This document shows positions 1 through 64,000 of a stretch of 64,000 nt of DNA, one piece after another (the stretch's first letter is position 1; each line of letters starts with the position of its first letter). Both the position numbers and the translations under genes were made by a program. The stretch lies in assembly GCA_900617105.1 (NCBI GenBank), contig UYFQ01000004.1, forward strand, positions 62,001 through 126,000. The letters run 5' to 3'. The notes under the pieces were generated by a model, which saw nothing but the letters and a program-made list of their open reading frames with translations, was not told the origin of the DNA and did not search any database. This DNA comes from Hydrurus foetidus (lineage: Eukaryota).

Positions 1-1
1 G

Positions 2-3000
2 TCCCTCACCGACACCATCACCGTCAAGAGCTTGGATGGCACCGCCTCCCAAGCCATCACCGTCACCATCAATGGCTCCAACGATGTGCCCACCATCGGC
101 TCCGGTGTGGGCGTGAGCTCCGGCTCCGCGCTGGAAGCCGGGGGCGTGGCCAACGCCGTCTTGGGCTCCCCCAACACGGGCGGCACCCTCTCCATCAACG
201 ATGCCGATTCCGCTCAGTCCAGCTTCACCGCTCCCGCCCCTGCCAGCCTCACAGGCACTTACGGCACCTTCACTTTCAACGCCAGCTCCGGCGTGTGGTC
301 CTACGCGCTGGATAACACCAAGCCCGCCACCCAGGCCCTCAACGCCGCCCAGGTGGTGCATGACACCCTGACGGTCACCAGCCTGGACGGCTCCGCCAGC
401 CGCACCATCGATGTCACCGTCACCGGGGCCAACGACACCGCCGCCATCACCGGCTCCTCCACCGGCACCATGGCCGAAGACACCAGCGTCACCTCCGGCA
501 ACCTCACCACCAGCGGCACCCTCTCCGTCGCCGATGTCGACTTCGGTCAGGCCGTCTTTGCAACCCCCGCCACGCTGGCAGGTACCTACGGCTCCTTTAC
601 GTTTGACACCACCTCCGGTGCCTGGACCTACGCCGCCAACAACGCACAAAGCGCCGTGCAGGCCCTGGGTCTGGGTCAGTCCCTCACCGACACCATCACC
701 GTCAAGAGCTTGGATGGCACTGCCTCCCAAGCCATCACCGTCACCATCAATGGCTCCAACGATGTGCCCACCATCGGCTCCGGTGTGGGCGTGAGCTCCG
801 GCTCCGCGCTGGAAGCCGGGGGCGTGGCCAACGCCGTCTTGGGCTCCCCCAACACGGGCGGCACCCTCTCCATCAACGATGCCGATTCCGCTCAGTCCAG
901 CTTCACCGCTCCCGCCCCTGCCAGCCTCACAGGCACTTACGGCACCTTCACTTTCAACGCCAGCTCCGGCGTGTGGTCCTACGCGCTGGATAACACCAAG
1001 CCCGCCACCCAGGCCCTCAACGCCGCCCAGGTGGTGCATGACACCCTGACGGTCACCAGCCTGGACGGCTCCGCCAGCCGCACCATCGATGTCACCGTCA
1101 CCGGGGCCAACGACACCGCCGCCATCACCGGCTCCTCCACCGGCACCATGGCCGAAGACACCAGCGTCACCTCCGGCAACCTCACCACCAGCGGCACCCT
1201 CTCCGTCGCCGATGTCGACTTCGGTCAGGCCGTCTTTGCAACCCCCGCCACGCTGGCAGGTACCTACGGCTCCTTTACGTTTGACACCACCTCCGGTGCC
1301 TGGACCTACGCCGCCAACAACGCACAAAGCGCCGTGCAGGCCCTGGGTCTGGGTCAGTCCCTCACCGACACCATCACCGTCAAGAGCTTGGATGGCACTG
1401 CCTCCCAAGCCATCACCGTCACCATCAATGGCTCCAACGATGTGCCCACCATCGGCTCCGGTGTGGGCGTGAGCTCCGGCTCCGCGCTGGAAGCCGGGGG
1501 CGTGGCCAACGCCGTCTTGGGCTCCCCCAACACGGGCGGCACCCTCTCCATCAACGATGCCGATTCCGCTCAGTCCAGCTTCACCGCTCCCGCCCCTGCC
1601 AGCCTCACAGGCACTTACGGCACCTTCACTTTCAACGCCAGCTCCGGCGTGTGGTCCTACGCGCTGGATAACACCAAGCCCGCCACCCAGGCCCTCAACG
1701 CCGCCCAGGTGGTGCATGACACCCTGACGGTCACCAGCCTGGACGGCTCCGCCAGCCGCACCATCGATGTCACCGTCACCGGGGCCAACGACACCGCCGC
1801 CATCACCGGCTCCTCCACCGGCACCATGGCCGAAGACACCAGCGTCACCTCCGGCAACCTCACCACCAGCGGCACCCTCTCCGTCGCCGATGTCGACTTC
1901 GGTCAGGCCGTCTTTGCAACCCCCGCCACGCTGGCAGGTACCTACGGCTCCTTTACGTTTGACACCACCTCCGGTGCCTGGACCTACGCCGCCAACAACG
2001 CACAAAGCGCCGTGCAGGCCCTGGGTCTGGGTCAGTCCCTCACCGACACCATCACCGTCAAGAGCTTGGATGGCACTGCCTCCCAAGCCATCACCGTCAC
2101 CATCAATGGCTCCAACGATGTGCCCACCATCGGCTCCGGTGTGGGCGTGAGCTCCGGCTCCGCGCTGGAAGCCGGGGGCGTGGCCAACGCCGTCTTGGGC
2201 TCCCCCAACACGGGCGGCACCCTCTCCATCAACGATGCCGATTCCGCTCAGTCCAGCTTCACCGCTCCCGCCCCTGCCAGCCTCACAGGCACTTACGGCA
2301 CCTTCACTTTCAACGCCAGCTCCGGCGTGTGGTCCTACGCGCTGGATAACACCAAGCCCGCCACCCAGGCCCTCAACGCCGCCCAGGTGGTGCATGACAC
2401 CCTGACGGTCACCAGCCTGGACGGCTCCGCCAGCCGCACCATCGATGTCACCGTCACCGGGGCCAACGACACCGCCGCCATCACCGGCTCCTCCACCGGC
2501 ACCATGGCCGAAGACACCAGCGTCACCTCCGGCAACCTCACCACCAGCGGCACCCTCTCCGTCGCCGATGTCGACTTCGGTCAGGCCGTCTTTGCAACCC
2601 CCGCCACGCTGGCAGGTACCTACGGCTCCTTTACGTTTGACACCACCTCCGGTGCCTGGACCTACGCCGCCAACAACGCACAAAGCGCCGTGCAGGCCCT
2701 GGGTCTGGGTCAGTCCCTCACCGACACCATCACCGTCAAGAGCTTGGATGGCACTGCCTCCCAAGCCATCACCGTCACCATCAATGGCTCCAACGATGTG
2801 CCCACCATCGGCTCCGGTGTGGGCGTGAGCTCCGGCTCCGCGCTGGAAGCCGGGGGCGTGGCCAACGCCGTCTTGGGCTCCCCCAACACGGGCGGCACCC
2901 TCTCCATCAACGATGCCGATTCCGCTCAGTCCAGCTTCACCGCTCCCGCCCCTGCCAGCCTCACAGGCACTTACGGCACCTTCACTTTCAACGCCAGCTC

Positions 3001-6000
3001 CGGCGTGTGGTCCTACGCGCTGGATAACACCAAGCCCGCCACCCAGGCCCTCAACGCCGCCCAGGTGGTGCATGACACCCTGACGGTCACCAGCCTGGAC
3101 GGCTCCGCCAGCCGCACCATCGATGTCACCGTCACCGGGGCCAACGACACCGCCGCCATCACCGGCTCCTCCACCGGCACCATGGCCGAAGACACCAGCG
3201 TCACCTCCGGCAACCTCACCACCAGCGGCACCCTCTCCGTCGCCGATGTCGACTTCGGTCAGGCCGTCTTTGCAACCCCCGCCACGCTGGCAGGTACCTA
3301 CGGCTCCTTTACGTTTGACACCACCTCCGGTGCCTGGACCTACGCCGCCAACAACGCACAAAGCGCCGTGCAGGCCCTGGGTCTGGGTCAGTCCCTCACC
3401 GACACCATCACCGTCAAGAGCTTGGATGGCACTGCCTCCCAAGCCATCACCGTCACCATCAATGGCTCCAACGATGTGCCCACCATCGGCTCCGGTGTGG
3501 GCGTGAGCTCCGGCTCCGCGCTGGAAGCCGGGGGCGTGGCCAACGCCGTCTTGGGCTCCCCCAACACGGGCGGCACCCTCTCCATCAACGATGCCGATTC
3601 CGCTCAGTCCAGCTTCACCGCTCCCGCCCCTGCCAGCCTCACAGGCACTTACGGCACCTTCACTTTCAACGCCAGCTCCGGCGTGTGGTCCTACGCGCTG
3701 GATAACACCAAGCCCGCCACCCAGGCCCTCAACGCCGCCCAGGTGGTGCATGACACCCTGACGGTCACCAGCCTGGACGGCTCCGCCAGCCGCACCATCG
3801 ATGTCACCGTCACCGGGGCCAACGACACCGCCGCCATCACCGGCTCCTCCACCGGCACCATGGCCGAAGACACCAGCGTCACCTCCGGCAACCTCACCAC
3901 CAGCGGCACCCTCTCCGTCGCCGATGTCGACTTCGGTCAGGCCGTCTTTGCAACCCCCGCCACGCTGGCAGGTACCTACTGCTCCTTTACGTTTGACACC
4001 ACCTCCGGTGCCTGGACCTACGCCGCCAACAACGCACAAAGCGCCGTGCAGGCCCTGGGTCTGGGTCAGTCCCTCACCGACACCATCACCGTCAAGAGCT
4101 TGGATGGCACCGCCTCCCAAGCCATCACCGTCACCATCAATGGCTCCAACGATGTGCCCACCATCGGCTCCGGTGTGGGCGTGAGCTCCGGCTCCGCGCT
4201 GGAAGCCGGGGGCGTGGCCAACGCCGTCTTGGGCTCCCCCAACACGGGCGGCACCCTCTCCATCAACGATGCCGATTCCGCTCAGTCCAGCTTCACCGCT
4301 CCCGCCCCTGCCAGCCTCACAGGCACTTACGGCACCTTCACTTTCAACGCCAGCTCCGGCGTGTGGTCCTACGCGCTGGATAACACCAAGCCCGCCACCC
4401 AGGCCCTCAACGCCGCCCAGGTGGTGCATGACACCCTGACGGTCACCAGCCTGGACGGCTCCGCCAGCCGCACCATCGATGTCACCGTCACCGGGGCCAA
4501 CGACACCGCCGCCATCACCGGCTCCTCCACCGGCACCATGGCCGAAGACACCAGCGTCACCTCCGGCAACCTCACCACCAGCGGCACCCTCTCCGTCGCC
4601 GATGTCGACTTCGGTCAGGCCGTCTTTGCAACCCCCGCCACGCTGGCAGGTACCTACGGCTCCTTTACGTTTGACACCACCTCCGGTGCCTGGACCTACG
4701 CCGCCAACAACGCACAAAGCGCCGTGCAGGCCCTGGGTCTGGGTCAGTCCCTCACCGACACCATCACCGTCAAGAGCTTGGATGGCACTGCCTCCCAAGC
4801 CATCACCGTCACCATCAATGGCTCCAACGATGTGCCCACCATCGGCTCCGGTGTGGGCGTGAGCTCCGGCTCCGCGCTGGAAGCCGGGGGCGTGGCCAAC
4901 GCCGTCTTGGGCTCCCCCAACACGGGCGGCACCCTCTCCATCAACGATGCCGATTCCGCTCAGTCCAGCTTCACCGCTCCCGCCCCTGCCAGCCTCACAG
5001 GCACTTACGGCACCTTCACTTTCAACGCCAGCTCCGGCGTGTGGTCCTACGCGCTGGATAACACCAAGCCCGCCACCCAGGCCCTCAACGCCGCCCAGGT
5101 GGTGCATGACACCCTGACGGTCACCAGCCTGGACGGCTCCGCCAGCCGCACCATCGATGTCACCGTCACCGGGGCCAACGACACCGCCGCCATCACCGGC
5201 TCCTCCACCGGCACCATGGCCGAAGACACCAGCGTCACCTCCGGCAACCTCACCACCAGCGGCACCCTCTCCGTCGCCGATGTCGACTTCGGTCAGGCCG
5301 TCTTTGCAACCCCCGCCACGCTGGCAGGTACCTACTGCTCCTTTACGTTTGACACCACCTCCGGTGCCTGGACCTACGCCGCCAACAACGCACAAAGCGC
5401 CGTGCAGGCCCTGGGTCTGGGTCAGTCCCTCACCGACACCATCACCGTCAAGAGCTTGGATGGCACTGCCTCCCAAGCCATCACCGTCACCATCAATGGC
5501 TCCAACGATGTGCCCACCATCGGCTCCGGTGTGGGCGTGAGCTCCGGCTCCGCGCTGGAAGCCGGGGGCGTGGCCAACGCCGTCTTGGGCTCCCCCAACA
5601 CGGGCGGCACCCTCTCCATCAACGATGCCGATTCCGCTCAGTCCAGCTTCACCGCTCCCGCCCCTGCCAGCCTCACAGGCACTTACGGCACCTTCACTTT
5701 CAACGCCAGCTCCGGCGTGTGGTCCTACGCGCTGGATAACACCAAGCCCGCCACCCAGGCCCTCAACGCCGCCCAGGTGGTGCATGACACCCTGACGGTC
5801 ACCAGCCTGGACGGCTCCGCCAGCCGCACCATCGATGTCACCGTCACCGGGGCCAACGACACCGCCGCCATCACCGGCTCCTCCACCGGCACCATGGCCG
5901 AAGACACCAGCGTCACCTCCGGCAACCTCACCACCAGCGGCACCCTCTCCGTCGCCGATGTCGACTTCGGTCAGGCCGTCTTTGCAACCCCCGCCACGCT

Positions 6001-9000
6001 GGCAGGTACCTACGGCTCCTTTACGTTTGACACCACCTCCGGTGCCTGGACCTACGCCGCCAACAACGCACAAAGCGCCGTGCAGGCCCTGGGTCTGGGT
6101 CAGTCCCTCACCGACACCATCACCGTCAAGAGCTTGGATGGCACTGCCTCCCAAGCCATCACCGTCACCATCAATGGCTCCAACGATGTGCCCACCATCG
6201 GCTCCGGTGTGGGCGTGAGCTCCGGCTCCGCGCTGGAAGCCGGGGGCGTGGCCAACGCCGTCTTGGGCTCCCCCAACACGGGCGGCACCCTCTCCATCAA
6301 CGATGCCGATTCCGCTCAGTCCAGCTTCACCGCTCCCGCCCCTGCCAGCCTCACAGGCACTTACGGCACCTTCACTTTCAACGCCAGCTCCGGCGTGTGG
6401 TCCTACGCGCTGGATAACACCAAGCCCGCCACCCAGGCCCTCAACGCCGCCCAGGTGGTGCATGACACCCTGACGGTCACCAGCCTGGACGGCTCCGCCA
6501 GCCGCACCATCGATGTCACCGTCACCGGGGCCAACGACACCGCCGCCATCACCGGCTCCTCCACCGGCACCATGGCCGAAGACACCAGCGTCACCTCCGG
6601 CAACCTCACCACCAGCGGCACCCTCTCCGTCGCCGATGTCGACTTCGGTCAGGCCGTCTTTGCAACCCCCGCCACGCTGGCAGGTACCTACGGCTCCTTT
6701 ACGTTTGACACCACCTCCGGTGCCTGGACCTACGCCGCCAACAACGCACAAAGCGCCGTGCAGGCCCTGGGTCTGGGTCAGTCCCTCACCGACACCATCA
6801 CCGTCAAGAGCTTGGATGGCACTGCCTCCCAAGCCATCACCGTCACCATCAATGGCTCCAACGATGTGCCCACCATCGGCTCCGGTGTGGGCGTGAGCTC
6901 CGGCTCCGCGCTGGAAGCCGGGGGCGTGGCCAACGCCGTCTTGGGCTCCCCCAACACGGGCGGCACCCTCTCCATCAACGATGCCGATTCCGCTCAGTCC
7001 AGCTTCACCGCTCCCGCCCCTGCCAGCCTCACAGGCACTTACGGCACCTTCACTTTCAACGCCAGCTCCGGCGTGTGGTCCTACGCGCTGGATAACACCA
7101 AGCCCGCCACCCAGGCCCTCAACGCCGCCCAGGTGGTGCATGACACCCTGACGGTCACCAGCCTGGACGGCTCCGCCAGCCGCACCATCGATGTCACCGT
7201 CACCGGGGCCAACGACACCGCCGCCATCACCGGCTCCTCCACCGGCACCATGGCCGAAGACACCAGCGTCACCTCCGGCAACCTCACCACCAGCGGCACC
7301 CTCTCCGTCGCCGATGTCGACTTCGGTCAGGCCGTCTTTGCAACCCCCGCCACGCTGGCAGGTACCTACGGCTCCTTTACGTTTGACACCACCTCCGGTG
7401 CCTGGACCTACGCCGCCAACAACGCACAAAGCGCCGTGCAGGCCCTGGGTCTGGGTCAGTCCCTCACCGACACCATCACCGTCAAGAGCTTGGATGGCAC
7501 CGCCTCCCAAGCCATCACCGTCACCATCAATGGCTCCAACGATGTGCCCACCATCGGCTCCGGTGTGGGCGTGAGCTCCGGCTCCGCGCTGGAAGCCGGG
7601 GGCGTGGCCAACGCCGTCTTGGGCTCCCCCAACACGGGCGGCACCCTCTCCATCAACGATGCCGATTCCGCTCAGTCCAGCTTCACCGCTCCCGCCCCTG
7701 CCAGCCTCACAGGCACTTACGGCACCTTCACTTTCAACGCCAGCTCCGGCGTGTGGTCCTACGCGCTGGATAACACCAAGCCCGCCACCCAGGCCCTCAA
7801 CGCCGCCCAGGTGGTGCATGACACCCTGACGGTCACCAGCCTGGACGGCTCCGCCAGCCGCACCATCGATGTCACCGTCACCGGGGCCAACGACACCGCC
7901 GCCATCACCGGCTCCTCCACCGGCACCATGGCCGAAGACACCAGCGTCACCTCCGGCAACCTCACCACCAGCGGCACCCTCTCCGTCGCCGATGTCGACT
8001 TCGGTCAGGCCGTCTTTGCAACCCCCGCCACGCTGGCAGGTACCTACGGCTCCTTTACGTTTGACACCACCTCCGGTGCCTGGACCTACGCCGCCAACAA
8101 CGCACAAAGCGCCGTGCAGGCCCTGGGTCTGGGTCAGTCCCTCACCGACACCATCACCGTCAAGAGCTTGGATGGCACCGCCTCCCAAGCCATCACCGTC
8201 ACCATCAATGGCTCCAACGACGCCCCTGTCGCTGTTGCAGACACCAATTCAGTAACCGAAAGCAGTGCAGCAACCGTCGTGGTCACCGGCGATGTGACGC
8301 CGGGAACCGCCGGACAGGATCGGGATGTGGACGCTGGTTCGAGCTTCACAGTTACGGGCGTTGCCGTGGGCAATTCCGCTTCCGCAAGCGGCAATGTAGG
8401 GGCCACGTTGAATGGCACCTACGGCACCGTATCGATTGGAGCCAACGGCAACTACACCTATACCCTGGACAACACACGGTTTGCAACCAACAACTTGGTC
8501 GCAAATCAAACCGTGCACGAAATATTCACGTACACAATCACGGACAACAATGGTGCAACAAGCACGGCGACTCTGGACATCGCCGTCACTGGCTCACAAG
8601 ACACCAACGCCCCAGCCCCCACCGTCACCCCCCTAGCCGGCTCGGCGACGGGCTTCAACGGCGAGTACTACGGATACAACGGCACAGCAGGTGCTGCTGC
8701 GCGAACACACAGCGACGATGGCACGGCAACGTTTGGCTCGCACGCCGAAGCAGGCAACCTTAATTCGGTGGAAGATCTGTACCTGATCATCGATGGCCGC
8801 AATACTCTGAGTGGAGGCGGCAACATCGTAGGGACATCGACAACGGCTTCCTCCAACGTGGCCGACGTGAGTTTCAAGGCTAAAACGATTGACTACGGGT
8901 TCAATCCTCAGGTCAACTCGTCACTGGGATCCAACCAGATCGTGGCGGCAGGCTCAGCCTTGCTCGCCAAAGACAATAATGTCAACTCCACCACCCGCTC

Positions 9001-10441
9001 CCTGAGCAACTTCTTGGATACCGACTACACCTCGGGTATGGTGCAAACGGGAGCAGGCAACACTGGGGGAACGTCGGGCTTGGGCACCACCACCGATGCA
9101 GCCGTTCGCATCTCCGGCAAGTTCTATACCCAGCCAGGCTCCTACGATTTCCGCGTTACCGCAGACGATGGCTTCCGATTGCAGGTCGCCGGCCAAACAC
9201 TGTTGGAATACGACGGAAACCAAGGCCCGACAACACGCATCTTTAATAACGTGGTGCTTGGGGATTTGCAGGGCGGCTTGCAAGCTCTGGAACTGTTGTA
9301 TTGGGAACAAGGCGGCAATGCACGCCTCCGTATCGAATACAAATCCAGCAACTCTGGCGCATGGCAAGTCATGTCCTTGAGCAACACAGCCATGTTCAGC
9401 AATGAGTCCGCACCCACACTGGCGGACACCAATATTCAGGATCTCGTGTATGACGGCGCCACCAGCGCATGGCAGCTTCGAACTGGAGCCTACCTGGATG
9501 GCGACGCTGGAGACAACACACTGATCGGCAATGCGGGACGCGACTACATGACCGGCGGTGCAGGCAACGACACCATGTCAGGCCTTGGCGGTGCTGACAC
9601 TATGGATGGCGGTGCAGGCAACGACACGCTGTCCGGTGGTGATGGCAACGACCTACTCATCGGCGGCACGGGGGTCAACATCCTGACCGGCGGCTTAGGT
9701 GACGACACTTATCGCATTTCCAACACCACCAACACCATCAACGAAAATACGGGTGAAGGTTACGACACGGTACAGTTGGACAGCAGCTACGTGTCTTCCA
9801 ACGCTGGAACAACTTACACGCTCTCCACCAACCTGGAAAATTTGATCGCGTTTGACGGCGGCGCCATTAACCTAGCGGGCAATGCCAGCAACAACCGGAT
9901 TGAGGGCAATAGCTCTACCAACACGATTTTAGGTGGTGCGGGCAACGACTACATTGCGGGTGGTGGTGGCAACGACACGCTAACTGGTGGGGCCGGTTCT
10001 GACACCTTTGCCTGGAAGCTGGCAGATGCAGGTAGCGCCGGGGCTCCAGCCATCGACCACATCACAGACTTCACCTATGGCAGCGGCTACAGCAACGTGG
10101 ACAACGGCACTGGTGCACCCACAGGCGGAGGCGACGTGCTGGATCTGCGGGACCTGCTGGTTGGCGAGCACACCACCTCCAGCAATTCTGGCAGTGACGT
10201 AACCAACGTGCAAATTTCCACCTTGTTGAACTACATTGACGTGGAAGTGTCAGGGGGCGACACCATTTTGCATATCAGCAAAAACGGCGCATTCACTGGT
10301 GGCACTTTCAATGCTGCCGCTGAAGATCAGCGCATCGTGCTGGACAACGTGAATCTCTATACCGCTACCGGCGTGGCCAGCGGCAACGAGGCCTTGCTGA
10401 TGCAAACTCTGATCAAGAACGGCACCCTGATCGTCGACTAG
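2..10441 (+). CDS. Giant T1SS-secreted RTX adhesin (LapA-like), 5'-truncated by the window: VCBS/Ig-like tandem repeats, PA14 domain, RTX nonapeptides, C-terminal T1SS signal domain
   Basis: Frame is open from nt 2. It encodes 226-aa repeats with VCBS-type motifs (GTYGTFTF...W.Y...DT.TV.S.DG...ITVTI.G.ND), a PA14 motif (YDFRVTADDGFRL...LYWEQGG), GGxGxDxLx repeats (~9490-10010) and a DHITDF...GDVLDLRDLL tail. Adjacent to lapD, lapG and tolC. Confidence 0.93.
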   Translation, partial: SLTDTITVKSLDGTASQAITVTINGSNDVPTIGSGVGVSSGSALEAGGVANAVLGSPNTGGTLSINDADSAQSSFTAPAPASLTGTYGTFTFNASSGVWSYALDNTKPATQALNAAQVVHDTLTVTSLDGSASRTIDVTVTGANDTAAITGSSTGTMAEDTSVTSGNLTTSGTLSVADVDFGQAVFATPATLAGTYGSFTFDTTSGAWTYAANNAQSAVQALGLGQSLTDTITVKSLDGTASQAITVTINGSNDVPTIGSGVGVSSGSALEAGGVANAVLGSPNTGGTLSINDADSAQSSFTAPAPASLTGTYGTFTFNASSGVWSYALDNTKPATQALNAAQVVHDTLTVTSLDGSASRTIDVTVTGANDTAAITGSSTGTMAEDTSVTSGNLTTSGTLSVADVDFGQAVFATPATLAGTYGSFTFDTTSGAWTYAANNAQSAVQALGLGQSLTDTITVKSLDGTASQAITVTINGSNDVPTIGSGVGVSSGSALEAGGVANAVLGSPNTGGTLSINDADSAQSSFTAPAPASLTGTYGTFTFNASSGVWSYALDNTKPATQALNAAQVVHDTLTVTSLDGSASRTIDVTVTGANDTAAITGSSTGTMAEDTSVTSGNLTTSGTLSVADVDFGQAVFATPATLAGTYGSFTFDTTSGAWTYAANNAQSAVQALGLGQSLTDTITVKSLDGTASQAITVTINGSNDVPTIGSGVGVSSGSALEAGGVANAVLGSPNTGGTLSINDADSAQSSFTAPAPASLTGTYGTFTFNASSGVWSYALDNTKPATQALNAAQVVHDTLTVTSLDGSASRTIDVTVTGANDTAAITGSSTGTMAEDTSVTSGNLTTSGTLSVADVDFGQAVFATPATLAGTYGSFTFDTTSGAWTYAANNAQSAVQALGLGQSLTDTITVKSLDGTASQAITVTINGSNDVPTIGSGVGVSSGSALEAGGVANAVLGSPNTGGTLSINDADSAQSSFTAPAPASLTGTYGTFTFNASSGVWSYALDNTKPATQALNAAQVVHDTLTVTSLDGSASRTIDVTVTGANDTAAITGSSTGTMAEDTSVTSGNLTTSGTLSVADVDFGQAVFATPATLAGTYGSFTFDTTSGAWTYAANNAQSAVQALGLGQSLTDTITVKSLDGTASQAITVTINGSNDVPTIGSGVGVSSGSALEAGGVANAVLGSPNTGGTLSINDADSAQSSFTAPAPASLTGTYGTFTFNASSGVWSYALDNTKPATQALNAAQVVHDTLTVTSLDGSASRTIDVTVTGANDTAAITGSSTGTMAEDTSVTSGNLTTSGTLSVADVDFGQAVFATPATLAGTYCSFTFDTTSGAWTYAANNAQSAVQALGLGQSLTDTITVKSLDGTASQAITVTINGSNDVPTIGSGVGVSSGSALEAGGVANAVLGSPNTGGTLSINDADSAQSSFTAPAPASLTGTYGTFTFNASSGVWSYALDNTKPATQALNAAQVVHDTLTVTSLDGSASRTIDVTVTGANDTAAITGSSTGTMAEDTSVTSGNLTTSGTLSVADVDFGQAVFATPATLAGTYGSFTFDTTSGAWTYAANNAQSAVQALGLGQSLTDTITVKSLDGTASQAITVTINGSNDVPTIGSGVGVSSGSALEAGGVANAVLGSPNTGGTLSINDADSAQSSFTAPAPASLTGTYGTFTFNASSGVWSYALDNTKPATQALNAAQVVHDTLTVTSLDGSASRTIDVTVTGANDTAAITGSSTGTMAEDTSVTSGNLTTSGTLSVADVDFGQAVFATPATLAGTYCSFTFDTTSGAWTYAANNAQSAVQALGLGQSLTDTITVKSLDGTASQAITVTINGSNDVPTIGSGVGVSSGSALEAGGVANAVLGSPNTGGTLSINDADSAQSSFTAPAPASLTGTYGTFTFNASSGVWSYALDNTKPATQALNAAQVVHDTLTVTSLDGSASRTIDVTVTGANDTAAITGSSTGTMAEDTSVTSGNLTTSGTLSVADVDFGQAVFATPATLAGTYGSFTFDTTSGAWTYAANNAQSAVQALGLGQSLTDTITVKSLDGTASQAITVTINGSNDVPTIGSGVGVSSGSALEAGGVANAVLGSPNTGGTLSINDADSAQSSFTAPAPASLTGTYGTFTFNASSGVWSYALDNTKPATQALNAAQVVHDTLTVTSLDGSASRTIDVTVTGANDTAAITGSSTGTMAEDTSVTSGNLTTSGTLSVADVDFGQAVFATPATLAGTYGSFTFDTTSGAWTYAANNAQSAVQALGLGQSLTDTITVKSLDGTASQAITVTINGSNDVPTIGSGVGVSSGSALEAGGVANAVLGSPNTGGTLSINDADSAQSSFTAPAPASLTGTYGTFTFNASSGVWSYALDNTKPATQALNAAQVVHDTLTVTSLDGSASRTIDVTVTGANDTAAITGSSTGTMAEDTSVTSGNLTTSGTLSVADVDFGQAVFATPATLAGTYGSFTFDTTSGAWTYAANNAQSAVQALGLGQSLTDTITVKSLDGTASQAITVTINGSNDVPTIGSGVGVSSGSALEAGGVANAVLGSPNTGGTLSINDADSAQSSFTAPAPASLTGTYGTFTFNASSGVWSYALDNTKPATQALNAAQVVHDTLTVTSLDGSASRTIDVTVTGANDTAAITGSSTGTMAEDTSVTSGNLTTSGTLSVADVDFGQAVFATPATLAGTYGSFTFDTTSGAWTYAANNAQSAVQALGLGQSLTDTITVKSLDGTASQAITVTINGSNDAPVAVADTNSVTESSAATVVVTGDVTPGTAGQDRDVDAGSSFTVTGVAVGNSASASGNVGATLNGTYGTVSIGANGNYTYTLDNTRFATNNLVANQTVHEIFTYTITDNNGATSTATLDIAVTGSQDTNAPAPTVTPLAGSATGFNGEYYGYNGTAGAAARTHSDDGTATFGSHAEAGNLNSVEDLYLIIDGRNTLSGGGNIVGTSTTASSNVADVSFKAKTIDYGFNPQVNSSLGSNQIVAAGSALLAKDNNVNSTTRSLSNFLDTDYTSGMVQTGAGNTGGTSGLGTTTDAAVRISGKFYTQPGSYDFRVTADDGFRLQVAGQTLLEYDGNQGPTTRIFNNVVLGDLQGGLQALELLYWEQGGNARLRIEYKSSNSGAWQVMSLSNTAMFSNESAPTLADTNIQDLVYDGATSAWQLRTGAYLDGDAGDNTLIGNAGRDYMTGGAGNDTMSGLGGADTMDGGAGNDTLSGGDGNDLLIGGTGVNILTGGLGDDTYRISNTTNTINENTGEGYDTVQLDSSYVSSNAGTTYTLSTNLENLIAFDGGAINLAGNASNNRIEGNSSTNTILGGAGNDYIAGGGGNDTLTGGAGSDTFAWKLADAGSAGAPAIDHITDFTYGSGYSNVDNGTGAPTGGGDVLDLRDLLVGEHTTSSNSGSDVTNVQISTLLNYIDVEVSGGDTILHISKNGAFTGGTFNAAAEDQRIVLDNVNLYTATGVASGNEALLMQTLIKNGTLIVD
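85..8220 (+). repeat. 12 complete tandem copies of a 678-bp in-frame coding repeat (plus a partial copy at 1-84)
   Basis: Identical ORF-track entries recur every 678 nt (301, 979, ... 7759). Sequence diverges at 8221. Only two variant sites were noticed. Confidence 0.97.
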
Positions 10442-10471
10442 TCTCTGGCCGAAGGCCTGTGACCGCGACAA

Positions 10472-12397
10472 TCAGGTCGAGGTCACTTCGCGCACGCCGG
10501 GTCCTGTCGCACCATCAAAGCCCAACTCGATCAAAGCCGCCAGCTCCGCGCCCGTCGCCACACCTTCGGCCAGCACTTGCAGGCCGATGTTGTGTGCGAT
10601 GCTGCACAGCCCTTTCAGGAATGCCGCGTTTCCTGCGTTCGCCTCCACACCGCGAATGAAACTGGCGTCCACCTTCAGGTAATCCAACCCCAAGTCGTGC
10701 AGCATACCGATCTGGCTGAAGTGGTGTCCAAAGTGCTCCAGGCCTATCCGGCAACCGCGGACTTTGAGGGCTCGGCACAACTCCCGCAGACCGGCCAGAT
10801 GCTGTAAGGCGCCCGACTCTGACACTTCCAGCCACAAGCGGGGAACCACGGCGAGGTGGGCATCCAGCAGAACCAGCAACTTGGCATGGAACGCCGCGTC
10901 CTCCAGCGAACTGGCGGACAGGTTGATCGCCAGACCAGGCAACTGGGGTTGACTCTCCAACTCCGACAGACCGAGGGCCACTGCAGCCAGATCCAGCGCA
11001 GGAGTCAGTTTCAGGCGCTCTGCAATCGGCAAGAACCGCCCTGCAGGCAGCCACTCGCCCTTTTCATCAAACATCAGGCGTAGCGGACACTCCCGGTGCG
11101 AAAGCTGGCCCTGCCCATCCACCACGGGAAAGGAGATCAAGCGCACCCAGCCATGCTCCAGCGCCCGCAGGATCATCACCTCCCACTGCTCCGAGGTTCG
11201 GGGCATCTCATGCGGACTGTCTGCCAACGCCTCGCGCACGCTGTTGGCACCATCTGCCTGAGCACCGGCCAAGGCTAGATCCACACGCGCCAGCAATGCC
11301 CCCAAGTCCGCGCCTTGGGCAAACCGCCCCACACCAATCCAGGCGGCCGTCTGACCATCCACATAAGGCCCGGCAACCTGCACTAGATGGTCCAACAACC
11401 GATGGGCAGCCGTCGCATCCGCGGGCTCCAACGGCAAAAGCACCGCAAAGTCTGCACCGTTCAAGCGTGCCGCCACTCCGTGCGAGGCACTGTCCACACA
11501 GACCTGCACCGCCCTAGCCGTGACGCGCACATAGTCATCGGTCGCCGCACGCCCCAATCGTCGGTTGATGCCGGCAAGATCCGCTAACCGGATCAACAGC
11601 AGCACCCCTCCCGCCGAGTCGTCGCCGTCCACCCATTGGCGCAGGCGTGCCATGAAATGACTGCGATTGGCCAAACCCGTGAGCGAATCAAAGTTGGCTT
11701 CTTTGCGCACCAACTCCAGCCGCGAAGCCTCCTCTTCGAACATGGATTTCAATCGTCCCACAGTAGCGTTCATCGCCACTGCCAGCTGCTTAAGTTCTGG
11801 CACCGTGGGCAACTCCACCGTCACAAAGCGACGCTGGGTAATGGCATTGGCCTGCTCGATTACTGTGCGCAACGGCCCGCGAATCCGCCCCAACACCATG
11901 GACCCCAACAAACCACCCACCACCCCGGCCAGCGACAGGGCCAGCACCATTTCGTAGGCAGTCTTCCAAAGCGCACCATAGGCAAAGCGGCTGTGGCTAA
12001 TCAGCGTCACTGTGCCAAACTGCTTCCAGCCGCTGCTGATCTGGGCCTGCCCCGGTGTGGCGGTGATAGGCAGCAAGTGCGCAAACCAGGCAGGGGCGTC
12101 CAGATCCTTGGCATCGCCAACACGCTCGGAAATCAACTTGCCGGCGGGGTCCGTCACACGGATTAATTCGTAGTGCCCGCTGTCAAACAGCGACGCAACC
12201 ACCAGATCCACTGTCACCGCGTCCGGGTTACTTTGACTCAGCGACAGGGCCAAAGCCGTGGCGTTATCCGTGTTTTTAATCGAGAGCTGGGAACCCAAAT
12301 AGCTGCGGGCACTCAGCATGGAGGCCAGCAAACCGCCACCCAAGGCCAGCAGCATGCTGACCACGATCGCGAGCCATAGTTGACGGTACATTGACAT
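10472..12397 (-). CDS. lapD: LapD/MoxY-type c-di-GMP receptor (periplasmic domain, HAMP, degenerate GGDEF and EAL)
   Basis: MSMYRQLW N-terminus, two TM helices, D.LTGLANR, degenerate NGADF, EAL domain with LKVDASF and AEGV. ATG at 12397 has GAGGA upstream. Directly downstream of lapG. Confidence 0.9.
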   Translation of the reverse strand: MSMYRQLWLAIVVSMLLALGGGLLASMLSARSYLGSQLSIKNTDNATALALSLSQSNPDAVTVDLVVASLFDSGHYELIRVTDPAGKLISERVGDAKDLDAPAWFAHLLPITATPGQAQISSGWKQFGTVTLISHSRFAYGALWKTAYEMVLALSLAGVVGGLLGSMVLGRIRGPLRTVIEQANAITQRRFVTVELPTVPELKQLAVAMNATVGRLKSMFEEEASRLELVRKEANFDSLTGLANRSHFMARLRQWVDGDDSAGGVLLLIRLADLAGINRRLGRAATDDYVRVTARAVQVCVDSASHGVAARLNGADFAVLLPLEPADATAAHRLLDHLVQVAGPYVDGQTAAWIGVGRFAQGADLGALLARVDLALAGAQADGANSVREALADSPHEMPRTSEQWEVMILRALEHGWVRLISFPVVDGQGQLSHRECPLRLMFDEKGEWLPAGRFLPIAERLKLTPALDLAAVALGLSELESQPQLPGLAINLSASSLEDAAFHAKLLVLLDAHLAVVPRLWLEVSESGALQHLAGLRELCRALKVRGCRIGLEHFGHHFSQIGMLHDLGLDYLKVDASFIRGVEANAGNAAFLKGLCSIAHNIGLQVLAEGVATGAELAALIELGFDGATGPGVREVTST

Positions 12398-12420
12398 TTC
12401 GATTTCCTCTCGCAAGCAAT

Positions 12421-13113
12421 CTATTCAAAACCTTCGGCCTTCGCACGACGCAGCAAATCTTCCCAGCGGGACAACCGCCCCGTCCCCCCCGCTGCAGCGG
12501 CTTCGCCCCCACCGATGCCGGCAAACACACCAGCACTGTTGAAACTGAATACAGGAATCAGATCCGGCCTGCGCGATGCCGGGCGAATCTCCGGAATCAG
12601 GTTGTCCAGGATGAGCGGCTCGGCCTCGGGCTGTGCGTAATAGGCCAGCACCATGTGGGCTTGTGTGGGGGCGCCCTCCGCACCGCCTGTCTTGGCCCGA
12701 ACATAAATCAACCGCAGCTTCTCAGGCGCTACGCCGGTCTGCAGCAGCGTGAAATACTTGGCAATGGCAAAGTCTTCACAATCGCCTGCACCGCGCCCCA
12801 ACGACTCCATGGGAGTCGCCCAATAGTCCAATTGCCCCCACACCACCATGTCATCGGCAAACTGCATCTGTTGGTTGAAAAACTGGTTCACCCGCTTGAT
12901 GCGCTCGGCATCGGGGGCGGCCACGTTGTTTTGAATCAGGCCACGCCAGGCTGTGAACTTGGGGGCCAGACCATTGCCCCAGCGTTGCGTCAATGTGGCC
13001 AGAAGGCGATCGAAATCAGCAGCTCCCTGGACCGTCCTCACAGTGCCCAGCAAGACCGCCAAGAACAAGATTGCAGCAACCCATTTGTGGAGATAACGCA
13101 GTGCGAGCACCAT
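12421..13113 (-). CDS. lapG: LapG-type periplasmic transglutaminase-like cysteine protease
   Basis: Signal peptide; DYWATP...GDCEDFAIAKY, HMVLAYY and ILDNL give a Cys-His-Asp triad. Confidence 0.92.
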   Translation of the reverse strand: MVLALRYLHKWVAAILFLAVLLGTVRTVQGAADFDRLLATLTQRWGNGLAPKFTAWRGLIQNNVAAPDAERIKRVNQFFNQQMQFADDMVVWGQLDYWATPMESLGRGAGDCEDFAIAKYFTLLQTGVAPEKLRLIYVRAKTGGAEGAPTQAHMVLAYYAQPEAEPLILDNLIPEIRPASRRPDLIPVFSFNSAGVFAGIGGGEAAAAGGTGRLSRWEDLLRRAKAEGFE

Positions 13114-13334
13114 TCCAGTCTGCTTTCGTCTGCAGGCATCAGCCGCAGAAAAATCCTGATAACGTGAAATTCATTGCACTTGATCTTGGTTTTTCCAACG
13201 CGCCTAGGCCAGCAAGGTGTGCTAAAAATAGGTTGCTGGCCGATAATCAATGGATGGGCGCTCGCATTGAGGTTAGCACAGCGCTCCATTCCACACACAA
13301 GCCTGGCGAGCTTGAATTCAAAGAAGCTTCTACC

Positions 13335-15188
13335 ATGAACCGACTGACCGCAATCAGCCAAGCGATTGCGCTTATCGCCCTCTCCGTGGGTGCCCACGCA
13401 CAGACCACCCAAGTGCCGTCTCCGGCCCACTTGAAGGATGCGGTAGAGCGCGCCATTCTGCAGAACCCCGAAGTCAAACTGCGCTTCCACAATTTCGAAG
13501 CCTCACGAGAAGAGCGCAAATCGGCTGAAGGCGGCTGGCTCCCCAAGGTGGACCTGGAAGCCGCCACCTCGTCCAACCAGACGCTGAAGCCTTACCTTTC
13601 GTCTACCACGTCCTACAACGGCAACCGCGCCTCCATCCAGTTGCGCCAAACCCTGTTCGATGGCTTTGCCACCCTGAACGATGTGCGCCGCCTGAGCTAT
13701 GCCCAGCAGAGCGCGTTTTACGAGCTGCAATCGGCCAGTAACCAGACCGGGCTGGAAGTCGCCCGCGCCTACCTGGATGTGATTCGCTACCGTGAACTCG
13801 TAGAGATGGCGGCAGATAACTTGATCACCCACCAGGAGGTGTACGGCCGCCTGAACCAGAAGGTGCAAGCCGGCGTGGGCCGCCGCGTGGACCTGGAGCA
13901 GGCCGCAGGCCGCATGGCCCTGGCAGAGTCAAACTGGCTCACCGAAGTTAGCAACTTACACGATGTTTCGGCACGCTATCAGCGCCTGGTAGGTGACACG
14001 CCGGCTGACAACTTGCCACCGCCCCCCTCACTGGCAGGCCAGATGCCCCCGGGCATCGAATTCTTGCGCGGTGCGGTGGCCAGGAACCCCGACTTTCTGG
14101 GTGCGGTCGCCACCCTGCGTGCCTACCGCGCCGACCTGAACCTGCGCAAAGCGCCCATGTACCCCACGCTGGAGTTCCGGGCACGCCAAAGCTATGAGAC
14201 CAACCAGAGCGGCGTGGTTGGCGACTACCGCGACTCCACGCTGGAGCTGGTGCTGAACTACAACCTGTACCGCGGTGGTTCCGACGTCACCCGGATCAAA
14301 CAGTACGCGGCCAAACTCAATTCAGCCTATGACTTGCGGGACAAGGCCTGCCGCGATGTCTGGCAGACCGGGCAAATTGCCTACAACGACTCGGTGCGCA
14401 TTGCCTCACAAATCAGACTGCTGGCACAGCACGAGTTGTCCACCTCCAAGGCCCGTGTGGCCTACCAGCAGCAATTTGACATTGGCCAGCGCTCGCTGCT
14501 GGACTTGCTGGACACCGAAAACGAGTACTACCAATCCCGCCGCGCGCTGGCCAATGCCGAGTACGACCTGCAACTGGCCCATGCCCGGGTGCTGGCGTCG
14601 TCAGGCTCGCTGTTGGAGGCGCTGAAGCTGCAAGCCCTTTCCAACACCCTGCCCGAGGTGAAGGGCGGCAGGGAAGACGATGACGAGCTGATGGAATGCA
14701 GCAACCACACCCTGCCCTCGATTGAGAAGACCCCGGTGCCGGTCATCGTGGCCAAGCTTCCCCCAGTGGAGCCCGCCCCCCTGCCCGCGGTATCTGCCCC
14801 CATCAAAGCTCTCGCCCCGGACCCGGTGGCACAGGCCTGCACCCAGGTACCGCAATCGGTGCAGACCTGGCTGGCGGCATGGAACTCCAAGGACGGCAAC
14901 GGCTACCTGGGCCACTACGCGGAGAACTTCGTTCCCGCCTTGGGCCTGAGCCGTGGCGCCTGGGAGTCTCTGCGCAAGAAGCGCATTGACAAGCAGGGTG
15001 GTATCCAGGCCACGGTAAGCGACATCAAACCGCTGGCCTGTGACGCCAAGAACGCCGAGGTGTCGTTCAAACAGGAATATGGCTCGGTGGACTACCGCGA
15101 CTCAGTGGAGAAGACCTTGTCCCTGGTCCGTGTGGGCGATGCCTGGAAGATCGTGCGCGAAACCGTGACCAAGGGCCGCACTTTCTAA
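13335..15188 (+). CDS. TolC-family T1SS outer-membrane channel (LapE/AggA-like) with a C-terminal NTF2-like domain
   Basis: Start re-assigned to ATG 13335 (signal peptide MNRLTAISQAIALIALSVGAHA). OEP motifs (LRQTLFDGF, QFDIGQRSLLDLLDTENE), then a Pro-rich linker and W.AAW..KD...Y...Y...F...WKIVRE. Confidence 0.88.
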   Translation: MNRLTAISQAIALIALSVGAHAQTTQVPSPAHLKDAVERAILQNPEVKLRFHNFEASREERKSAEGGWLPKVDLEAATSSNQTLKPYLSSTTSYNGNRASIQLRQTLFDGFATLNDVRRLSYAQQSAFYELQSASNQTGLEVARAYLDVIRYRELVEMAADNLITHQEVYGRLNQKVQAGVGRRVDLEQAAGRMALAESNWLTEVSNLHDVSARYQRLVGDTPADNLPPPPSLAGQMPPGIEFLRGAVARNPDFLGAVATLRAYRADLNLRKAPMYPTLEFRARQSYETNQSGVVGDYRDSTLELVLNYNLYRGGSDVTRIKQYAAKLNSAYDLRDKACRDVWQTGQIAYNDSVRIASQIRLLAQHELSTSKARVAYQQQFDIGQRSLLDLLDTENEYYQSRRALANAEYDLQLAHARVLASSGSLLEALKLQALSNTLPEVKGGREDDDELMECSNHTLPSIEKTPVPVIVAKLPPVEPAPLPAVSAPIKALAPDPVAQACTQVPQSVQTWLAAWNSKDGNGYLGHYAENFVPALGLSRGAWESLRKKRIDKQGGIQATVSDIKPLACDAKNAEVSFKQEYGSVDYRDSVEKTLSLVRVGDAWKIVRETVTKGRTF

Positions 15189-15202
15189 GCGATCCACCCA
15201 TG

Positions 15203-15230
15203 AAAAAAGCGACCCTCGGGTCGCTTTTTT
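15203..15230. terminator. Bidirectional rho-independent terminator
   Basis: AAAAAAGCGACCC-TC-GGGTCGCTTTTTT, a perfect inverted repeat between the convergent tolC and ssb genes. Confidence 0.9.
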
Positions 15231-15251
15231 ATTGTCAGATGGCGGGGAATG

Positions 15252-15758
15252 TCAAAAGGGAATGTCGTCATCCATGTCGTCAAACCCGCTGGCAGGGCGC
15301 GGGGCCGGGGCTTGGCGGGGTGCCGGCGCAGGGGCCGCAGCGCGCGGCGCGGCGGCCGGTGCCATACGGCGCGGAGGCGGCGCACCGCCTTCGTCTCCGC
15401 CATCGGAGGGACCACCCATGCCTTCTCGGCCGCCCAGCAGTTGCAGCTCAGTGGCCACAATGTCCACGGTGTTCTTTTCCACGCCGGCCTGGTCGATGTA
15501 TTTGCCGTACTTCAGGCGGCCTTCCACATAGATGGGGCGGCCCTTCTTCACGTATTCGCCAGCGATTTCGGCCAGGCGGTCATAAAAGGTGACGCGGTGC
15601 CACTCCGTAGTTTCAATGCTTTCGCCGGTGTTTTTGTCCTTGCGGCGGCTGCTGGTGGCCACGCTGACGTTCGCCACGGCCTGGCCCGAGGGCAGATAGC
15701 GGATTTCGGGGTCGCGACCGCAGTTGCCGACCAGGATGACTTTGTTGACGGATGCCAT
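15252..15758 (-). CDS. ssb: Single-stranded DNA-binding protein
   Basis: MASVNKVILVGN...DPEIRY, TEWHRV, acidic C-terminus DDDIPF. Confidence 0.98.
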   Translation of the reverse strand: MASVNKVILVGNCGRDPEIRYLPSGQAVANVSVATSSRRKDKNTGESIETTEWHRVTFYDRLAEIAGEYVKKGRPIYVEGRLKYGKYIDQAGVEKNTVDIVATELQLLGGREGMGGPSDGGDEGGAPPPRRMAPAAAPRAAAPAPAPRQAPAPRPASGFDDMDDDIPF

Positions 15759-15788
15759 GGTTTTCTCCAGATTAGGTTTTGCTTTTGA

Positions 15789-16976
15789 TTATCCAGCGTT
15801 TATAGCGCCCCGCGGCGTGGGGGCCTGCATGGGCCAGGCAAACACCAGCCAGGCCAGCATGCCTGCCGCGCAGGCACCAAACAGGCCCTGTGGGCCCGCA
15901 TGTTTGACCAGCCAGCCGCCCGCCGCACCGCCGACAAAAAGCCCCAGCGACTGCAGCGTGTTGTAGACGCCCAGTGCCGCACCCCTGGCGTGCGCCGGTG
16001 CCGCCCGCGAGGCCAGACTGGGCTGGCTGGCCTCCAGCACGTTGAAACCGCAGAAAAAAACAAACAGCAGCAAGGCCAGCCCGACCACCGTGGGAGTGCC
16101 CGTTGACAGTAGCATCAACGCCAGCTGCACCAGCGCAATCAGACCCACCGCGCACAAAAAGACCGCACGCAGGTAGCCGCGCTTTTCCAGCGGAAACAGG
16201 GTCGCACCCATCACCCCAAAAGAGACCAGGGTGGCGGGCAGGTACACCCACCAGTGGTGTTCCTTCGCCAGGCCCGCCTGCACCAGCAAGGTCGGCAGGG
16301 CCACCCACATAGCGAGCTGAACCGCGTGCAACACAAACACGCCCAGGTTCAGACGCCACAGCGTGGGCTGGCGCAGCACCTCACGCAGCCCGCCGCGCGC
16401 TAGGCCCACATGCACAAGAGGTTCATTTGGCACCCACCACAGCACGACGGCGATGCCGCCCAGCGCCAAAACACCGGTCAGGGCGAACATGCCGTTCAGG
16501 CCCAACACCGCATTCAGCACAGGGGACAGCACCAAAGACAGCGCAAACACCAGCCCAATGCTGGCGCCCACCATCGCCATGGCCTTGGTGCGGACGGCAT
16601 CGCGCGTCTGGTCGGCCAGCAGGGCTGTGATGGCGGCCGAAATGGCGCCGGCCCCCTGCACGGCGCGACCCGCCACCAGCCAGCCCAGCGTGGGCGCCAG
16701 AGCCGCCAACAGACTTCCGCCCGCAAACACCAACAGGCCCAGCACCATCACGCGCTTGCGACCAAAACGGTCGGACGCCATACCAAACGGAATCTGCAGC
16801 AGCCCTTGCGTCAAGCCGTAAATGCCCATGGCCAGGCCCACCAGCGCGGGGTCGTCGCCCCCTGGATAGCGGCGCGCTTCCAGTGAAAAAACCGGTAAAA
16901 CCAGGAAAAGCCCCAGCATGCGCAGGGCAAATATGAGGGCCAAAGAGACGCTGGAACGACGCTCTTGCGGCGTCAT
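15789..16976 (-). CDS. MFS transporter (YajR-like); start may lie slightly upstream
   Basis: About 12 hydrophobic segments, [12 protein letters not shown], motif A G..SDRFGRK. Usual uvrA-MFS-ssb context. Confidence 0.88.
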
Positions 16977-17089
16977 GGTGGTGTCGGGCAGGGCGGGCGT
17001 GGGCAAAACGGGCACTCGTAGGCAAATGGCGGCACAAACCCGGGTCGGGCGGCGCAAGCCGACATTGTCTATCATGGCGGGTTACTCTT

Positions 17090-20000
17090 TTGGCGGCCAC
17101 GAACTTGAACTCTCCTACTGACGACGGCAAATCCTTGGTGCACCAAGAGGATGGCAAGTACCTTGCCAGGGCCCTGCAGCAGCAAAACATCAGCGTGCGG
17201 GGTGCGCGCACCCACAACCTGAAAAACATCGACCTGGACATCCCGCGCAACCAACTGGTGGTGATCACCGGCTTGTCGGGGTCCGGCAAGTCCAGCCTGG
17301 CGTTTGACACGCTGTATGCCGAGGGTCAGCGCCGCTATGTGGAAAGCCTGAGCACCTACGCGCGCCAGTTTTTGCAGCTCATGGACAAGCCCGATGTGGA
17401 CTTGATCGAGGGTCTGTCGCCCGCCATCTCCATCGAGCAAAAGGCCACCAGCCACAACCCCCGCTCTACCGTGGGCACCGTGACCGAGATCCACGACTAC
17501 CTGCGCCTGCTGTTTGCCCGCGCCGGCACCCCGTTTTGCCCGGACCACAACCTGCCGCTGCAAAGCCAGACCGTGAGCCAGATGGTGGACGCCGTGCTGG
17601 CCCTGCCCGAAGACACCCGGCTGATGATCCTGGCGCCACTGGCGCGCGAGAAAAAGGGTGAGTTTCTGGACGTGTTTGCCGACATGCAGGCCCAGGGGTA
17701 TGTGCGCTTTCGCATCAATGGCGAGGCCTATGAGGCCGAGAACCTGCCCAAACTCAAGAAAACCGAGAAGCACGACATCGACGTGGTGGTAGACCGCATC
17801 AAGGTGCGCGCCGACCTGAAGCAGCGTCTGGCCGAAAGCTTTGAGGCCGCGCTGCGCCTGGCCAATGGCCGGGCCATTGCGATGGAGACGGGAACATCCA
17901 AAGACTCCGAAATTGATAGCGCCTTGCGCAATGAAGACGGGGGCCAGCGGCCTAAAGAGCACTTATTCAATGCCAAATTCGCCTGCCCCGTCTGCAGCTA
18001 TTCCATTAGCGAGCTGGAGCCTCGCCTGTTCTCGTTCAACTCGCCCGTAGGCGCCTGCCCCACCTGCGATGGTCTGGGCAACCACGAGTTCTTTGACCCC
18101 ACCCGTGTGGTCGCCTTTCCCACATTGAGCCTGGCCAGCGGCGCCATCAAGGGCTGGGACCGCCGCAATGGCTACTACTTCAGCATGCTGGAGAGCCTGG
18201 CCAAGCACTACGCGTTCGACATCGACGCCGCATTCGACAGCCTGCCCGAGGCGGTGCAAACCGCCATCCTGCAGGGTTCGGGCGAGGAAGAAATCAAGTT
18301 CAGCTACGTGATGGACTCAGGTGCTTCGCAGGGCAAGAAGGTCACCAAGAAGCACCCCTTCGAGGGAATCATCCCCAACATGCAGCGGCGCTACCGCGAG
18401 ACCGACTCGACCCTGGTGCGCGAAGAGCTGGGCCGCCTGCGCAGCACCCAGCCCTGCCCCGACTGCTTTGGCTCGCGCCTGCGCAAGGAAGCGCGCCACG
18501 TGAAGGTGGGCGAGGGCGACCAGGCCCGCGCCATTTACGAGATCAGCCACGCCACGCTGCGCGAGAGTTTCGAATACTTCAACACCCTGCAAATGCCCGG
18601 CGCGCGCGGCGAGATTGCCTCCAAGGTGATCCGCGAAATCGGCCTGCGCCTGAAGTTTTTGAACGACGTGGGCCTGAACTACCTGAGCCTGGACCGCAGC
18701 GCCGAGACACTGAGCGGCGGCGAGAGCCAGCGCATTCGACTGGCCAGCCAGATTGGCTCGGGCCTGACCGGTGTGATGTATGTGCTGGACGAGCCCAGCA
18801 TCGGCCTGCACCAGCGCGACAACGACCGCCTGATCGGCACGCTGCAACACCTGCGCGATATTGGCAACAGCGTGCTGGTGGTGGAGCACGACGAAGACAT
18901 GATGCGTGCCGCCGACCACGTGATCGACATGGGCCTGGGCGCCGGTGTGCACGGCGGGCGCGTGATCGCCCAGGGCACATTTGATGAAGTGAAGGCGAAC
19001 ACTGAATCCCTCACCGGCCAGTACCTGGCCAAAACGCTGCAGATTGAAGTGCCCAAGCGCCGCACGCCCTGGCTGCCTGTGGTGGCAGAAGCCAAACCCG
19101 TGGCCAAAGGCGTGGGCAAGGGCGCACCCAGCAAGGCCGCACAGGCCTGGGCCGAGCGCCAGGCGCACCACATTGCCACGCAAGGCAATATGCAAGCCAT
19201 TCGCGTGGTGGGCGCCAGCGGCCACAACCTCAAGGGCGTGAACGTGGACTTCCCCGTGGGCCTGCTGACCTGCGTGACGGGCGTGTCCGGCTCAGGCAAA
19301 AGCACGTTGGTGAACGACACGCTGTACGCGGCAGTTGCGCGCCAGCTCTACCGCGCGCACGATGAGCCGGCCGCGCACGAGTCGATCGACGGCATCCAGT
19401 ACTTCGACAAGGTCATCAACGTCGATCAGTCGCCGATTGGCCGCACGCCACGCTCCAACCCCGCCACCTACACCGGCTTGTTCACGCCCATCCGCGAGCT
19501 GATGGCCGAGGTGCCCATGGCGCGCGAACGCGGCTACGGCCCGGGACGCTTCAGCTTCAACGTGGCCGGTGGCCGCTGCGAAGCCTGCCAGGGGGACGGC
19601 ATGGTGAAGGTGGAGATGCACTTCTTGCCCGACGTGTATGTGCCCTGCGACGTGTGCGCGGGCCAGCGCTACAACCGCGAGACGCTGGAAGTGCTCTACA
19701 AGGGCAAGAACATCGCGCAGATTCTGGACATGACGGTAGAAGCGGCCTACGCGTTTCTGCAAGCCGTGCCCACCATCGCGCGCAAGCTGCAAACCTTGCT
19801 GGACGTGGGCCTGTCTTACATCCGCCTGGGCCAGGCGGCCACCACGCTGTCGGGCGGCGAGGCCCAGCGTGTCAAGCTGGCGCTGGAACTCAGCAAGCGC
19901 GACACCGGTCGCACGCTCTACATCCTGGACGAACCCACGACCGGCCTGCACTTTGCCGACATTGCACTCTTGCTCAAGGTGTTGCACCAATTGCGCGACG

Positions 20001-20194
20001 CGGGCAACACCATCGTCATCATCGAGCACAACCTGGACGTGATCAAAACCGCCGACTGGCTGATCGACGTCGGCCCCGAGGGCGGTGCGGGCGGCGGTAT
20101 GGTGGTGGGCGTGGGCACGCCGGAGGATATTGCGGCAAACCCGGCCAGCTACACCGGGAAATACCTGAAACCGCTGCTGCAGCTGACGACTTAA
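17090..20194 (+). CDS. uvrA: Excinuclease ABC subunit A
   Basis: Two Walker A motifs ([16 protein letters not shown]), LSGGE signatures, CxxC zinc fingers. Confidence 0.98.
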
Positions 20195-20206
20195 GCGTTT
20201 TTCTGC

Positions 20207-20251
20207 GCCAGCCCCCGTTTTGTTTGCGCCAGCAGCTATCTATTTAATAGC
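20207..20251 (+). repeat. REP-like intergenic repeat, copy 1
   Basis: AGCCCCCGT...TGCGCCAGCAGCTATCTATTTAATAGC, matching the copies at ~28300, ~39004 and ~44134. Confidence 0.75.
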
Positions 20252-20389
20252 AAAAAATAGTGGCTGCTGGTACGAGGCCTTCAGCGGCTGGGGCCTTTAC
20301 CCTGCTGCTGCCCACCACCATCGCCGCATCGCCAAAATACTGCTTGCCTTGGTAACACGCTGGCGCAAAACCCGTATCTGGAGACAAGC

Positions 20390-20572
20390 ATGCAAGATGA
20401 CGAACGCTGCTGCGGCACTGGTACCTGCCTGATCGACGCCCAGGGCCGCTGCTGGTGCGGCCAACGGTGGGATGGCGAGAAAATGTGCGCTCCAGGCTTG
20501 ACCGCCACCACGGAGCCCGGCGCTGCGACTGCGGGCAGTCATTCCGTCGCGCAACCGCACGACCCGGCATGA
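20390..20572 (+). CDS. Small cysteine-rich hypothetical protein (60 aa)
   Basis: GGAG RBS at 20380; CCGxGxC-x6-CWCG-x8-MC pattern; ATGA overlap with the next gene. Confidence 0.65.
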   Translation: MQDDERCCGTGTCLIDAQGRCWCGQRWDGEKMCAPGLTATTEPGAATAGSHSVAQPHDPA

Positions 20573-21015
20573 ACCCACCGCCTCGCCATGCCACGTGGCT
20601 GGGGTATGCCGGCCTGCTGCCTTTTGTGGGGCTTGCAGCCGCCGCCAACCTGGCACCACCGCCCTGGGCCGCACATGCCACCACCGGTTTGCTGGCGTAT
20701 GGCGCCAGCATCTTGAGTTTCATGGGCGCCATCCACTGGGGTCTGGCCATGCGCGGTGGAGAAGACGAGCCCCAGCGCGTAGCCAACATGCGGCTGCTGT
20801 GGGGCGTCACGCCCAGCCTTGTCGCCTGGATTGCGGCCATGCTGGGCGCAGCCGCAGGGCTTTGGCTGATTGTGGGTGGGCTGTGGGCTTGCTATGCCGT
20901 GGACCGCCGTGTGTACTCGGTCTACGGACTGCGCGACTGGCTGCCCATGCGACTGGTGCTCACGTGGGGCGCCACCCTCTCGTGCGGGCTGTCCGCAGGG
21001 AGGCTGCTGCTATGA
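20569..21015 (+). CDS. DUF3429-like membrane protein
   Basis: LGYAGLLPF, YGASILSFMGAIHWG, LR..LT motifs; start at the ATGA overlap. Confidence 0.8.
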   Translation: MNPPPRHATWLGYAGLLPFVGLAAAANLAPPPWAAHATTGLLAYGASILSFMGAIHWGLAMRGGEDEPQRVANMRLLWGVTPSLVAWIAAMLGAAAGLWLIVGGLWACYAVDRRVYSVYGLRDWLPMRLVLTWGATLSCGLSAGRLLL

Positions 21016-21281
21016 CGCAAGCGCCCCATCCCGCAACATGGCTTTCAGAGAGCGACATTTCGCGCATTGTGGAAATGGCGTGGGAGGACCGCACAAGCTT
21101 TGACGCCATAGAAGCCCAGTTCGGGCTCAATGAGTCAGCGGTGATTGATGTGATGCGGGCTCAGATGAAGCCCTCTTCATTTCGCATGTGGCGCAAGCGC
21201 ATGGCAGGGCGCACCACCAAGCATGCCGCCTTACGCGGCGCCGTGCATTTGCGCCACCGTGCCCGCCACACAAGGCCTTAG
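21012..21281 (+). CDS. TIGR03643/DUF2805 family protein
   Basis: RIVEMAWEDRTSFDAIEAQFGL.E..VI..MR...KPSSFRMWRKR; ATGA overlap with the previous gene. Confidence 0.85.
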   Translation: MTQAPHPATWLSESDISRIVEMAWEDRTSFDAIEAQFGLNESAVIDVMRAQMKPSSFRMWRKRMAGRTTKHAALRGAVHLRHRARHTRP

Positions 21282-21293
21282 CCTGCTGCGGCC

Positions 21294-22850
21294 ATGACCA
21301 CCACGCGGGCCCTGGTTTGGTTCAAACGCGATCTGCGTGTGCACGACCATGCACCACTGGTGGCCGCGTGTTCCCATGCGGACGCACTGGCACTCTTTGT
21401 GTTCGAACCCGAGTGGTTGCAGAGTCCGGAGTGCGATGCCAGCCATGTGGACTTTGCACTGGACTGCCTTGCCGAGCTGCGCCACGCACTGGCGGAGCGG
21501 GGCATGCCACTGCTGGTGCGCCACGGCAGCATGGCGGACGTGTTGGCCCAATTGCACGACGCGCTGCCGTTTACCCATGTGCTGAGCCACGAAGAAACCG
21601 GCCCCGGCTGGTCCTACGCGCGCGACCGTGATGTTGCACGGTGGTGCCAGGGCAAGAACGTGGTCTGGCAGGAGTTCACCCAAACCGGCGTGGTGCGTCG
21701 CCTGAGCAGCCGCAGCGGTTGGGCACAACGCTGGCAGACACGCATGGACGCGCCTTTGCACGTGCTACAGAGCAGTTTTACGCCAGAGATAACCTTGGAC
21801 CAACCCGATCTGCCCACCATCGCAGCGCTGGGACTGGTACCACACCACAAGACCTTGCAAGCTGCGGGCGAAGCAGCAGCGCGGCGCACGCTCCAGAGCT
21901 TTCTGCAAGTGCGCGGCTATGACTACCGCAAGGCACTCTCCAGCCCCTTGAGCGCCGAGGACGGCTGCAGCCGCCTGAGCCCGCACCTGGCCTTCGGCAC
22001 CTTGTCACTGCGCACGGTGCACCAGGCCACGGAGGTAGCCATCGCCAACACGCCGAGCCGGGCACTGGCTTACGCTTTGCGAGGTTTTGCTGGGCGGCTA
22101 CGCTGGCACTGCCATTTCATGCAGAAGCTGGAAGACGAGCCGGACATCGAGTTTCACAACTTCGCGCGGGTGTGCGACGGCCTGCGCGAGGACGAATTCA
22201 ACGACGCGCACTTTGCGGCCTGGTGCGAAGGCCGCACCGGCTACCCCATGGTGGACGCCTGCATGCGCTCGCTCATCGCAAGCGGCTGGCTCAACTTCCG
22301 CATGCGCGCCATGTTGGTCAGCTTTGCCAGCTACCACCTGTGGCTGCACTGGCGGCCCACGGGCCTGTTTCTGGCACGCCAGTTTTTGGACTATGAGTCC
22401 GGCATCCACTGGAGCCAGATGCAAATGCAAAGTGGCACCACGGGCATCAATACACTGCGCATGTATTCGCCCACCAAACAGGCGCTGGACCAGGACCCGC
22501 AGGGGCTGTTCATCCGCCGCTGGGTGCCTGAGCTGGCGCGTGTGCCATTGCCCTATCTGGCCGAGCCCTGGAAGATGGATGTCAGCGTGCAGCGCATGGC
22601 CGGATGCATGATCGGCGTGGACTACCCGGCCCCGATCGTGGAGGAAAAGGCGGCCATGAAAGCCGCGAAAGACCGCATGTACGGCCTGCGCACAACCGCG
22701 CAAGCCCGCGAAGAAGCCAGTGATGTGCAAGAGCGCCACGGTTCCCGCAAAAGCGGTTTGCCCCCGTCTACGCAACGTCGCGCCGCCGCCCAACGGCGCA
22801 AAAGCGTGGCACCAGAAACACCAACACCCCAGGGCGACCTGTTTGCCTGA
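21294..22850 (+). CDS. Cryptochrome/photolyase family protein (canonical domain order)
   Basis: LVWFKRDLRVHDH, SRLSPHLAFG, GRTGYPMVDACMR, WLNFRMRAML, FLDYE. Confidence 0.92.
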   Translation: MTTTRALVWFKRDLRVHDHAPLVAACSHADALALFVFEPEWLQSPECDASHVDFALDCLAELRHALAERGMPLLVRHGSMADVLAQLHDALPFTHVLSHEETGPGWSYARDRDVARWCQGKNVVWQEFTQTGVVRRLSSRSGWAQRWQTRMDAPLHVLQSSFTPEITLDQPDLPTIAALGLVPHHKTLQAAGEAAARRTLQSFLQVRGYDYRKALSSPLSAEDGCSRLSPHLAFGTLSLRTVHQATEVAIANTPSRALAYALRGFAGRLRWHCHFMQKLEDEPDIEFHNFARVCDGLREDEFNDAHFAAWCEGRTGYPMVDACMRSLIASGWLNFRMRAMLVSFASYHLWLHWRPTGLFLARQFLDYESGIHWSQMQMQSGTTGINTLRMYSPTKQALDQDPQGLFIRRWVPELARVPLPYLAEPWKMDVSVQRMAGCMIGVDYPAPIVEEKAAMKAAKDRMYGLRTTAQAREEASDVQERHGSRKSGLPPSTQRRAAAQRRKSVAPETPTPQGDLFA

Positions 22851-22867
22851 ACCCGCAGGCCTTGACC

Positions 22868-23032
22868 ATGAAAAACGACTTCAAAGGCAACAAGCAATCC
22901 CTGCCCAGCAAACCCTGCGCCGTCTGCGGCCGCACCATGTCCTGGCGCAAGGCCTGGGCCAAAAACTGGGACAGCGTGCTGTATTGCTCGGATGCGTGTC
23001 GCGCCAAGAAATCGTTGAAGCCAACGCCATGA
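22868..23032 (+). CDS. DUF2256 zinc-finger-like small protein (54 aa; absent from the ORF track)
   Basis: Manual translation MKNDFKGNKQSLPSKPCAVCGRTMSWRKAWAKNWDSVLYCSDACRAKKSLKPTP; ATGA overlap with the next gene. Confidence 0.88.
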   Translation: MKNDFKGNKQSLPSKPCAVCGRTMSWRKAWAKNWDSVLYCSDACRAKKSLKPTP

Positions 23033-24642
23033 GCGCGCCACCACTACCTGTGGCCTTGCCAAGCCAGGTCCGCCACTTGGTCATTGTGCTGGGTGACCAG
23101 CTGGATGTGCAGTCCACTGCACTGCAGGGTTTCGATGTGTCGCAAGACGTGGTGTGGATGGCGGAGGTGCGCGAGGAGTCCACCCACGTGTGGTCGGCCA
23201 AGCAACGCATTGCCGTGTTCCTGAGTGCGATGCGCCACTTTGCGCAGGCACTGCAAACGCGCGGCGTGCCAGTGGCCTACACCCGGCTCGACGACTCCGA
23301 CAACCAGGGCACGCTGGCCCTGCAACTGGCGCACGCCATTGCCCGGCTCCAGCCTACCGGCCTGGTGCTGACGGCTCCCGGCGATTGGCGCGTACTGCAA
23401 GCCTTGCGCGCCGTGGCGGCACAACACCCGCTGCCACTGGACCTGCGCGATGACGCCCATTTTTTCAGCACTGTGCGTGAATTTTCGGCGCATGCCACAG
23501 GCCGTAAACAGCTGCGACTGGAGTACTGGTACCGCGCGCTGCGGCAGAAGCACGGCATCCTGATGGACGGCGATGCGCCTGCAGGCGGGCAATGGAACTT
23601 TGATGCGGACAACCGCGAGTCCTTCGGCAAACAGGGGCCACAAAACGTTCCGCCACCCACCAGGTTTGCGCCTGACGCCACGACGCAGGAAGTCATCGCG
23701 CTGGTGAACACGCACTTTGCAGACCACCCGGGCACGCTGGACAGTTTTGGCTGGCCGGTGACGCGCGAGCAGGCGCTGGAAGCCCTGCAGGCCTTCATCA
23801 CCGAGCGCTTGCCGCTGTTTGGCAAATATGAAGACGCCATGTGGGCGGGCGAGGCGTGGCTGTACCACTCGCACCTGAGCAGCGCGCTCAATCTCAAGCT
23901 CTTGAACCCGCGCGAAGTCGTGCAGGCCGCTGAAGACGCCTACCGTGGCGGCCACGCGCCGTTGGCTGCGGCAGAGGGATTCATCCGCCAGATCCTGGGA
24001 TGGCGCGAGTATGTGCGTGGTATTTACTGGACGCAGATGCCTGGCTACCTGGAGCGCAATGCGCTGGACGCACAGGCCGATTTACCCGCCTGGTACTGGA
24101 CCGGGGACACCGACATGGCCTGCCTGAAAGACGCCATCACGCAAACGCTGGAGCACGGCTATGCCCACCACATCCAGCGCCTGATGGTGACGGGCTTGTA
24201 TGCCCTGCTGCTGGGGGTGCGGCCCCAGGCGGTGCACGGCTGGTACCTCAGTGTCTACGTGGACGCGGTGGAATGGGTGGAGCTGCCCAACACCCTGGGC
24301 ATGGGCCAGTTCGGCGATGGTGGCTTGATGGCCAGCAAGCCGTATGTGGCCAGCGGCAAGTACATCCAGCGCATGGGCAACCACTGCAAGGGCTGCCGTT
24401 TTGATCCCGCACAGTCCACTGGCCCCCGGGCCTGCCCTTTCACCACCCTGTACTGGGATTTCCTGATGCGCCACGAGGTCCTGCTGAAAAAGAACCCGCG
24501 CATGGCCATGCAGCTCAAGAACCTGGCCCGGCTGGACGAACACGCCAAAGCCGCGATCGCGGTGCAAGCAGCCGCCCACCGGGCGCTGCAAACCACTGCA
24601 GGTACATCCATAGGCACGGTGCCAAAGCATGACGCCGTTTGA
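23029..24642 (+). CDS. Fe-S bacterial cryptochrome/(6-4) photolyase (FeS-BCP, PhrB/CryB-like)
   Basis: LVIVLGDQL, GGQWNFDADNR, GYAHHIQRLMV, four Cys (MAC, HCKGC, ACPF); start re-assigned to 23029. Confidence 0.92.
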   Translation: MSAPPLPVALPSQVRHLVIVLGDQLDVQSTALQGFDVSQDVVWMAEVREESTHVWSAKQRIAVFLSAMRHFAQALQTRGVPVAYTRLDDSDNQGTLALQLAHAIARLQPTGLVLTAPGDWRVLQALRAVAAQHPLPLDLRDDAHFFSTVREFSAHATGRKQLRLEYWYRALRQKHGILMDGDAPAGGQWNFDADNRESFGKQGPQNVPPPTRFAPDATTQEVIALVNTHFADHPGTLDSFGWPVTREQALEALQAFITERLPLFGKYEDAMWAGEAWLYHSHLSSALNLKLLNPREVVQAAEDAYRGGHAPLAAAEGFIRQILGWREYVRGIYWTQMPGYLERNALDAQADLPAWYWTGDTDMACLKDAITQTLEHGYAHHIQRLMVTGLYALLLGVRPQAVHGWYLSVYVDAVEWVELPNTLGMGQFGDGGLMASKPYVASGKYIQRMGNHCKGCRFDPAQSTGPRACPFTTLYWDFLMRHEVLLKKNPRMAMQLKNLARLDEHAKAAIAVQAAAHRALQTTAGTSIGTVPKHDAV

Positions 24643-25819
24643 ACCAACACGCGACGCAGCACTGGCCCGGCTTGCCGCCGTAGACCCCAAGGCCTATGCC
24701 CGCACCCGCAACGCCCTGGAGGGCGCTGTCACGCGGCTATCGCCCTACCTGACCCACGGGCTGCTCAGCTTGCGAGAGGCATACAGCGCCGTCCACGCCC
24801 GCCACCCGCTGGATGCACAGCACAAGCTGGTGTTTGAACTGGGCTGGCGGGCCTACTACCGGCATGTATGGGCCCACCGCGGCGATGGCATACGCCAGTC
24901 CCTACACGCCGGGCCATTGCCCGACCCGGTATACCGGACTGCGCTGCCGGCCGATGTGCAGGAGGCGCGCACCGGGGTACCGGCCATCGACCTCGCGGTG
25001 CGCGCCTTGTACGCCACCGGATACGTACACAACCATGCGCGCATGTGGCTGGCAAGCTACCTGGTGCATGTGCGCAAGGTGCACTGGCACACGGGCGCGC
25101 AGTGGATGCTTGCGCACTTGCTCGATGGCGATGTCGCCAGCAACCACTTGAGCTGGCAATGGGTCGCCGGCACTGGCAGCGTGAAGCCCTATGTGTTTAA
25201 CGCCGAGAACGTGGCCAAGTACGCACCGCCGCCCTGGCACAGCTTCGGCACGGCCATCGACACCAGCTACGAAGCCATGGACGCCCTAGCCCGAAGCCCC
25301 GAGGCCGTGGATGGCGAGGCACCGACCAGCCAGGATGCGGGCACAACGCCTCCGGTGTGCTTCATCGCCCCGACCGACACGCGCTGGAGAAGCCCCGACA
25401 GTAGCCTGACCCGCGATCAGGAGGTGTGGCTGGTCCACCCTTGGTCTTTGGGGGCACTGCCCGCGACTCCCCAGGCAAACACAGTCACCTTCGCCATCGG
25501 TCTGGAAGAAAGCCACGCTGGCATGCCCTGGAGCGGTCTGCGCTGGCGTTTCGCCACCGAAGGGCTTGTCGCTCGCACGCCACACCTGTGGTGGAGCAAC
25601 GCGCAGCAACTGGCCCATGCGCTCAGCACCGCGCGCTCGGTCCGCTGGCAGTCTGACCCGCATATCGACGCCGCGCTGCGCGAGGTTCAACACCTGCTGC
25701 AGAGTGGAACGGCTCGACCGCACGTCGAAGCGCTGGCTGCCGCACCGCTGTTTGAATCCGTCAGTCCGCTGTGCGCCAGCTTTGCACAATGGTGGCGACA
25801 GACACGCATTGCGCGTTGA
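24629..25819 (+). CDS. Short photolyase-family protein with an N-terminal FAD domain (inverted-order, NewPHL-like)
   Basis: Starts directly with YARTRN...VTRLSPYLTHG, GYVHNHARMWLAS, LLDGDVASNHLSWQW; no N-terminal antenna domain. Confidence 0.8.
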   Translation: MTPFEPTRDAALARLAAVDPKAYARTRNALEGAVTRLSPYLTHGLLSLREAYSAVHARHPLDAQHKLVFELGWRAYYRHVWAHRGDGIRQSLHAGPLPDPVYRTALPADVQEARTGVPAIDLAVRALYATGYVHNHARMWLASYLVHVRKVHWHTGAQWMLAHLLDGDVASNHLSWQWVAGTGSVKPYVFNAENVAKYAPPPWHSFGTAIDTSYEAMDALARSPEAVDGEAPTSQDAGTTPPVCFIAPTDTRWRSPDSSLTRDQEVWLVHPWSLGALPATPQANTVTFAIGLEESHAGMPWSGLRWRFATEGLVARTPHLWWSNAQQLAHALSTARSVRWQSDPHIDAALREVQHLLQSGTARPHVEALAAAPLFESVSPLCASFAQWWRQTRIAR

Positions 25820-25822
25820 GCC

Positions 25823-26524
25823 CTACCAAGGGATCTCTTGCCCTTGGTAGTCCACAAAATGGGCACCTTGCCGGATCTGCAAACCGCACAACGCCGCCAG
25901 CATGCCGGCCACAGAGTCTTGCGGCTCCAAGAGGTGTGCCACGCTGGCTGAAAAAGGTTTGGACAGTTCGGAACGAACCGTGCCTGGCTGCAACGCCACC
26001 ACGCGCAGCTCTGGTCGCTTGCGCTGCAGTTCGATGGCAGCGGTTTGCAAATACATGTTGAGGGCCGCCTTGGCAGCGCGGTAGCCATACCAACCGCCTT
26101 TGTGGTTGTCGCTGATGCTGCCCACCCGTGCGGAGAGCTTGGCGTAGATGCTGGGGCCCGGCGCCAGCAGCGGCGCAAAGTGCCGCAACACCATGAGCGG
26201 GCCGATGGCGTTCAACGCAAACGACTGCGCCAGCACCTCCGGCCGCACAGCGGCCAGCGACTTCTCTGGCCCTACGCCGTCAATGGTGAGCGCCCCCGTG
26301 GCGTCCACGATCACATGGTAAGGGCCGGCAGCGGCGCTGGTCGCAGCCAATGCTGGCAGCCCGGCCGTGTCCAACAAATCAAAGCCGTTGCCGTGCGAGC
26401 GGGACACCACTTCGACGTGGGCGCAGCGGGCATCTTGCTGCAGTGCGTTAACAAACGCCTGCCCAAGCGCCCCACCGGCACCGATCACCAGTGCCCGGTA
26501 GTCGTGGTCAAACAGCATCGTCAT
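25823..26524 (-). CDS. Short-chain dehydrogenase/reductase (CsgA/C-factor-like)
   Basis: GAGGALG Rossmann motif, SARVGSISDN..GGWYGYRAAKAALN (YxxxK), QPGTV. Confidence 0.88.
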   Translation of the reverse strand: MTMLFDHDYRALVIGAGGALGQAFVNALQQDARCAHVEVVSRSHGNGFDLLDTAGLPALAATSAAAGPYHVIVDATGALTIDGVGPEKSLAAVRPEVLAQSFALNAIGPLMVLRHFAPLLAPGPSIYAKLSARVGSISDNHKGGWYGYRAAKAALNMYLQTAAIELQRKRPELRVVALQPGTVRSELSKPFSASVAHLLEPQDSVAGMLAALCGLQIRQGAHFVDYQGQEIPW

Positions 26525-26550
26525 GGGAATACCTTGCAGCGTCTATCGGT

Positions 26551-26892
26551 TTAGCCCTTCTTCGCCCAGGCACTGCACCAGCCTTTGGCAGCCACCTGTT
26601 TGCCGGCAAACAAGGGGCAGCCGCCAGCTTGTGCATTGGCCGCTCCCTGGAACAGCGCACACGACGCGCAGGCTTGCCCAGCGGCGTATTTGGGCTGCTT
26701 GGTCTTGTCCACCTTGGTGGCGTCAGCTTTGTAGCCCAGGGCACTGGCTTGTGGGTCCGTCTCAGCCACCAGCGCCTGCGCCTTGGCTTGCAAAGCAGCG
26801 CCAGCGGCGGCTGCGCCTACCAGGGCGTGCATCATGAAAATGCGGCGGTTGCGGGGGGCGATGCGTTGAATGGATTGAAGGGCGGTTGTCAT
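26551..26892 (-). CDS. High-potential iron-sulfur protein (HiPIP), Tat-exported
   Basis: NRRIFM twin-arginine signal; A.ALGY..DA, CxxC..F, CPLF.GK.V...GWCSAW. Confidence 0.92.
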   Translation of the reverse strand: MTTALQSIQRIAPRNRRIFMMHALVGAAAAGAALQAKAQALVAETDPQASALGYKADATKVDKTKQPKYAAGQACASCALFQGAANAQAGGCPLFAGKQVAAKGWCSAWAKKG

Positions 26893-26895
26893 GGT

Positions 26896-27198
26896 TCACT
26901 CCTGGGTGGTTGTGGCGTGGCGGTTGATGATGCGTTGGGGCTGAATGCCGTCGTCGTAAATGATGAGCCCCTTGTAGGCAAACCGAACTTCGTGCGGTGT
27001 TTCCGCCTCCAGCGTGTGCCGCTCTATGACCAAGTTGGCCAGGGCCAGGCGGTTTTCGCGAATCTCACGTTTCAAATGGCCCAGCACATGGGTGAGCTGC
27101 AAAGCGTCTTCCACATGCACATTCCATTTCCACGCCTGGCCGGGCGGGATCTTGCGGGCCTTGCCGGTTTTATTCAGCAGCATGTAACTGACTTTCAT
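26896..27198 (-). CDS. Hypothetical protein (100 aa)
   Basis: ORF ends 3 nt before the HiPIP start and is divergent from the MerR gene. No family recognised. Confidence 0.55.
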   Translation of the reverse strand: MKVSYMLLNKTGKARKIPPGQAWKWNVHVEDALQLTHVLGHLKREIRENRLALANLVIERHTLEAETPHEVRFAYKGLIIYDDGIQPQRIINRHATTTQE

Positions 27199-27229
27199 GG
27201 ATGCAATTTAGCACTTCGCAGCAAAATAG

Positions 27230-27281
27230 CTACTCAATATTTAAAATAGTCTTGGTAAACTATTCAATACCTATTCAAACG
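27230..27281. promoter_or_regulatory. Candidate operator: CTA(T/C)TCAA direct repeats in the divergent promoter
   Basis: CTACTCAATAT (27230), CTATTCAATAC (27260) and CTATTCAAACG (27271). The last two are an 11-bp tandem pair in an AT-rich 90-bp spacer. Confidence 0.45.
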
Positions 27282-27288
27282 AGCTGCC

Positions 27289-28290
27289 ATGCCCAACTCC
27301 AAGCCCATTCCACCAGATTCCCATGCCAGCCACCGCATCGGCGCGGTGTCCGCCTTGAGTGGCGTGCCAGTCCCAACCCTGCGTGTCTGGGAGACGCGCT
27401 ATGCAGCCTTCAGCCCGGGGTTGACCAGTGGCCACCAACGCATCTACACCGACGACGATGTGCTGCGCGCCACGCTGCTCAAACGCCTGACCGAGCAAGG
27501 CCACGCCATCAGCAGCATCGCCAACCACACAGCTGCGCGCCTCAATGACCTGCTGCAGCACCAGTCCGCCACCCAGCGCCGGACAGTGGCCAAACAAACG
27601 GAGCGGCAAGCGGTCAGCGTTGCCGTCGTCGGACTGCCATTGGCGGCCCGTCTGGCATCTAGGAAGTTCAAGCAGATTGCCGCGACCCATGCCATTGAAA
27701 CGACGGACATCTACCCCGACCTGACCGCCGCGCTGGCTTCGGCATTCACAGTGCCGCCGCAGTTCCTGGTCGTGCGGGTGAATTCCCTGCACGCCCTGGT
27801 GCAGGTGGATCTGCACCGCCTGATTGAGCGCAGCATTATCCCCCAGGTCATCGTGCTGTACCACTTCGGGCAGGAGCGGGTTGTCGAATCGATGAAGCGC
27901 GCCGGTATGCTGGTGCGCCGGGAGCCGGTATCCGACTACGAGCTGGCAGACCTGATCAGCGCCGCCATGCTGATGGACGCGCCCCAGGTGATGGGGCAGG
28001 CTGGCTTGGGCGCCACCATTCCGCCGCGCAAGTACGACGATGCCACCCTGGCGCGCATGGCCAATATCTCCACCAATGTGCTGTGCGAGTGCCCCCGCCA
28101 TGTGGCGGAAATCATTGCGCTACTGGTGAGCTTTGAGCAATACAGCCAGGAGTGCCTGAACAAGAGCGCCGAAGATGCAGGGCTGCATGCCTACCTGCAT
28201 TCCGTGTCTGGCTCGGCCCGGGCGCTTTTTGAGCACGCCTTGCAGCGCGTCGCAGAGCACGAGGGATTGGTGCTGGGCACTGCGGACTAA
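27289..28290 (+). CDS. MerR-family regulator, LitR/CarH-like, without a B12-binding motif (class III LitR-like)
   Basis: N-terminal HTH IGAVSALSGV...TLRVWETRY; C-terminal CECPRH-x17-C; adjacent to photolyase genes. Confidence 0.8.
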   Translation: MPNSKPIPPDSHASHRIGAVSALSGVPVPTLRVWETRYAAFSPGLTSGHQRIYTDDDVLRATLLKRLTEQGHAISSIANHTAARLNDLLQHQSATQRRTVAKQTERQAVSVAVVGLPLAARLASRKFKQIAATHAIETTDIYPDLTAALASAFTVPPQFLVVRVNSLHALVQVDLHRLIERSIIPQVIVLYHFGQERVVESMKRAGMLVRREPVSDYELADLISAAMLMDAPQVMGQAGLGATIPPRKYDDATLARMANISTNVLCECPRHVAEIIALLVSFEQYSQECLNKSAEDAGLHAYLHSVSGSARALFEHALQRVAEHEGLVLGTAD

Positions 28291-28295
28291 GACTC

Positions 28296-28349
28296 AAATC
28301 AACGCTTAGCCCTCGTATTCATTGCGCGAGCAGCTATCAAAATAATAGC
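28296..28349 (+). repeat. REP-like intergenic repeat, copy 2
   Basis: TAGCCCTCGT...TTGCGCGAGCAGCTATCAAAATAATAGC between convergent genes. Confidence 0.8.
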
Positions 28350-28352
28350 GAT

Positions 28353-30284
28353 TTATGTGCGTAGCTTGCGGTACAGCGTCTGCCGGCTGATGCCCAGCTG
28401 GCGGGCGGCCAGGGACACATTGCCATGCGCGGCCTCCAGCGCCTGCTGGATGGCGGCGTGGCCCATGGCCTGCAGGCTTTGCGGGGCCTGGGCGGCGGCG
28501 GGCTCCACGGGCGCCGTCTTCACTAGGCTGCCCACCTTCAACGTGTCCACCAAGTCGTCGGGCATGTGCGCCCAGTCCAGCGTGTCTTCCGCGTCCAGCA
28601 GCATGGCGCAGGCGGTGCGCAGCACGCTGGCGTACTGGCGCAGGTTGCCGGGCCAGGCGTAGGCGCTGAGGCGGGCCAGCAGTTCGGGCGCCAGCTGCAC
28701 CTCGCGCTCCGGGCTCAGCTCGGCCAGCAGACGCTCGGTCAGCGCCGCAAAGTCCGTGCGCTCGCGCAGCGCCGGCAGCTGAACCGTGAGGCCGTTGATG
28801 CGGTAGTACAGGTCTTGGCGAAAGCTGCCCTGCTCTGCCGCATCGGCCAGCTTGCTGTGGGTGGCGCAGACCAGGGCAAAGTCCACCGGCACGGCCTTGC
28901 CCGCGCCCACGGGCGTGACTGTGCGCTCCTGCAGCACGCGCAGCAACCGAGTCTGCAGGGCCAAGGGCATGTCGCCAATTTCGTCCAAAAACAGGGTGCC
29001 GCCTTCGGCTTCGCGCAGGCGGCCCAGGCTGCCTTCTTTGCGCGCGCCGGTAAAGGCGCCGGCCACATAGCCAAACAGCTCGGACTCGATCAGGCTCTCG
29101 GGAATGGCACCACAGTTGATGGCCACAAAGGGTGCACCACGGCGCGGACCGCTGGCATGCAGCGCCCGGGCGAACAGCTCTTTGCCCACCCCCGACTCGC
29201 CCTGGATGAGAATGGGAATGGGCTTGGCCACCACGCGACGGGCTTTGTCGGCAGCGCTGCGCCAGCGGGCGTCGCCCGTGTCTAGCGCGGTGAGCGCGTC
29301 GTGGGCGCTAGTGGTGGTGGCACTGCCCAGCGCAGGCTGTGACTGGCTGGTGACGGGCAACGCAGACGCGTCCACCTGCATTTGTGCAAACAGCACTGCA
29401 CCGTTGTGCAATCGCAGCTGCTGGGCTTGCAGGGGGCGGCGTTTGTGGCGCGACAGCAAGTCGTCCAGCCGCACATCGAGCACGCGCTCCAGCAGGGTGG
29501 CGCCAATGTCACCGGCATTCAGGCGCAGCAGCGCCAGGCCCACGCGGTTGGCGCCTACGATCCATCCGTCGTCCGATAGGGCAACGATGCCTTCGGCCAC
29601 GCTGCCAATGCCCTCGGGCTGGGTGTGCAGGTGCAGGCGGATATTGCGCTTGCAGGTGGCCAGCATGAGCCGGTTTTCGATCATGCGGGCGGCGGTGCTG
29701 GCCAGGCCCAGCGTGTGGCCATGGCCGTGGCGGTGGTCGCCCGAGATGTCGAGCACACCCATGAGCTCGCCGGTGGCCGAGAGGATAGGCGAGGCTGCGC
29801 AGGTGAGGAAACCGTTGCGCTCCAGAAAGTGCTCAGAGCCATGGATCTCGATCGGGCTGCATTCGGCCAGCGCGGTGCCAATGGCGTTGGTGCCGCGGTG
29901 CGCTTCGTGCCAGGAGGCGCCCGAGGCAAGCGCCACGCGCTCGGCCTTGCCGACAAAGCTGGCATCGCCCAGCGTGTGCATGAGCATGCCGTGTGGGTCG
30001 GCCAGCACCACCACGCTTTGGCTGTGGCGCACCTGTTCAAACACGTATTCCATGACCGGGCGCGAGTGGGCCAGCAGCACATGGTTGCTGGCCAGCGCCT
30101 GGCGCAGGCTGCCACTGCCCGCAGGCTCCGTGGCCGCGCGGCCAGTAGGCGCCAGGCCCGCGGCCATGCTGCGGTGCCAGGAGCGCACGAGGCGTTCATC
30201 CAGCACGCCTACGGGGCATTGGCCGGTTTCCAGCAACTGCTGGCGGGCCTGTCGCAAGGCCAGCATGGGGGATGTTTGTCGCAC
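28353..30284 (-). CDS. Sigma54-dependent activator, GAF-AAA+-Fis HTH (AcoR-like)
   Basis: W.E...GTNAIGTAL GAF motif, GESGVGKE, GAFTGA, WPGNLR, LGISRQTLYRK. Start re-assigned to GTG 30284 behind AGGAGA. Confidence 0.92.
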   Translation of the reverse strand: MRQTSPMLALRQARQQLLETGQCPVGVLDERLVRSWHRSMAAGLAPTGRAATEPAGSGSLRQALASNHVLLAHSRPVMEYVFEQVRHSQSVVVLADPHGMLMHTLGDASFVGKAERVALASGASWHEAHRGTNAIGTALAECSPIEIHGSEHFLERNGFLTCAASPILSATGELMGVLDISGDHRHGHGHTLGLASTAARMIENRLMLATCKRNIRLHLHTQPEGIGSVAEGIVALSDDGWIVGANRVGLALLRLNAGDIGATLLERVLDVRLDDLLSRHKRRPLQAQQLRLHNGAVLFAQMQVDASALPVTSQSQPALGSATTTSAHDALTALDTGDARWRSAADKARRVVAKPIPILIQGESGVGKELFARALHASGPRRGAPFVAINCGAIPESLIESELFGYVAGAFTGARKEGSLGRLREAEGGTLFLDEIGDMPLALQTRLLRVLQERTVTPVGAGKAVPVDFALVCATHSKLADAAEQGSFRQDLYYRINGLTVQLPALRERTDFAALTERLLAELSPEREVQLAPELLARLSAYAWPGNLRQYASVLRTACAMLLDAEDTLDWAHMPDDLVDTLKVGSLVKTAPVEPAAAQAPQSLQAMGHAAIQQALEAAHGNVSLAARQLGISRQTLYRKLRT

Positions 30285-30382
30285 GTTGTCTCCTGCGCGG
30301 GGTCGTGTGGCGCCCCGCTTTGGGAAAGTATGGGGGCAGGCCGTGTGCGAGGCAATGGCGCCCATCCGCCCGCGCACCCAAC

Positions 30383-30521
30383 TGTTCCATTTTGTGACAC
30401 CTGTCACTGTGGCGAATCGTGACAGCCCTGGCTTGCGGACAGCTTGCACGGGGTGCTGCAGCGCAACAAGTCCAATGGAATCAAGGGCCCACGATGGCCG
30501 CCCGCATGGCACGCGTCTTGA
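30383..30521 (+). promoter_or_regulatory. Sigma54 promoter and upstream activator sites for the aldehyde dehydrogenase
   Basis: TGGCACGCGTCTTGA at 30507-30521 (-24/-12 consensus, with GA instead of GC at -12). Two TGT-N11-ACA boxes at 30383-30399 and 30408-30424, both ending GTGACA. Confidence 0.65.
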
Positions 30522-30589
30522 GGTACCTCTGGGCCTGCCGGACAGCCCGATGCAGGCGCATTCAAACCAAGCACAAGAGGACGACAACC

Positions 30590-32113
30590 ATGGCTATTTA
30601 CGCAGCACCCGGCGCGGCCGGCGCCAAGATCACCTACAAGACCCAGTACAACAACTTCATCGGCGGCAAGTTTGTAGCCCCGGTCAAGGGCCAGTACTTT
30701 GATGTCATCACGCCCATCACCGGCAAGGTCTACACCCAGGTCGCCCGCTCTACCGCCGAAGACATTGAACTGGCGCTGGACGCCGCCCACGCCGCGGCCG
30801 ACGCCTGGGGCAAAACCGACGCCGCCACGCGTGGCAACGTGCTGCTGAAAATAGCAGACCGCATCGAGCAAAACCTGGAGCTGCTGGCCTACGCCGAGAC
30901 GGTGGACAACGGCAAGGCGATCCGCGAAACGCTGAACGCCGACATCCCGCTGACCATTGACCACTTCCGCTATTTCGCGGGCGCCATTCGGGCGCAAGAA
31001 GGCGGCATCAGCGAGATCGATGGCGACACCGTGGCCTACCACCTGCACGAACCGCTGGGCGTGGTGGGGCAAATCATCCCCTGGAACTTCCCCATCCTCA
31101 TGGCAGCCTGGAAGCTGGCCCCGGCGCTGGCCGCAGGCAACTGCGTGGTGCTTAAACCCGCAGAGAGCACGCCCATCTCCATCCTGATCTTGGCCGAGCT
31201 GATTGCCGACCTGCTTCCACCCGGCGTACTCAACATCGTCAACGGCTACGGTCGCGAAGCCGGCATGCCGCTGGCCACCAGCAAGCGCATTGCCAAGATT
31301 GCCTTCACCGGCTCCACCACCACGGGCCGCGTGATTGCCCAGGCCGCCGCCAACAACCTGATTCCCGCCACGCTGGAACTGGGCGGCAAGAGCCCCAACG
31401 TCTTCTTCGCCGACATCATGGACAAGGACGATGCGTTTTTGGACAAGGCCATCGAAGGGCTGGTGCTGTTCGCCTTCAACCAGGGCGAGGTTTGCACCTG
31501 CCCAAGCCGCGCACTGATCCAGGAAAGCATCTACGACAAGTTCATGGAACGCGTGCTCAAGCGCGTGGCTGCCATCAAGCACATGAACCCGCTGGACACC
31601 GACAGCATGATGGGCGCGCAGGCCAGCAAAGAGCAGCTCACCAAGATCCTGTCGTACCTGGACCTGGGCAAGCAGGAAGGCGCCGAAGTGCTCATTGGCG
31701 GCGGCCAAGCCCACTTGGGCGGTGACCTGGAAGGCGGCTACTACGTGCAGCCCACGCTCTTCAAGGGCCACAACAAGATGCGCATCTTCCAGGAAGAAAT
31801 CTTCGGGCCCGTGCTGGCTGTCACGACCTTCAAGGATGAAGCCGAAGCGCTGGCGATAGCCAACGACACGCTGTACGGCCTGGGCGCTGGCGTGTGGAGC
31901 CGCAACGGCAACGTGGCCTACCGCATGGGCCGCGCCATCAAAGCTGGCCGCGTATGGACCAACTGCTACCACGCCTACCCTGCGCACGCAGCCTTCGGCG
32001 GCTACAAGGAATCGGGCATTGGCCGCGAGAACCACAAGATGATGCTGAACCACTACCAGCAGACCAAGAACCTGCTGGTGAGCTACAGCGAAAACAAGCT
32101 GGGCTTCTTCTGA
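30590..32113 (+). CDS. NAD-dependent aldehyde dehydrogenase (AldB/ExaC/AcoD-like)
   Basis: [34 protein letters not shown]; start re-assigned to ATG 30590 (GAGG RBS). Confidence 0.95.
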
Positions 32114-32487
32114 TGGTCGACAAGGTCGTTGCAACTCCGGCCGCATTGGAGCTCGTCGCGTTTCTGAAAAGCAAACACGGCGAGCAGCTAATGTTCCACC
32201 AGAGTGGTGGCTGCTGCGACAACAGCGCCGCCAACTGCTACCTGCCCGGCGAAATCACCATGGGTGCGGGCGACGTGTACCTGGGCGATGTGGGCGGCAG
32301 CCCGTTCTACATCGGGCTGGCGCAGTACCAGTACTGGAAGCACACGCAGCTCATCATCGATGTGATCGAAGGACACGGCGGCACCTTCTCTCTGGAAGGG
32401 CCGGAGGGCAAGGCGTTTCACACGCGCTCTCGCGTGTTCACCGATGCAGAGTTGGCAGAGTTGGGCATCGAAAAACCTACTGCCTAG
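32113..32487 (+). CDS. DUF779 family protein
   Basis: FHQSGGCCD, WKHTQLIIDV..G.GG.FSLEGPEG; TGATG overlap with the dehydrogenase. Confidence 0.88.
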   Translation: MVDKVVATPAALELVAFLKSKHGEQLMFHQSGGCCDNSAANCYLPGEITMGAGDVYLGDVGGSPFYIGLAQYQYWKHTQLIIDVIEGHGGTFSLEGPEGKAFHTRSRVFTDAELAELGIEKPTA

Positions 32488-32496
32488 GCGCTGCGC

Positions 32497-33996
32497 TTAC
32501 TGCATGAAGCCCAGGTCGGTCGGGTAATCCGGTCGGCCTGCGGCGGTCCCAAACTTCACGATGTTGGGCAACACGCCGGGCATCTCGGCATCGGTCACGC
32601 CAAACCATTTGGCTAGCGTGGCCGCGTACTGGTCGGACGAGGTGCGGGGCAACAAGCGCCCCTGGCCCACGTGCCAGGCATTTTCGGGCAGGTAGTTGCC
32701 GCCACCGTCTTTCACGTCGCTCACGCTGACTGGCGGCGGCACGCCATAAAAGGCCTTGCCGTTCACCGCGCCGCCCACCACCAGGTGGTGGCTGCCCCAG
32801 CCGTGGTCAGAGCCATCGCCGTTGGAGGCCAGCGTGCGGCCAAACTCCGATGCGGTGAATGCGGTGACCTTGTCGGCAATGCCCATAACCGCTGCGGCGT
32901 CGTAAAACGCCGTCATTGCCTTGCTCACGCGGTCCATCAACACCGCCTCCTGGCTCACCAGGTTGTCGTGCAGGTCAAAGCCGCCAAGGGATACAAAAAA
33001 CACTTGGCGCCGCGCACCGAGCTGTGTGCGGCCATTGATCAAACGCGCCACCATCTTGAGCTGTGGGCCCAGACCATCCGTAGGGAACACGGTGCTGGGC
33101 GGCGTGAGCGCCAGCGCGGCGGTCACCGCCCCCTCGGCATTCAAGGCCCGCGTGGTCACCGCGTTGTATTCGTTCTCCATCTTGTGCACCCGGCTGTCGC
33201 GCAAGAATGCCTCGATCGTGCTGCGCACCGAGGCCGAACCGTAGACCGTGGCATCGGTGGCCGGTTTGATCTTGATGGCGCCACCCGTGCTGACCTGGTA
33301 CTGCAACGCGGTATCACCCGACAAAAACACCGCATTGCCCGACACCGACATGCAGGTGAAGATGGAACTGGTGTTCAGGCTGTTCTGCAACACCAGGTCG
33401 CCCATGTTGCCGCCCCAACCCACCTTGGACCCCTCGGGCGAGGACGACTGCCAAATGGACTGCTGGTCATTGTGTGAAAACAGCTGCGGTGGACGGGGGT
33501 ACAGCGTGTGGTTTCCATTGTTGTATTCGGCCCGGGTCAGCGGCACTACCAGCGGCCCCACATTGAGCTGCACGGCCGCGTGGCCATTGTTGAACAGGTC
33601 GGCCAGACCCGCCATGGACGGGTGCAAGGCGAACTGGCGGTTTTGGCCCAGCGCGTCCTGCGGCACTACCGTGGGTGCCAGCAAAGTGGGCGTCAGCGCA
33701 GACTTGGCCAGCGCAATGCCGCCCGCCGTCTGCCCGGCGCCACCGCCGCGGATGGTGCTGTACTGGTTGTAACTCGGGTCGTCATAGGTGATGACGGTGT
33801 TGGCGTAGTCATTGCCGCCGTATAAAAAAACGCACACCAGCGCCTTGTAGTCCCCACTGGGTGCGTTGAAAGCTGCGGCCTCGCCAATGGCGGCCAAATT
33901 GAGTGCCAGCGGCAGCGCGGTGCCGGTCAAGGCCAACTGCCCGGAGCGGCGCAAAAAAGCGCGGCGAGTATGCAGGTCGGGCTGGAGCAAGTGCAT
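32497..33996 (-). CDS. DUF1501 domain protein, Tat-exported
   Basis: TRRAFL signal; DYKALVCVFLYGGND, LFSHNDQQ, GGFDLH, SEFGRT...GSDHGWG. Confidence 0.88.
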   Translation of the reverse strand: MHLLQPDLHTRRAFLRRSGQLALTGTALPLALNLAAIGEAAAFNAPSGDYKALVCVFLYGGNDYANTVITYDDPSYNQYSTIRGGGAGQTAGGIALAKSALTPTLLAPTVVPQDALGQNRQFALHPSMAGLADLFNNGHAAVQLNVGPLVVPLTRAEYNNGNHTLYPRPPQLFSHNDQQSIWQSSSPEGSKVGWGGNMGDLVLQNSLNTSSIFTCMSVSGNAVFLSGDTALQYQVSTGGAIKIKPATDATVYGSASVRSTIEAFLRDSRVHKMENEYNAVTTRALNAEGAVTAALALTPPSTVFPTDGLGPQLKMVARLINGRTQLGARRQVFFVSLGGFDLHDNLVSQEAVLMDRVSKAMTAFYDAAAVMGIADKVTAFTASEFGRTLASNGDGSDHGWGSHHLVVGGAVNGKAFYGVPPPVSVSDVKDGGGNYLPENAWHVGQGRLLPRTSSDQYAATLAKWFGVTDAEMPGVLPNIVKFGTAAGRPDYPTDLGFMQ

Positions 33997-34006
33997 GACA
34001 GACCGC

Positions 34007-35869
34007 CTATTTCTGAATCAGGTATTCGGGGTGGGCCATCACCATCAGCACGGCCGCGCACACGCGCTTGCGCAGATTGCTGGCGGTCGTCGTGCTGGAA
34101 GCCACCGTGCCCGCCATGGTGTCTACGGTGTTGGTAATGGTGGTTACGGTGGCCGAAGACAGCTGCCCAGCACACAGCAGCAGATTGAGCCGGTCCACCA
34201 GCGCTTTGGGATTGGCGGTGGAAGGGCTGGTGGCCAGGCTGATTTCGGTGGTGTAGGCGGCCTTGATGTCCGACGAGTAGTTCACGCCGCTGTCAATCGC
34301 GACCATCATGAAGTTGAGGTAACCGCCCACGCTGGTCTCGGTTACCAGCTGGAACTCTGGCGCCACGGCTCCGGCACTCAGGCCCACTGCTGGTGGCGCC
34401 ACGGTGGTCGGGGGTGTGTAACCCGGCCGAAAAAAATTAAACACCGAGGGCGCGCGCAGCGGGCTTTGGCCCAATTGGGTCGCCGCATTGCTCTGGTCAC
34501 CCATCTTCCAGCCGCCACTGGCCGAACCCACGCCAAAGGTACGCGCCCACTGCACCAGGCGCAGCATGGGTTCGCGCAGCTTGCCGTATTCCGGGTCACT
34601 CAGCCCTGGCGCATTGCGCGCTTCCGGGTCCACCAGGATGGCGGCAAACACGTAGGCCAGGTCGCCCCGTACGCCTTCGCCGTTGTTTGCAAAAACCGCC
34701 GCCACACGGCCCACATAGGCCGCGCTGGGGTTGCTGGTCACCAGGCGCTGGATCATCTGCTTGCAAAAGAATGGGGCGGTGTTGGGGTGGTTGAACAGCC
34801 TGTCCAACGCCGTCTTCAGCGCAGCCGCTGCAGGTGTGTTGGCCGGAATGGTCACGCCCAAAAACGTGGCCGCCAGGTTGGAATGGTCACTGGCGGTCAG
34901 CAGCATGGGCAGGCGCGCAAAGGCGGTGTTGCCCACCGTGTTGCCATTGGCCGTGACGTTGACGTTCTGCCGCATGTCCAGGTCGTAGCCCGTAAACACA
35001 CGGGCCAGGTTGCTGACATCGCTGGTGGTGTACGTTTCTTGCGGCTTTCCTGAGCCGTCAAGCTTCAGACTGCCGTCCGCGTTGAGCAGGTACAAACCCA
35101 CGCTGAACAGCTGCATCACTTCCCGCGCAAAGTTCTCGTCGGGCTGGCGACCCAACGCGTTTTCTTTTTTGTTGCCCCTGGTATTGAGGTAGTAACCCAT
35201 GGCGGGGTGCAGGGTGATGGCGCCCAGCAGATCTCGAAAATTGCCAAATGCATGCGCACACAGGGTGTCCCAGTAGTGGGCCATGGCGTGGCTGACCCAG
35301 TAGAACTCCAAACCCGAGAGCGACACCACAAAGAACTCGGACAACGCCAAGCCGACGCGCTTGCGCATGGGGTCGCTGGAGGCAATGAGCTGGCTCCACG
35401 CCATGTAGTCGGCGGGGTAGCTTTGGCTGTAATAGTTGTTAGCGCTGTACACGTCGCCGTAGCCTTGGCTGTTGAGCCAGTCCCAGCCGGTGGTGCCGTA
35501 GTTCAGCGCCACCTGACGCTCAATCCAGGCCGCATAACCAGTGCTGCGCACCGAGGCGATGTCTGCTTCGGTGGCCGCACATTGCGCCTGCATCAGAAAG
35601 CGGGCCGCTTGCTCCGCCGTAGGGACCACCGCTCGCGTGGCACTGGCAAAGCTGGCCGACTGCAAGGCCACTGCGCGCCCCCCAATCGCAGGGGCCGAGG
35701 AGGAGGAAGAAGAAGATCCACCGCCGGAAGAATCACCACCACCGCCGCCTCCACAGGCGGAAAGTGTTGCGGATGCTAGCGCCGCTGCGGCCAGAGAAAC
35801 GGCGCGCGCATCGGCCTGAACAGGCAGTGTGTCAAAAGCGGGAACGAGGTCTCCAACGGTGGAGGGCAT
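34007..35869 (-). CDS. DUF1800 domain protein, probable lipoprotein
   Basis: LSAC followed by a Gly/Ser linker; PDENFAREVMQLF, GKLREP, PSVFNFFRP; paired with DUF1501. Start uncertain. Confidence 0.88.
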   Translation of the reverse strand: MPSTVGDLVPAFDTLPVQADARAVSLAAAALASATLSACGGGGGGDSSGGGSSSSSSSAPAIGGRAVALQSASFASATRAVVPTAEQAARFLMQAQCAATEADIASVRSTGYAAWIERQVALNYGTTGWDWLNSQGYGDVYSANNYYSQSYPADYMAWSQLIASSDPMRKRVGLALSEFFVVSLSGLEFYWVSHAMAHYWDTLCAHAFGNFRDLLGAITLHPAMGYYLNTRGNKKENALGRQPDENFAREVMQLFSVGLYLLNADGSLKLDGSGKPQETYTTSDVSNLARVFTGYDLDMRQNVNVTANGNTVGNTAFARLPMLLTASDHSNLAATFLGVTIPANTPAAAALKTALDRLFNHPNTAPFFCKQMIQRLVTSNPSAAYVGRVAAVFANNGEGVRGDLAYVFAAILVDPEARNAPGLSDPEYGKLREPMLRLVQWARTFGVGSASGGWKMGDQSNAATQLGQSPLRAPSVFNFFRPGYTPPTTVAPPAVGLSAGAVAPEFQLVTETSVGGYLNFMMVAIDSGVNYSSDIKAAYTTEISLATSPSTANPKALVDRLNLLLCAGQLSSATVTTITNTVDTMAGTVASSTTTASNLRKRVCAAVLMVMAHPEYLIQK

Positions 35870-36002
35870 AGCGGGGTCACCCAAAGGTGCGTAGCTTGTA
35901 AGTAAGGGGCCGAGGCTAGGGCCATCCCGCCAGATTGCCCAGCGCTCTTACAAACATTTACCGAGGGTTCGCTTGACGACAGAGCCCGTCTCAAGCGGGG
36001 GT

Positions 36003-36842
36003 TCAGCGCGTGGCGGCTTGCAATATTTCGCGAGTGCGCAGCGCCTCTTGACGCGCTGCAGAGGCAAAGTCAGCACCACTCGCGGCATACAAAATGGCGC
36101 GCGAGGAATTCACCACGATGGGCGCTGTGGTCTCACCGTCAACCGCTTTCCACCCGGCCTTGACTGTGGCCACGGCGTCGCCGCCTTGCGCGCCCACACC
36201 GGGAATCAGCAGCGGCAAAGTGGGCGCCAATGCGCGCACGCGTTCAATCTCTGCGGGGTAGGTCGCGCCCACCACCAAGCCCAGCTGGCCATTCAGGTTC
36301 CAGGGGCCTTGGGCCAGTGCAGCAATGTGTTCGTACAAACGCGGCTGGCCCGGCACGTCCAGCAGGCGCTGGGGTTGCAGATCATCCCCACCGGGGTTGG
36401 AGGTGCGGCACAGCAGGAAGGCGCCCTTGCCGTGGTACTTCAGATACGGCTGCACCGAATCAAAGCCCATGAAGGGCGAGAGCGTAACGGCGTCGGCACC
36501 GTAGCGCTCAAAGGCTTCAATGGCGTACTGCGCGGCCGTGCTGCCAATGTCACCGCGCTTGGCGTCCAGAATGACGGGCACCTGGGGCGCGGTGCGGCGC
36601 ATGTGCTCCATGAGTTTTTCGAGCTGGTCTTCGGCGCGGTGGGCAGCGAAGTAGGCAATTTGTGGCTTGAAAGCGATCACCAGGTCCGCCGTGGCGTCGA
36701 CGATGGCGGCACAGAAGTCGTAGATCTTGCTGGCGTCGCCCTTCAGGTGGGCGGGAAACTTGGCGGGCTCGGGGTCCAGGCCCACACACAACAGAGAGCC
36801 GTTTTGGCGCTCGGCGGTGCGCAACTGGTCAAGAAAGGTCAT
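36003..36842 (-). CDS. pyrF: Orotidine-5'-phosphate decarboxylase
   Basis: [39 protein letters not shown]. Confidence 0.96.
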
Positions 36843-36866
36843 GGGGCTATTTTACGGAGACCATTT

Positions 36867-36940
36867 GCCGCCGGGCCGCCCCAAGGCAAATGAGCCCCCT
36901 CGGGGGGCAGCGACCCGCGCGGCGGCGGAGCGTGGGGGCC
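36867..36940. repeat. GC-rich palindromic intergenic element, probably a second REP-like family (single copy here)
   Basis: GCCGGGCCGCCCCAAGG...GCCCCCTCGGGGGGCAGCGACCCGCG...GCGGAGCGTGGGGG fills the UDG-pyrF gap. It resembles repeats I recall from Comamonadaceae; not verifiable within the window. Confidence 0.45.
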
Positions 36941-37750
36941 CTACCGGCCATCCCGCACGTCCATGGCCAGGCACAGGTCGGCCCAGGCCTTGGCCTTGTC
37001 GGCGCTGGCACGCAGCAGCACTTTGGGGTGGTAAGTCACAACGACGGGGATGCCTTGGTACTGGTACACCGTGCCGCGCAGCTTGCCCAGCGGCTGGGTA
37101 GCCAGGGCGCCGTGCTCGGCCAACAGAACCTGGGTGGCAAAGCGGCCCATGGCCAGGATGACTTTGGGTTGCACCAGCGCGATTTCGCGTTGCAGGTAGT
37201 GTGCGCATTGGGCCAGGTCGGCCGCTTGCGGAATCTGCCCGTGGGGCGGACGGCACTTCACCACGTTGGTGGCGTAGGCGCCTTGTGCGCCCTCGCCAGC
37301 GCGGCTGGCGCCCACAGCCTTCAACATGTTGTCCAACAGCGCGCCGGGGTTGTCCACAAAGGCCTGGGCCGTGCGGTCTTCGTCTTCTTCGGGCGGGTCA
37401 CCCACCACCATCCAGTCGCGTTGTCCCATGGCGGGCTGCAGGGTGGTGTTTTTGCGGCCGGCGCACAGGCCACAGGCCTGGCAGCTGGCGGCGGTGTCCG
37501 CCAGGGCTTCCCAACCCAAACTGGTCAGGTCCACGGCCAGGCCATCGCTTGACGGCCCCCCTGCAGGCGCACGCACCTCGGCCAGTGGCGGGGCGGGGCG
37601 CTCTGCCGGTCTGGGCAGGGGTTTTGAAGGCTGCGCAACGGCCACCGCCACACTGGGCGGCTGGGTCTCAAAAGCCGTGCCGGGCAGCCAGACGCGCACG
37701 CCCATCTCCAGCAGCATGGCGCGTTGGCGGTCGTCAAGGTTCAGGGCCAT
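36941..37750 (-). CDS. Uracil-DNA glycosylase family 4-like protein
   Basis: CxxCxLC, W.VVG.PP..DED...F....G.LLDNML, NVVKCRPP, TYHP..LLR. Confidence 0.9.
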   Translation of the reverse strand: MALNLDDRQRAMLLEMGVRVWLPGTAFETQPPSVAVAVAQPSKPLPRPAERPAPPLAEVRAPAGGPSSDGLAVDLTSLGWEALADTAASCQACGLCAGRKNTTLQPAMGQRDWMVVGDPPEEDEDRTAQAFVDNPGALLDNMLKAVGASRAGEGAQGAYATNVVKCRPPHGQIPQAADLAQCAHYLQREIALVQPKVILAMGRFATQVLLAEHGALATQPLGKLRGTVYQYQGIPVVVTYHPKVLLRASADKAKAWADLCLAMDVRDGR

Positions 37751-37772
37751 GGTGAAGCGGTTCTCGTCAAAT

Positions 37773-38240
37773 TTAGAGGGGCAGGCTCATGACCACCGCG
37801 TCTTCGCGCTGGCCACCGTCTGCCGGGTAATAGGCTTTGCGCTGGCCCACGCGGCGGTAGCCATATTGCTCGTACACATGCAGGGCACGCAGGTTGCTAA
37901 CCCGGGCCTCCAGCCACAGCCACTGCGCGCCCTGGCCTCGGGCCCAGATCGCCAAGCCATCCAGCAGCACCCGGGCCCAACCCTGGCCCTGGAATTCGGG
38001 CGCGACGGTGATGTTGAGCAGGTGCACCTCGTCCACGCCCTTCATGGCCACAAAGTAGCCCAGCACGTAGCCATCGGCCATCAGCATCTGGGCCTGGTAG
38101 CCACTGTGCAGCGCGTCCAGAAAGTTGGTGCGGTTCCAGGGGTGGGCATACGCGCGATCTTCCACCCGCAGCACCTCGTCCAGGCGGTCGGCCAGCAGGG
38201 GCTCAAATCCGGCTTCGGGTGCGCGCGGGAGGGATGACAT
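37773..38240 (-). CDS. rimI: Ribosomal protein S18 alanine N-acetyltransferase
   Basis: HLLNITV.PEFQGQG, LE.RVSN, R.AYY...EDAVVM; tsaB-rimI-udg order. Confidence 0.93.
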   Translation of the reverse strand: MSSLPRAPEAGFEPLLADRLDEVLRVEDRAYAHPWNRTNFLDALHSGYQAQMLMADGYVLGYFVAMKGVDEVHLLNITVAPEFQGQGWARVLLDGLAIWARGQGAQWLWLEARVSNLRALHVYEQYGYRRVGQRKAYYPADGGQREDAVVMSLPL

Positions 38241-38252
38241 GGCGCGCGGGGC

Positions 38253-38993
38253 TCAAACAGCAGCAGCGGCGGCAGCGGCGGCTTTTTCGGCCATGCGCTC
38301 GGCGGTAGTTTTGGCCACCTTGTCGCGGATATAGCTGGGCATGGCGTGGGCCGCGTCCACGGCCAGGCCAGCTGCCAGCAGCGCGGGCGCCAGGCGCAGC
38401 ATGGCCGTAGCGGTCGGCAAGGCGTTCACCACGGTGGCGGCCTGCAGCGCGGCTGCGGGCAAGCGGTCGGCGTACACGCCAAACACATTGCCGGCCAGCA
38501 GCAAGGGGCCCTGCGCAACATCGTGCGCGGGTAGCACCAGGTGCTCGGGGCGCAGCAGTTGCTGGGGCTGCAGAACGCGCCACTGGCCGTTGGCATAGGC
38601 GTAGTGGGCGGCGTACATCTCGTCCATGCGGGCGTCGAGCAGGGCCAGCACCTGCAGGGCCGGAACGTCGGGCGCAGCGGCCAGGCGGGCATCTTCGGCC
38701 ACGGCCAATAGCGAATCCAGCGGCAGCACCGGCAGCTTGGCGCCAAAGGCCAGTCCCTGCACCACCGAACAGGCCGTGCGCAGCCCGGTAAACGAGCCCG
38801 GCCCCGCGCCAAAGGCGATGGCATCCAGCGCCTGCAGGGTCAGGCCGGCCTGGGCCAGCAGGTCCAGCACACCGGCAATCAGGTCGGTGGACGCGCGCGC
38901 GCCGCCGGCTCCCGTGTGTTGCCACACTGCAGGGCCCTGGCAGACCGCAATGGACAGGTGTTCGGTACCGGTGTCGATGGCCAGCAAATTCAT
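38253..38993 (-). CDS. tsaB: tRNA threonylcarbamoyladenosine biosynthesis protein TsaB
   Basis: LLAIDT, GPGSFTGLR, LDARMDE, P.YIRDKVA; start at ATG 38993. Confidence 0.95.
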   Translation of the reverse strand: MNLLAIDTGTEHLSIAVCQGPAVWQHTGAGGARASTDLIAGVLDLLAQAGLTLQALDAIAFGAGPGSFTGLRTACSVVQGLAFGAKLPVLPLDSLLAVAEDARLAAAPDVPALQVLALLDARMDEMYAAHYAYANGQWRVLQPQQLLRPEHLVLPAHDVAQGPLLLAGNVFGVYADRLPAAALQAATVVNALPTATAMLRLAPALLAAGLAVDAAHAMPSYIRDKVAKTTAERMAEKAAAAAAAAV

Positions 38994-39003
38994 GATTTTA
39001 AGC

Positions 39004-39058
39004 AAAATAGGCCTCTAGCCCCCATGGATATTGCGCGGGCAGCTCCTGATTTAGGAGC
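39004..39058 (+). repeat. REP-like intergenic repeat, copy 3
   Basis: AAAATAGGCCTCTAGCCCCCAT...TTGCGCGGGCAGCTCCTGATTTAGGAGC. Confidence 0.75.
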
Positions 39059-39159
39059 GCCCCACACTCCAGCGGGGAAACGTCACCACGATCGCGGGCG
39101 TGAATGGGGCTGAATGAAGGCATTCCCCGATTATCGGGGCTTGCCCGGATAATCCCGCG

Positions 39160-40626
39160 ATGCCCCTGACTATCCGACTGCGCCCCGCAGCCCTCGCTCT
39201 TGGCCTGCTGGCCGCAGCCCTGCCCACCCTGGCCCAGCCCCTGCCGCCCGAGGTGGATGCCGCCCTGGCCCGCGCCAAGGTGCCGCGCGATGCGGTGTCC
39301 TTTCTGGTCGTGGACGCCCAAAACCCCGGCGCCGTCCCGCGCCTGGCCTACCGCGCCAGCACGCCCATGAACCCGGCCTCGGTCATGAAGCTGGTCACCA
39401 CCTATGCCGCGCTGGACCTGCTGGGCCCGGCCTACAGCTGGGTCACCCCGGTGTACACCGATGGCACGGTGCAAAACGGCATCCTGAACGGCAACCTCTA
39501 CATCAAAGGCCAGGGCGACCCCAAGCTGGTGCTGGAGCGTCTGTGGCTGCTGCTGCGCCGCGTGCAGGGCCTGGGCATCAAGACCATTGCCGGTGACATC
39601 GTGCTGGACCGCAGTGCGCTGGACGTGCCAGAGGCCGACCCCGCCCAGTTCGACGGCGAGCCGCTGCGCCCCTATAACGCGGCGCCCGACGCGCTGTTGA
39701 TCAACTTCAAAGCGGTGGTGATGACCTTCACGCCCAACCGCGCCGCCAACGTGGCCCAGGTGCAGTACGACCCACCGCTGGCCGGCGTGGCCATGGCGGC
39801 CACGGTGCCGCTGGGCACCGGCGACTGCGGCGACTACCGTGGCACGGTCAAAGCCGACTTTGCTGACCCCGCCCGCATCCGCTTTCTGGGCAGCTACCCG
39901 GCCAGCTGCGGCGAAAAGGTTTGGCCCGTGGCCTACGCCGATGCCAAGAGCTACGGCCCGCGCGCCGTGCAGGGCTTGTGGGAAAGCATGGGCGGCAAGG
40001 TCATGGGCGCCGTGCGCTTTGGCCTGGTGCCCCCGGCCCTGGCCGCTGGCAAGCCCGCGTTTGTCAGCAACTCCGCGCCGCTGGCCGAGGTCATCCGCGA
40101 CATCAACAAATACAGCAACAACGTGATGGCGCAGCAGGTCTTTCTGACCCTGGGCCGCGTGGGCAGCGCGCCCGCCGTCGCATCCACAGAAGGCCAATCC
40201 GATCCCACACTGCCCCAAGGCAGTTTTACGGCCAGCCGTGCCGTGGTGCAGCGCTGGTGGCGTGAGCGCATCAGCCCGGACGATGTGCCGGTGCTGGAGA
40301 ACGGCTCCGGCCTGTCGCGCCAGGAGCGCATCAGCGCCCAGGCGCTGGGCCGCATGCTGCAAACCGCCTATGTCTCGCCGGTGATGCCGGAGCTGATGTC
40401 ATCCCTACCCATCTCGGGCGTGGACGGTACGCTGCGCAAGGTCAAGGGCGGCGTCAGCGCCCACCTGAAAACCGGCAGCCTGAGCAATGTGGTGGCACGC
40501 GCAGGCTATGTGCTGGCCACCAGCGGCAAACGCTATGTGGTGGTGGCCTTTATCAACCACCCCAACGCTGGCGAGGCGCGGCCGGCCATCGACGCGTTGG
40601 TGAATGTTGTAGCCAACGACCAGTAG
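39160..40626 (+). CDS. dacB: D-Ala-D-Ala carboxypeptidase/endopeptidase (PBP4, peptidase S13)
   Basis: Signal peptide; PASVMK (SxxK), SNN, GSGLSR, KTGSL. Confidence 0.93.
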   Translation: MPLTIRLRPAALALGLLAAALPTLAQPLPPEVDAALARAKVPRDAVSFLVVDAQNPGAVPRLAYRASTPMNPASVMKLVTTYAALDLLGPAYSWVTPVYTDGTVQNGILNGNLYIKGQGDPKLVLERLWLLLRRVQGLGIKTIAGDIVLDRSALDVPEADPAQFDGEPLRPYNAAPDALLINFKAVVMTFTPNRAANVAQVQYDPPLAGVAMAATVPLGTGDCGDYRGTVKADFADPARIRFLGSYPASCGEKVWPVAYADAKSYGPRAVQGLWESMGGKVMGAVRFGLVPPALAAGKPAFVSNSAPLAEVIRDINKYSNNVMAQQVFLTLGRVGSAPAVASTEGQSDPTLPQGSFTASRAVVQRWWRERISPDDVPVLENGSGLSRQERISAQALGRMLQTAYVSPVMPELMSSLPISGVDGTLRKVKGGVSAHLKTGSLSNVVARAGYVLATSGKRYVVVAFINHPNAGEARPAIDALVNVVANDQ

Positions 40627-40632
40627 TAGCCC

Positions 40633-42777
40633 ATGCTTACCACCACCCCATCCTGGAGCCGGGACCTGCGCGGCGGCCTGGAGACCGCCCTGCAAGGCCT
40701 GTCCAGCTTCATCGCCCCCATCCTCATTTTGGTCGGGCTATTGGGCAGTGCTGCCTTGGGCGCAGGCTACTGGGCCACGCTGGTGGCGGTCAGTGTGGTT
40801 CCTTTGGCGCGCTTTGCACTGGGGGGCCATGCTGGCCTTCTGTCTACCCCACGTGCGGCATCGCAGACCACCTATGCCACCCTGGTCTATTTGCTCTGCG
40901 CAGCGTCTACAGGTACCCACGCGCCAGGCCTGTCCCAGGGACTGACCCCCGAGCAATTGCGCGCAGGCCTTGCCACCGGTGCGGTCCTGTATTTCTCGGC
41001 CAGTACGCTGGTGTTGCTCACCGGCGTCTTTCGGCTGGGCACTGTGTTCACGATGATCCCGTCGCCGGTCTCCGCCGGGATTGGCAATGGCACAGCCTTG
41101 CTGCTGGCCTGGTTGGCACTGCAGCGGCTCTGGGGGGCGCAATCCAGCGCCGGGCTTACGGCTCTGGCCATGCTGGGCACCTACGCACTGTGGCAATGGC
41201 TGCAACGCAACACGGCGTGGACGCGCGCCATCCCGGCCGTGGTGACATCCGTGTTGATGGGCCTCGCCATGACGAGACTGCTGGCTGCCGAGTTCGCACC
41301 CGCGTTGTCCGTGCTGTCGATAGCACCCGGCCAATGGGTGCCGGTATTGCACGGATCAGATATGGCGCTGGGCGAACTCCCCCGCATGCTGCGGATCGCA
41401 GTGCCCGGCACCATCACGCTGGCGCTCATCATGATTCTGGAGAGTTTCACGGCGGCCGCACTCATGGAAAACCGCTTCAACCTGCGCACCGATGGCAACC
41501 GTGAATTGATCGCATTGGGTGGCGCCAATATGGTCGGCGCACTGGTCGGCGGGGTGCCATGCACCACCAGCGCGCTGGTCAGCGTGGCGCATCGCAGCGC
41601 GGGGGGCCGCGGTGCTTTTGCCGTGCTGGTAGCCTACGCTGCGGCATTGGCGGCACTGCTGCTGGTCGCACCCTGGCTGATCGCCCTTCCTGTGGGAATA
41701 GCCGCTGGCCTGTTGCTGCTGCAATGCGGCCCCTTGGTCGATCCGATATTCCGCGCGCAATTGGTACAACTGCTGCGTCGCCGCACGGCGGCGATCTCGG
41801 ACCTCGGATTTCAAATCACCACGGTGATTTCGCTGATTGGTTTTTTTGGCGACCTGATCTGGGCTTGCATCGTGGGCGTCGCCCTGTCCAGCCTGGCCGT
41901 GCTCAAACGGGTATCCAGCCATCTCACGGCCCAGTGGACTTATCTGGACAGCCGCCGTTCGCGGCGCGTCCGCGGCCCGGAGGAGCTGGGCCTGCTGGGG
42001 CAGCAGGCGCGTACCGTGGGTGTGCTGCAACTGACTGGGCATTTGTTTTTTGGCAACAGCGTGCGCCTGCGGCAGCTTGCCAGCGAGCTCGATGCCCAGG
42101 CCACCCTGGTAGCTCTGGACCTGAGCCAGGTGTACGAAGTGGATCCCAGCGGGGTGAATGCAGTGCGCAATCTGGTGCTCGCCTTGCAGGCAGACGGGCG
42201 CACTGTGTTGCTCAGCGGTCTGGGCAGTTCACCATCGCTAGCCCTACGTGCGGGCTTGGGCCCACTGCCCGGGGTGGCTTACCACCCCGACTTGGACCGC
42301 AGCCTGGAGGACTGCGAAAACCGTCTGTTGGCGAACGCCGGCGTTTTTCACGGTGCCCAGACACAGCCCATTGCCCACAACCAACTCCTGCACGACCTGA
42401 CGCAGGACGAGGTGCAGGCGGTTGTGGCTCTGGGCGAGATGCGCAACGTGGCGCAAGGCGCCACCTTGTTTGACCGGGGCGCGCAGGCCAACGGCATCTG
42501 GCTTCTCACGGCGGGCCAGGTCAGCATCCTGTGGGATGCACAGCAAGATGCAGCGCGGCTGGCAACGCTGGGGCCGGGCCAGTTCGTAGGTGAGATGGGG
42601 CTGATCGATGGCCAAGCGCGCTCCGCCAGTGCGCGGGCTGACACCGCAGTGAGCGCATGGCTTTTGGACCGCCACGCCATTGCTACACTGATGGAACTGC
42701 ACCCCGCTGCGGCCCTGAAAATCACGCGTAATATCGCCAGGGAACTGTCCCTGCGGCTGCGCAGCGTCGCACTCTAA
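40633..42777 (+). CDS. SulP/SLC26-family anion transporter with STAS and cNMP-binding domains
   Basis: IPSPV.AG, D.NRELIALG.AN, L.GHLFFG STAS motif, GPGQFVGEM...RSASA cNMP motif. Confidence 0.82.
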   Translation: MLTTTPSWSRDLRGGLETALQGLSSFIAPILILVGLLGSAALGAGYWATLVAVSVVPLARFALGGHAGLLSTPRAASQTTYATLVYLLCAASTGTHAPGLSQGLTPEQLRAGLATGAVLYFSASTLVLLTGVFRLGTVFTMIPSPVSAGIGNGTALLLAWLALQRLWGAQSSAGLTALAMLGTYALWQWLQRNTAWTRAIPAVVTSVLMGLAMTRLLAAEFAPALSVLSIAPGQWVPVLHGSDMALGELPRMLRIAVPGTITLALIMILESFTAAALMENRFNLRTDGNRELIALGGANMVGALVGGVPCTTSALVSVAHRSAGGRGAFAVLVAYAAALAALLLVAPWLIALPVGIAAGLLLLQCGPLVDPIFRAQLVQLLRRRTAAISDLGFQITTVISLIGFFGDLIWACIVGVALSSLAVLKRVSSHLTAQWTYLDSRRSRRVRGPEELGLLGQQARTVGVLQLTGHLFFGNSVRLRQLASELDAQATLVALDLSQVYEVDPSGVNAVRNLVLALQADGRTVLLSGLGSSPSLALRAGLGPLPGVAYHPDLDRSLEDCENRLLANAGVFHGAQTQPIAHNQLLHDLTQDEVQAVVALGEMRNVAQGATLFDRGAQANGIWLLTAGQVSILWDAQQDAARLATLGPGQFVGEMGLIDGQARSASARADTAVSAWLLDRHAIATLMELHPAAALKITRNIARELSLRLRSVAL

Positions 42778-42797
42778 GGCAAGCCCCTGAGCCCACC

Positions 42798-44129
42798 ATG
42801 AACTCTCACTACGCTGCACCCGGCAAACGGCATCTGCCCGAAGACGATGCGCTGCGCGCTGCACTGCACAACGAGGTCCTGCTGCGCCCCCCGCCCATCA
42901 TGGGCCTGCCGGTGCACTTGCTGTGTGTGGTCGTACGCAATGCGGACGTGGACCTGCAAACTGAATGCGCCCACCTGGCCAAACTCCCGGGGCAAAAAGA
43001 CCTGGATGTCGCCCAGTTGCAAGGGCAACAGCTGCGCATACAGGTCGGCGCCTGCACGCTGCGCTGGGAACGCCATACCGAGTTCACGCGCTACACGCTC
43101 ATGCGTGCCTTGCCACCCGCCACGCTGATCAACGACGTGCCGCAGCAGTATGTGTCGCAGCTGTTTCCGGAGGATGCCTGGCTGGAAAACATTCCAGGCA
43201 AAACGTTGGCCGCTATGCACCTGGTCATGCTGTGGGGCGAGCCCCCGCATGCCGTCACCCGGGCCACGGCCTATGGCCACTGGTTTGCCGAAGGCGCTGC
43301 CGTGGCCGCCCTGATGGGCACCCCACCCCACTCCTGTGTAGTCACCGACCTGGCGTTGCAGCCCGATGGGTTTGAGCGCCTGCTGGTGGTGGCCACGCCG
43401 GGCATGAGCGAACCGCGGGCGGGGCGTATTGCCCAACGCCTGCTGGATATCGAGACCTACCGGATCATGGCGCTGCGTGGCCTGCCCGCCGCGCAGCAGC
43501 TCCAACCCCAGATCGCCGCGATGGAGAACGAACTGGTCGATCTCAGCGGGCAGTTGCGCGGGATTTTGACCAATAACCAGGAGTTACTGGATCAACTCAC
43601 GCCGCTGGCCGCACGTTTGGAGCGCAGCATTGCAGAGCACCGCACCCTCTTCGATGCCAGCCGCGCCTACGCAGCCATCGTCACGCAGCGGCTGACCGAG
43701 TTGCGCGAAAAGCCGGTGCCAGAAACCCGCGCGCTCAGCGAGCTGATGGACCGGCGATTGGCACCGGCCATGGCCACCATGACAGCGACCGGGCAACGCA
43801 TGCGCGATCTGTCGACACGTATCGCGCACACTACGGCTCTGCTGCAAACGCGCATTCACGCCATTGTGGAAGCGCAGAACCGGCATGCCATTGCCACGCT
43901 GCGCAGCACCCAGTCGCTAGTACAGCGCCTGCAACGGACAGTCGCCGGGCTGACCATCGCGGCCACGACCTACTTCATCGTCAGCTTGCTGTGGCAGGCC
44001 GCCCAGGCGCTCAAGACTGGCGGGCTGGCGTTTGAGCCACAGCTCTGGGTGGGGGCGCTGATTCCGGTTGCACTAGGCGGTGTCTGGTGGATGGTGCGCC
44101 GCGTGAACCTGCCGCTGGAAGCCGGTTAG
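42798..44129 (+). CDS. DUF3422 family membrane protein
   Basis: R.ALHNEV..RP, LRWERHTEF, QRLLDIETYR.MAL, RRLAPAMAT, two C-terminal TM helices. Confidence 0.85.
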   Translation: MNSHYAAPGKRHLPEDDALRAALHNEVLLRPPPIMGLPVHLLCVVVRNADVDLQTECAHLAKLPGQKDLDVAQLQGQQLRIQVGACTLRWERHTEFTRYTLMRALPPATLINDVPQQYVSQLFPEDAWLENIPGKTLAAMHLVMLWGEPPHAVTRATAYGHWFAEGAAVAALMGTPPHSCVVTDLALQPDGFERLLVVATPGMSEPRAGRIAQRLLDIETYRIMALRGLPAAQQLQPQIAAMENELVDLSGQLRGILTNNQELLDQLTPLAARLERSIAEHRTLFDASRAYAAIVTQRLTELREKPVPETRALSELMDRRLAPAMATMTATGQRMRDLSTRIAHTTALLQTRIHAIVEAQNRHAIATLRSTQSLVQRLQRTVAGLTIAATTYFIVSLLWQAAQALKTGGLAFEPQLWVGALIPVALGGVWWMVRRVNLPLEAG

Positions 44130-44133
44130 GAAC

Positions 44134-44187
44134 GCTACTAAATTGATAGCTGCTCGCGCAATTCACACGCGGGCTACAGCCTAATTT
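44134..44187 (-). repeat. REP-like intergenic repeat, copy 4 (inverted)
   Basis: Reverse complement reads AAATTAGGCTGTAGCCCGCGTGTGAATTGCGCGAGCAGCTATCAATTTAGTAGC. It sits between DUF3422 and the end of the T6SS operon. Confidence 0.8.
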
Positions 44188-44212
44188 CGTTTGTAACCCG
44201 AGAGACTGCAGG

Positions 44213-47200
44213 TTAGCCCGCCGGTGGCGCTGTCTTCGCCAAGGCTTGCATCCACTGCTGCGCGGCCGCCGCGTCGCTGAACTCCGGCACGGTGGTGCCC
44301 GGCGGCAGGACAAAGCCCTCCGGTAGCGTCAGTCCCGGTGGCAAATTCAAGCCCGCCGGCATCTCCGGCACAGGGAGTGCGGACAGATCGGGCACGGGCA
44401 GCTGCCCCGCCAGGTCGGGGAGTTTCACTTCCGGCAATGCCATATCCTTTGGCAAAGTGAGCCCATCGAGCGAGGGCACGGCAGGTATATCCAGCGCTGG
44501 CATCTCCGGCATGGCCGGGATTTCCGGCATGGCTGGGACCGCGGGCATGGAGGGCACCTCGGGTATGACCATGCCCGGCACGGCGGGCGCGCCTGGGGCC
44601 GGTGGCACGGCGCCGGACGGGGTGGCGGCAGCGGCTGGGGATGCAGCTGCCGCAGAAGACGCTGGCGCAGCGCTGCCGGGAGCGCTCGCTGCACCAGGAG
44701 CTGCTGGCGCACCTGCCGCTTGTGGCGCCTGACCGGCGGCGGCGGTAGATGCTCCAGACGCTGGTGAGGACGTACCCGCGGTGGCTGGGGATGCGGCAGG
44801 CGCAGCGCCAGCGGCCGCTGCTGGAGAGGCGGCTGCGGCACCGCTTCCTGCAGCCGCATCGGCGCCCGTCGCAGGAGTGGCGGCACCACCGCCGGCCGCC
44901 GGAGCGCTGGCGGCTGCAGCGCCGGGACTTGCTGCGGCAGCGGCAGGCGCGGCCCCTGCGGGCGGAGCCGCTGCCGCAGCAGCAGCCGCAGCTTTGGCCG
45001 CCTGGGATTGCCCGCCCTGCGCCACCACGGCGGCATCCATCGTGGCTTCGGCCTTCACCGCGTCAGTCCGCGCCACCTGCGCTTCCTGCTTGGCGCTCTC
45101 GACTTTCTTCTTGGCATCCTCGATCAGTGCCTGCCCCTGGTCGCGCAGCTTTTGCGCCTCTGCATGGGCCTCCTGCGTCTTTTGGGCCATCTTCTCGGAC
45201 GCTTCCTTGACCTTGTCCTTCAGCGCATCCACGGGGGCTGCTACCGAGGCCAGGCTCTCCTGCATCGTGGCCTGTACCGATTCGGCCGCATCGGCCGCCG
45301 GCTGGAAGGCTGCGACGGCATCGTCCTTCATGGTTTTGACCGCGTCCAGCGCCTGGGTCATCTTCGCATTAGGGCCTTCTGTGGCGGCGCTGACCTTGTC
45401 GACCGTGGCCACCGCATCGTCCTTGGCCTTTTGCAGCGCGTCCTGCACGGACTGGCCAGACGATTTCAGCTTGTCGGCCTCGGAGGTGGCTGAGTCGGCG
45501 GCCTCTTTGGCGCTGGCGCCGGCCTTCTTCAGGGCTTCCTGCGCACCGGACATCGTTTGGCGGGCCTCCTGCAGCTTGCTGCTGGCCGATTCCAGTGCGG
45601 CGTTGGCCTGGGTTTTGACGTCATCAATACGGGCCTGCACACCATCGACCTGGCCTCGGGCGGCGTCCAGGGCTGCCTGGCCTTGCGCGGTCAAACGGTC
45701 CACCGTGCTCTGCGCCTGCGCCCATTGGGATTCCAGTTGCGCCGACATGCGCGTGGCCCCATCGCTGACACTGGCGCCCGCCCGCCCCACTGCGGCCTTG
45801 GCTTGGCCCAATGCGGTGCGGGCCTGTGCAAACAGGCCGTCCATAACGCCCAGCGCCTTCTGCAGCTGCACATGGAACTGCTGGCGCAGGTCTTCCGCCA
45901 TGGCCATCAGTTTGGCGGGCGGCTCATGCACCTTGACCTTGAGCAGGTCGATCTGCTGGTGGACCACGCGCATCTGCTGCTTGACCAAATCGATGGGCGG
46001 CTGCATCTGCGCTTGTGCCTTGGAGACCGCGTCCAGCAACTGCGTGCGCATGGCTTCGATCTTGTCATGCACCGGCACCACGGCGGTTTGCTTGATCTCC
46101 ACCACCTTGTCCTGCAGCAGCTGGATTTTTTCCAGCGGCTGGGCCGTGGCCAAAAAATCGTCACGCGCCTGGCGCACCTGGGCCAGCAACGGGTCGGGCT
46201 GTTGCTTGACCTGCTCCACCACGGCATGCATCTGTTCGGACACCGTATCCATTTGGGCACTGGCTTCCTGCACGGCGGCCTTCACCTGGTCGAGTACGAG
46301 GATGACCTGCGCGATGCTTTGTCGCACCAGCTCCACCACCTGCGCCAATACGGGCCGCAGGCCTTCCACCTGCACAATGGCTTGGTCCAACAGGCCGATA
46401 GAGGTATCGCCTGCCGTCTTGACCGTGGTGCGCGCCGTGGCGATGGTGGTCTTGATGCCGGGAATCATGCCCTTGACGCCCATGAACAGCGCACGTGCCG
46501 CCACCATAGCCATGGAACGGGTGACGTACTTGGTGCACACCGCAATGGCGTGGTCACACATCCCGTCAGCCTGCTCCATCTCGCGCGCTGCCTGCGCCAG
46601 ACTGCGGTCGGCCACCACCATGAACTGGCGTATGGTGTCCTGCACCTGGGCGATGGACACTTTGGACAGATCGATCTGCTGCTCCACCACATCAAACTCT
46701 TCCGGCAGGTGGTTCAGCAGCACTTCCAGCCTGTCGATTTCGACCACCACGTCCTGCAGCGCATCCTGCAGGCCATGGATGGCATGGTCCACTGCGGCCA
46801 CCACTTCATCCAGGCTGCGCTTGAGGTTCTCGACGATGCGTTCCAGTCGCTGCAAGGCCGACTCGATGGCGTCCAGAATCCCATTCACCGTCTGCGCCAC
46901 GGTGTCGATCTGCTCGACCACGGTATCGATAGCGGATTCCACCTCGCGCACCGGGTGCAGCACGCCCTCGATGAGCTCGTTCACCTTGTCCTTCAGGGTG
47001 TCGCCCATGTCGCGCAGTTTCAAGAGCTCAGACTCGATGTCGCTGACGGCCGTATCCACCCGCGCAACGATGGGATCCAGCGTACCGCTGACCTCGTCGA
47101 TCAGCGCGTCCACCTTGCCGCGCACGTCCTCCACCATGTCGGCAACCAGCTGCTCGGTCGCATCGGCATCGGTGCGAATGTCGGCGGCCGTGCCGGCGAG

Positions 47201-47845
47201 TGTTGCATCGGTGTTGTCTATTTCCGTCTGCACATCACTGACCAGTTGCTGGATCTTGGCGGTGACTTCCACCTGGGCTGCGATCAGGTCGGCCGGGCGG
47301 GCGCTGCGCAGTTGCTGTGCGCGCTGCTGCAGCGGCGCGAGCTGGTCGGCAAAGGCTTTCATGCGTGGTCCCAGGGCGCGGGCCTTGTCCATCAGGCCCT
47401 TACCCTGCGCGACCACCGCCTCCACCCGCGGTGGCACTGCCGTGACGTCGGGCCGGAGGTCCGCAACGCGCTGCGGCAGGCCCTGGGCCATGGTCACGAT
47501 GTCCTGTACATCGGCAGTCACTCCCGCCAGGTTTTCACCCACCGTGAGCAGGCGCTCGCCCATGCCTTTGAGCTGATCCGCCATGTCTTGTGCCTGCGGC
47601 GGCAGGGACTGCAATGCGGTGAGCAGTGGCCCGGACAGGGCCTGTGGATTCAGTGTGTCCTGCAGCCCCAGGATGGCCTGCGCAATGCCGGTGACCTTTT
47701 CCACCACCAGGTTGACGGTGGCGGTGGCTTCTTCAATGCCGCCAACTACTTCTTCTTCCAGCGTGGCCTTGGCTTTCAGAACCGCATCTACTACCTGGTT
47801 GGCGCCTTCGGTGATGGCGTCGGTCGCCTTGGTAACGAGCTGCAT
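44213..47845 (-). CDS. 1210-aa hypothetical protein: long amphipathic helical region plus Ala/Pro-rich tail; last gene of the T6SS operon
   Basis: Starts 12 nt after the upstream gene. A/Q/V/D/L-rich helical pattern over aa ~1-940, then low-complexity Ala/Pro and PxMP repeats. Confidence 0.85.
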   Translation of the reverse strand: MQLVTKATDAITEGANQVVDAVLKAKATLEEEVVGGIEEATATVNLVVEKVTGIAQAILGLQDTLNPQALSGPLLTALQSLPPQAQDMADQLKGMGERLLTVGENLAGVTADVQDIVTMAQGLPQRVADLRPDVTAVPPRVEAVVAQGKGLMDKARALGPRMKAFADQLAPLQQRAQQLRSARPADLIAAQVEVTAKIQQLVSDVQTEIDNTDATLAGTAADIRTDADATEQLVADMVEDVRGKVDALIDEVSGTLDPIVARVDTAVSDIESELLKLRDMGDTLKDKVNELIEGVLHPVREVESAIDTVVEQIDTVAQTVNGILDAIESALQRLERIVENLKRSLDEVVAAVDHAIHGLQDALQDVVVEIDRLEVLLNHLPEEFDVVEQQIDLSKVSIAQVQDTIRQFMVVADRSLAQAAREMEQADGMCDHAIAVCTKYVTRSMAMVAARALFMGVKGMIPGIKTTIATARTTVKTAGDTSIGLLDQAIVQVEGLRPVLAQVVELVRQSIAQVILVLDQVKAAVQEASAQMDTVSEQMHAVVEQVKQQPDPLLAQVRQARDDFLATAQPLEKIQLLQDKVVEIKQTAVVPVHDKIEAMRTQLLDAVSKAQAQMQPPIDLVKQQMRVVHQQIDLLKVKVHEPPAKLMAMAEDLRQQFHVQLQKALGVMDGLFAQARTALGQAKAAVGRAGASVSDGATRMSAQLESQWAQAQSTVDRLTAQGQAALDAARGQVDGVQARIDDVKTQANAALESASSKLQEARQTMSGAQEALKKAGASAKEAADSATSEADKLKSSGQSVQDALQKAKDDAVATVDKVSAATEGPNAKMTQALDAVKTMKDDAVAAFQPAADAAESVQATMQESLASVAAPVDALKDKVKEASEKMAQKTQEAHAEAQKLRDQGQALIEDAKKKVESAKQEAQVARTDAVKAEATMDAAVVAQGGQSQAAKAAAAAAAAAPPAGAAPAAAAASPGAAAASAPAAGGGAATPATGADAAAGSGAAAASPAAAAGAAPAASPATAGTSSPASGASTAAAGQAPQAAGAPAAPGAASAPGSAAPASSAAAASPAAAATPSGAVPPAPGAPAVPGMVIPEVPSMPAVPAMPEIPAMPEMPALDIPAVPSLDGLTLPKDMALPEVKLPDLAGQLPVPDLSALPVPEMPAGLNLPPGLTLPEGFVLPPGTTVPEFSDAAAAQQWMQALAKTAPPAG

Positions 47846-47857
47846 GGCGCGTCGCTA

Positions 47858-48265
47858 TCAGAGCGCGTCCAGTGTCTTCTTGACGTTGCCGCCCGCTTCG
47901 GTCATGGCTTCCTCGATCTTGGGAATCTGCAGCGGAGCAGGCTCCAGTGACACCCCGGCTTGGTCAACACCGCCAATGGAAACGTCGATCTGTTCCAGCG
48001 TCTGGTCAATCTCGGGCAGCACCTGCGCATTTTCCAGCTGGACCTCCTCCAGGATAGGCAACAGCGGCGGTACCGGCGGCTTGTCGGGCAAGGTGTTGAG
48101 GTTGACCGGCGGTGTGTCGCTGGCTGGTGCAGCCGCTTCTTCCGGGGCCTCTGGCCAGCCCTTCAACATGTGGGACGGCGCGCCCAAGCCACTGCGTCCG
48201 TGCAGCGGCGTCTGCGCCGCCAGGAACTCGCGCATGCGTTGGATGACTTCCGCATCAGACAGCAT
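47858..48265 (-). CDS. Hypothetical acidic protein (135 aa) in the T6SS operon
   Basis: 17 nt downstream of tssA on the same strand; fills the gap to the next gene. Confidence 0.7.
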   Translation of the reverse strand: MLSDAEVIQRMREFLAAQTPLHGRSGLGAPSHMLKGWPEAPEEAAAPASDTPPVNLNTLPDKPPVPPLLPILEEVQLENAQVLPEIDQTLEQIDVSIGGVDQAGVSLEPAPLQIPKIEEAMTEAGGNVKKTLDAL

Positions 48266-48282
48266 AGGTCACCATCTATCGT

Positions 48283-49446
48283 TCAACCCTTGGGGTCTTT
48301 GATGCCCAGCAGGGAGAAATAACGGCTGATATCGCCTTCCTCGCGCACGATCTCCTGCATCAAATCCGCCAGTGACATGCGACCCCACGTGACGGCGCGC
48401 TTGACCAGGTACGGCGTGGGACTGTGCGGCTCCGTCCTATCCAGGTAGTCTGCAACGGCTTCCAGCATGCGATAGGCATCTTCACGGCTGTTGATAGGGC
48501 CCATGGCGTTGTCACTTTCAGGTTTAGGAAGGGTTGCGGGCAGCGGATGCACAGATGCACTGACCACGGGCGATACAGTGGGTGTTGGCGTCACTGGTGC
48601 CACTTGCGCTGGTGTGGGGGCGATCACCGGCGGCGCCTTGGGCTTGGGCTCGCGCCCTGCGATCAAGGTCTCGCACATGCGCTGCATGCGCTGCAAGACT
48701 TCCAATACCTTGGCCACACTGGGCGCCCGCATTCCCATTTTTCCGTCGAGCTCCCGCGTGAAAGCCTCCCACGCCGCCGCGCTTTGAAGCAACAGATTAC
48801 GGTTGTCAATTAGCAGCTGCAATTGCACACCTGAAGCACCTGCCACAATTTCCGAGCGCGTAGGGATGGGGCTCTCGACCACCACATTCTTGGACGATGC
48901 AGCCTTCTTGGCCTCTGGCTTGCGATTCTCCAGCGCCAGGGCCTGATCCCAGTCAAACACGTTCACGGCGCTGGGCATGCGCTCCGGCAAATGCATTAAG
49001 GGCACGCACAGCATGAGCACGCGCGGCAGGTTTTCATTCATCCAGTACAGCGGCGCAATACGGGACTCATCGTCATCTGCCTCAATCTGGGGATGGGCCG
49101 TATCCCAGTACTGCTCAACCAGCCCAGTGATCAGCGTGACTGCAGCAAGGAACCCCTTCAACTGGTGCTGGTGTGTCCAGGCTTCACAAAGCCACGCCGC
49201 CACCTGAAAATCTTTGGAGCGACTGCGCAAAATGGCCGTGGCGTTGTCCGTGACCACGCGCCAGTCGGCCTTTTTTAGAGGCCGCTCCCACTCGCGCATG
49301 GGCAGTCGCGGATCTTCTTCTTCGCGCGCACCCCGTATCGCCAGGTACTGTGGGTCGTAGCGCATGGAGGGGCCCGCTGGCAATTCGCCTGCCACTGGTA
49401 CGAGCAACCCTCCTATGTCCGGCCGGAATTCGTCGGAATCGTCCAT
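48283..49446 (-). CDS. tssA: Type VI secretion protein TssA (ImpA N-terminal domain)
   Basis: RYDP.Y..IR.AREEED, DW..V, SKDFQVAAWL, C-terminal SREDA...EPHSP.PYL..RAV.WG. Confidence 0.92.
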   Translation of the reverse strand: MDDSDEFRPDIGGLLVPVAGELPAGPSMRYDPQYLAIRGAREEEDPRLPMREWERPLKKADWRVVTDNATAILRSRSKDFQVAAWLCEAWTHQHQLKGFLAAVTLITGLVEQYWDTAHPQIEADDDESRIAPLYWMNENLPRVLMLCVPLMHLPERMPSAVNVFDWDQALALENRKPEAKKAASSKNVVVESPIPTRSEIVAGASGVQLQLLIDNRNLLLQSAAAWEAFTRELDGKMGMRAPSVAKVLEVLQRMQRMCETLIAGREPKPKAPPVIAPTPAQVAPVTPTPTVSPVVSASVHPLPATLPKPESDNAMGPINSREDAYRMLEAVADYLDRTEPHSPTPYLVKRAVTWGRMSLADLMQEIVREEGDISRYFSLLGIKDPKG

Positions 49447-49457
49447 GGTGCGAATGC

Positions 49458-52400
49458 CTACTGGCCGTTGAATTCAGGCGCCCGGACAGGGAAGGACACA
49501 GGCCAGACCATTGGCGTGCGTTTACCCACCGGGAACAGTGTCAGCTTGAGAAAGACCTTGGCACGGGTATCCGGCTGGGCACCCTTGCCAGGCTCCGACC
49601 CGGTGCCAATGGGAAATTCCATGCGCAACAATTGGGTGCGCAGATCACCCCGGCCACTGGGGTCCGCTTCGCGCTGGCGCTGGAGCATGCGCACCAGCGA
49701 CCACGTGTCAGTGAAACGGTAGGTCACCGTTTTGCCGTCGACTGTCATGGCGGCTTGCTGGGGGTCCGGCAGGGCGTTACCAGGAATATCCTTGGCAAGG
49801 CGCAGGGTCAACGTCACCGGCATGCCGGGTTCCCAGCGCAACAAGCGAGGGGTATCACGCAGCTTGAGCGTCTGCGGCCCGACATCCAGCGACCAATCGA
49901 TGACCTTGTTGCCTTCCACTTCCGCGACCTGATTGGCACGAAACTCCACCATCACATCGTAGCCAGGCACCATGCCATCTTCTGGGGGGTACAAGGGGGC
50001 AATGAAGGCGCGTACGCGCTCGAACTGGTCGGAGAATTTACGCACGGCCTGTGAATAGGGGGCCGCACGGTTCACCGCCTGCGGGTCCTTCAAGACACGG
50101 GACAGCTTCTCGGACATCTTCAGCAGCTGGTTGACATCTTCGTAATCAGCATCAATCGAGTCTTTGATACCCGGCACCGCAAACGGGGCCCGGCCTGCAA
50201 CCTGCCCATTAAAGGCGTTCGCAAACGCAGACCACTGATCGAGCTGCTCGGCATACCGCAGTTCGTTGCAGCGCCTGAGCAAGGCGTTGTAGACCTGTAC
50301 ATGCCGCTCCGCAAAATAGTCTGCAGGCCGGCTTCCTGGGGACTTCCCGCTCAGCTTTTCAGAGCAGGTGCTACGGTCAGTCTCTGCACCAGCCGTCAGC
50401 AGAAATTGCTCATACATGCCCAGGCTGCTGTTCGGGTTTTTGCTGCGGTACCGTTCCAGCTCGCGGTTGATGGCCTGCCACCGATTGGCTAGCTGCCCAT
50501 CGGTCGATATCTTATCCAGCGACGGCAGGTAGATTTCGGCCTGTCGCCCAAATGCATCGGCGCGGCTGAATTGCAGCGCCAGATACTGCTGCATGGCCTG
50601 GGTATCTGGCACGCCGAATGCCTGCAGCAAGGGGCCGCGATCGCCAGTCCAGTAGTTGAAATCACGGCCACGAATCGCGTAGAGATCAGACTGATTGAGG
50701 CTCTTGTCAATCTGACGCAGGCGAACACTCGCATCCGCAGACACCAGGCGCTGCAAGGTATCTGCTGCGGTATTGGCACCAAGATCCGACAACAGGGCCT
50801 CCACTTTGGAGAGTCGGCCGCGTGCCACGTCAAACGCATTGGCATCGCTCACATTGGCGGCATCTACCCGACCACTCACGGAAAGAGCGTCGACGATGCG
50901 GTCGTTGATCAACCGTGCAAATTGTGTGTTCAGAAATGCCACCACACCGGGGCGATTGGAAGAGGGGAACTTCAGCAACCCCTCAGCCATGAACCGCTTG
51001 TGCATGTCCCCCAATGCCAATGCCTGGTCCAGCTTGGTGACATCCCACATCAGAACACCCTGCGCAGGTATCTCCGGGATATCGCGATCCCCTGGCGGGG
51101 TCATGAAGGGTTGGCCCAGCAGGCCAGCAATCGCGTCACGCAGTCCAAGCCGCTGGACTGAGAGTCCGTAGCGAGCTTCCTTTTCCTGCCAAACGATGTC
51201 GCTTTGTTGCTCGGGGTTGGAGCGCGCAGAGAATTCGGTGGAGAACTTCAAAAACTCATTGACAGCATGCTGGCGCACTTGCTCGGCGGCCTCGGGGCCC
51301 AGCAGTCGTGTCGCCTGCGCAATTCGGTCCAGCACAGCGGCATAGGCCTTGCCAAGGTCGAAGTTCAACTCGTGCATCCAGCCGCCACGGCCAGTGGCGA
51401 GCATATTTTCTTGCTCCCGAATGATGCTCAGGATGTCCTTGTATCCCGCCACCGTCTGGGCAAAACCTGTGACGCGGAAATCGGTCGATAGCAGTCGGTA
51501 GCTCAAGGCAGCCAACTGCCGCTCGAGCACCATGAGGTCGTTGTTGACAAACACGCGCTGGTCCAGCGTGTTCATGCCTTTGACCAGGGAGCACCGTACC
51601 GCCTGCTGCATGTGCATGACACTGACACCGTTGGAGGCGCCCGGCCCAGAATCACTTTTGCGCAGCAAACGCAAGCTTTGCGAGATATTGCTGGGCAACT
51701 CTGCACCCAACGTAAATTTAACCAGCAGGCGCAAATCATTGGCATCGTTGGCCCCGCCCTTTTGCAGGCGCTTCATGGCTTCCACCGCCTGATCAAGCCG
51801 CTCAACCGACGCGATGTATTGCAGCATGGCTGCGAATTCAGCGGTGTCCTCTACCGCCAGAACCGCCTTGTGGGTCGCCCCTACCACGGGTACCGGGTTC
51901 AGGCACTCACCACCAATAATCAGTTCCGAGGTGCTCTCGTCTTGCGCAACGCCTGTGAGCTCGGAGGCTCGTGCATAGAGCTCCCGGCGCAACGTACCAA
52001 TGGCAATTTCGCCAAACTCCCGTTCCACGCGCTCAACGACACGCGAGTCAAGGTTGTCCCAGATGGGCCAGGAACCCGGCATGAACACGGAGAACATTTT
52101 CTGTGTTCCCAGTTCCTCAATAACTCTCAAAAGCGTCAGTGTGCGGGCCCTGTACCATTCGGGCGCGATGGACTCGCCACTGCCCGTCTTCTGCGTTCGG
52201 TATCGGGCGTCTGTTTCAATCTGCTGCAGCGTCGCGCTGAGCTGGTTGCTGCGATGGCTCAGCTGCAAGGTGGCGACAACCAGCCCCACGCTCCAGCCGC
52301 CCAGAACCACCACGGCGGTGAATTGGCCCACGCGGGTGAGCATGGGACGCGCAAGCGGTTGGCGCGACGGACGCGCCAACCCATACTCCATGAATATTTT

Positions 52401-53522
52401 CTTTTCGAACAGATCACGCAGGAACGCGGGCTCCTGCATGAGCCGGGATACTAGGTCAGCGGTATCCAAAGATTCCAGTGCAGGCTCAGCATCGGCCTCC
52501 ACGAACTGCGCGCCAGCAGTTTGCGCAGACTGGCTGCTATCCCCTGTGAAATAGATGCCCCGGAAGAAAAACGGCTCATGGTAAGCACTGGGACGCATGA
52601 GTTCGTCTGTGTAGAGCTGCAATTGGTCACGCAGTGCTTCAATCCGAGTCGGCAGCAAGAAGAAACTTCTGGTGTCGATCAAAGTCTGCTTACTGGAAAA
52701 CAACTCGGCCGACGTATCCGAAATGGTGCGTACCACGCCATCCAAAGCTTCACCGACCCAGGTATCTTGATAAGTGGTCGACAGGTCATAGGGCGAGGAC
52801 CACCCCAGCATGCCCGCGCGCATGGGCTCTGGCAAGGTTCGGGCAAACGCAGAGAAGCCCTCAATCTTCTCGCAACCCGATATCGCGACATACACCGCAA
52901 AGCGCATGGCAAACCGATTTTGGGCGAGCCACAAACGGCGGTGGGCCAACCGTGCCATCTTGCCCAACTCCAGCGCAGCATCCGGGCTCGCGTCTGTCAG
53001 CATGGCTGCTGGCACCGTGATCACCACCGAATCAAATGGGCGTTGGGGACGGTATTTATGGCACAGACTTAAAAATTCGTCCCACGGTTTCTCGGCTGCA
53101 TTTTCGTCATCCGGAGACCCCAGATAGGCGCCCTGCATTTCCACAACAACGCCCTTGTCGAAGAAATGCCAGGAGATACCCTGCGAAGTGGCAGCGGACG
53201 CAGCTTCGGAGCTCAAGGCGCTTGGCACGCCCGACTGCTCAATAGGCAAGCCGCGTTGGTCCAAGCCTTCATTCAACACCAGCACCCATGGGATTCCGTA
53301 GCGTTCTGATCGTGCGGCAATATTGCCCTCGATCAACTCGACCGCCTGACGGAAAGAATTGCGCAGGGAGTCGAAGCGCAACTTGGCCAGCTTGGGATCA
53401 CTGCCGGGTTTAGCAGAAGCGCTGCGCATGGCGAAATAAAGCACCAGTCCCAAGACCGCCAAGACGATCAAGGTCAGTAGGGCGAGCGATGCAAGAAACA
53501 GGTTATCCCGCAAGATACTCAT
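49458..53522 (-). CDS. tssM: TssM/IcmF-like membrane-complex protein, atypical
   Basis: IPW.LVL, W.FFDKGVV, RPQRPFDSVV, RF.VYV.ISGC....GF..F, FFRGIYFTG, F..DLF..KIF.E; TM helix near aa 400; follows tssL. Confidence 0.82.
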   Translation of the reverse strand: MSILRDNLFLASLALLTLIVLAVLGLVLYFAMRSASAKPGSDPKLAKLRFDSLRNSFRQAVELIEGNIAARSERYGIPWVLVLNEGLDQRGLPIEQSGVPSALSSEAASAATSQGISWHFFDKGVVVEMQGAYLGSPDDENAAEKPWDEFLSLCHKYRPQRPFDSVVITVPAAMLTDASPDAALELGKMARLAHRRLWLAQNRFAMRFAVYVAISGCEKIEGFSAFARTLPEPMRAGMLGWSSPYDLSTTYQDTWVGEALDGVVRTISDTSAELFSSKQTLIDTRSFFLLPTRIEALRDQLQLYTDELMRPSAYHEPFFFRGIYFTGDSSQSAQTAGAQFVEADAEPALESLDTADLVSRLMQEPAFLRDLFEKKIFMEYGLARPSRQPLARPMLTRVGQFTAVVVLGGWSVGLVVATLQLSHRSNQLSATLQQIETDARYRTQKTGSGESIAPEWYRARTLTLLRVIEELGTQKMFSVFMPGSWPIWDNLDSRVVERVEREFGEIAIGTLRRELYARASELTGVAQDESTSELIIGGECLNPVPVVGATHKAVLAVEDTAEFAAMLQYIASVERLDQAVEAMKRLQKGGANDANDLRLLVKFTLGAELPSNISQSLRLLRKSDSGPGASNGVSVMHMQQAVRCSLVKGMNTLDQRVFVNNDLMVLERQLAALSYRLLSTDFRVTGFAQTVAGYKDILSIIREQENMLATGRGGWMHELNFDLGKAYAAVLDRIAQATRLLGPEAAEQVRQHAVNEFLKFSTEFSARSNPEQQSDIVWQEKEARYGLSVQRLGLRDAIAGLLGQPFMTPPGDRDIPEIPAQGVLMWDVTKLDQALALGDMHKRFMAEGLLKFPSSNRPGVVAFLNTQFARLINDRIVDALSVSGRVDAANVSDANAFDVARGRLSKVEALLSDLGANTAADTLQRLVSADASVRLRQIDKSLNQSDLYAIRGRDFNYWTGDRGPLLQAFGVPDTQAMQQYLALQFSRADAFGRQAEIYLPSLDKISTDGQLANRWQAINRELERYRSKNPNSSLGMYEQFLLTAGAETDRSTCSEKLSGKSPGSRPADYFAERHVQVYNALLRRCNELRYAEQLDQWSAFANAFNGQVAGRAPFAVPGIKDSIDADYEDVNQLLKMSEKLSRVLKDPQAVNRAAPYSQAVRKFSDQFERVRAFIAPLYPPEDGMVPGYDVMVEFRANQVAEVEGNKVIDWSLDVGPQTLKLRDTPRLLRWEPGMPVTLTLRLAKDIPGNALPDPQQAAMTVDGKTVTYRFTDTWSLVRMLQRQREADPSGRGDLRTQLLRMEFPIGTGSEPGKGAQPDTRAKVFLKLTLFPVGKRTPMVWPVSFPVRAPEFNGQ

Positions 53523-54277
53523 TTGCCACCTTCCTGGCTTGTACTGGCACCAGTTTGTAGTACGTCACGCACGGGCCACGACTGCCATAGCCACAACAAT
53601 TCGGATACGGCCAAAAGCCCCAGTATTCCCACCAGAAAAATGACCGACCAGCGACTCAAGGTAGGCATCTTGCGCGGCGAGAGATGCGACAAGGTACTGG
53701 CATACGCGCGCTCGGACAGCACACGGTCACGCCCCGACAAATCCGCCTGGCGCTGGTACACAAACTGGAACAACTCGGCACGGTAGCCGGCGAAGCGTTC
53801 GGTAGCGGCGGAGCCGCGGAACCGCCCCTGAAACCCTAAAGCCAGAGCAAACAGATAGAGGGCGGCAATCGGTCGTAACGACGGCTCCCGATTGGAGAGC
53901 AGTTCTTCGATTTTTTCAAATATGCGATCACCCGCGAAGCTCGTGCGGAACAGTGAGGCCTCCAGCAGATGGTCGGTCCAGCGATCGCGGCCAATCCATT
54001 CCGTATTGAGCAGAATTTCATCAGCCAGGGCCGCTTTCAGGTATCGCGCATCGGCAATGCTCTGCAATTCCGAACGGCTGCCTTCGCGTTTGGACTCCAG
54101 CGTCTGGAGTTCGATCAATTGCTCCAGATCCTTGCTTACTGCGGCCGCAGCGGCATCGGGGTTGATCTCCCGCATCTCGATCGCACGTGTTTGCGCCTTG
54201 GAAACCTCTGCAAAGAACGCGCGAAATTGCGCGATCAAATGGTCGTCTTCGTGTTTGTCTCGGATCTGACGGGCCAT
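53519..54277 (-). CDS. tssL: TssL/DotU family protein (no OmpA domain)
   Basis: RY..AALADE, W....LE..LF....AGD..F, LALGFQGRFRG, C-terminal TM helix; ATGA overlap with tssM. Confidence 0.9.
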   Translation of the reverse strand: MARQIRDKHEDDHLIAQFRAFFAEVSKAQTRAIEMREINPDAAAAAVSKDLEQLIELQTLESKREGSRSELQSIADARYLKAALADEILLNTEWIGRDRWTDHLLEASLFRTSFAGDRIFEKIEELLSNREPSLRPIAALYLFALALGFQGRFRGSAATERFAGYRAELFQFVYQRQADLSGRDRVLSERAYASTLSHLSPRKMPTLSRWSVIFLVGILGLLAVSELLWLWQSWPVRDVLQTGASTSQEGGK

Positions 54278-54301
54278 GCGCAAATTGCTCCTGTTTCAGT
54301 C

Positions 54302-55630
54302 TCAGCCTTTGACGAACAGCACCATCTCTTGAGGGCGCTGCGCCGTGGCGCTTTCCGCAGAATTGCTAATTACCAATGCCTCAGCGGTCAATATCAATGC
54401 TTCGTCGAGCTTGATGGAAAACAAGGTGTATCCGGCACTCGCACGCACCCCAAGCTCTTTGGACGATTCAATGAATGTCCGCTCTGCACCCAATACCCTG
54501 CGCTCACGCAGGGAGCCATAGGTGGACTGTGATCCGACAATGGCACCTTCCATCCAGGCGATCAATTCACGCTCAGGCTGACCGCGCAAGCCCACGATGA
54601 GTTGGGGCGCCATCCACTCGCCCAGCAGCACAATCTCAAACGCCCCGTGGCGGAATTCGAACTTGAATTCTCGGTAGTCTTGGCTGATTTCATCCAGAGC
54701 CCCCTGCAACGCAGCCAACACAGGGGTCAACGTGGCCAAAGGATCGGCGTGATCGTATTCCGGCGGCACCGGAGGCAGTCCACCGGGACGCAGCAAACTT
54801 AATGGGCCCAAGAGACTGCACAGAGACAGAAACAATTGGTAGGGGTGCAAGGCGGGCGTACGCATGACCGCCTCCACCAGCGGCAGACCCGTCATCAGGT
54901 TGCGCAAGCGTTCGCGTTGCTCCAGATAGGCCAAGCGGTCTTCCGTACGCGAAGATGGCACCGCGGTCTGCTTGGCCACAAAAGCCGCTTTGCCACGCAA
55001 TTGCGCCACAAACGTGGCCAAACGTTCCCATAGATCACCCTCTTTGGCAACCTCCAGCAGGGGCGGCAATGTTGCGCCCAATTTGGTCACCTCATTGTCC
55101 TTGAACACGGTGACCAACCTGAAGCTGGTGTAGAGACCGGACGGCGCGCCCCCCGCAACAAGCGACAAATGGGGAAGCAGGCGCGGCACATCGGCAGGCA
55201 AGGCCTCGGAAACCTCATCCTCGACTGCAACGGTCGCTACCGAGCGGAATCGCGAAGGTGTGCCACTAAAACGCATGCTGGACGAAACCGGCAAAGCGAG
55301 ATGGATATCCAGAGCCGCATTCGACATGGCCACCGCATGGGGGCCCAAATCCAGCTCCAACACGCCGTGCTGCGCATCCTGCGCAGAATAAACCACCGCC
55401 GTGCCATCCGGCATGACCGCTTCCAACTGGCTTACTCGCAAGATCCCTGCCGCCAACAAGGCGGTATCTATCTTGAGCCGACGCACTCCCCAGGCAAACG
55501 GAACCGCCACCTGGATCTGCCAAGCCAGCAACGCATCGACACGCCCCGACTCTTGCTGGAAATGCTGAGGCGAGAGGAGCATGCCCTCATGCCATTGAAT
55601 CCGCGCTCGCGGCTGACTTGGGTTATTCAT
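54302..55630 (-). CDS. tssK: Type VI secretion baseplate subunit TssK
   Basis: WHEGMLLSPQHFQQ, WGV..L, MPDGT, HP..L...L, YDH.D. Confidence 0.92.
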   Translation of the reverse strand: MNNPSQPRARIQWHEGMLLSPQHFQQESGRVDALLAWQIQVAVPFAWGVRRLKIDTALLAAGILRVSQLEAVMPDGTAVVYSAQDAQHGVLELDLGPHAVAMSNAALDIHLALPVSSSMRFSGTPSRFRSVATVAVEDEVSEALPADVPRLLPHLSLVAGGAPSGLYTSFRLVTVFKDNEVTKLGATLPPLLEVAKEGDLWERLATFVAQLRGKAAFVAKQTAVPSSRTEDRLAYLEQRERLRNLMTGLPLVEAVMRTPALHPYQLFLSLCSLLGPLSLLRPGGLPPVPPEYDHADPLATLTPVLAALQGALDEISQDYREFKFEFRHGAFEIVLLGEWMAPQLIVGLRGQPERELIAWMEGAIVGSQSTYGSLRERRVLGAERTFIESSKELGVRASAGYTLFSIKLDEALILTAEALVISNSAESATAQRPQEMVLFVKG

Positions 55631-55696
55631 TGCCGGCCTCCTGTTGCTGATCCACGGCGAAAGTCTTGGTGTCGATCAACATGGAGGCTCCCGAGT

Positions 55697-56203
55697 TCAT
55701 TTGAGGGACTGCGCGGTAACCGTGAAATCACGGGCACCCAGTTGAACCAACACCGTACCCTGCAGCTGATCAACCCGGATTCGATGCTCGCCAGGCGTCA
55801 AATAGTCGGCATACATCACAACACCGGCCACCCGTGCAGACCCAAAATCTGCAGCTGCAATACGCAAGGTCTGTCCCGGTGCGACCTCAAAGCTCTTGTA
55901 ATTGATCGCCTGTGGGAAGGTCTTTTCCATCTCACCCCGCGTCGCGAACCACTTCGCCGCAGGCATACTTATCAACATGTTCAGTGAGGCCTCATCCTTA
56001 AGGACCACCACATCAAGGGCCACCGGGCTATTGAGGTTGGCGTCATTGGCCGCCAGGATAGTGACACTGTCCCATGCCAGTTTCACACCTTTCGGCGACG
56101 CGAAATCCATCATCCCTTTGGGAATGATGTAGTCCAAGACTCCACAGGCCGTCAGGTTGAGCAGTGCTAGGGTGAGGAGGGCGGACTTTAGAAATGTATT
56201 CAT
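55697..56203 (-). CDS. tssJ: TssJ-like outer-membrane lipoprotein
   Basis: Lipobox LTAC, DANLNSPVALDVV, E..PGQ, ADY..PGEHR; immediately upstream of tssK. Confidence 0.72.
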   Translation of the reverse strand: MNTFLKSALLTLALLNLTACGVLDYIIPKGMMDFASPKGVKLAWDSVTILAANDANLNSPVALDVVVLKDEASLNMLISMPAAKWFATRGEMEKTFPQAINYKSFEVAPGQTLRIAAADFGSARVAGVVMYADYLTPGEHRIRVDQLQGTVLVQLGARDFTVTAQSLK

Positions 56204-57687
56204 TTTGCGATAGAAGGATTATCCACTAGCAATTCACCAGAAAGAGTGGTCACAGGCCGCCCTGATCCCGGGCTACCTGTTCTTTGTCCCACGGTGATCC
56301 CGATGACCACAATCAAGCTGGCCAGCGCCACTCCACACAAAACTGCAAACGACGCGCTCTTGCGCGTAAAGGCGAACTGAACGGGGGCAATCACAGCCGT
56401 ATCTTCGGCCTGCTTGACCTCCGTCCGCTCAGAAGGCAATCCTCTGCACACGAGAACGATCAGGACGCAGCAACAGAGGGTAGAAAGCAAATTGCGTGGT
56501 GCCTCACAAATCAGATCAATAGCAAGGAACAGTGCCAGCGCAGCCTCGATAGGCAAATTCAGCAACGACAACACCACGCTGCCCGAGCCAACCACAGCAA
56601 AGCTGCTGGCCCCAGCCGACGCAAACGCCGATAACGTGGCGCCTACACAAATCAGCATCAACTCGGTACCGTCCAGCGTTTGCCCGTAAACATTGGCAAC
56701 AAAAACCGCCAGCAGTGCAAAGTAGACGGCAGAGCCCGCGCGGACAAAAATAGACGCTGCAGGCACCACCAGCTCCACAATGCCACGGCTATAACCCAGC
56801 TTGGCACTCATGGCACGAATGGTGTCGGGCACGGCCGCCGTGGAACTGGCCGACGTCAAACTGATCAACGCGGGCGTCTTCAAACACGACAAGACGGTCA
56901 ATAGCGGTATCGCGGAATTTCGCCACACCAAAATCGTGGCCAGCACGGCCAGTAACACGGACAGCGCAGCGAACGCCACAAGGAAAGAGCTCATGGCCCG
57001 CAAAACCTGGGCATCCGCACTGGCAGCAAAATGCGCCGCAAGACCAAAAACCAACACCGGGATAAGCAAGTTCACCCGCGAAATAATCATTTCAAATGTG
57101 CGGTAGATCGCCTCAAAAATTCCCATCAGCGCATTGCTGCGGGCCTTACCCATAGAGGCAAAGGCGAGTCCAAACAGGATCGCGCAAATGAGTATCCCGA
57201 GAGGTTGCCCCAGGGCCAGGGCTTTGAAAAAGTTGTCCGGTAGAAAAGCCCCCCATGCGTGGACCGCTCCTGCCGCGCTTGGGATGTCCGCATCAAAAAG
57301 GGAGAACTCTGCATTGCCAGCAGCCGAACTCAGCACCACAGCCCCCAAATAGGCCCTGTTGGTGGCATTCAAACTGCTCCCAGGGTCCGTCAAGTATCCG
57401 AAAAATGTACCCAGCGTGGCCGACAGAAACACCAGCCCCACGGCAAACACCACAATCATCAGGCTTCTGCGGGCCGGCATTGGCAAGGCCAACGTCTGGC
57501 GCAAACCGAAGAAAGTGGCGACGACCATCAAGGGGATCGCCACCATGTTAATCAACGCAAGGTAGACCTGCCCCAATACAAACGCAGGTTCCGCGACGCC
57601 AGGAGCGGCGCTACCCGCCACCGCACCGGCCAACAGGCACAGCAGCAGCATGAAAGGACTGGACGCGAGCGTTTTCAGGAGTCCCAT
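56200..57687 (-). CDS. DAACS/SLC1 (dicarboxylate/amino acid:cation symporter) family protein 2, degenerate motifs, extra C-terminal TM helix
   Basis: Y..L..M..IP, PDNFFKAL, FGLA, SASS.AA.P, LP.....LFLAID...E..R. ATG 57687 preferred over GTG 57702. Confidence 0.85.
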   Translation of the reverse strand: MGLLKTLASSPFMLLLCLLAGAVAGSAAPGVAEPAFVLGQVYLALINMVAIPLMVVATFFGLRQTLALPMPARRSLMIVVFAVGLVFLSATLGTFFGYLTDPGSSLNATNRAYLGAVVLSSAAGNAEFSLFDADIPSAAGAVHAWGAFLPDNFFKALALGQPLGILICAILFGLAFASMGKARSNALMGIFEAIYRTFEMIISRVNLLIPVLVFGLAAHFAASADAQVLRAMSSFLVAFAALSVLLAVLATILVWRNSAIPLLTVLSCLKTPALISLTSASSTAAVPDTIRAMSAKLGYSRGIVELVVPAASIFVRAGSAVYFALLAVFVANVYGQTLDGTELMLICVGATLSAFASAGASSFAVVGSGSVVLSLLNLPIEAALALFLAIDLICEAPRNLLSTLCCCVLIVLVCRGLPSERTEVKQAEDTAVIAPVQFAFTRKSASFAVLCGVALASLIVVIGITVGQRTGSPGSGRPVTTLSGELLVDNPSIAK

Positions 57688-58391
57688 CCCGGCCTGTTCC
57701 ACCCACGTTCGAGGGCATACGCGACGCTGGCACGCGCCAACTCAAGGGAACTGTCAATCAAGATCAAGCCGGCAGTGTCCGCGTGGCGAGAGGCAATGGG
57801 GATTTCGGTGCACCCCATGATCAGTGCCGTGGCACCTGCGGCTACCGCTGCGGCACAAGCGCGCTCTAGGGACGATCCGGCCACGTCAAAGCGCCCGGCC
57901 TTAACTTCGCGTATGCACAGATCCACATCCTCTTGGCCTCGCACAGGGTCAGGCGTAAGGTAGTCAATGCCCTGCATCTCCAATGACCGCTGGTAAAAGC
58001 CCGATAGCAACGCCCCCCGAGTCGCAAAGATGGCAACGCGTGTAGCTTGCGATCTCGGCACGACGGCCACACTGACTTCGGCGATGTGCAGCAAGGGCGC
58101 ATTGCTACGCTCACGCAACTGCGCAAACCAATGGTGCGAAGAATTGCAGGGAATGGCGATGACGCCAACACCGGCGTGGTTGAGCAAGTCAACACCGGCT
58201 AGCAGCTGCGGGAGGGGGTCGGGGCCATGACCCAGGATGGCTCTGGAGCGGTCATGCGTGTGAGGCAGGCTTGCAACCAGTACCGGGATGTGATCTTGGT
58301 CGCGCGTAGCAGGGGTCAGTCGCACCAACTTCTCCATGAAGTCGACTGTTGCCAAGGGTCCCATTCCGCCAAATACACCGATTCGTGCCAT
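57675..58391 (-). CDS. Aspartate/glutamate racemase family protein (PLP-independent, two catalytic Cys)
   Basis: IGVFGGMGPLAT, DQDHIP, IPCNSSH, MGCTEIP, IDS; no signal peptide. Confidence 0.92.
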   Translation of the reverse strand: MARIGVFGGMGPLATVDFMEKLVRLTPATRDQDHIPVLVASLPHTHDRSRAILGHGPDPLPQLLAGVDLLNHAGVGVIAIPCNSSHHWFAQLRERSNAPLLHIAEVSVAVVPRSQATRVAIFATRGALLSGFYQRSLEMQGIDYLTPDPVRGQEDVDLCIREVKAGRFDVAGSSLERACAAAVAAGATALIMGCTEIPIASRHADTAGLILIDSSLELARASVAYALERGWNRPGWDS

Positions 58392-58404
58392 CCTGCGTGC
58401 CCCT

Positions 58405-59682
58405 CTAGATCTTTAGGGGTTTTGCGCAGACCACGGAGACCGCAGCACTGTTGCCGATGACCAAGACCAGCGTGCGTAGCATGTCGCAAATCGGATCCAC
58501 AGCCAAAAAGAGGATGAACGCCGCCTCAAATGGCAGCCCCAAATAGCTGCAGGTGAGACCGACAAGCGACACCGTCAGCAAGCCTGTCATCCCTGCCGAC
58601 GCAAAGCCGGCCAAAATGGAAGCCGCCATGACAATACCTAGCTCGCTCGGCCCAAGTACGCGACCGTAGAGCTGTGCAATGAAAATAGTGGCGGCCACGT
58701 AGTAAATAACGGGGCCTACGCGGAGCAACGACACACTCAATGGGACCAGCAACTCTACCCGGGACCGGGCAAACCCCAAACGATCCACCAACCCCTCAAT
58801 CATGATGGGCATGCAGGTGGCGCTGCTGCGCGTAGCAAGCGCCAAAGCAAAAGGCCCCCGTAAAGCCCCCAGAGTCTGACTCAAACTGGCGTTTGACCGC
58901 TTCCAGATAATGAGAGTCGCCAAGGCGAGCGCCAACAGCGAAGCGACTGTAAAAGTCAAAACAAACTGTGCCATAGCCTGCAGTGGCCCCAGCCCGGTCT
59001 TCGCCATCTGCGAAGCGCTCATGCACAACAAGATGATGGGCAGAGGGTAGTTCAACCATCGCATGAGTGTTTGGCACGCGTGGTAAATCGTTTCCAATGA
59101 ATAGGTCAGTCCATCTGCGATGCGCGATGGCACTTGCCCGACCGCAAAGCCGAACATCAAGGCGAACACCAACGCCTTGAGCGTCTCCCCCCCCGCCAAG
59201 GCCGCAAAAATGTTGGAGGGCACGATACTTATCAGTACGTCCGCAAAATTGACCGACTTGGCAGGTGCGTCCACGCCCTGCAGACTCATCACGGTATCGC
59301 TGGAGTTGAGGTCGTTGCCTACGATCTTGCCAAAGGTCTGCCGTGTCTGGATAGACAAATCCTCACCGGGACGAAGCACCAGCAAAGTGGCGGCTCCCAA
59401 GGCCGCAACCACTATAGAGAATATGACAAACACGGCCCCGACACGCGCCAGCAAGCTTCCAGCACCTCCTTCGCGAAACAGCCGCTGCAAGCTGAATATC
59501 ACCGCAGACACCATGAAGGGCAAGGCAATCATTTTGAGCAAGTCGACATAGACGTCGCCCACAATGCCCAGGTTGCGCGCCAGAGCTGGTTGGTACAGCC
59601 CCAACGCAAACCCGGCTGCCAGCATGGAAAGAACGATCCAGGGGTTAAGTGCGAGTGCGTAGAGTTTTTTGGAATCAATCAT
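58405..59682 (-). CDS. DAACS/SLC1 family protein 1
   Basis: GD.Y..LLKMIALP, IVPSNIF.AL, ATRSSATCMP, G.ASAG, AVDPICDMLRT...VIGN. Confidence 0.9.
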   Translation of the reverse strand: MIDSKKLYALALNPWIVLSMLAAGFALGLYQPALARNLGIVGDVYVDLLKMIALPFMVSAVIFSLQRLFREGGAGSLLARVGAVFVIFSIVVAALGAATLLVLRPGEDLSIQTRQTFGKIVGNDLNSSDTVMSLQGVDAPAKSVNFADVLISIVPSNIFAALAGGETLKALVFALMFGFAVGQVPSRIADGLTYSLETIYHACQTLMRWLNYPLPIILLCMSASQMAKTGLGPLQAMAQFVLTFTVASLLALALATLIIWKRSNASLSQTLGALRGPFALALATRSSATCMPIMIEGLVDRLGFARSRVELLVPLSVSLLRVGPVIYYVAATIFIAQLYGRVLGPSELGIVMAASILAGFASAGMTGLLTVSLVGLTCSYLGLPFEAAFILFLAVDPICDMLRTLVLVIGNSAAVSVVCAKPLKI

Positions 59683-59702
59683 GAGGAAACGTCCATCAGC
59701 CT

Positions 59703-60671
59703 TTATTGCGACACTGCCTTGAGAACCTTGTCGATCGTTAGTTTTTCCGTTCCCTCTGCCAGGAATTGGTTTACAAATGCCAGCAGCGTCGGATCCTGGA
59801 TACCTACTGCGATACCCAAACTGTCTTCAAGATCCTTAAAGGTCACTGTGCGCAGCGTCAGCGAAACCGTGGGGTCGATTTTCAGCAGTCGCTTGATCTC
59901 GAATTCATCGCGGTAAGCCGCCATGATCTGGCCTTTTTCAAGCGCTTTCAGCACATCGCCCCAACTGGGAAACTCGCGTATCTCGGCATTGGGGAAGTTC
60001 TTGACCGCATAGTCGGCAAATGACGATTTTGCGATCACCCCAATGGACCCTTTGAAACCACGGATGACGGCCGGCAAAGGACGGTCACCCGCCAACTCTG
60101 CGAACTTGACGCGATTCAGAACAAACGCATGGTTCAAGCGCAGATACGGATCGGTGAAACTGATGGTTTGAGCGCGCGCTAAAGTACGAGAAAGTTTGCT
60201 AATCCCAAGATCCGCCTCCTGGCGAGCCACTACCGCAACCACTTCGTTGAAAGTCTGCGCGCTGCGATCAAACCGCACGGTAACTTTAAGCTGTTTTGCA
60301 ATCGCTTTGGCCAGGTCAACCTCCAGCCCCACCAGTTCGCCATCCCGGGTGTAAAAGAAAGGCGGCGAATCTACACCAAGCATGGCTACGATAAGTTCTC
60401 CACGATTGACGATCCGAGCAATGTCAGGGGCCAACAAACGTCCATCGGCTACCTTGACCAACGTCGAACTCGGCAATGCCGGGGCAGGGACGAGCGCGGC
60501 CACCTCGACCATGGCTGCTGGTTTCGCAGTTGCGGGGGTCAGAGGTGCGCCTTGCACCCCCATTGTCATCCACGCACCCGTCAATAGCGCAACGCACTGG
60601 AGTGCGTGTCGGATCACGGGTCGTGACCTGCGGTGCAAAGGTAAGCTCCGGTAATTCTTCATCATGTTCAT
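59703..60671 (-). CDS. Periplasmic polar amino-acid-binding protein (SBP family 3)
   Basis: Hydrophobic signal segment; I..RGEL.VAM...DSPPF, G.EVDLAKAIA..L.V, DLGISKLS.T..R...I.FT.PY. Confidence 0.88.
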   Translation of the reverse strand: MNMMKNYRSLPLHRRSRPVIRHALQCVALLTGAWMTMGVQGAPLTPATAKPAAMVEVAALVPAPALPSSTLVKVADGRLLAPDIARIVNRGELIVAMLGVDSPPFFYTRDGELVGLEVDLAKAIAKQLKVTVRFDRSAQTFNEVVAVVARQEADLGISKLSRTLARAQTISFTDPYLRLNHAFVLNRVKFAELAGDRPLPAVIRGFKGSIGVIAKSSFADYAVKNFPNAEIREFPSWGDVLKALEKGQIMAAYRDEFEIKRLLKIDPTVSLTLRTVTFKDLEDSLGIAVGIQDPTLLAFVNQFLAEGTEKLTIDKVLKAVSQ

Positions 60672-60895
60672 GGTTTGGTTGTAGGTACCAACGGGGCCAC
60701 CAGCTCGGCAGCACCCGGCAACTTAGGCGGTGCAGGCAACGCCTTGGAAAGATCTGGGGCCTGGATACTGATCGTTTGGCCAGCCATTTTCTGCCCAATC
60801 TCTAGACCCACCAGGAAAAGCAAAACACAAAGCAGCACGAGACACGCCCCGGCCAAGGTAACCATGCGCGGCGTCATTGAAAAGGTGTATTGCAT
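60668..60895 (-). CDS. Small single-pass membrane protein (75 aa)
   Basis: One TM helix ending GxxxGQK plus a Pro-rich tail; 17 nt after DUF4280; ATGA overlap with the SBP gene. Confidence 0.72.
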   Translation of the reverse strand: MQYTFSMTPRMVTLAGACLVLLCVLLFLVGLEIGQKMAGQTISIQAPDLSKALPAPPKLPGAAELVAPLVPTTKP

Positions 60896-60912
60896 GAACT
60901 AGTGACCTCGCG

Positions 60913-61299
60913 TTAGGGGACCATGACCGTCGTTTGCCCTGGCACCAAGACCTGAATCACACCACCCCAATTGCACATCAATTTGGAAGAGTTCTGCAAG
61001 CTCGGCATGCCTCCCACCATCACGGTCGGCGCCCCAGGCGCCCAGGGGGCCGCCGTGACGGGTATGCATGGCATGGGTGTCAACACGCCCAGTGCCGCTG
61101 CCGTCGCCGCTATAACCATCGGGTTGGCCGGGCAGTTGCACACACCAAAGGGCAGAATGTTGACCATGGGCTTGTTGTCCATGATGTTGGCCGCAGGGGT
61201 ACCTGTCATGACCTTATTGGCAGGCAGCACCATCAGCGTTCCCGGCGCCGCGCCAAAACTGCACTGAAGATTGGCGCCCATGGCTACTTGAATTCCCAT
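60913..61299 (-). CDS. DUF4280 PAAR-like spike-tip protein
   Basis: GA.LQCSFG, NI.PFG.C, C.P....W.PG.PTV, S.LMC.WGG.I. Confidence 0.9.
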   Translation of the reverse strand: MGIQVAMGANLQCSFGAAPGTLMVLPANKVMTGTPAANIMDNKPMVNILPFGVCNCPANPMVIAATAAALGVLTPMPCIPVTAAPWAPGAPTVMVGGMPSLQNSSKLMCNWGGVIQVLVPGQTTVMVP

Positions 61300-61301
61300 G
61301 T

Positions 61302-62000
61302 TCAGCCTTTCACTAGTTGTTCGAGCCGCTGCATTATGCCGGGCTTGGCACTGCTGCTCTGTATTTCGTCGCCGTTCTGATCGAAGCTGCGCACTGCAGA
61401 AATCGGCTTGCCGGCCTTGTAGTCCTGTGTCTCCAGAATCTTCCCGTCGGGCCAGAAACGCATCACGGTACCGTCCAGCAGATTGTCTTTGTAGGGGGAC
61501 TTCTGCACGGGCTTTCCATCGCGGTTGAAGTCCACAGTCTCTCCGTTTTGCAGGTTCGCCCTGTAAGTCACCTTGCGCACGATACGGCCCTCGCTCAGGT
61601 AGAGCGCCTCGCCTTCGAGCAGGCCTTGCACATACATCTGCTTGGCAGAGACTTCTCCGGCCTCGGAGTACATCACGCTGGGGCCGTGCAACTTGCCCTG
61701 TTGGTAGTTCTGCTCCATCAACCGCCGACCTGCCGCGTAGATACGCGTCACACCGTGCTGCACTCCGGCTGCATAGCTGGCCTCCTGCAACAGGCGCCCC
61801 TGTTCGTCGCGCGTCACCAGCAACCCCTGCAGCACGCCATCCACATAGGGAGCCTTGACCTCGGTCGTGCCGTCCGCTGCAAAAGCGCTGAAATCGCCAT
61901 GCAAGACGCCTGCCAATAGGCTGGAGCGCTGCGTCAGCCGCCCCTCGCCATCGAACTGCTCGATGGTTTGCGGCGTCGCGTTGAAAGAGGCGTCGTCCAT
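61302..62000 (-). CDS. MORN-variant repeat protein (YwqK-like antitoxin family)
   Basis: About 8 repeats of Y..G.L.G....Y/F...G at 23-24 aa spacing; 1 nt after vgrG. Confidence 0.85.
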   Translation of the reverse strand: MDDASFNATPQTIEQFDGEGRLTQRSSLLAGVLHGDFSAFAADGTTEVKAPYVDGVLQGLLVTRDEQGRLLQEASYAAGVQHGVTRIYAAGRRLMEQNYQQGKLHGPSVMYSEAGEVSAKQMYVQGLLEGEALYLSEGRIVRKVTYRANLQNGETVDFNRDGKPVQKSPYKDNLLDGTVMRFWPDGKILETQDYKAGKPISAVRSFDQNGDEIQSSSAKPGIMQRLEQLVKG

Positions 62001-62001
62001 A

Positions 62002-63969
62002 TCAGTTGATCTTCACCATGCCACCTTTGAGGGTCAGCATGCCGCCGCCATCCACCGTTTGTGTCGCAGATGCCTTGCTATTGACCATGGCACCTTCGTT
62101 GTCCAGCGTAGTGCCAGCCTTATTCTTGAGGCCGGTCCCGGCCTGATTGGTTAGCTCCGTTCCGGCCTTGTTGGTCAAGGCAGTCCCTGCCTCATTGGTG
62201 AACGTGGTGCCAGCCTTGCTCGACACGCTGCTGGCCGATTTGATGGTGATCGTGCCGGTGACATCGATCAGCAGGTCGCCCGTTACCTTGAGTTCGTATT
62301 TGCCGGTGACCGTCTGCTGAAAATCCGCCTTGTTGGTATGCGTTTCGTTGCCGGTGATGGTCAAATCTCGCGTGCCCTTGACGTTGTGGGTTTCCTTGCC
62401 GGTCTGCACGTCAACGGTGCGGTCGCCTTTTTCCAGGGTGTGGATTTCAGCGCCCTTGTGCAGCGTGGTGGTCAGATCATTTTCAATCTCCACCTTCATG
62501 TCCTTCTGGGCGTGAAAGTAAAACTCCTCGGAATCCTTTTTATCTTCCATGCGCATCTCGTTCCCGGCAGCGCCCTCTTTGGAGGAGCGCGACTTGATGG
62601 TGCTCTGGGTTTGCATGGATGGCAGCGCAACCGGCGGCACGTTCTCGGCGTTGTAGACGCTACCGGTCACCAGCGGGCGGTCCGGGTCGCCGTCCACGAA
62701 GCTGACGACGACTTCCTGCCCAATGCGCGGCAAAAACAGGCTGCCCCAGCCCTTGCCGGCCCACGACTGCGCAACCCGAACCCAGCAAGAGCTTTTGTCA
62801 TCCTTGGCACCCAGCCGGTCCCAATGGAACTGCACTTTGATGCGCCCGTGTTCATCGGTCCAGATTTCCTCGCCCGAAGGGCCGACCACGAAGGCCGTCT
62901 GGCTGCCCGATACTCTTGGCAAAGCGGTATGGCGTGGCGTGCGGTAAGGCACTGTGGCATCAAACGCTTCAAACGCATTGCAGTACTGGTCCGGGCTGGC
63001 CCAGTGTGTCACCGAGCGCAATACCAAGGCCGCGTTCAGGCTTGCACGCGGGTGGTCCGTTAAGTTGAACTTGGTTCCTGCCGTTAGCGGATAGCTGTAG
63101 CTGGTGCCACGGCAGATCGCGCCCTGGTTTTGGCTGGCCTGAGAACGCACGGTGGCACGCTGCGTTCCATCAGCGGCTACCGCATGGTTGCCGGGATAGA
63201 CAAACTGTTTTCCCTTGCCGAGGGTACCGTCCACCTCGGCTTTCAGCGCAGTGGTGGGCGTGAGGTAATTGAAATCGCCGAACTCAAACTTCTGCGACAC
63301 CAGCCGGCTTTCCAACTCCAGCTGGTTGACGATGGTCATGCGTCGGCGGCCATCCTGGTCCGGGAAATACTTCAGGTCAGTGGCATCGGCACACACCGTG
63401 TGCGCACTGGCAGCGTCGGCCAGCACCATAGTGTGTACGCCGTCGGCGAACGTAAAGTAGTAGAAGATGCCTTCTTCCTCCATCAGCCGTGCAATGAAGT
63501 CGAATGCGGTCTCGTCGTACTGGACGCAGTATTCGCGGACGCCGTAGGTGCCGGTGAGCTTGGCATCAAACACCACGGCGAAGTCTCCAAGCACTTCCTT
63601 GATGATGTCGGCCGCCGTCTTCTTCTGGTAAATCTTGCGGTCGCGGCTGAGTGTCAGCAGCCAGAGCGTAGGCACCATTTCCGCAGTGTAGAAAGAGAAT
63701 GCGTCGTCCCCTCCGGCATGCAGAAACCGCGAGGCAATGCCACTGAAATAGCGCTTTGGCCCCTTGGGCACCTGAAGTTTGACCGTCATGATCGCGCCGA
63801 TGATGGTCTTAGGGTCCAACGTCGCTTTGGCAGCGCGCATGGACAGCGAGAATTTAAAGGGCTCGGAGATGGCCTCCACACCGTGGAAGGTATCCAAGAT
63901 CAATGCATCTGCGCCGAAGGGCGTGGTCACACTCATCACGGAGTTCTGTTGGGTAAAGCCTTCACGCAT
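62002..63969 (-). CDS. vgrG: Type VI secretion spike protein VgrG (no evolved effector domain)
   Basis: E.ISEPF, REYCVQYDET..DF..RLMEEEGI, DEHGRIKVQFHWDR, SSCWVRV.Q.WAG..WG..FLPRIGQEV, HAQKDM; ends G..VKIN. Confidence 0.97.
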   Translation of the reverse strand: MREGFTQQNSVMSVTTPFGADALILDTFHGVEAISEPFKFSLSMRAAKATLDPKTIIGAIMTVKLQVPKGPKRYFSGIASRFLHAGGDDAFSFYTAEMVPTLWLLTLSRDRKIYQKKTAADIIKEVLGDFAVVFDAKLTGTYGVREYCVQYDETAFDFIARLMEEEGIFYYFTFADGVHTMVLADAASAHTVCADATDLKYFPDQDGRRRMTIVNQLELESRLVSQKFEFGDFNYLTPTTALKAEVDGTLGKGKQFVYPGNHAVAADGTQRATVRSQASQNQGAICRGTSYSYPLTAGTKFNLTDHPRASLNAALVLRSVTHWASPDQYCNAFEAFDATVPYRTPRHTALPRVSGSQTAFVVGPSGEEIWTDEHGRIKVQFHWDRLGAKDDKSSCWVRVAQSWAGKGWGSLFLPRIGQEVVVSFVDGDPDRPLVTGSVYNAENVPPVALPSMQTQSTIKSRSSKEGAAGNEMRMEDKKDSEEFYFHAQKDMKVEIENDLTTTLHKGAEIHTLEKGDRTVDVQTGKETHNVKGTRDLTITGNETHTNKADFQQTVTGKYELKVTGDLLIDVTGTITIKSASSVSSKAGTTFTNEAGTALTNKAGTELTNQAGTGLKNKAGTTLDNEGAMVNSKASATQTVDGGGMLTLKGGMVKIN

Positions 63970-64000
63970 TGCCGGTCAGTCCTCGGATGTCAGCGCAAAC

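Follow-up and report, generated by a model that had tools for sequence, protein, structure and literature searches.

Two predicted modules in the racemase and transport cassette of a T6SS-b gene cluster

The locus and its published counterpart

Why should genes for a periplasmic binding protein, two DAACS carriers and a racemase be placed in the middle of a T6SS gene cluster? The question is raised by the region 55,697..61,299 of a stretch of 64,000 nt from the Hydrurus foetidus assembly GCA_900617105.1 (contig UYFQ01000004.1, positions 62,001 to 126,000, forward strand), here called the window; every ORF of the region is on the minus strand. A sequence-only reading had placed racemase/transport genes between the spike genes and the membrane-complex genes, tightly spaced and with ATGA overlaps at two junctions. 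All these ORFs were found at those places (Table 1), and the measured gaps within the cassette are 20 nt or less: 17 nt between the DUF4280 gene and the small protein gene, -4 (ATGA) between small protein and SBP, 20 between SBP and DAACS1, 13 between DAACS1 and racemase, -28 between racemase and DAACS2 when counted from the GTG, and -4 (ATGA) between DAACS2 and tssJ, followed by 66 nt between tssJ and tssK. A DAACS2 start at ATG 57687 is more likely than the GTG, since it gives the 495 aa of the closest relatives and a 13-nt overlap.

Table 1. Features of the T6SS region and cassette, in window coordinates
Feature	Position	Strand	Remarks
vgrG (tssI)	62002..63969	-	655 aa; Pfam VgrG; TIGR03361 above cut-off
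MORN-repeat (YwqK-like; MORN_2) protein	61302..62000	-	232 aa; Bphy_5986 counterpart, 39% to P. phymatum
DUF4280 PAAR-like spike-tip protein	60913..61299	-	128 aa; Bphy_5987 counterpart, 75%
Small single-pass membrane protein	60668..60895	-	75 aa; no Pfam family; Bphy_5988 counterpart
Family-3 periplasmic solute-binding protein (SBP; SBP_bac_3)	59703..60671	-	322 aa; Bphy_5989 counterpart
DAACS1 (SDF)	58405..59682	-	425 aa; Bphy_5990 counterpart
Asp_Glu_race, PLP-independent two-cysteine racemase, aspartate/cysteate type	57675..58391	-	238 aa; Bphy_5991 counterpart; optional
DAACS2 (SDF)	56200..57687 (longest ORF from GTG 57702)	-	likely 495 aa; Bphy_5992 counterpart
DAACS2 extra C-terminal strand-helix	56278..56382	-	about residues 441-475 counted from GTG
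Divergent TssJ-like lipoprotein	55697..56203	-	168 aa; profile scores below cut-off
tssK, short tssL, tssM, tssA	48283..55630	-	Pfam TssK (VasE), TssL (DotU), TssM (IcmF-related N), TssA (ImpA_N)

Support for tssJ is weak, as neither PF12790 (E 0.005) nor TIGR03352 (E 3e-4) reaches its cut-off; the ORF is 40% identical to the P. phymatum ORF at the matching place. Profile searches detected neither a peptidoglycan-binding domain in TssL nor a C-terminal effector domain in the vgrG product. The window stops at vgrG; by ORF reading, relatives carry tssB-C-hcp-E-F-G-H upstream of it, and their complete clusters have no evident kinase or FHA gene and no evident effector gene between tssB and tssA. 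Between 53000 and 64000 one sigma-70-like site was found against 3.8 expected, lying within the DUF4280 gene, and the promoter/terminator scan as a whole gave output at chance level.

The same gene order is known. The paper by Hug et al. 2021 (PMC8356804) describes T6SS-b (subtype i4a) of Paraburkholderia phymatum STM815, Bphy_5985-5997, with vgrG, YwqK/MORN, PAAR-like, hypothetical, SBP, SDF, racemase, SDF, tssJKLM and tssA; it names Rhodoferax saidenbachensis among the carriers of T6SS-b, aligns carriers in its Supplementary Figure 1, notes a Janthinobacterium version lacking the racemase, and proposes sensing. Identities between window and P. phymatum are 52% for SBP, 68% for DAACS1, 60% for the racemase, 48% for DAACS2 and 58% for TssK, and 68% over 38 aa for the small protein. 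The window adds two ORFs after tssA, of 135 and 1210 aa, with no counterpart detected up to 20 kb from the P. phymatum match. In the TssK tree the window groups with P. phymatum T6SS-b relatives, in a 55-row clade of support 100 that also contains locus L081. The five-gene block belongs to a T6SS-b (i4a) system as its accessory part and has a published description from a related bacterium; with the identical eight genes behind vgrG in print, together with a sensing proposal, the earlier label of an undescribed system had to be given up. The consulted sections of Hug et al. 2021 make no mention of a stand-alone SBP-DAACS1-racemase module, of lost sodium sites or of a shared helix, and these are the subject of what follows.

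SBP, DAACS1 and racemase as a predicted self-standing module

Among 80 loci fetched with DAACS1, 69 show the T6SS genes in the same order, so the arrangement is non-random, and the earlier view of the cassette as a conserved part of the T6SS is supported. The three-gene uptake part also persists without any T6SS: SBP-DAACS1-racemase triads also occur far from T6SS genes. SBP adjoins DAACS1 in all 80 loci and likewise in 9/9 distant T6SS-free loci examined, and 6 of the 22 longer relatives scanned are fused to SBP_bac_3. (A narrowly worded literature search found no paper on SBP-fused DAACS.) The T6SS-free triads are intact and under purifying selection (dN/dS 0.03-0.20 across four T6SS-free locus pairs), and they occupy the chromosomal site which in relatives holds whole T6SS-b clusters, both T6SS flanks being lost. 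From these gene neighbourhoods we take SBP, DAACS1 and racemase to be a self-standing module. A topology that unites the T6SS-linked DAACS1 copies in a single clade, separate from the free copies, was rejected (AU p 3e-52; 36 chosen rows, LG+G4 quick tree with long branches present).

Both carriers pass the PF00375 (SDF) cut-off and have the GltPh fold (best Foldseek TM-score by target 0.86, 9BGZ). They resemble GltPh/GltTk/EAAT in fold, in the HP1/HP2/TM8 layout, in R397 (both carriers) and in D394 (DAACS1), and differ from them in that other residues stand at the NMD motif, N401 and D405, the M311 position is Arg, SBP_bac_3 is a partner of the subfamily or is fused to it, and DAACS2 adds a C-terminal helix. 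Residues of the Na+-coupled (GltPh-type) carriers are absent, NMD reading LRV in DAACS1 and VRA in DAACS2, and D405 reading N and C. For H+-coupled DAACS the published signature is M311L + D405N (PMC12668577); DAACS1 has the N at 405 together with the Arg at 311, and the GltP and DctA models score far under their NCBIfam equivalog cut-offs. A canonical DctA/GltP carrier was rejected on these scores and residues.

In DAACS1 the NMDGT motif has become LRVGP and the equivalents of N401 and D405 are changed, while those of D394, R397 and T398 are kept, the first in 69/82 rows and the second in 81/82; D394 and R397 serve amino-acid binding (PMC12668577). As judged from sequence, DAACS1 is likely to be the working carrier. 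The N-terminus of the SBP contains a hydrophobic stretch, and its pocket is basic (K/R159, R162, R166 and R254) and also has S161, T163 and D255. The racemase has C82 in 67/67 rows and C194 in 66/67, together with R48 and K164, and the two catalytic cysteines, R48 and K164 align with those of Bilophila CuyB, the Pyrococcus aspartate racemase (1JFL) and Salmonella 3S7Z.

In one clade DAACS1 D400 is changed to A/T, SBP S161 is changed to A/G and the racemase is absent, all together; being seen in one clade, this joint pocket change counts as one event. Four racemase-less T6SS loci outside the clade retain D400. The racemase is missing in 14 of the 68 T6SS loci with enough DNA. Since the racemase is optional and amino-binding residues are changed in one clade, a reading specific for D-amino acids or peptidoglycan cannot be general, which weakens the focus on D/L-Asp/Glu in both models proposed earlier, one of feeding and one of signalling.

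DAACS2, the small protein and their common helix

DAACS2 is a diverged carrier. Its motif is VRAGS, with D394->E, T398->N, N401->S and D405->C, and it carries the extra C-terminal helix. R397 is kept in 67/70 rows and the D394 position is mostly acidic, with E in 59 and D in 5 of 70, so DAACS2 may still be a plain transporter. The 70 rows form a single clade, every one from T6SS loci. When 300 genomes were drawn evenly from the family, DAACS2 was found upstream-adjacent to 6/6 TssK of T6SS-b type, and all six DAACS2 were found there, which again agrees with co-inheritance; a locus search by one distant protein gave 5 loci of a single lineage. Neither DAACS2 nor the small protein was met away from T6SS-b-type genes, and a second T6SS in genome G005 retains of the cassette only the small protein, SBP and DAACS2. 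The disappearance of DAACS2 along with the T6SS could also be explained by its location adjoining tssJ. A tree comparison, as proposed with the sequence-only reading, gave a patristic r of 0.954 for TssK-DAACS2, and TssK-TssL gave 0.955 (no housekeeping control); such congruence is expected of any neighbouring genes.

The dN/dS of DAACS2 is 2-7 times that of DAACS1 in 7/7 pairs, with a maximum of 0.25, and that of the small protein is 0.09 against locus L001. On these values the idea that the small gene or DAACS2 is a pseudogene or passenger was rejected.

Conservation of the small protein is limited to its first ~37 residues, [YF]xFS[ML]TxR...LLF.LG..IG. The strand-helix of the DAACS2 tail is homologous to its membrane helix and ends in GxxxG: hhalign gives 94-95% (E 1e-7 to 1e-8) for small protein against DAACS2 tail, and no other sequence window of the 148 scored exceeds 31%. 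Where SBP-DAACS1-DAACS2 has moved beyond tssA, the small gene is reduced to the helix alone and still stands before tssJ. On this sequence evidence we regard the cassette as two modules, SBP-DAACS1-racemase on the one hand and DAACS2 with the small protein on the other.

Coupling to the T6SS and its rivals

The model that we propose has three steps. In the first, an amino acid resembling aspartate would be imported and interconverted: SBP would deliver this acidic substrate to DAACS1, a carrier that would work without the usual sodium sites, and the racemase would turn the D-form into the usable L-form; taken together this is probable, supported as it is by the SBP-DAACS1 pairing, the SBP fusions, the intact T6SS-free triads, the kept D394 and R397 and the joint pocket change. 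In the second, DAACS2 would have arisen by duplication and would now serve the T6SS and not nutrition, for which the single T6SS-only clade, the reciprocal adjacency to TssK, the retention in G005 and the dN/dS, raised over that of DAACS1 yet low, make a good case. In the third, ligand-loaded SBP, or a mixed oligomer of DAACS1 and DAACS2, would alter the state of DAACS2, and the common helix would relay this to the TssJLM complex, tuning assembly or firing. The helix homology, the small gene kept before tssJ and two relatives from the DAACS1/DAACS2 carrier subfamily fused to Cache and adenylate cyclase domains support this last step, which, taken with the others, we put forward tentatively. 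Coupling of ligand uptake to T6SS control via DAACS2 and the shared helix is accordingly a possibility that we rate a little short of even. The earlier suggestion of a signalling circuit gating the T6SS survives as the better guess, with DAACS2 and the small protein, not the racemase, in the gating role. The fully specified version is on the unlikely side: a widespread and so far uncharacterised DAACS branch in which an arginine took over from the sodium sites and a binding protein became the partner, and whose duplicated T6SS-b copy would be a transceptor, its helix docking on the membrane complex and an extracellular acid gating assembly or firing.

There are possible parallels. TagQRST-PpkA of Pseudomonas aeruginosa, cited by Hug et al. 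2021, reportedly activates a T6SS post-translationally, and the VtsA-D set of Vibrio anguillarum comprises genes for a kinase, a D-Ala-D-Ala ligase-like protein, an MFS transporter and a binding protein. In both cases a T6SS cluster encodes membrane proteins resembling transporters along with a partner in the periplasm, and these may signal. In contrast to both, the carrier here is a DAACS rather than an ABC or MFS transporter, and apart from the binding protein the cassette families differ from the VtsA-D list.

A literature search found no published experiments on any cassette gene. RNA-seq of P. phymatum bears out the predicted co-expression, the cassette being co-regulated with the T6SS genes. 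In a transcription-only assay in P. phymatum, the T6SS-b promoter responds most strongly to citrate and is low on glutamate, and so does not point to an amino-acid signal. Tn-seq insertions in all five cassette genes show these to be non-essential in minimal medium; the NifA supplementary tables hold no rows for the five genes.

The helices could instead be structural: the small protein and the DAACS2 tail would belong constitutively to the membrane complex as accessory helices that anchor the short TssL or help it to assemble, and the triad would be a co-transcribed nutrient importer that signals nothing. The lack of a detected peptidoglycan-binding domain in TssL fits this, as do the conservation of just the helix in the small protein and the triads thriving without a T6SS; an Atlas cluster in which 53% of the members have SPOR scored 0.75 and is a lead only. 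Longer forms of the small protein, for example fused to SPOR, were absent from 7993 candidates, which is weak evidence, and complex prediction for small protein residues 1-45 gave 0.02 with TssL and 0.01 with TssM 1-450 (mark 0.34; alignments unused), values that weigh neither way. We consider a structural role rather unlikely, because the minimal T6SS in G005 retains SBP along with DAACS2, purifying selection acts across the entire DAACS2 core (dN/dS 0.061 against L001), and the SBP-DAACS1-DAACS2 block remains beside the T6SS after inversion.

Kill-and-feed, the other earlier model, would have DAACS1 and DAACS2 form a single importer that takes up the acidic amino acids or carboxylates released when the T6SS attacks, with the racemase making D-forms usable. 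It agrees with the co-regulation and with the reduced killing of two Paraburkholderia species by a P. phymatum T6SS-b vgrG insertion, for which the authors do not exclude a polar effect, and three distant T6SS-free triads (two near-identical) are close to anmK or murQ-like genes. It is improbable, however, as it leaves the helix shared with the small protein unexplained, DAACS2 is dropped and DAACS1 kept upon T6SS loss, the racemase is optional, the complete clusters show no evident effector gene between tssB and tssA, and the sole phenotype of the tssBC mutant among reported tests is a swimming defect.

Finally, a ligand such as the sulfonate cysteate or another non-Asp/Glu acid in a CuyB-like metabolic unit, or an SBP that is an enzyme like cyclohexadienyl dehydratase, is very improbable: the racemase does exceed the NF052483 (CuyB) cut-off (218.5 bits against 190), CuyB is likewise a PF01177 two-cysteine racemase adjoining an SDF carrier in Bilophila (PMC11193023), and ancestral dehydratase-lineage proteins rank top in the SBP fold search, but that cut-off is non-discriminating since 8/9 tested relatives also pass it, the cassette has SBP, a T6SS setting and neither RidA nor a CuyA sulfo-lyase gene (Pfam), and the fold matches share 17-26% identity, with ordinary binding proteins interspersed among them.

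The cluster itself is published; what is new here is its predicted division between an importer that stands by itself and a pair confined to the T6SS. If the coupling through DAACS2 and the shared helix is real, it would be a new route of metabolite control over a T6SS. Apart from the T6SS, a carrier subfamily that goes with a binding protein and lacks the sodium sites would represent a new mode of feeding and energising for the glutamate-transporter fold.

A cassette of a published T6SS type

The cassette is a real and conserved feature which belongs to a published T6SS type. Its genes, families and junctions as described by the sequence-only reading were all borne out by the window sequence (ORFs, family profiles and gap measurement). 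For tssJ an ORF is present where the gene had been placed, but its profile scores are under the curated cut-offs. The proposal that the system is undescribed had to be abandoned, as the identical gene set is found in the T6SS-b cluster of Paraburkholderia phymatum (Hug et al., 2021; PMC8356804, in excerpt). Behind vgrG this cluster codes for YwqK-like, PAAR-like and hypothetical proteins, a binding protein, a symporter, a racemase and a second symporter, and the window matches it gene for gene. The excerpts assign the cluster to subtype i4a, mention it in 15 other strains, R. saidenbachensis included, and report a version without racemase. A search of main texts in the literature for Bphy_5990 returned no paper besides Hug et al. 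(2021). The functions given to the accessory genes of this T6SS type are putative.

A DAACS1 search of species genomes gave 99 relatives; the counts here cover the best 80. The SBP gene is directly upstream of DAACS1 in all 80, and T6SS genes are present at 69 (one of the other 11 is a 2.5-kb contig). At these 69 loci DAACS2 is seen in 67, one of them cut by the contig end, and two stop short of it; 54 carry a racemase gene, 14 are without one, and the DNA is insufficient in one. The nearest named relative among these 80 is Rhodoferax saidenbachensis BE308 (DAACS1 96%, DAACS2 85%); synonymous divergence between the window and its closest relative is near 1, which suggests that the two are different species. 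Three loci (L004, L007, L056) nest among sequences of Comamonadaceae; their MAGs carry the labels Kapabacteria, Asaia and Akkermansia and are probably mixed or mislabelled bins.

Starting from the T6SS, an even sample of 300 family genomes, together with the centre, contained 6 TssK of this type (threshold E 1e-60), some perhaps in genomes of the DAACS1 search. In all six, DAACS2 lies 0.6-1.0 kb upstream, preceded by DAACS1; this set showed no DAACS2 away from such a TssK. The proposed comparison of TssK and DAACS trees (66 loci) gave congruence, but this proves co-inheritance only.

Coordinates of the features discussed
Sequence	Positions	Strand	Feature
Window	32-10441		repetitive stretch, strong GC skew, open frame of 3469 aa
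Window	40633-44129	+	SulP-STAS-cNMP protein gene and DUF3422 gene, convergent with T6SS operon end
Window	44213-48265	-	two ORFs downstream of tssA (gaps 17 and 12 nt): 135 aa, no family found; 1210 aa, long helical repeats and Ala/Pro-rich tail
Window	57687		favoured (probable) ATG start of DAACS2
L119	6196-11386		T6SS-free SBP-DAACS-racemase triad
L120	3565-11049		T6SS-free SBP-DAACS-racemase triad
L121			T6SS-free SBP-DAACS-racemase triad
L065	8282-15360		SBP-DAACS1 pair without racemase; formyltransferase-like gene on one side; NMT1-like binding protein, secretin and pentapeptide-repeat protein genes on the other
L068, L072			as L065, with similar ORFs
L070	9075-13249		SBP-DAACS-racemase-DAACS in a Sulfuricella MAG; no T6SS nearby, no TssC match in the genome

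The 3469-aa frame probably encodes one portion of a giant repeat adhesin, and the genes beside it resemble a type I secretion/cyclic-di-GMP set. Relatives of the two ORFs following tssA precede the sheath genes in G005 and G358 and follow tssA in L062, so a sub-lineage may use these proteins as additional T6SS accessories or cargo.

A free triad and a T6SS-bound pair

In a FastTree tree the 70 DAACS2 rows group as a single clade, every one from a T6SS locus, and the small-protein profile had no match in 19 T6SS-free loci. T6SS-free copies of DAACS1 are interspersed among T6SS-linked ones with 7 changes in 36 chosen rows, on which a single-clade grouping by T6SS linkage was rejected. Of 10 genomes that carry a free copy, 8 gave no match to TssC, one an isolate and most others MAGs of unstated completeness. 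A DAACS2-profile search of 400 phylum genomes plus the centre gave 31 matches, of which we read 11 (the 10 best besides the centre and one weaker partial; 19 weaker ones were left out). Two have a tailed DAACS2 inside a T6SS; in nine an untailed carrier adjoins an SBP, with a racemase in four, and no T6SS genes were found in the fetched DNA of the nine.

Several free triads are what is left of a cluster at its old site, with surroundings like those of complete clusters: a rep helicase lies 1.5-3.2 kb past the racemase in four of them and 4-5 kb past tssA in four of five Polaromonas-group relatives that have a T6SS (the fifth is fragmented), and both flanks of the Ramlibacter albus triad (L074) carry the same genes as complete clusters of G599 and G461. 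Purifying selection still acts on the free triads: dN/dS is 0.03-0.20 between free loci (four pairs) and 0.19-0.32 when L074 is compared with a T6SS-linked sister.

Some T6SS-b loci do without DAACS1 and some without the racemase; of the cassette, the second T6SS of G005 retains just the small protein, SBP and DAACS2, and these three are found at every T6SS-b locus with enough DNA. One metagenomic lineage has SBP-DAACS1-DAACS2 inverted beyond tssA and the small gene, shortened to 39 residues, still before tssJ.

The L119, L120 and L121 triads lie near anmK with one SDR gene between, or adjoin rpiR, murA-like, BadF kinase and murQ-like genes, hinting at cell-wall recycling in at most two independent contexts. 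The L065-type locus is a second secretion-related setting for the SBP-DAACS1 pair. In L070 the second carrier has no tail helix, and its branch falls between the DAACS1 and DAACS2 clades; this arrangement may resemble the state prior to T6SS capture.

Carrier residues and ligand

Compared with the ancestral aspartate transporter 9BGZ (residue roles from PMC12668577, in excerpt), DAACS1 and DAACS2 alike miss the NMD motif, N401 and D405. The M311 position is R in 81 of 82 DAACS1 rows and R or K in 67 of 70 DAACS2 rows, and we infer that the arginine would substitute for sodium. DAACS1 keeps D394, R397 and T398; DAACS2 keeps R397, the rest being changed and HP1 degenerate. The pattern is typical of a wide subfamily, with 849 representatives found at E 1e-10 and 150 of these read. 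Among 22 longer members scanned, six are fused to SBP_bac_3 (P0154, P0169, P0170, P0210, P0227, P0231) and two to Cache plus adenylate cyclase (P0190, P0196); within the DAACS family these may represent a branch, so far undescribed, that signals or depends on a binding protein.

The SBP is predicted to have the family-3 fold (pLDDT 93), and in 94 rows R166 and R254 are invariant with K/R at 159. Reading this alignment with the residue roles we take to apply from GlnH-type proteins, the pocket would bind an acidic amino acid. Both racemase cysteines are retained, as are R48 and K164, the latter two presumably functional. In 95 rows of DAACS1 type, D or E stands at the D394 position in 69/69 with a racemase at the locus and in 6/26 without; the 16 Ala rows fall in a single clade, in which S161 of the SBP is replaced by A or G, and the D394/S161 change is one event. 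Though single, this event links SBP, DAACS1 and racemase to one ligand and shows that the ligand can vary.

Proposed function

We consider it likely that SBP, DAACS1 and racemase import and interconvert an aspartate-like acid, and equally that DAACS2 and the small protein work for the T6SS. The weakest link is the step by which DAACS2 and the small protein would control the membrane complex according to ligand, with chances slightly below even. The full proposal is tentative and less probable still: in an SBP-paired DAACS branch without sodium sites, a duplicated copy would have become a T6SS transceptor whose helix sits on the membrane complex, extracellular acid gating assembly or firing. 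Hug et al. suggested that the symporters sense dicarboxylates, and their T6SS-b reporter had top activity on citrate and low activity on glutamate (PMC8356804, in excerpt). An excerpt of a microgravity RNA-seq table, without its column heads, lists 17 of the 20 genes Bphy_5978-5997 with negative values, all five cassette genes among them, and Bphy_5974 and Bphy_5999 with positive values (PMC10991261, supplement 2).

After TM8 DAACS2 has an extra helix (residues 447-476; pLDDT 81-92 for the block 441-470 of the predicted structure), and the part of the small protein that is conserved is its homologue (BLASTP E 8e-4). With hhalign the tail gave 94-95% (E 1e-7 to 1e-8) and the best non-tail window 31%, among 148 scored windows across DAACS1, DAACS2, TssL, SBP and TssJ; GxxxG terminates both helices. 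A purely structural role of DAACS2 and small protein is less probable than ligand-dependent control. Still less probable is kill-and-feed, offered by the sequence-only reading, in which the carriers import acids released by T6SS attack. In P. phymatum a vgrG insertion, possibly polar, weakened killing of two relatives (PMC5732942, in excerpt), and a tssBC deletion reduced swimming by 29% (PMC8356804, in excerpt). A sulfonate ligand, or an enzymatic reading, is improbable, even with the cysteate-racemase cut-off passed by the window racemase and 8 of 9 relatives and with CuyB likewise adjoining an SDF carrier (PMC11193023, in excerpt).

The split into modules, the missing sodium sites and the helix common to DAACS2 and the small protein appear to go beyond the published description, and together they make the question of the accessory genes testable.
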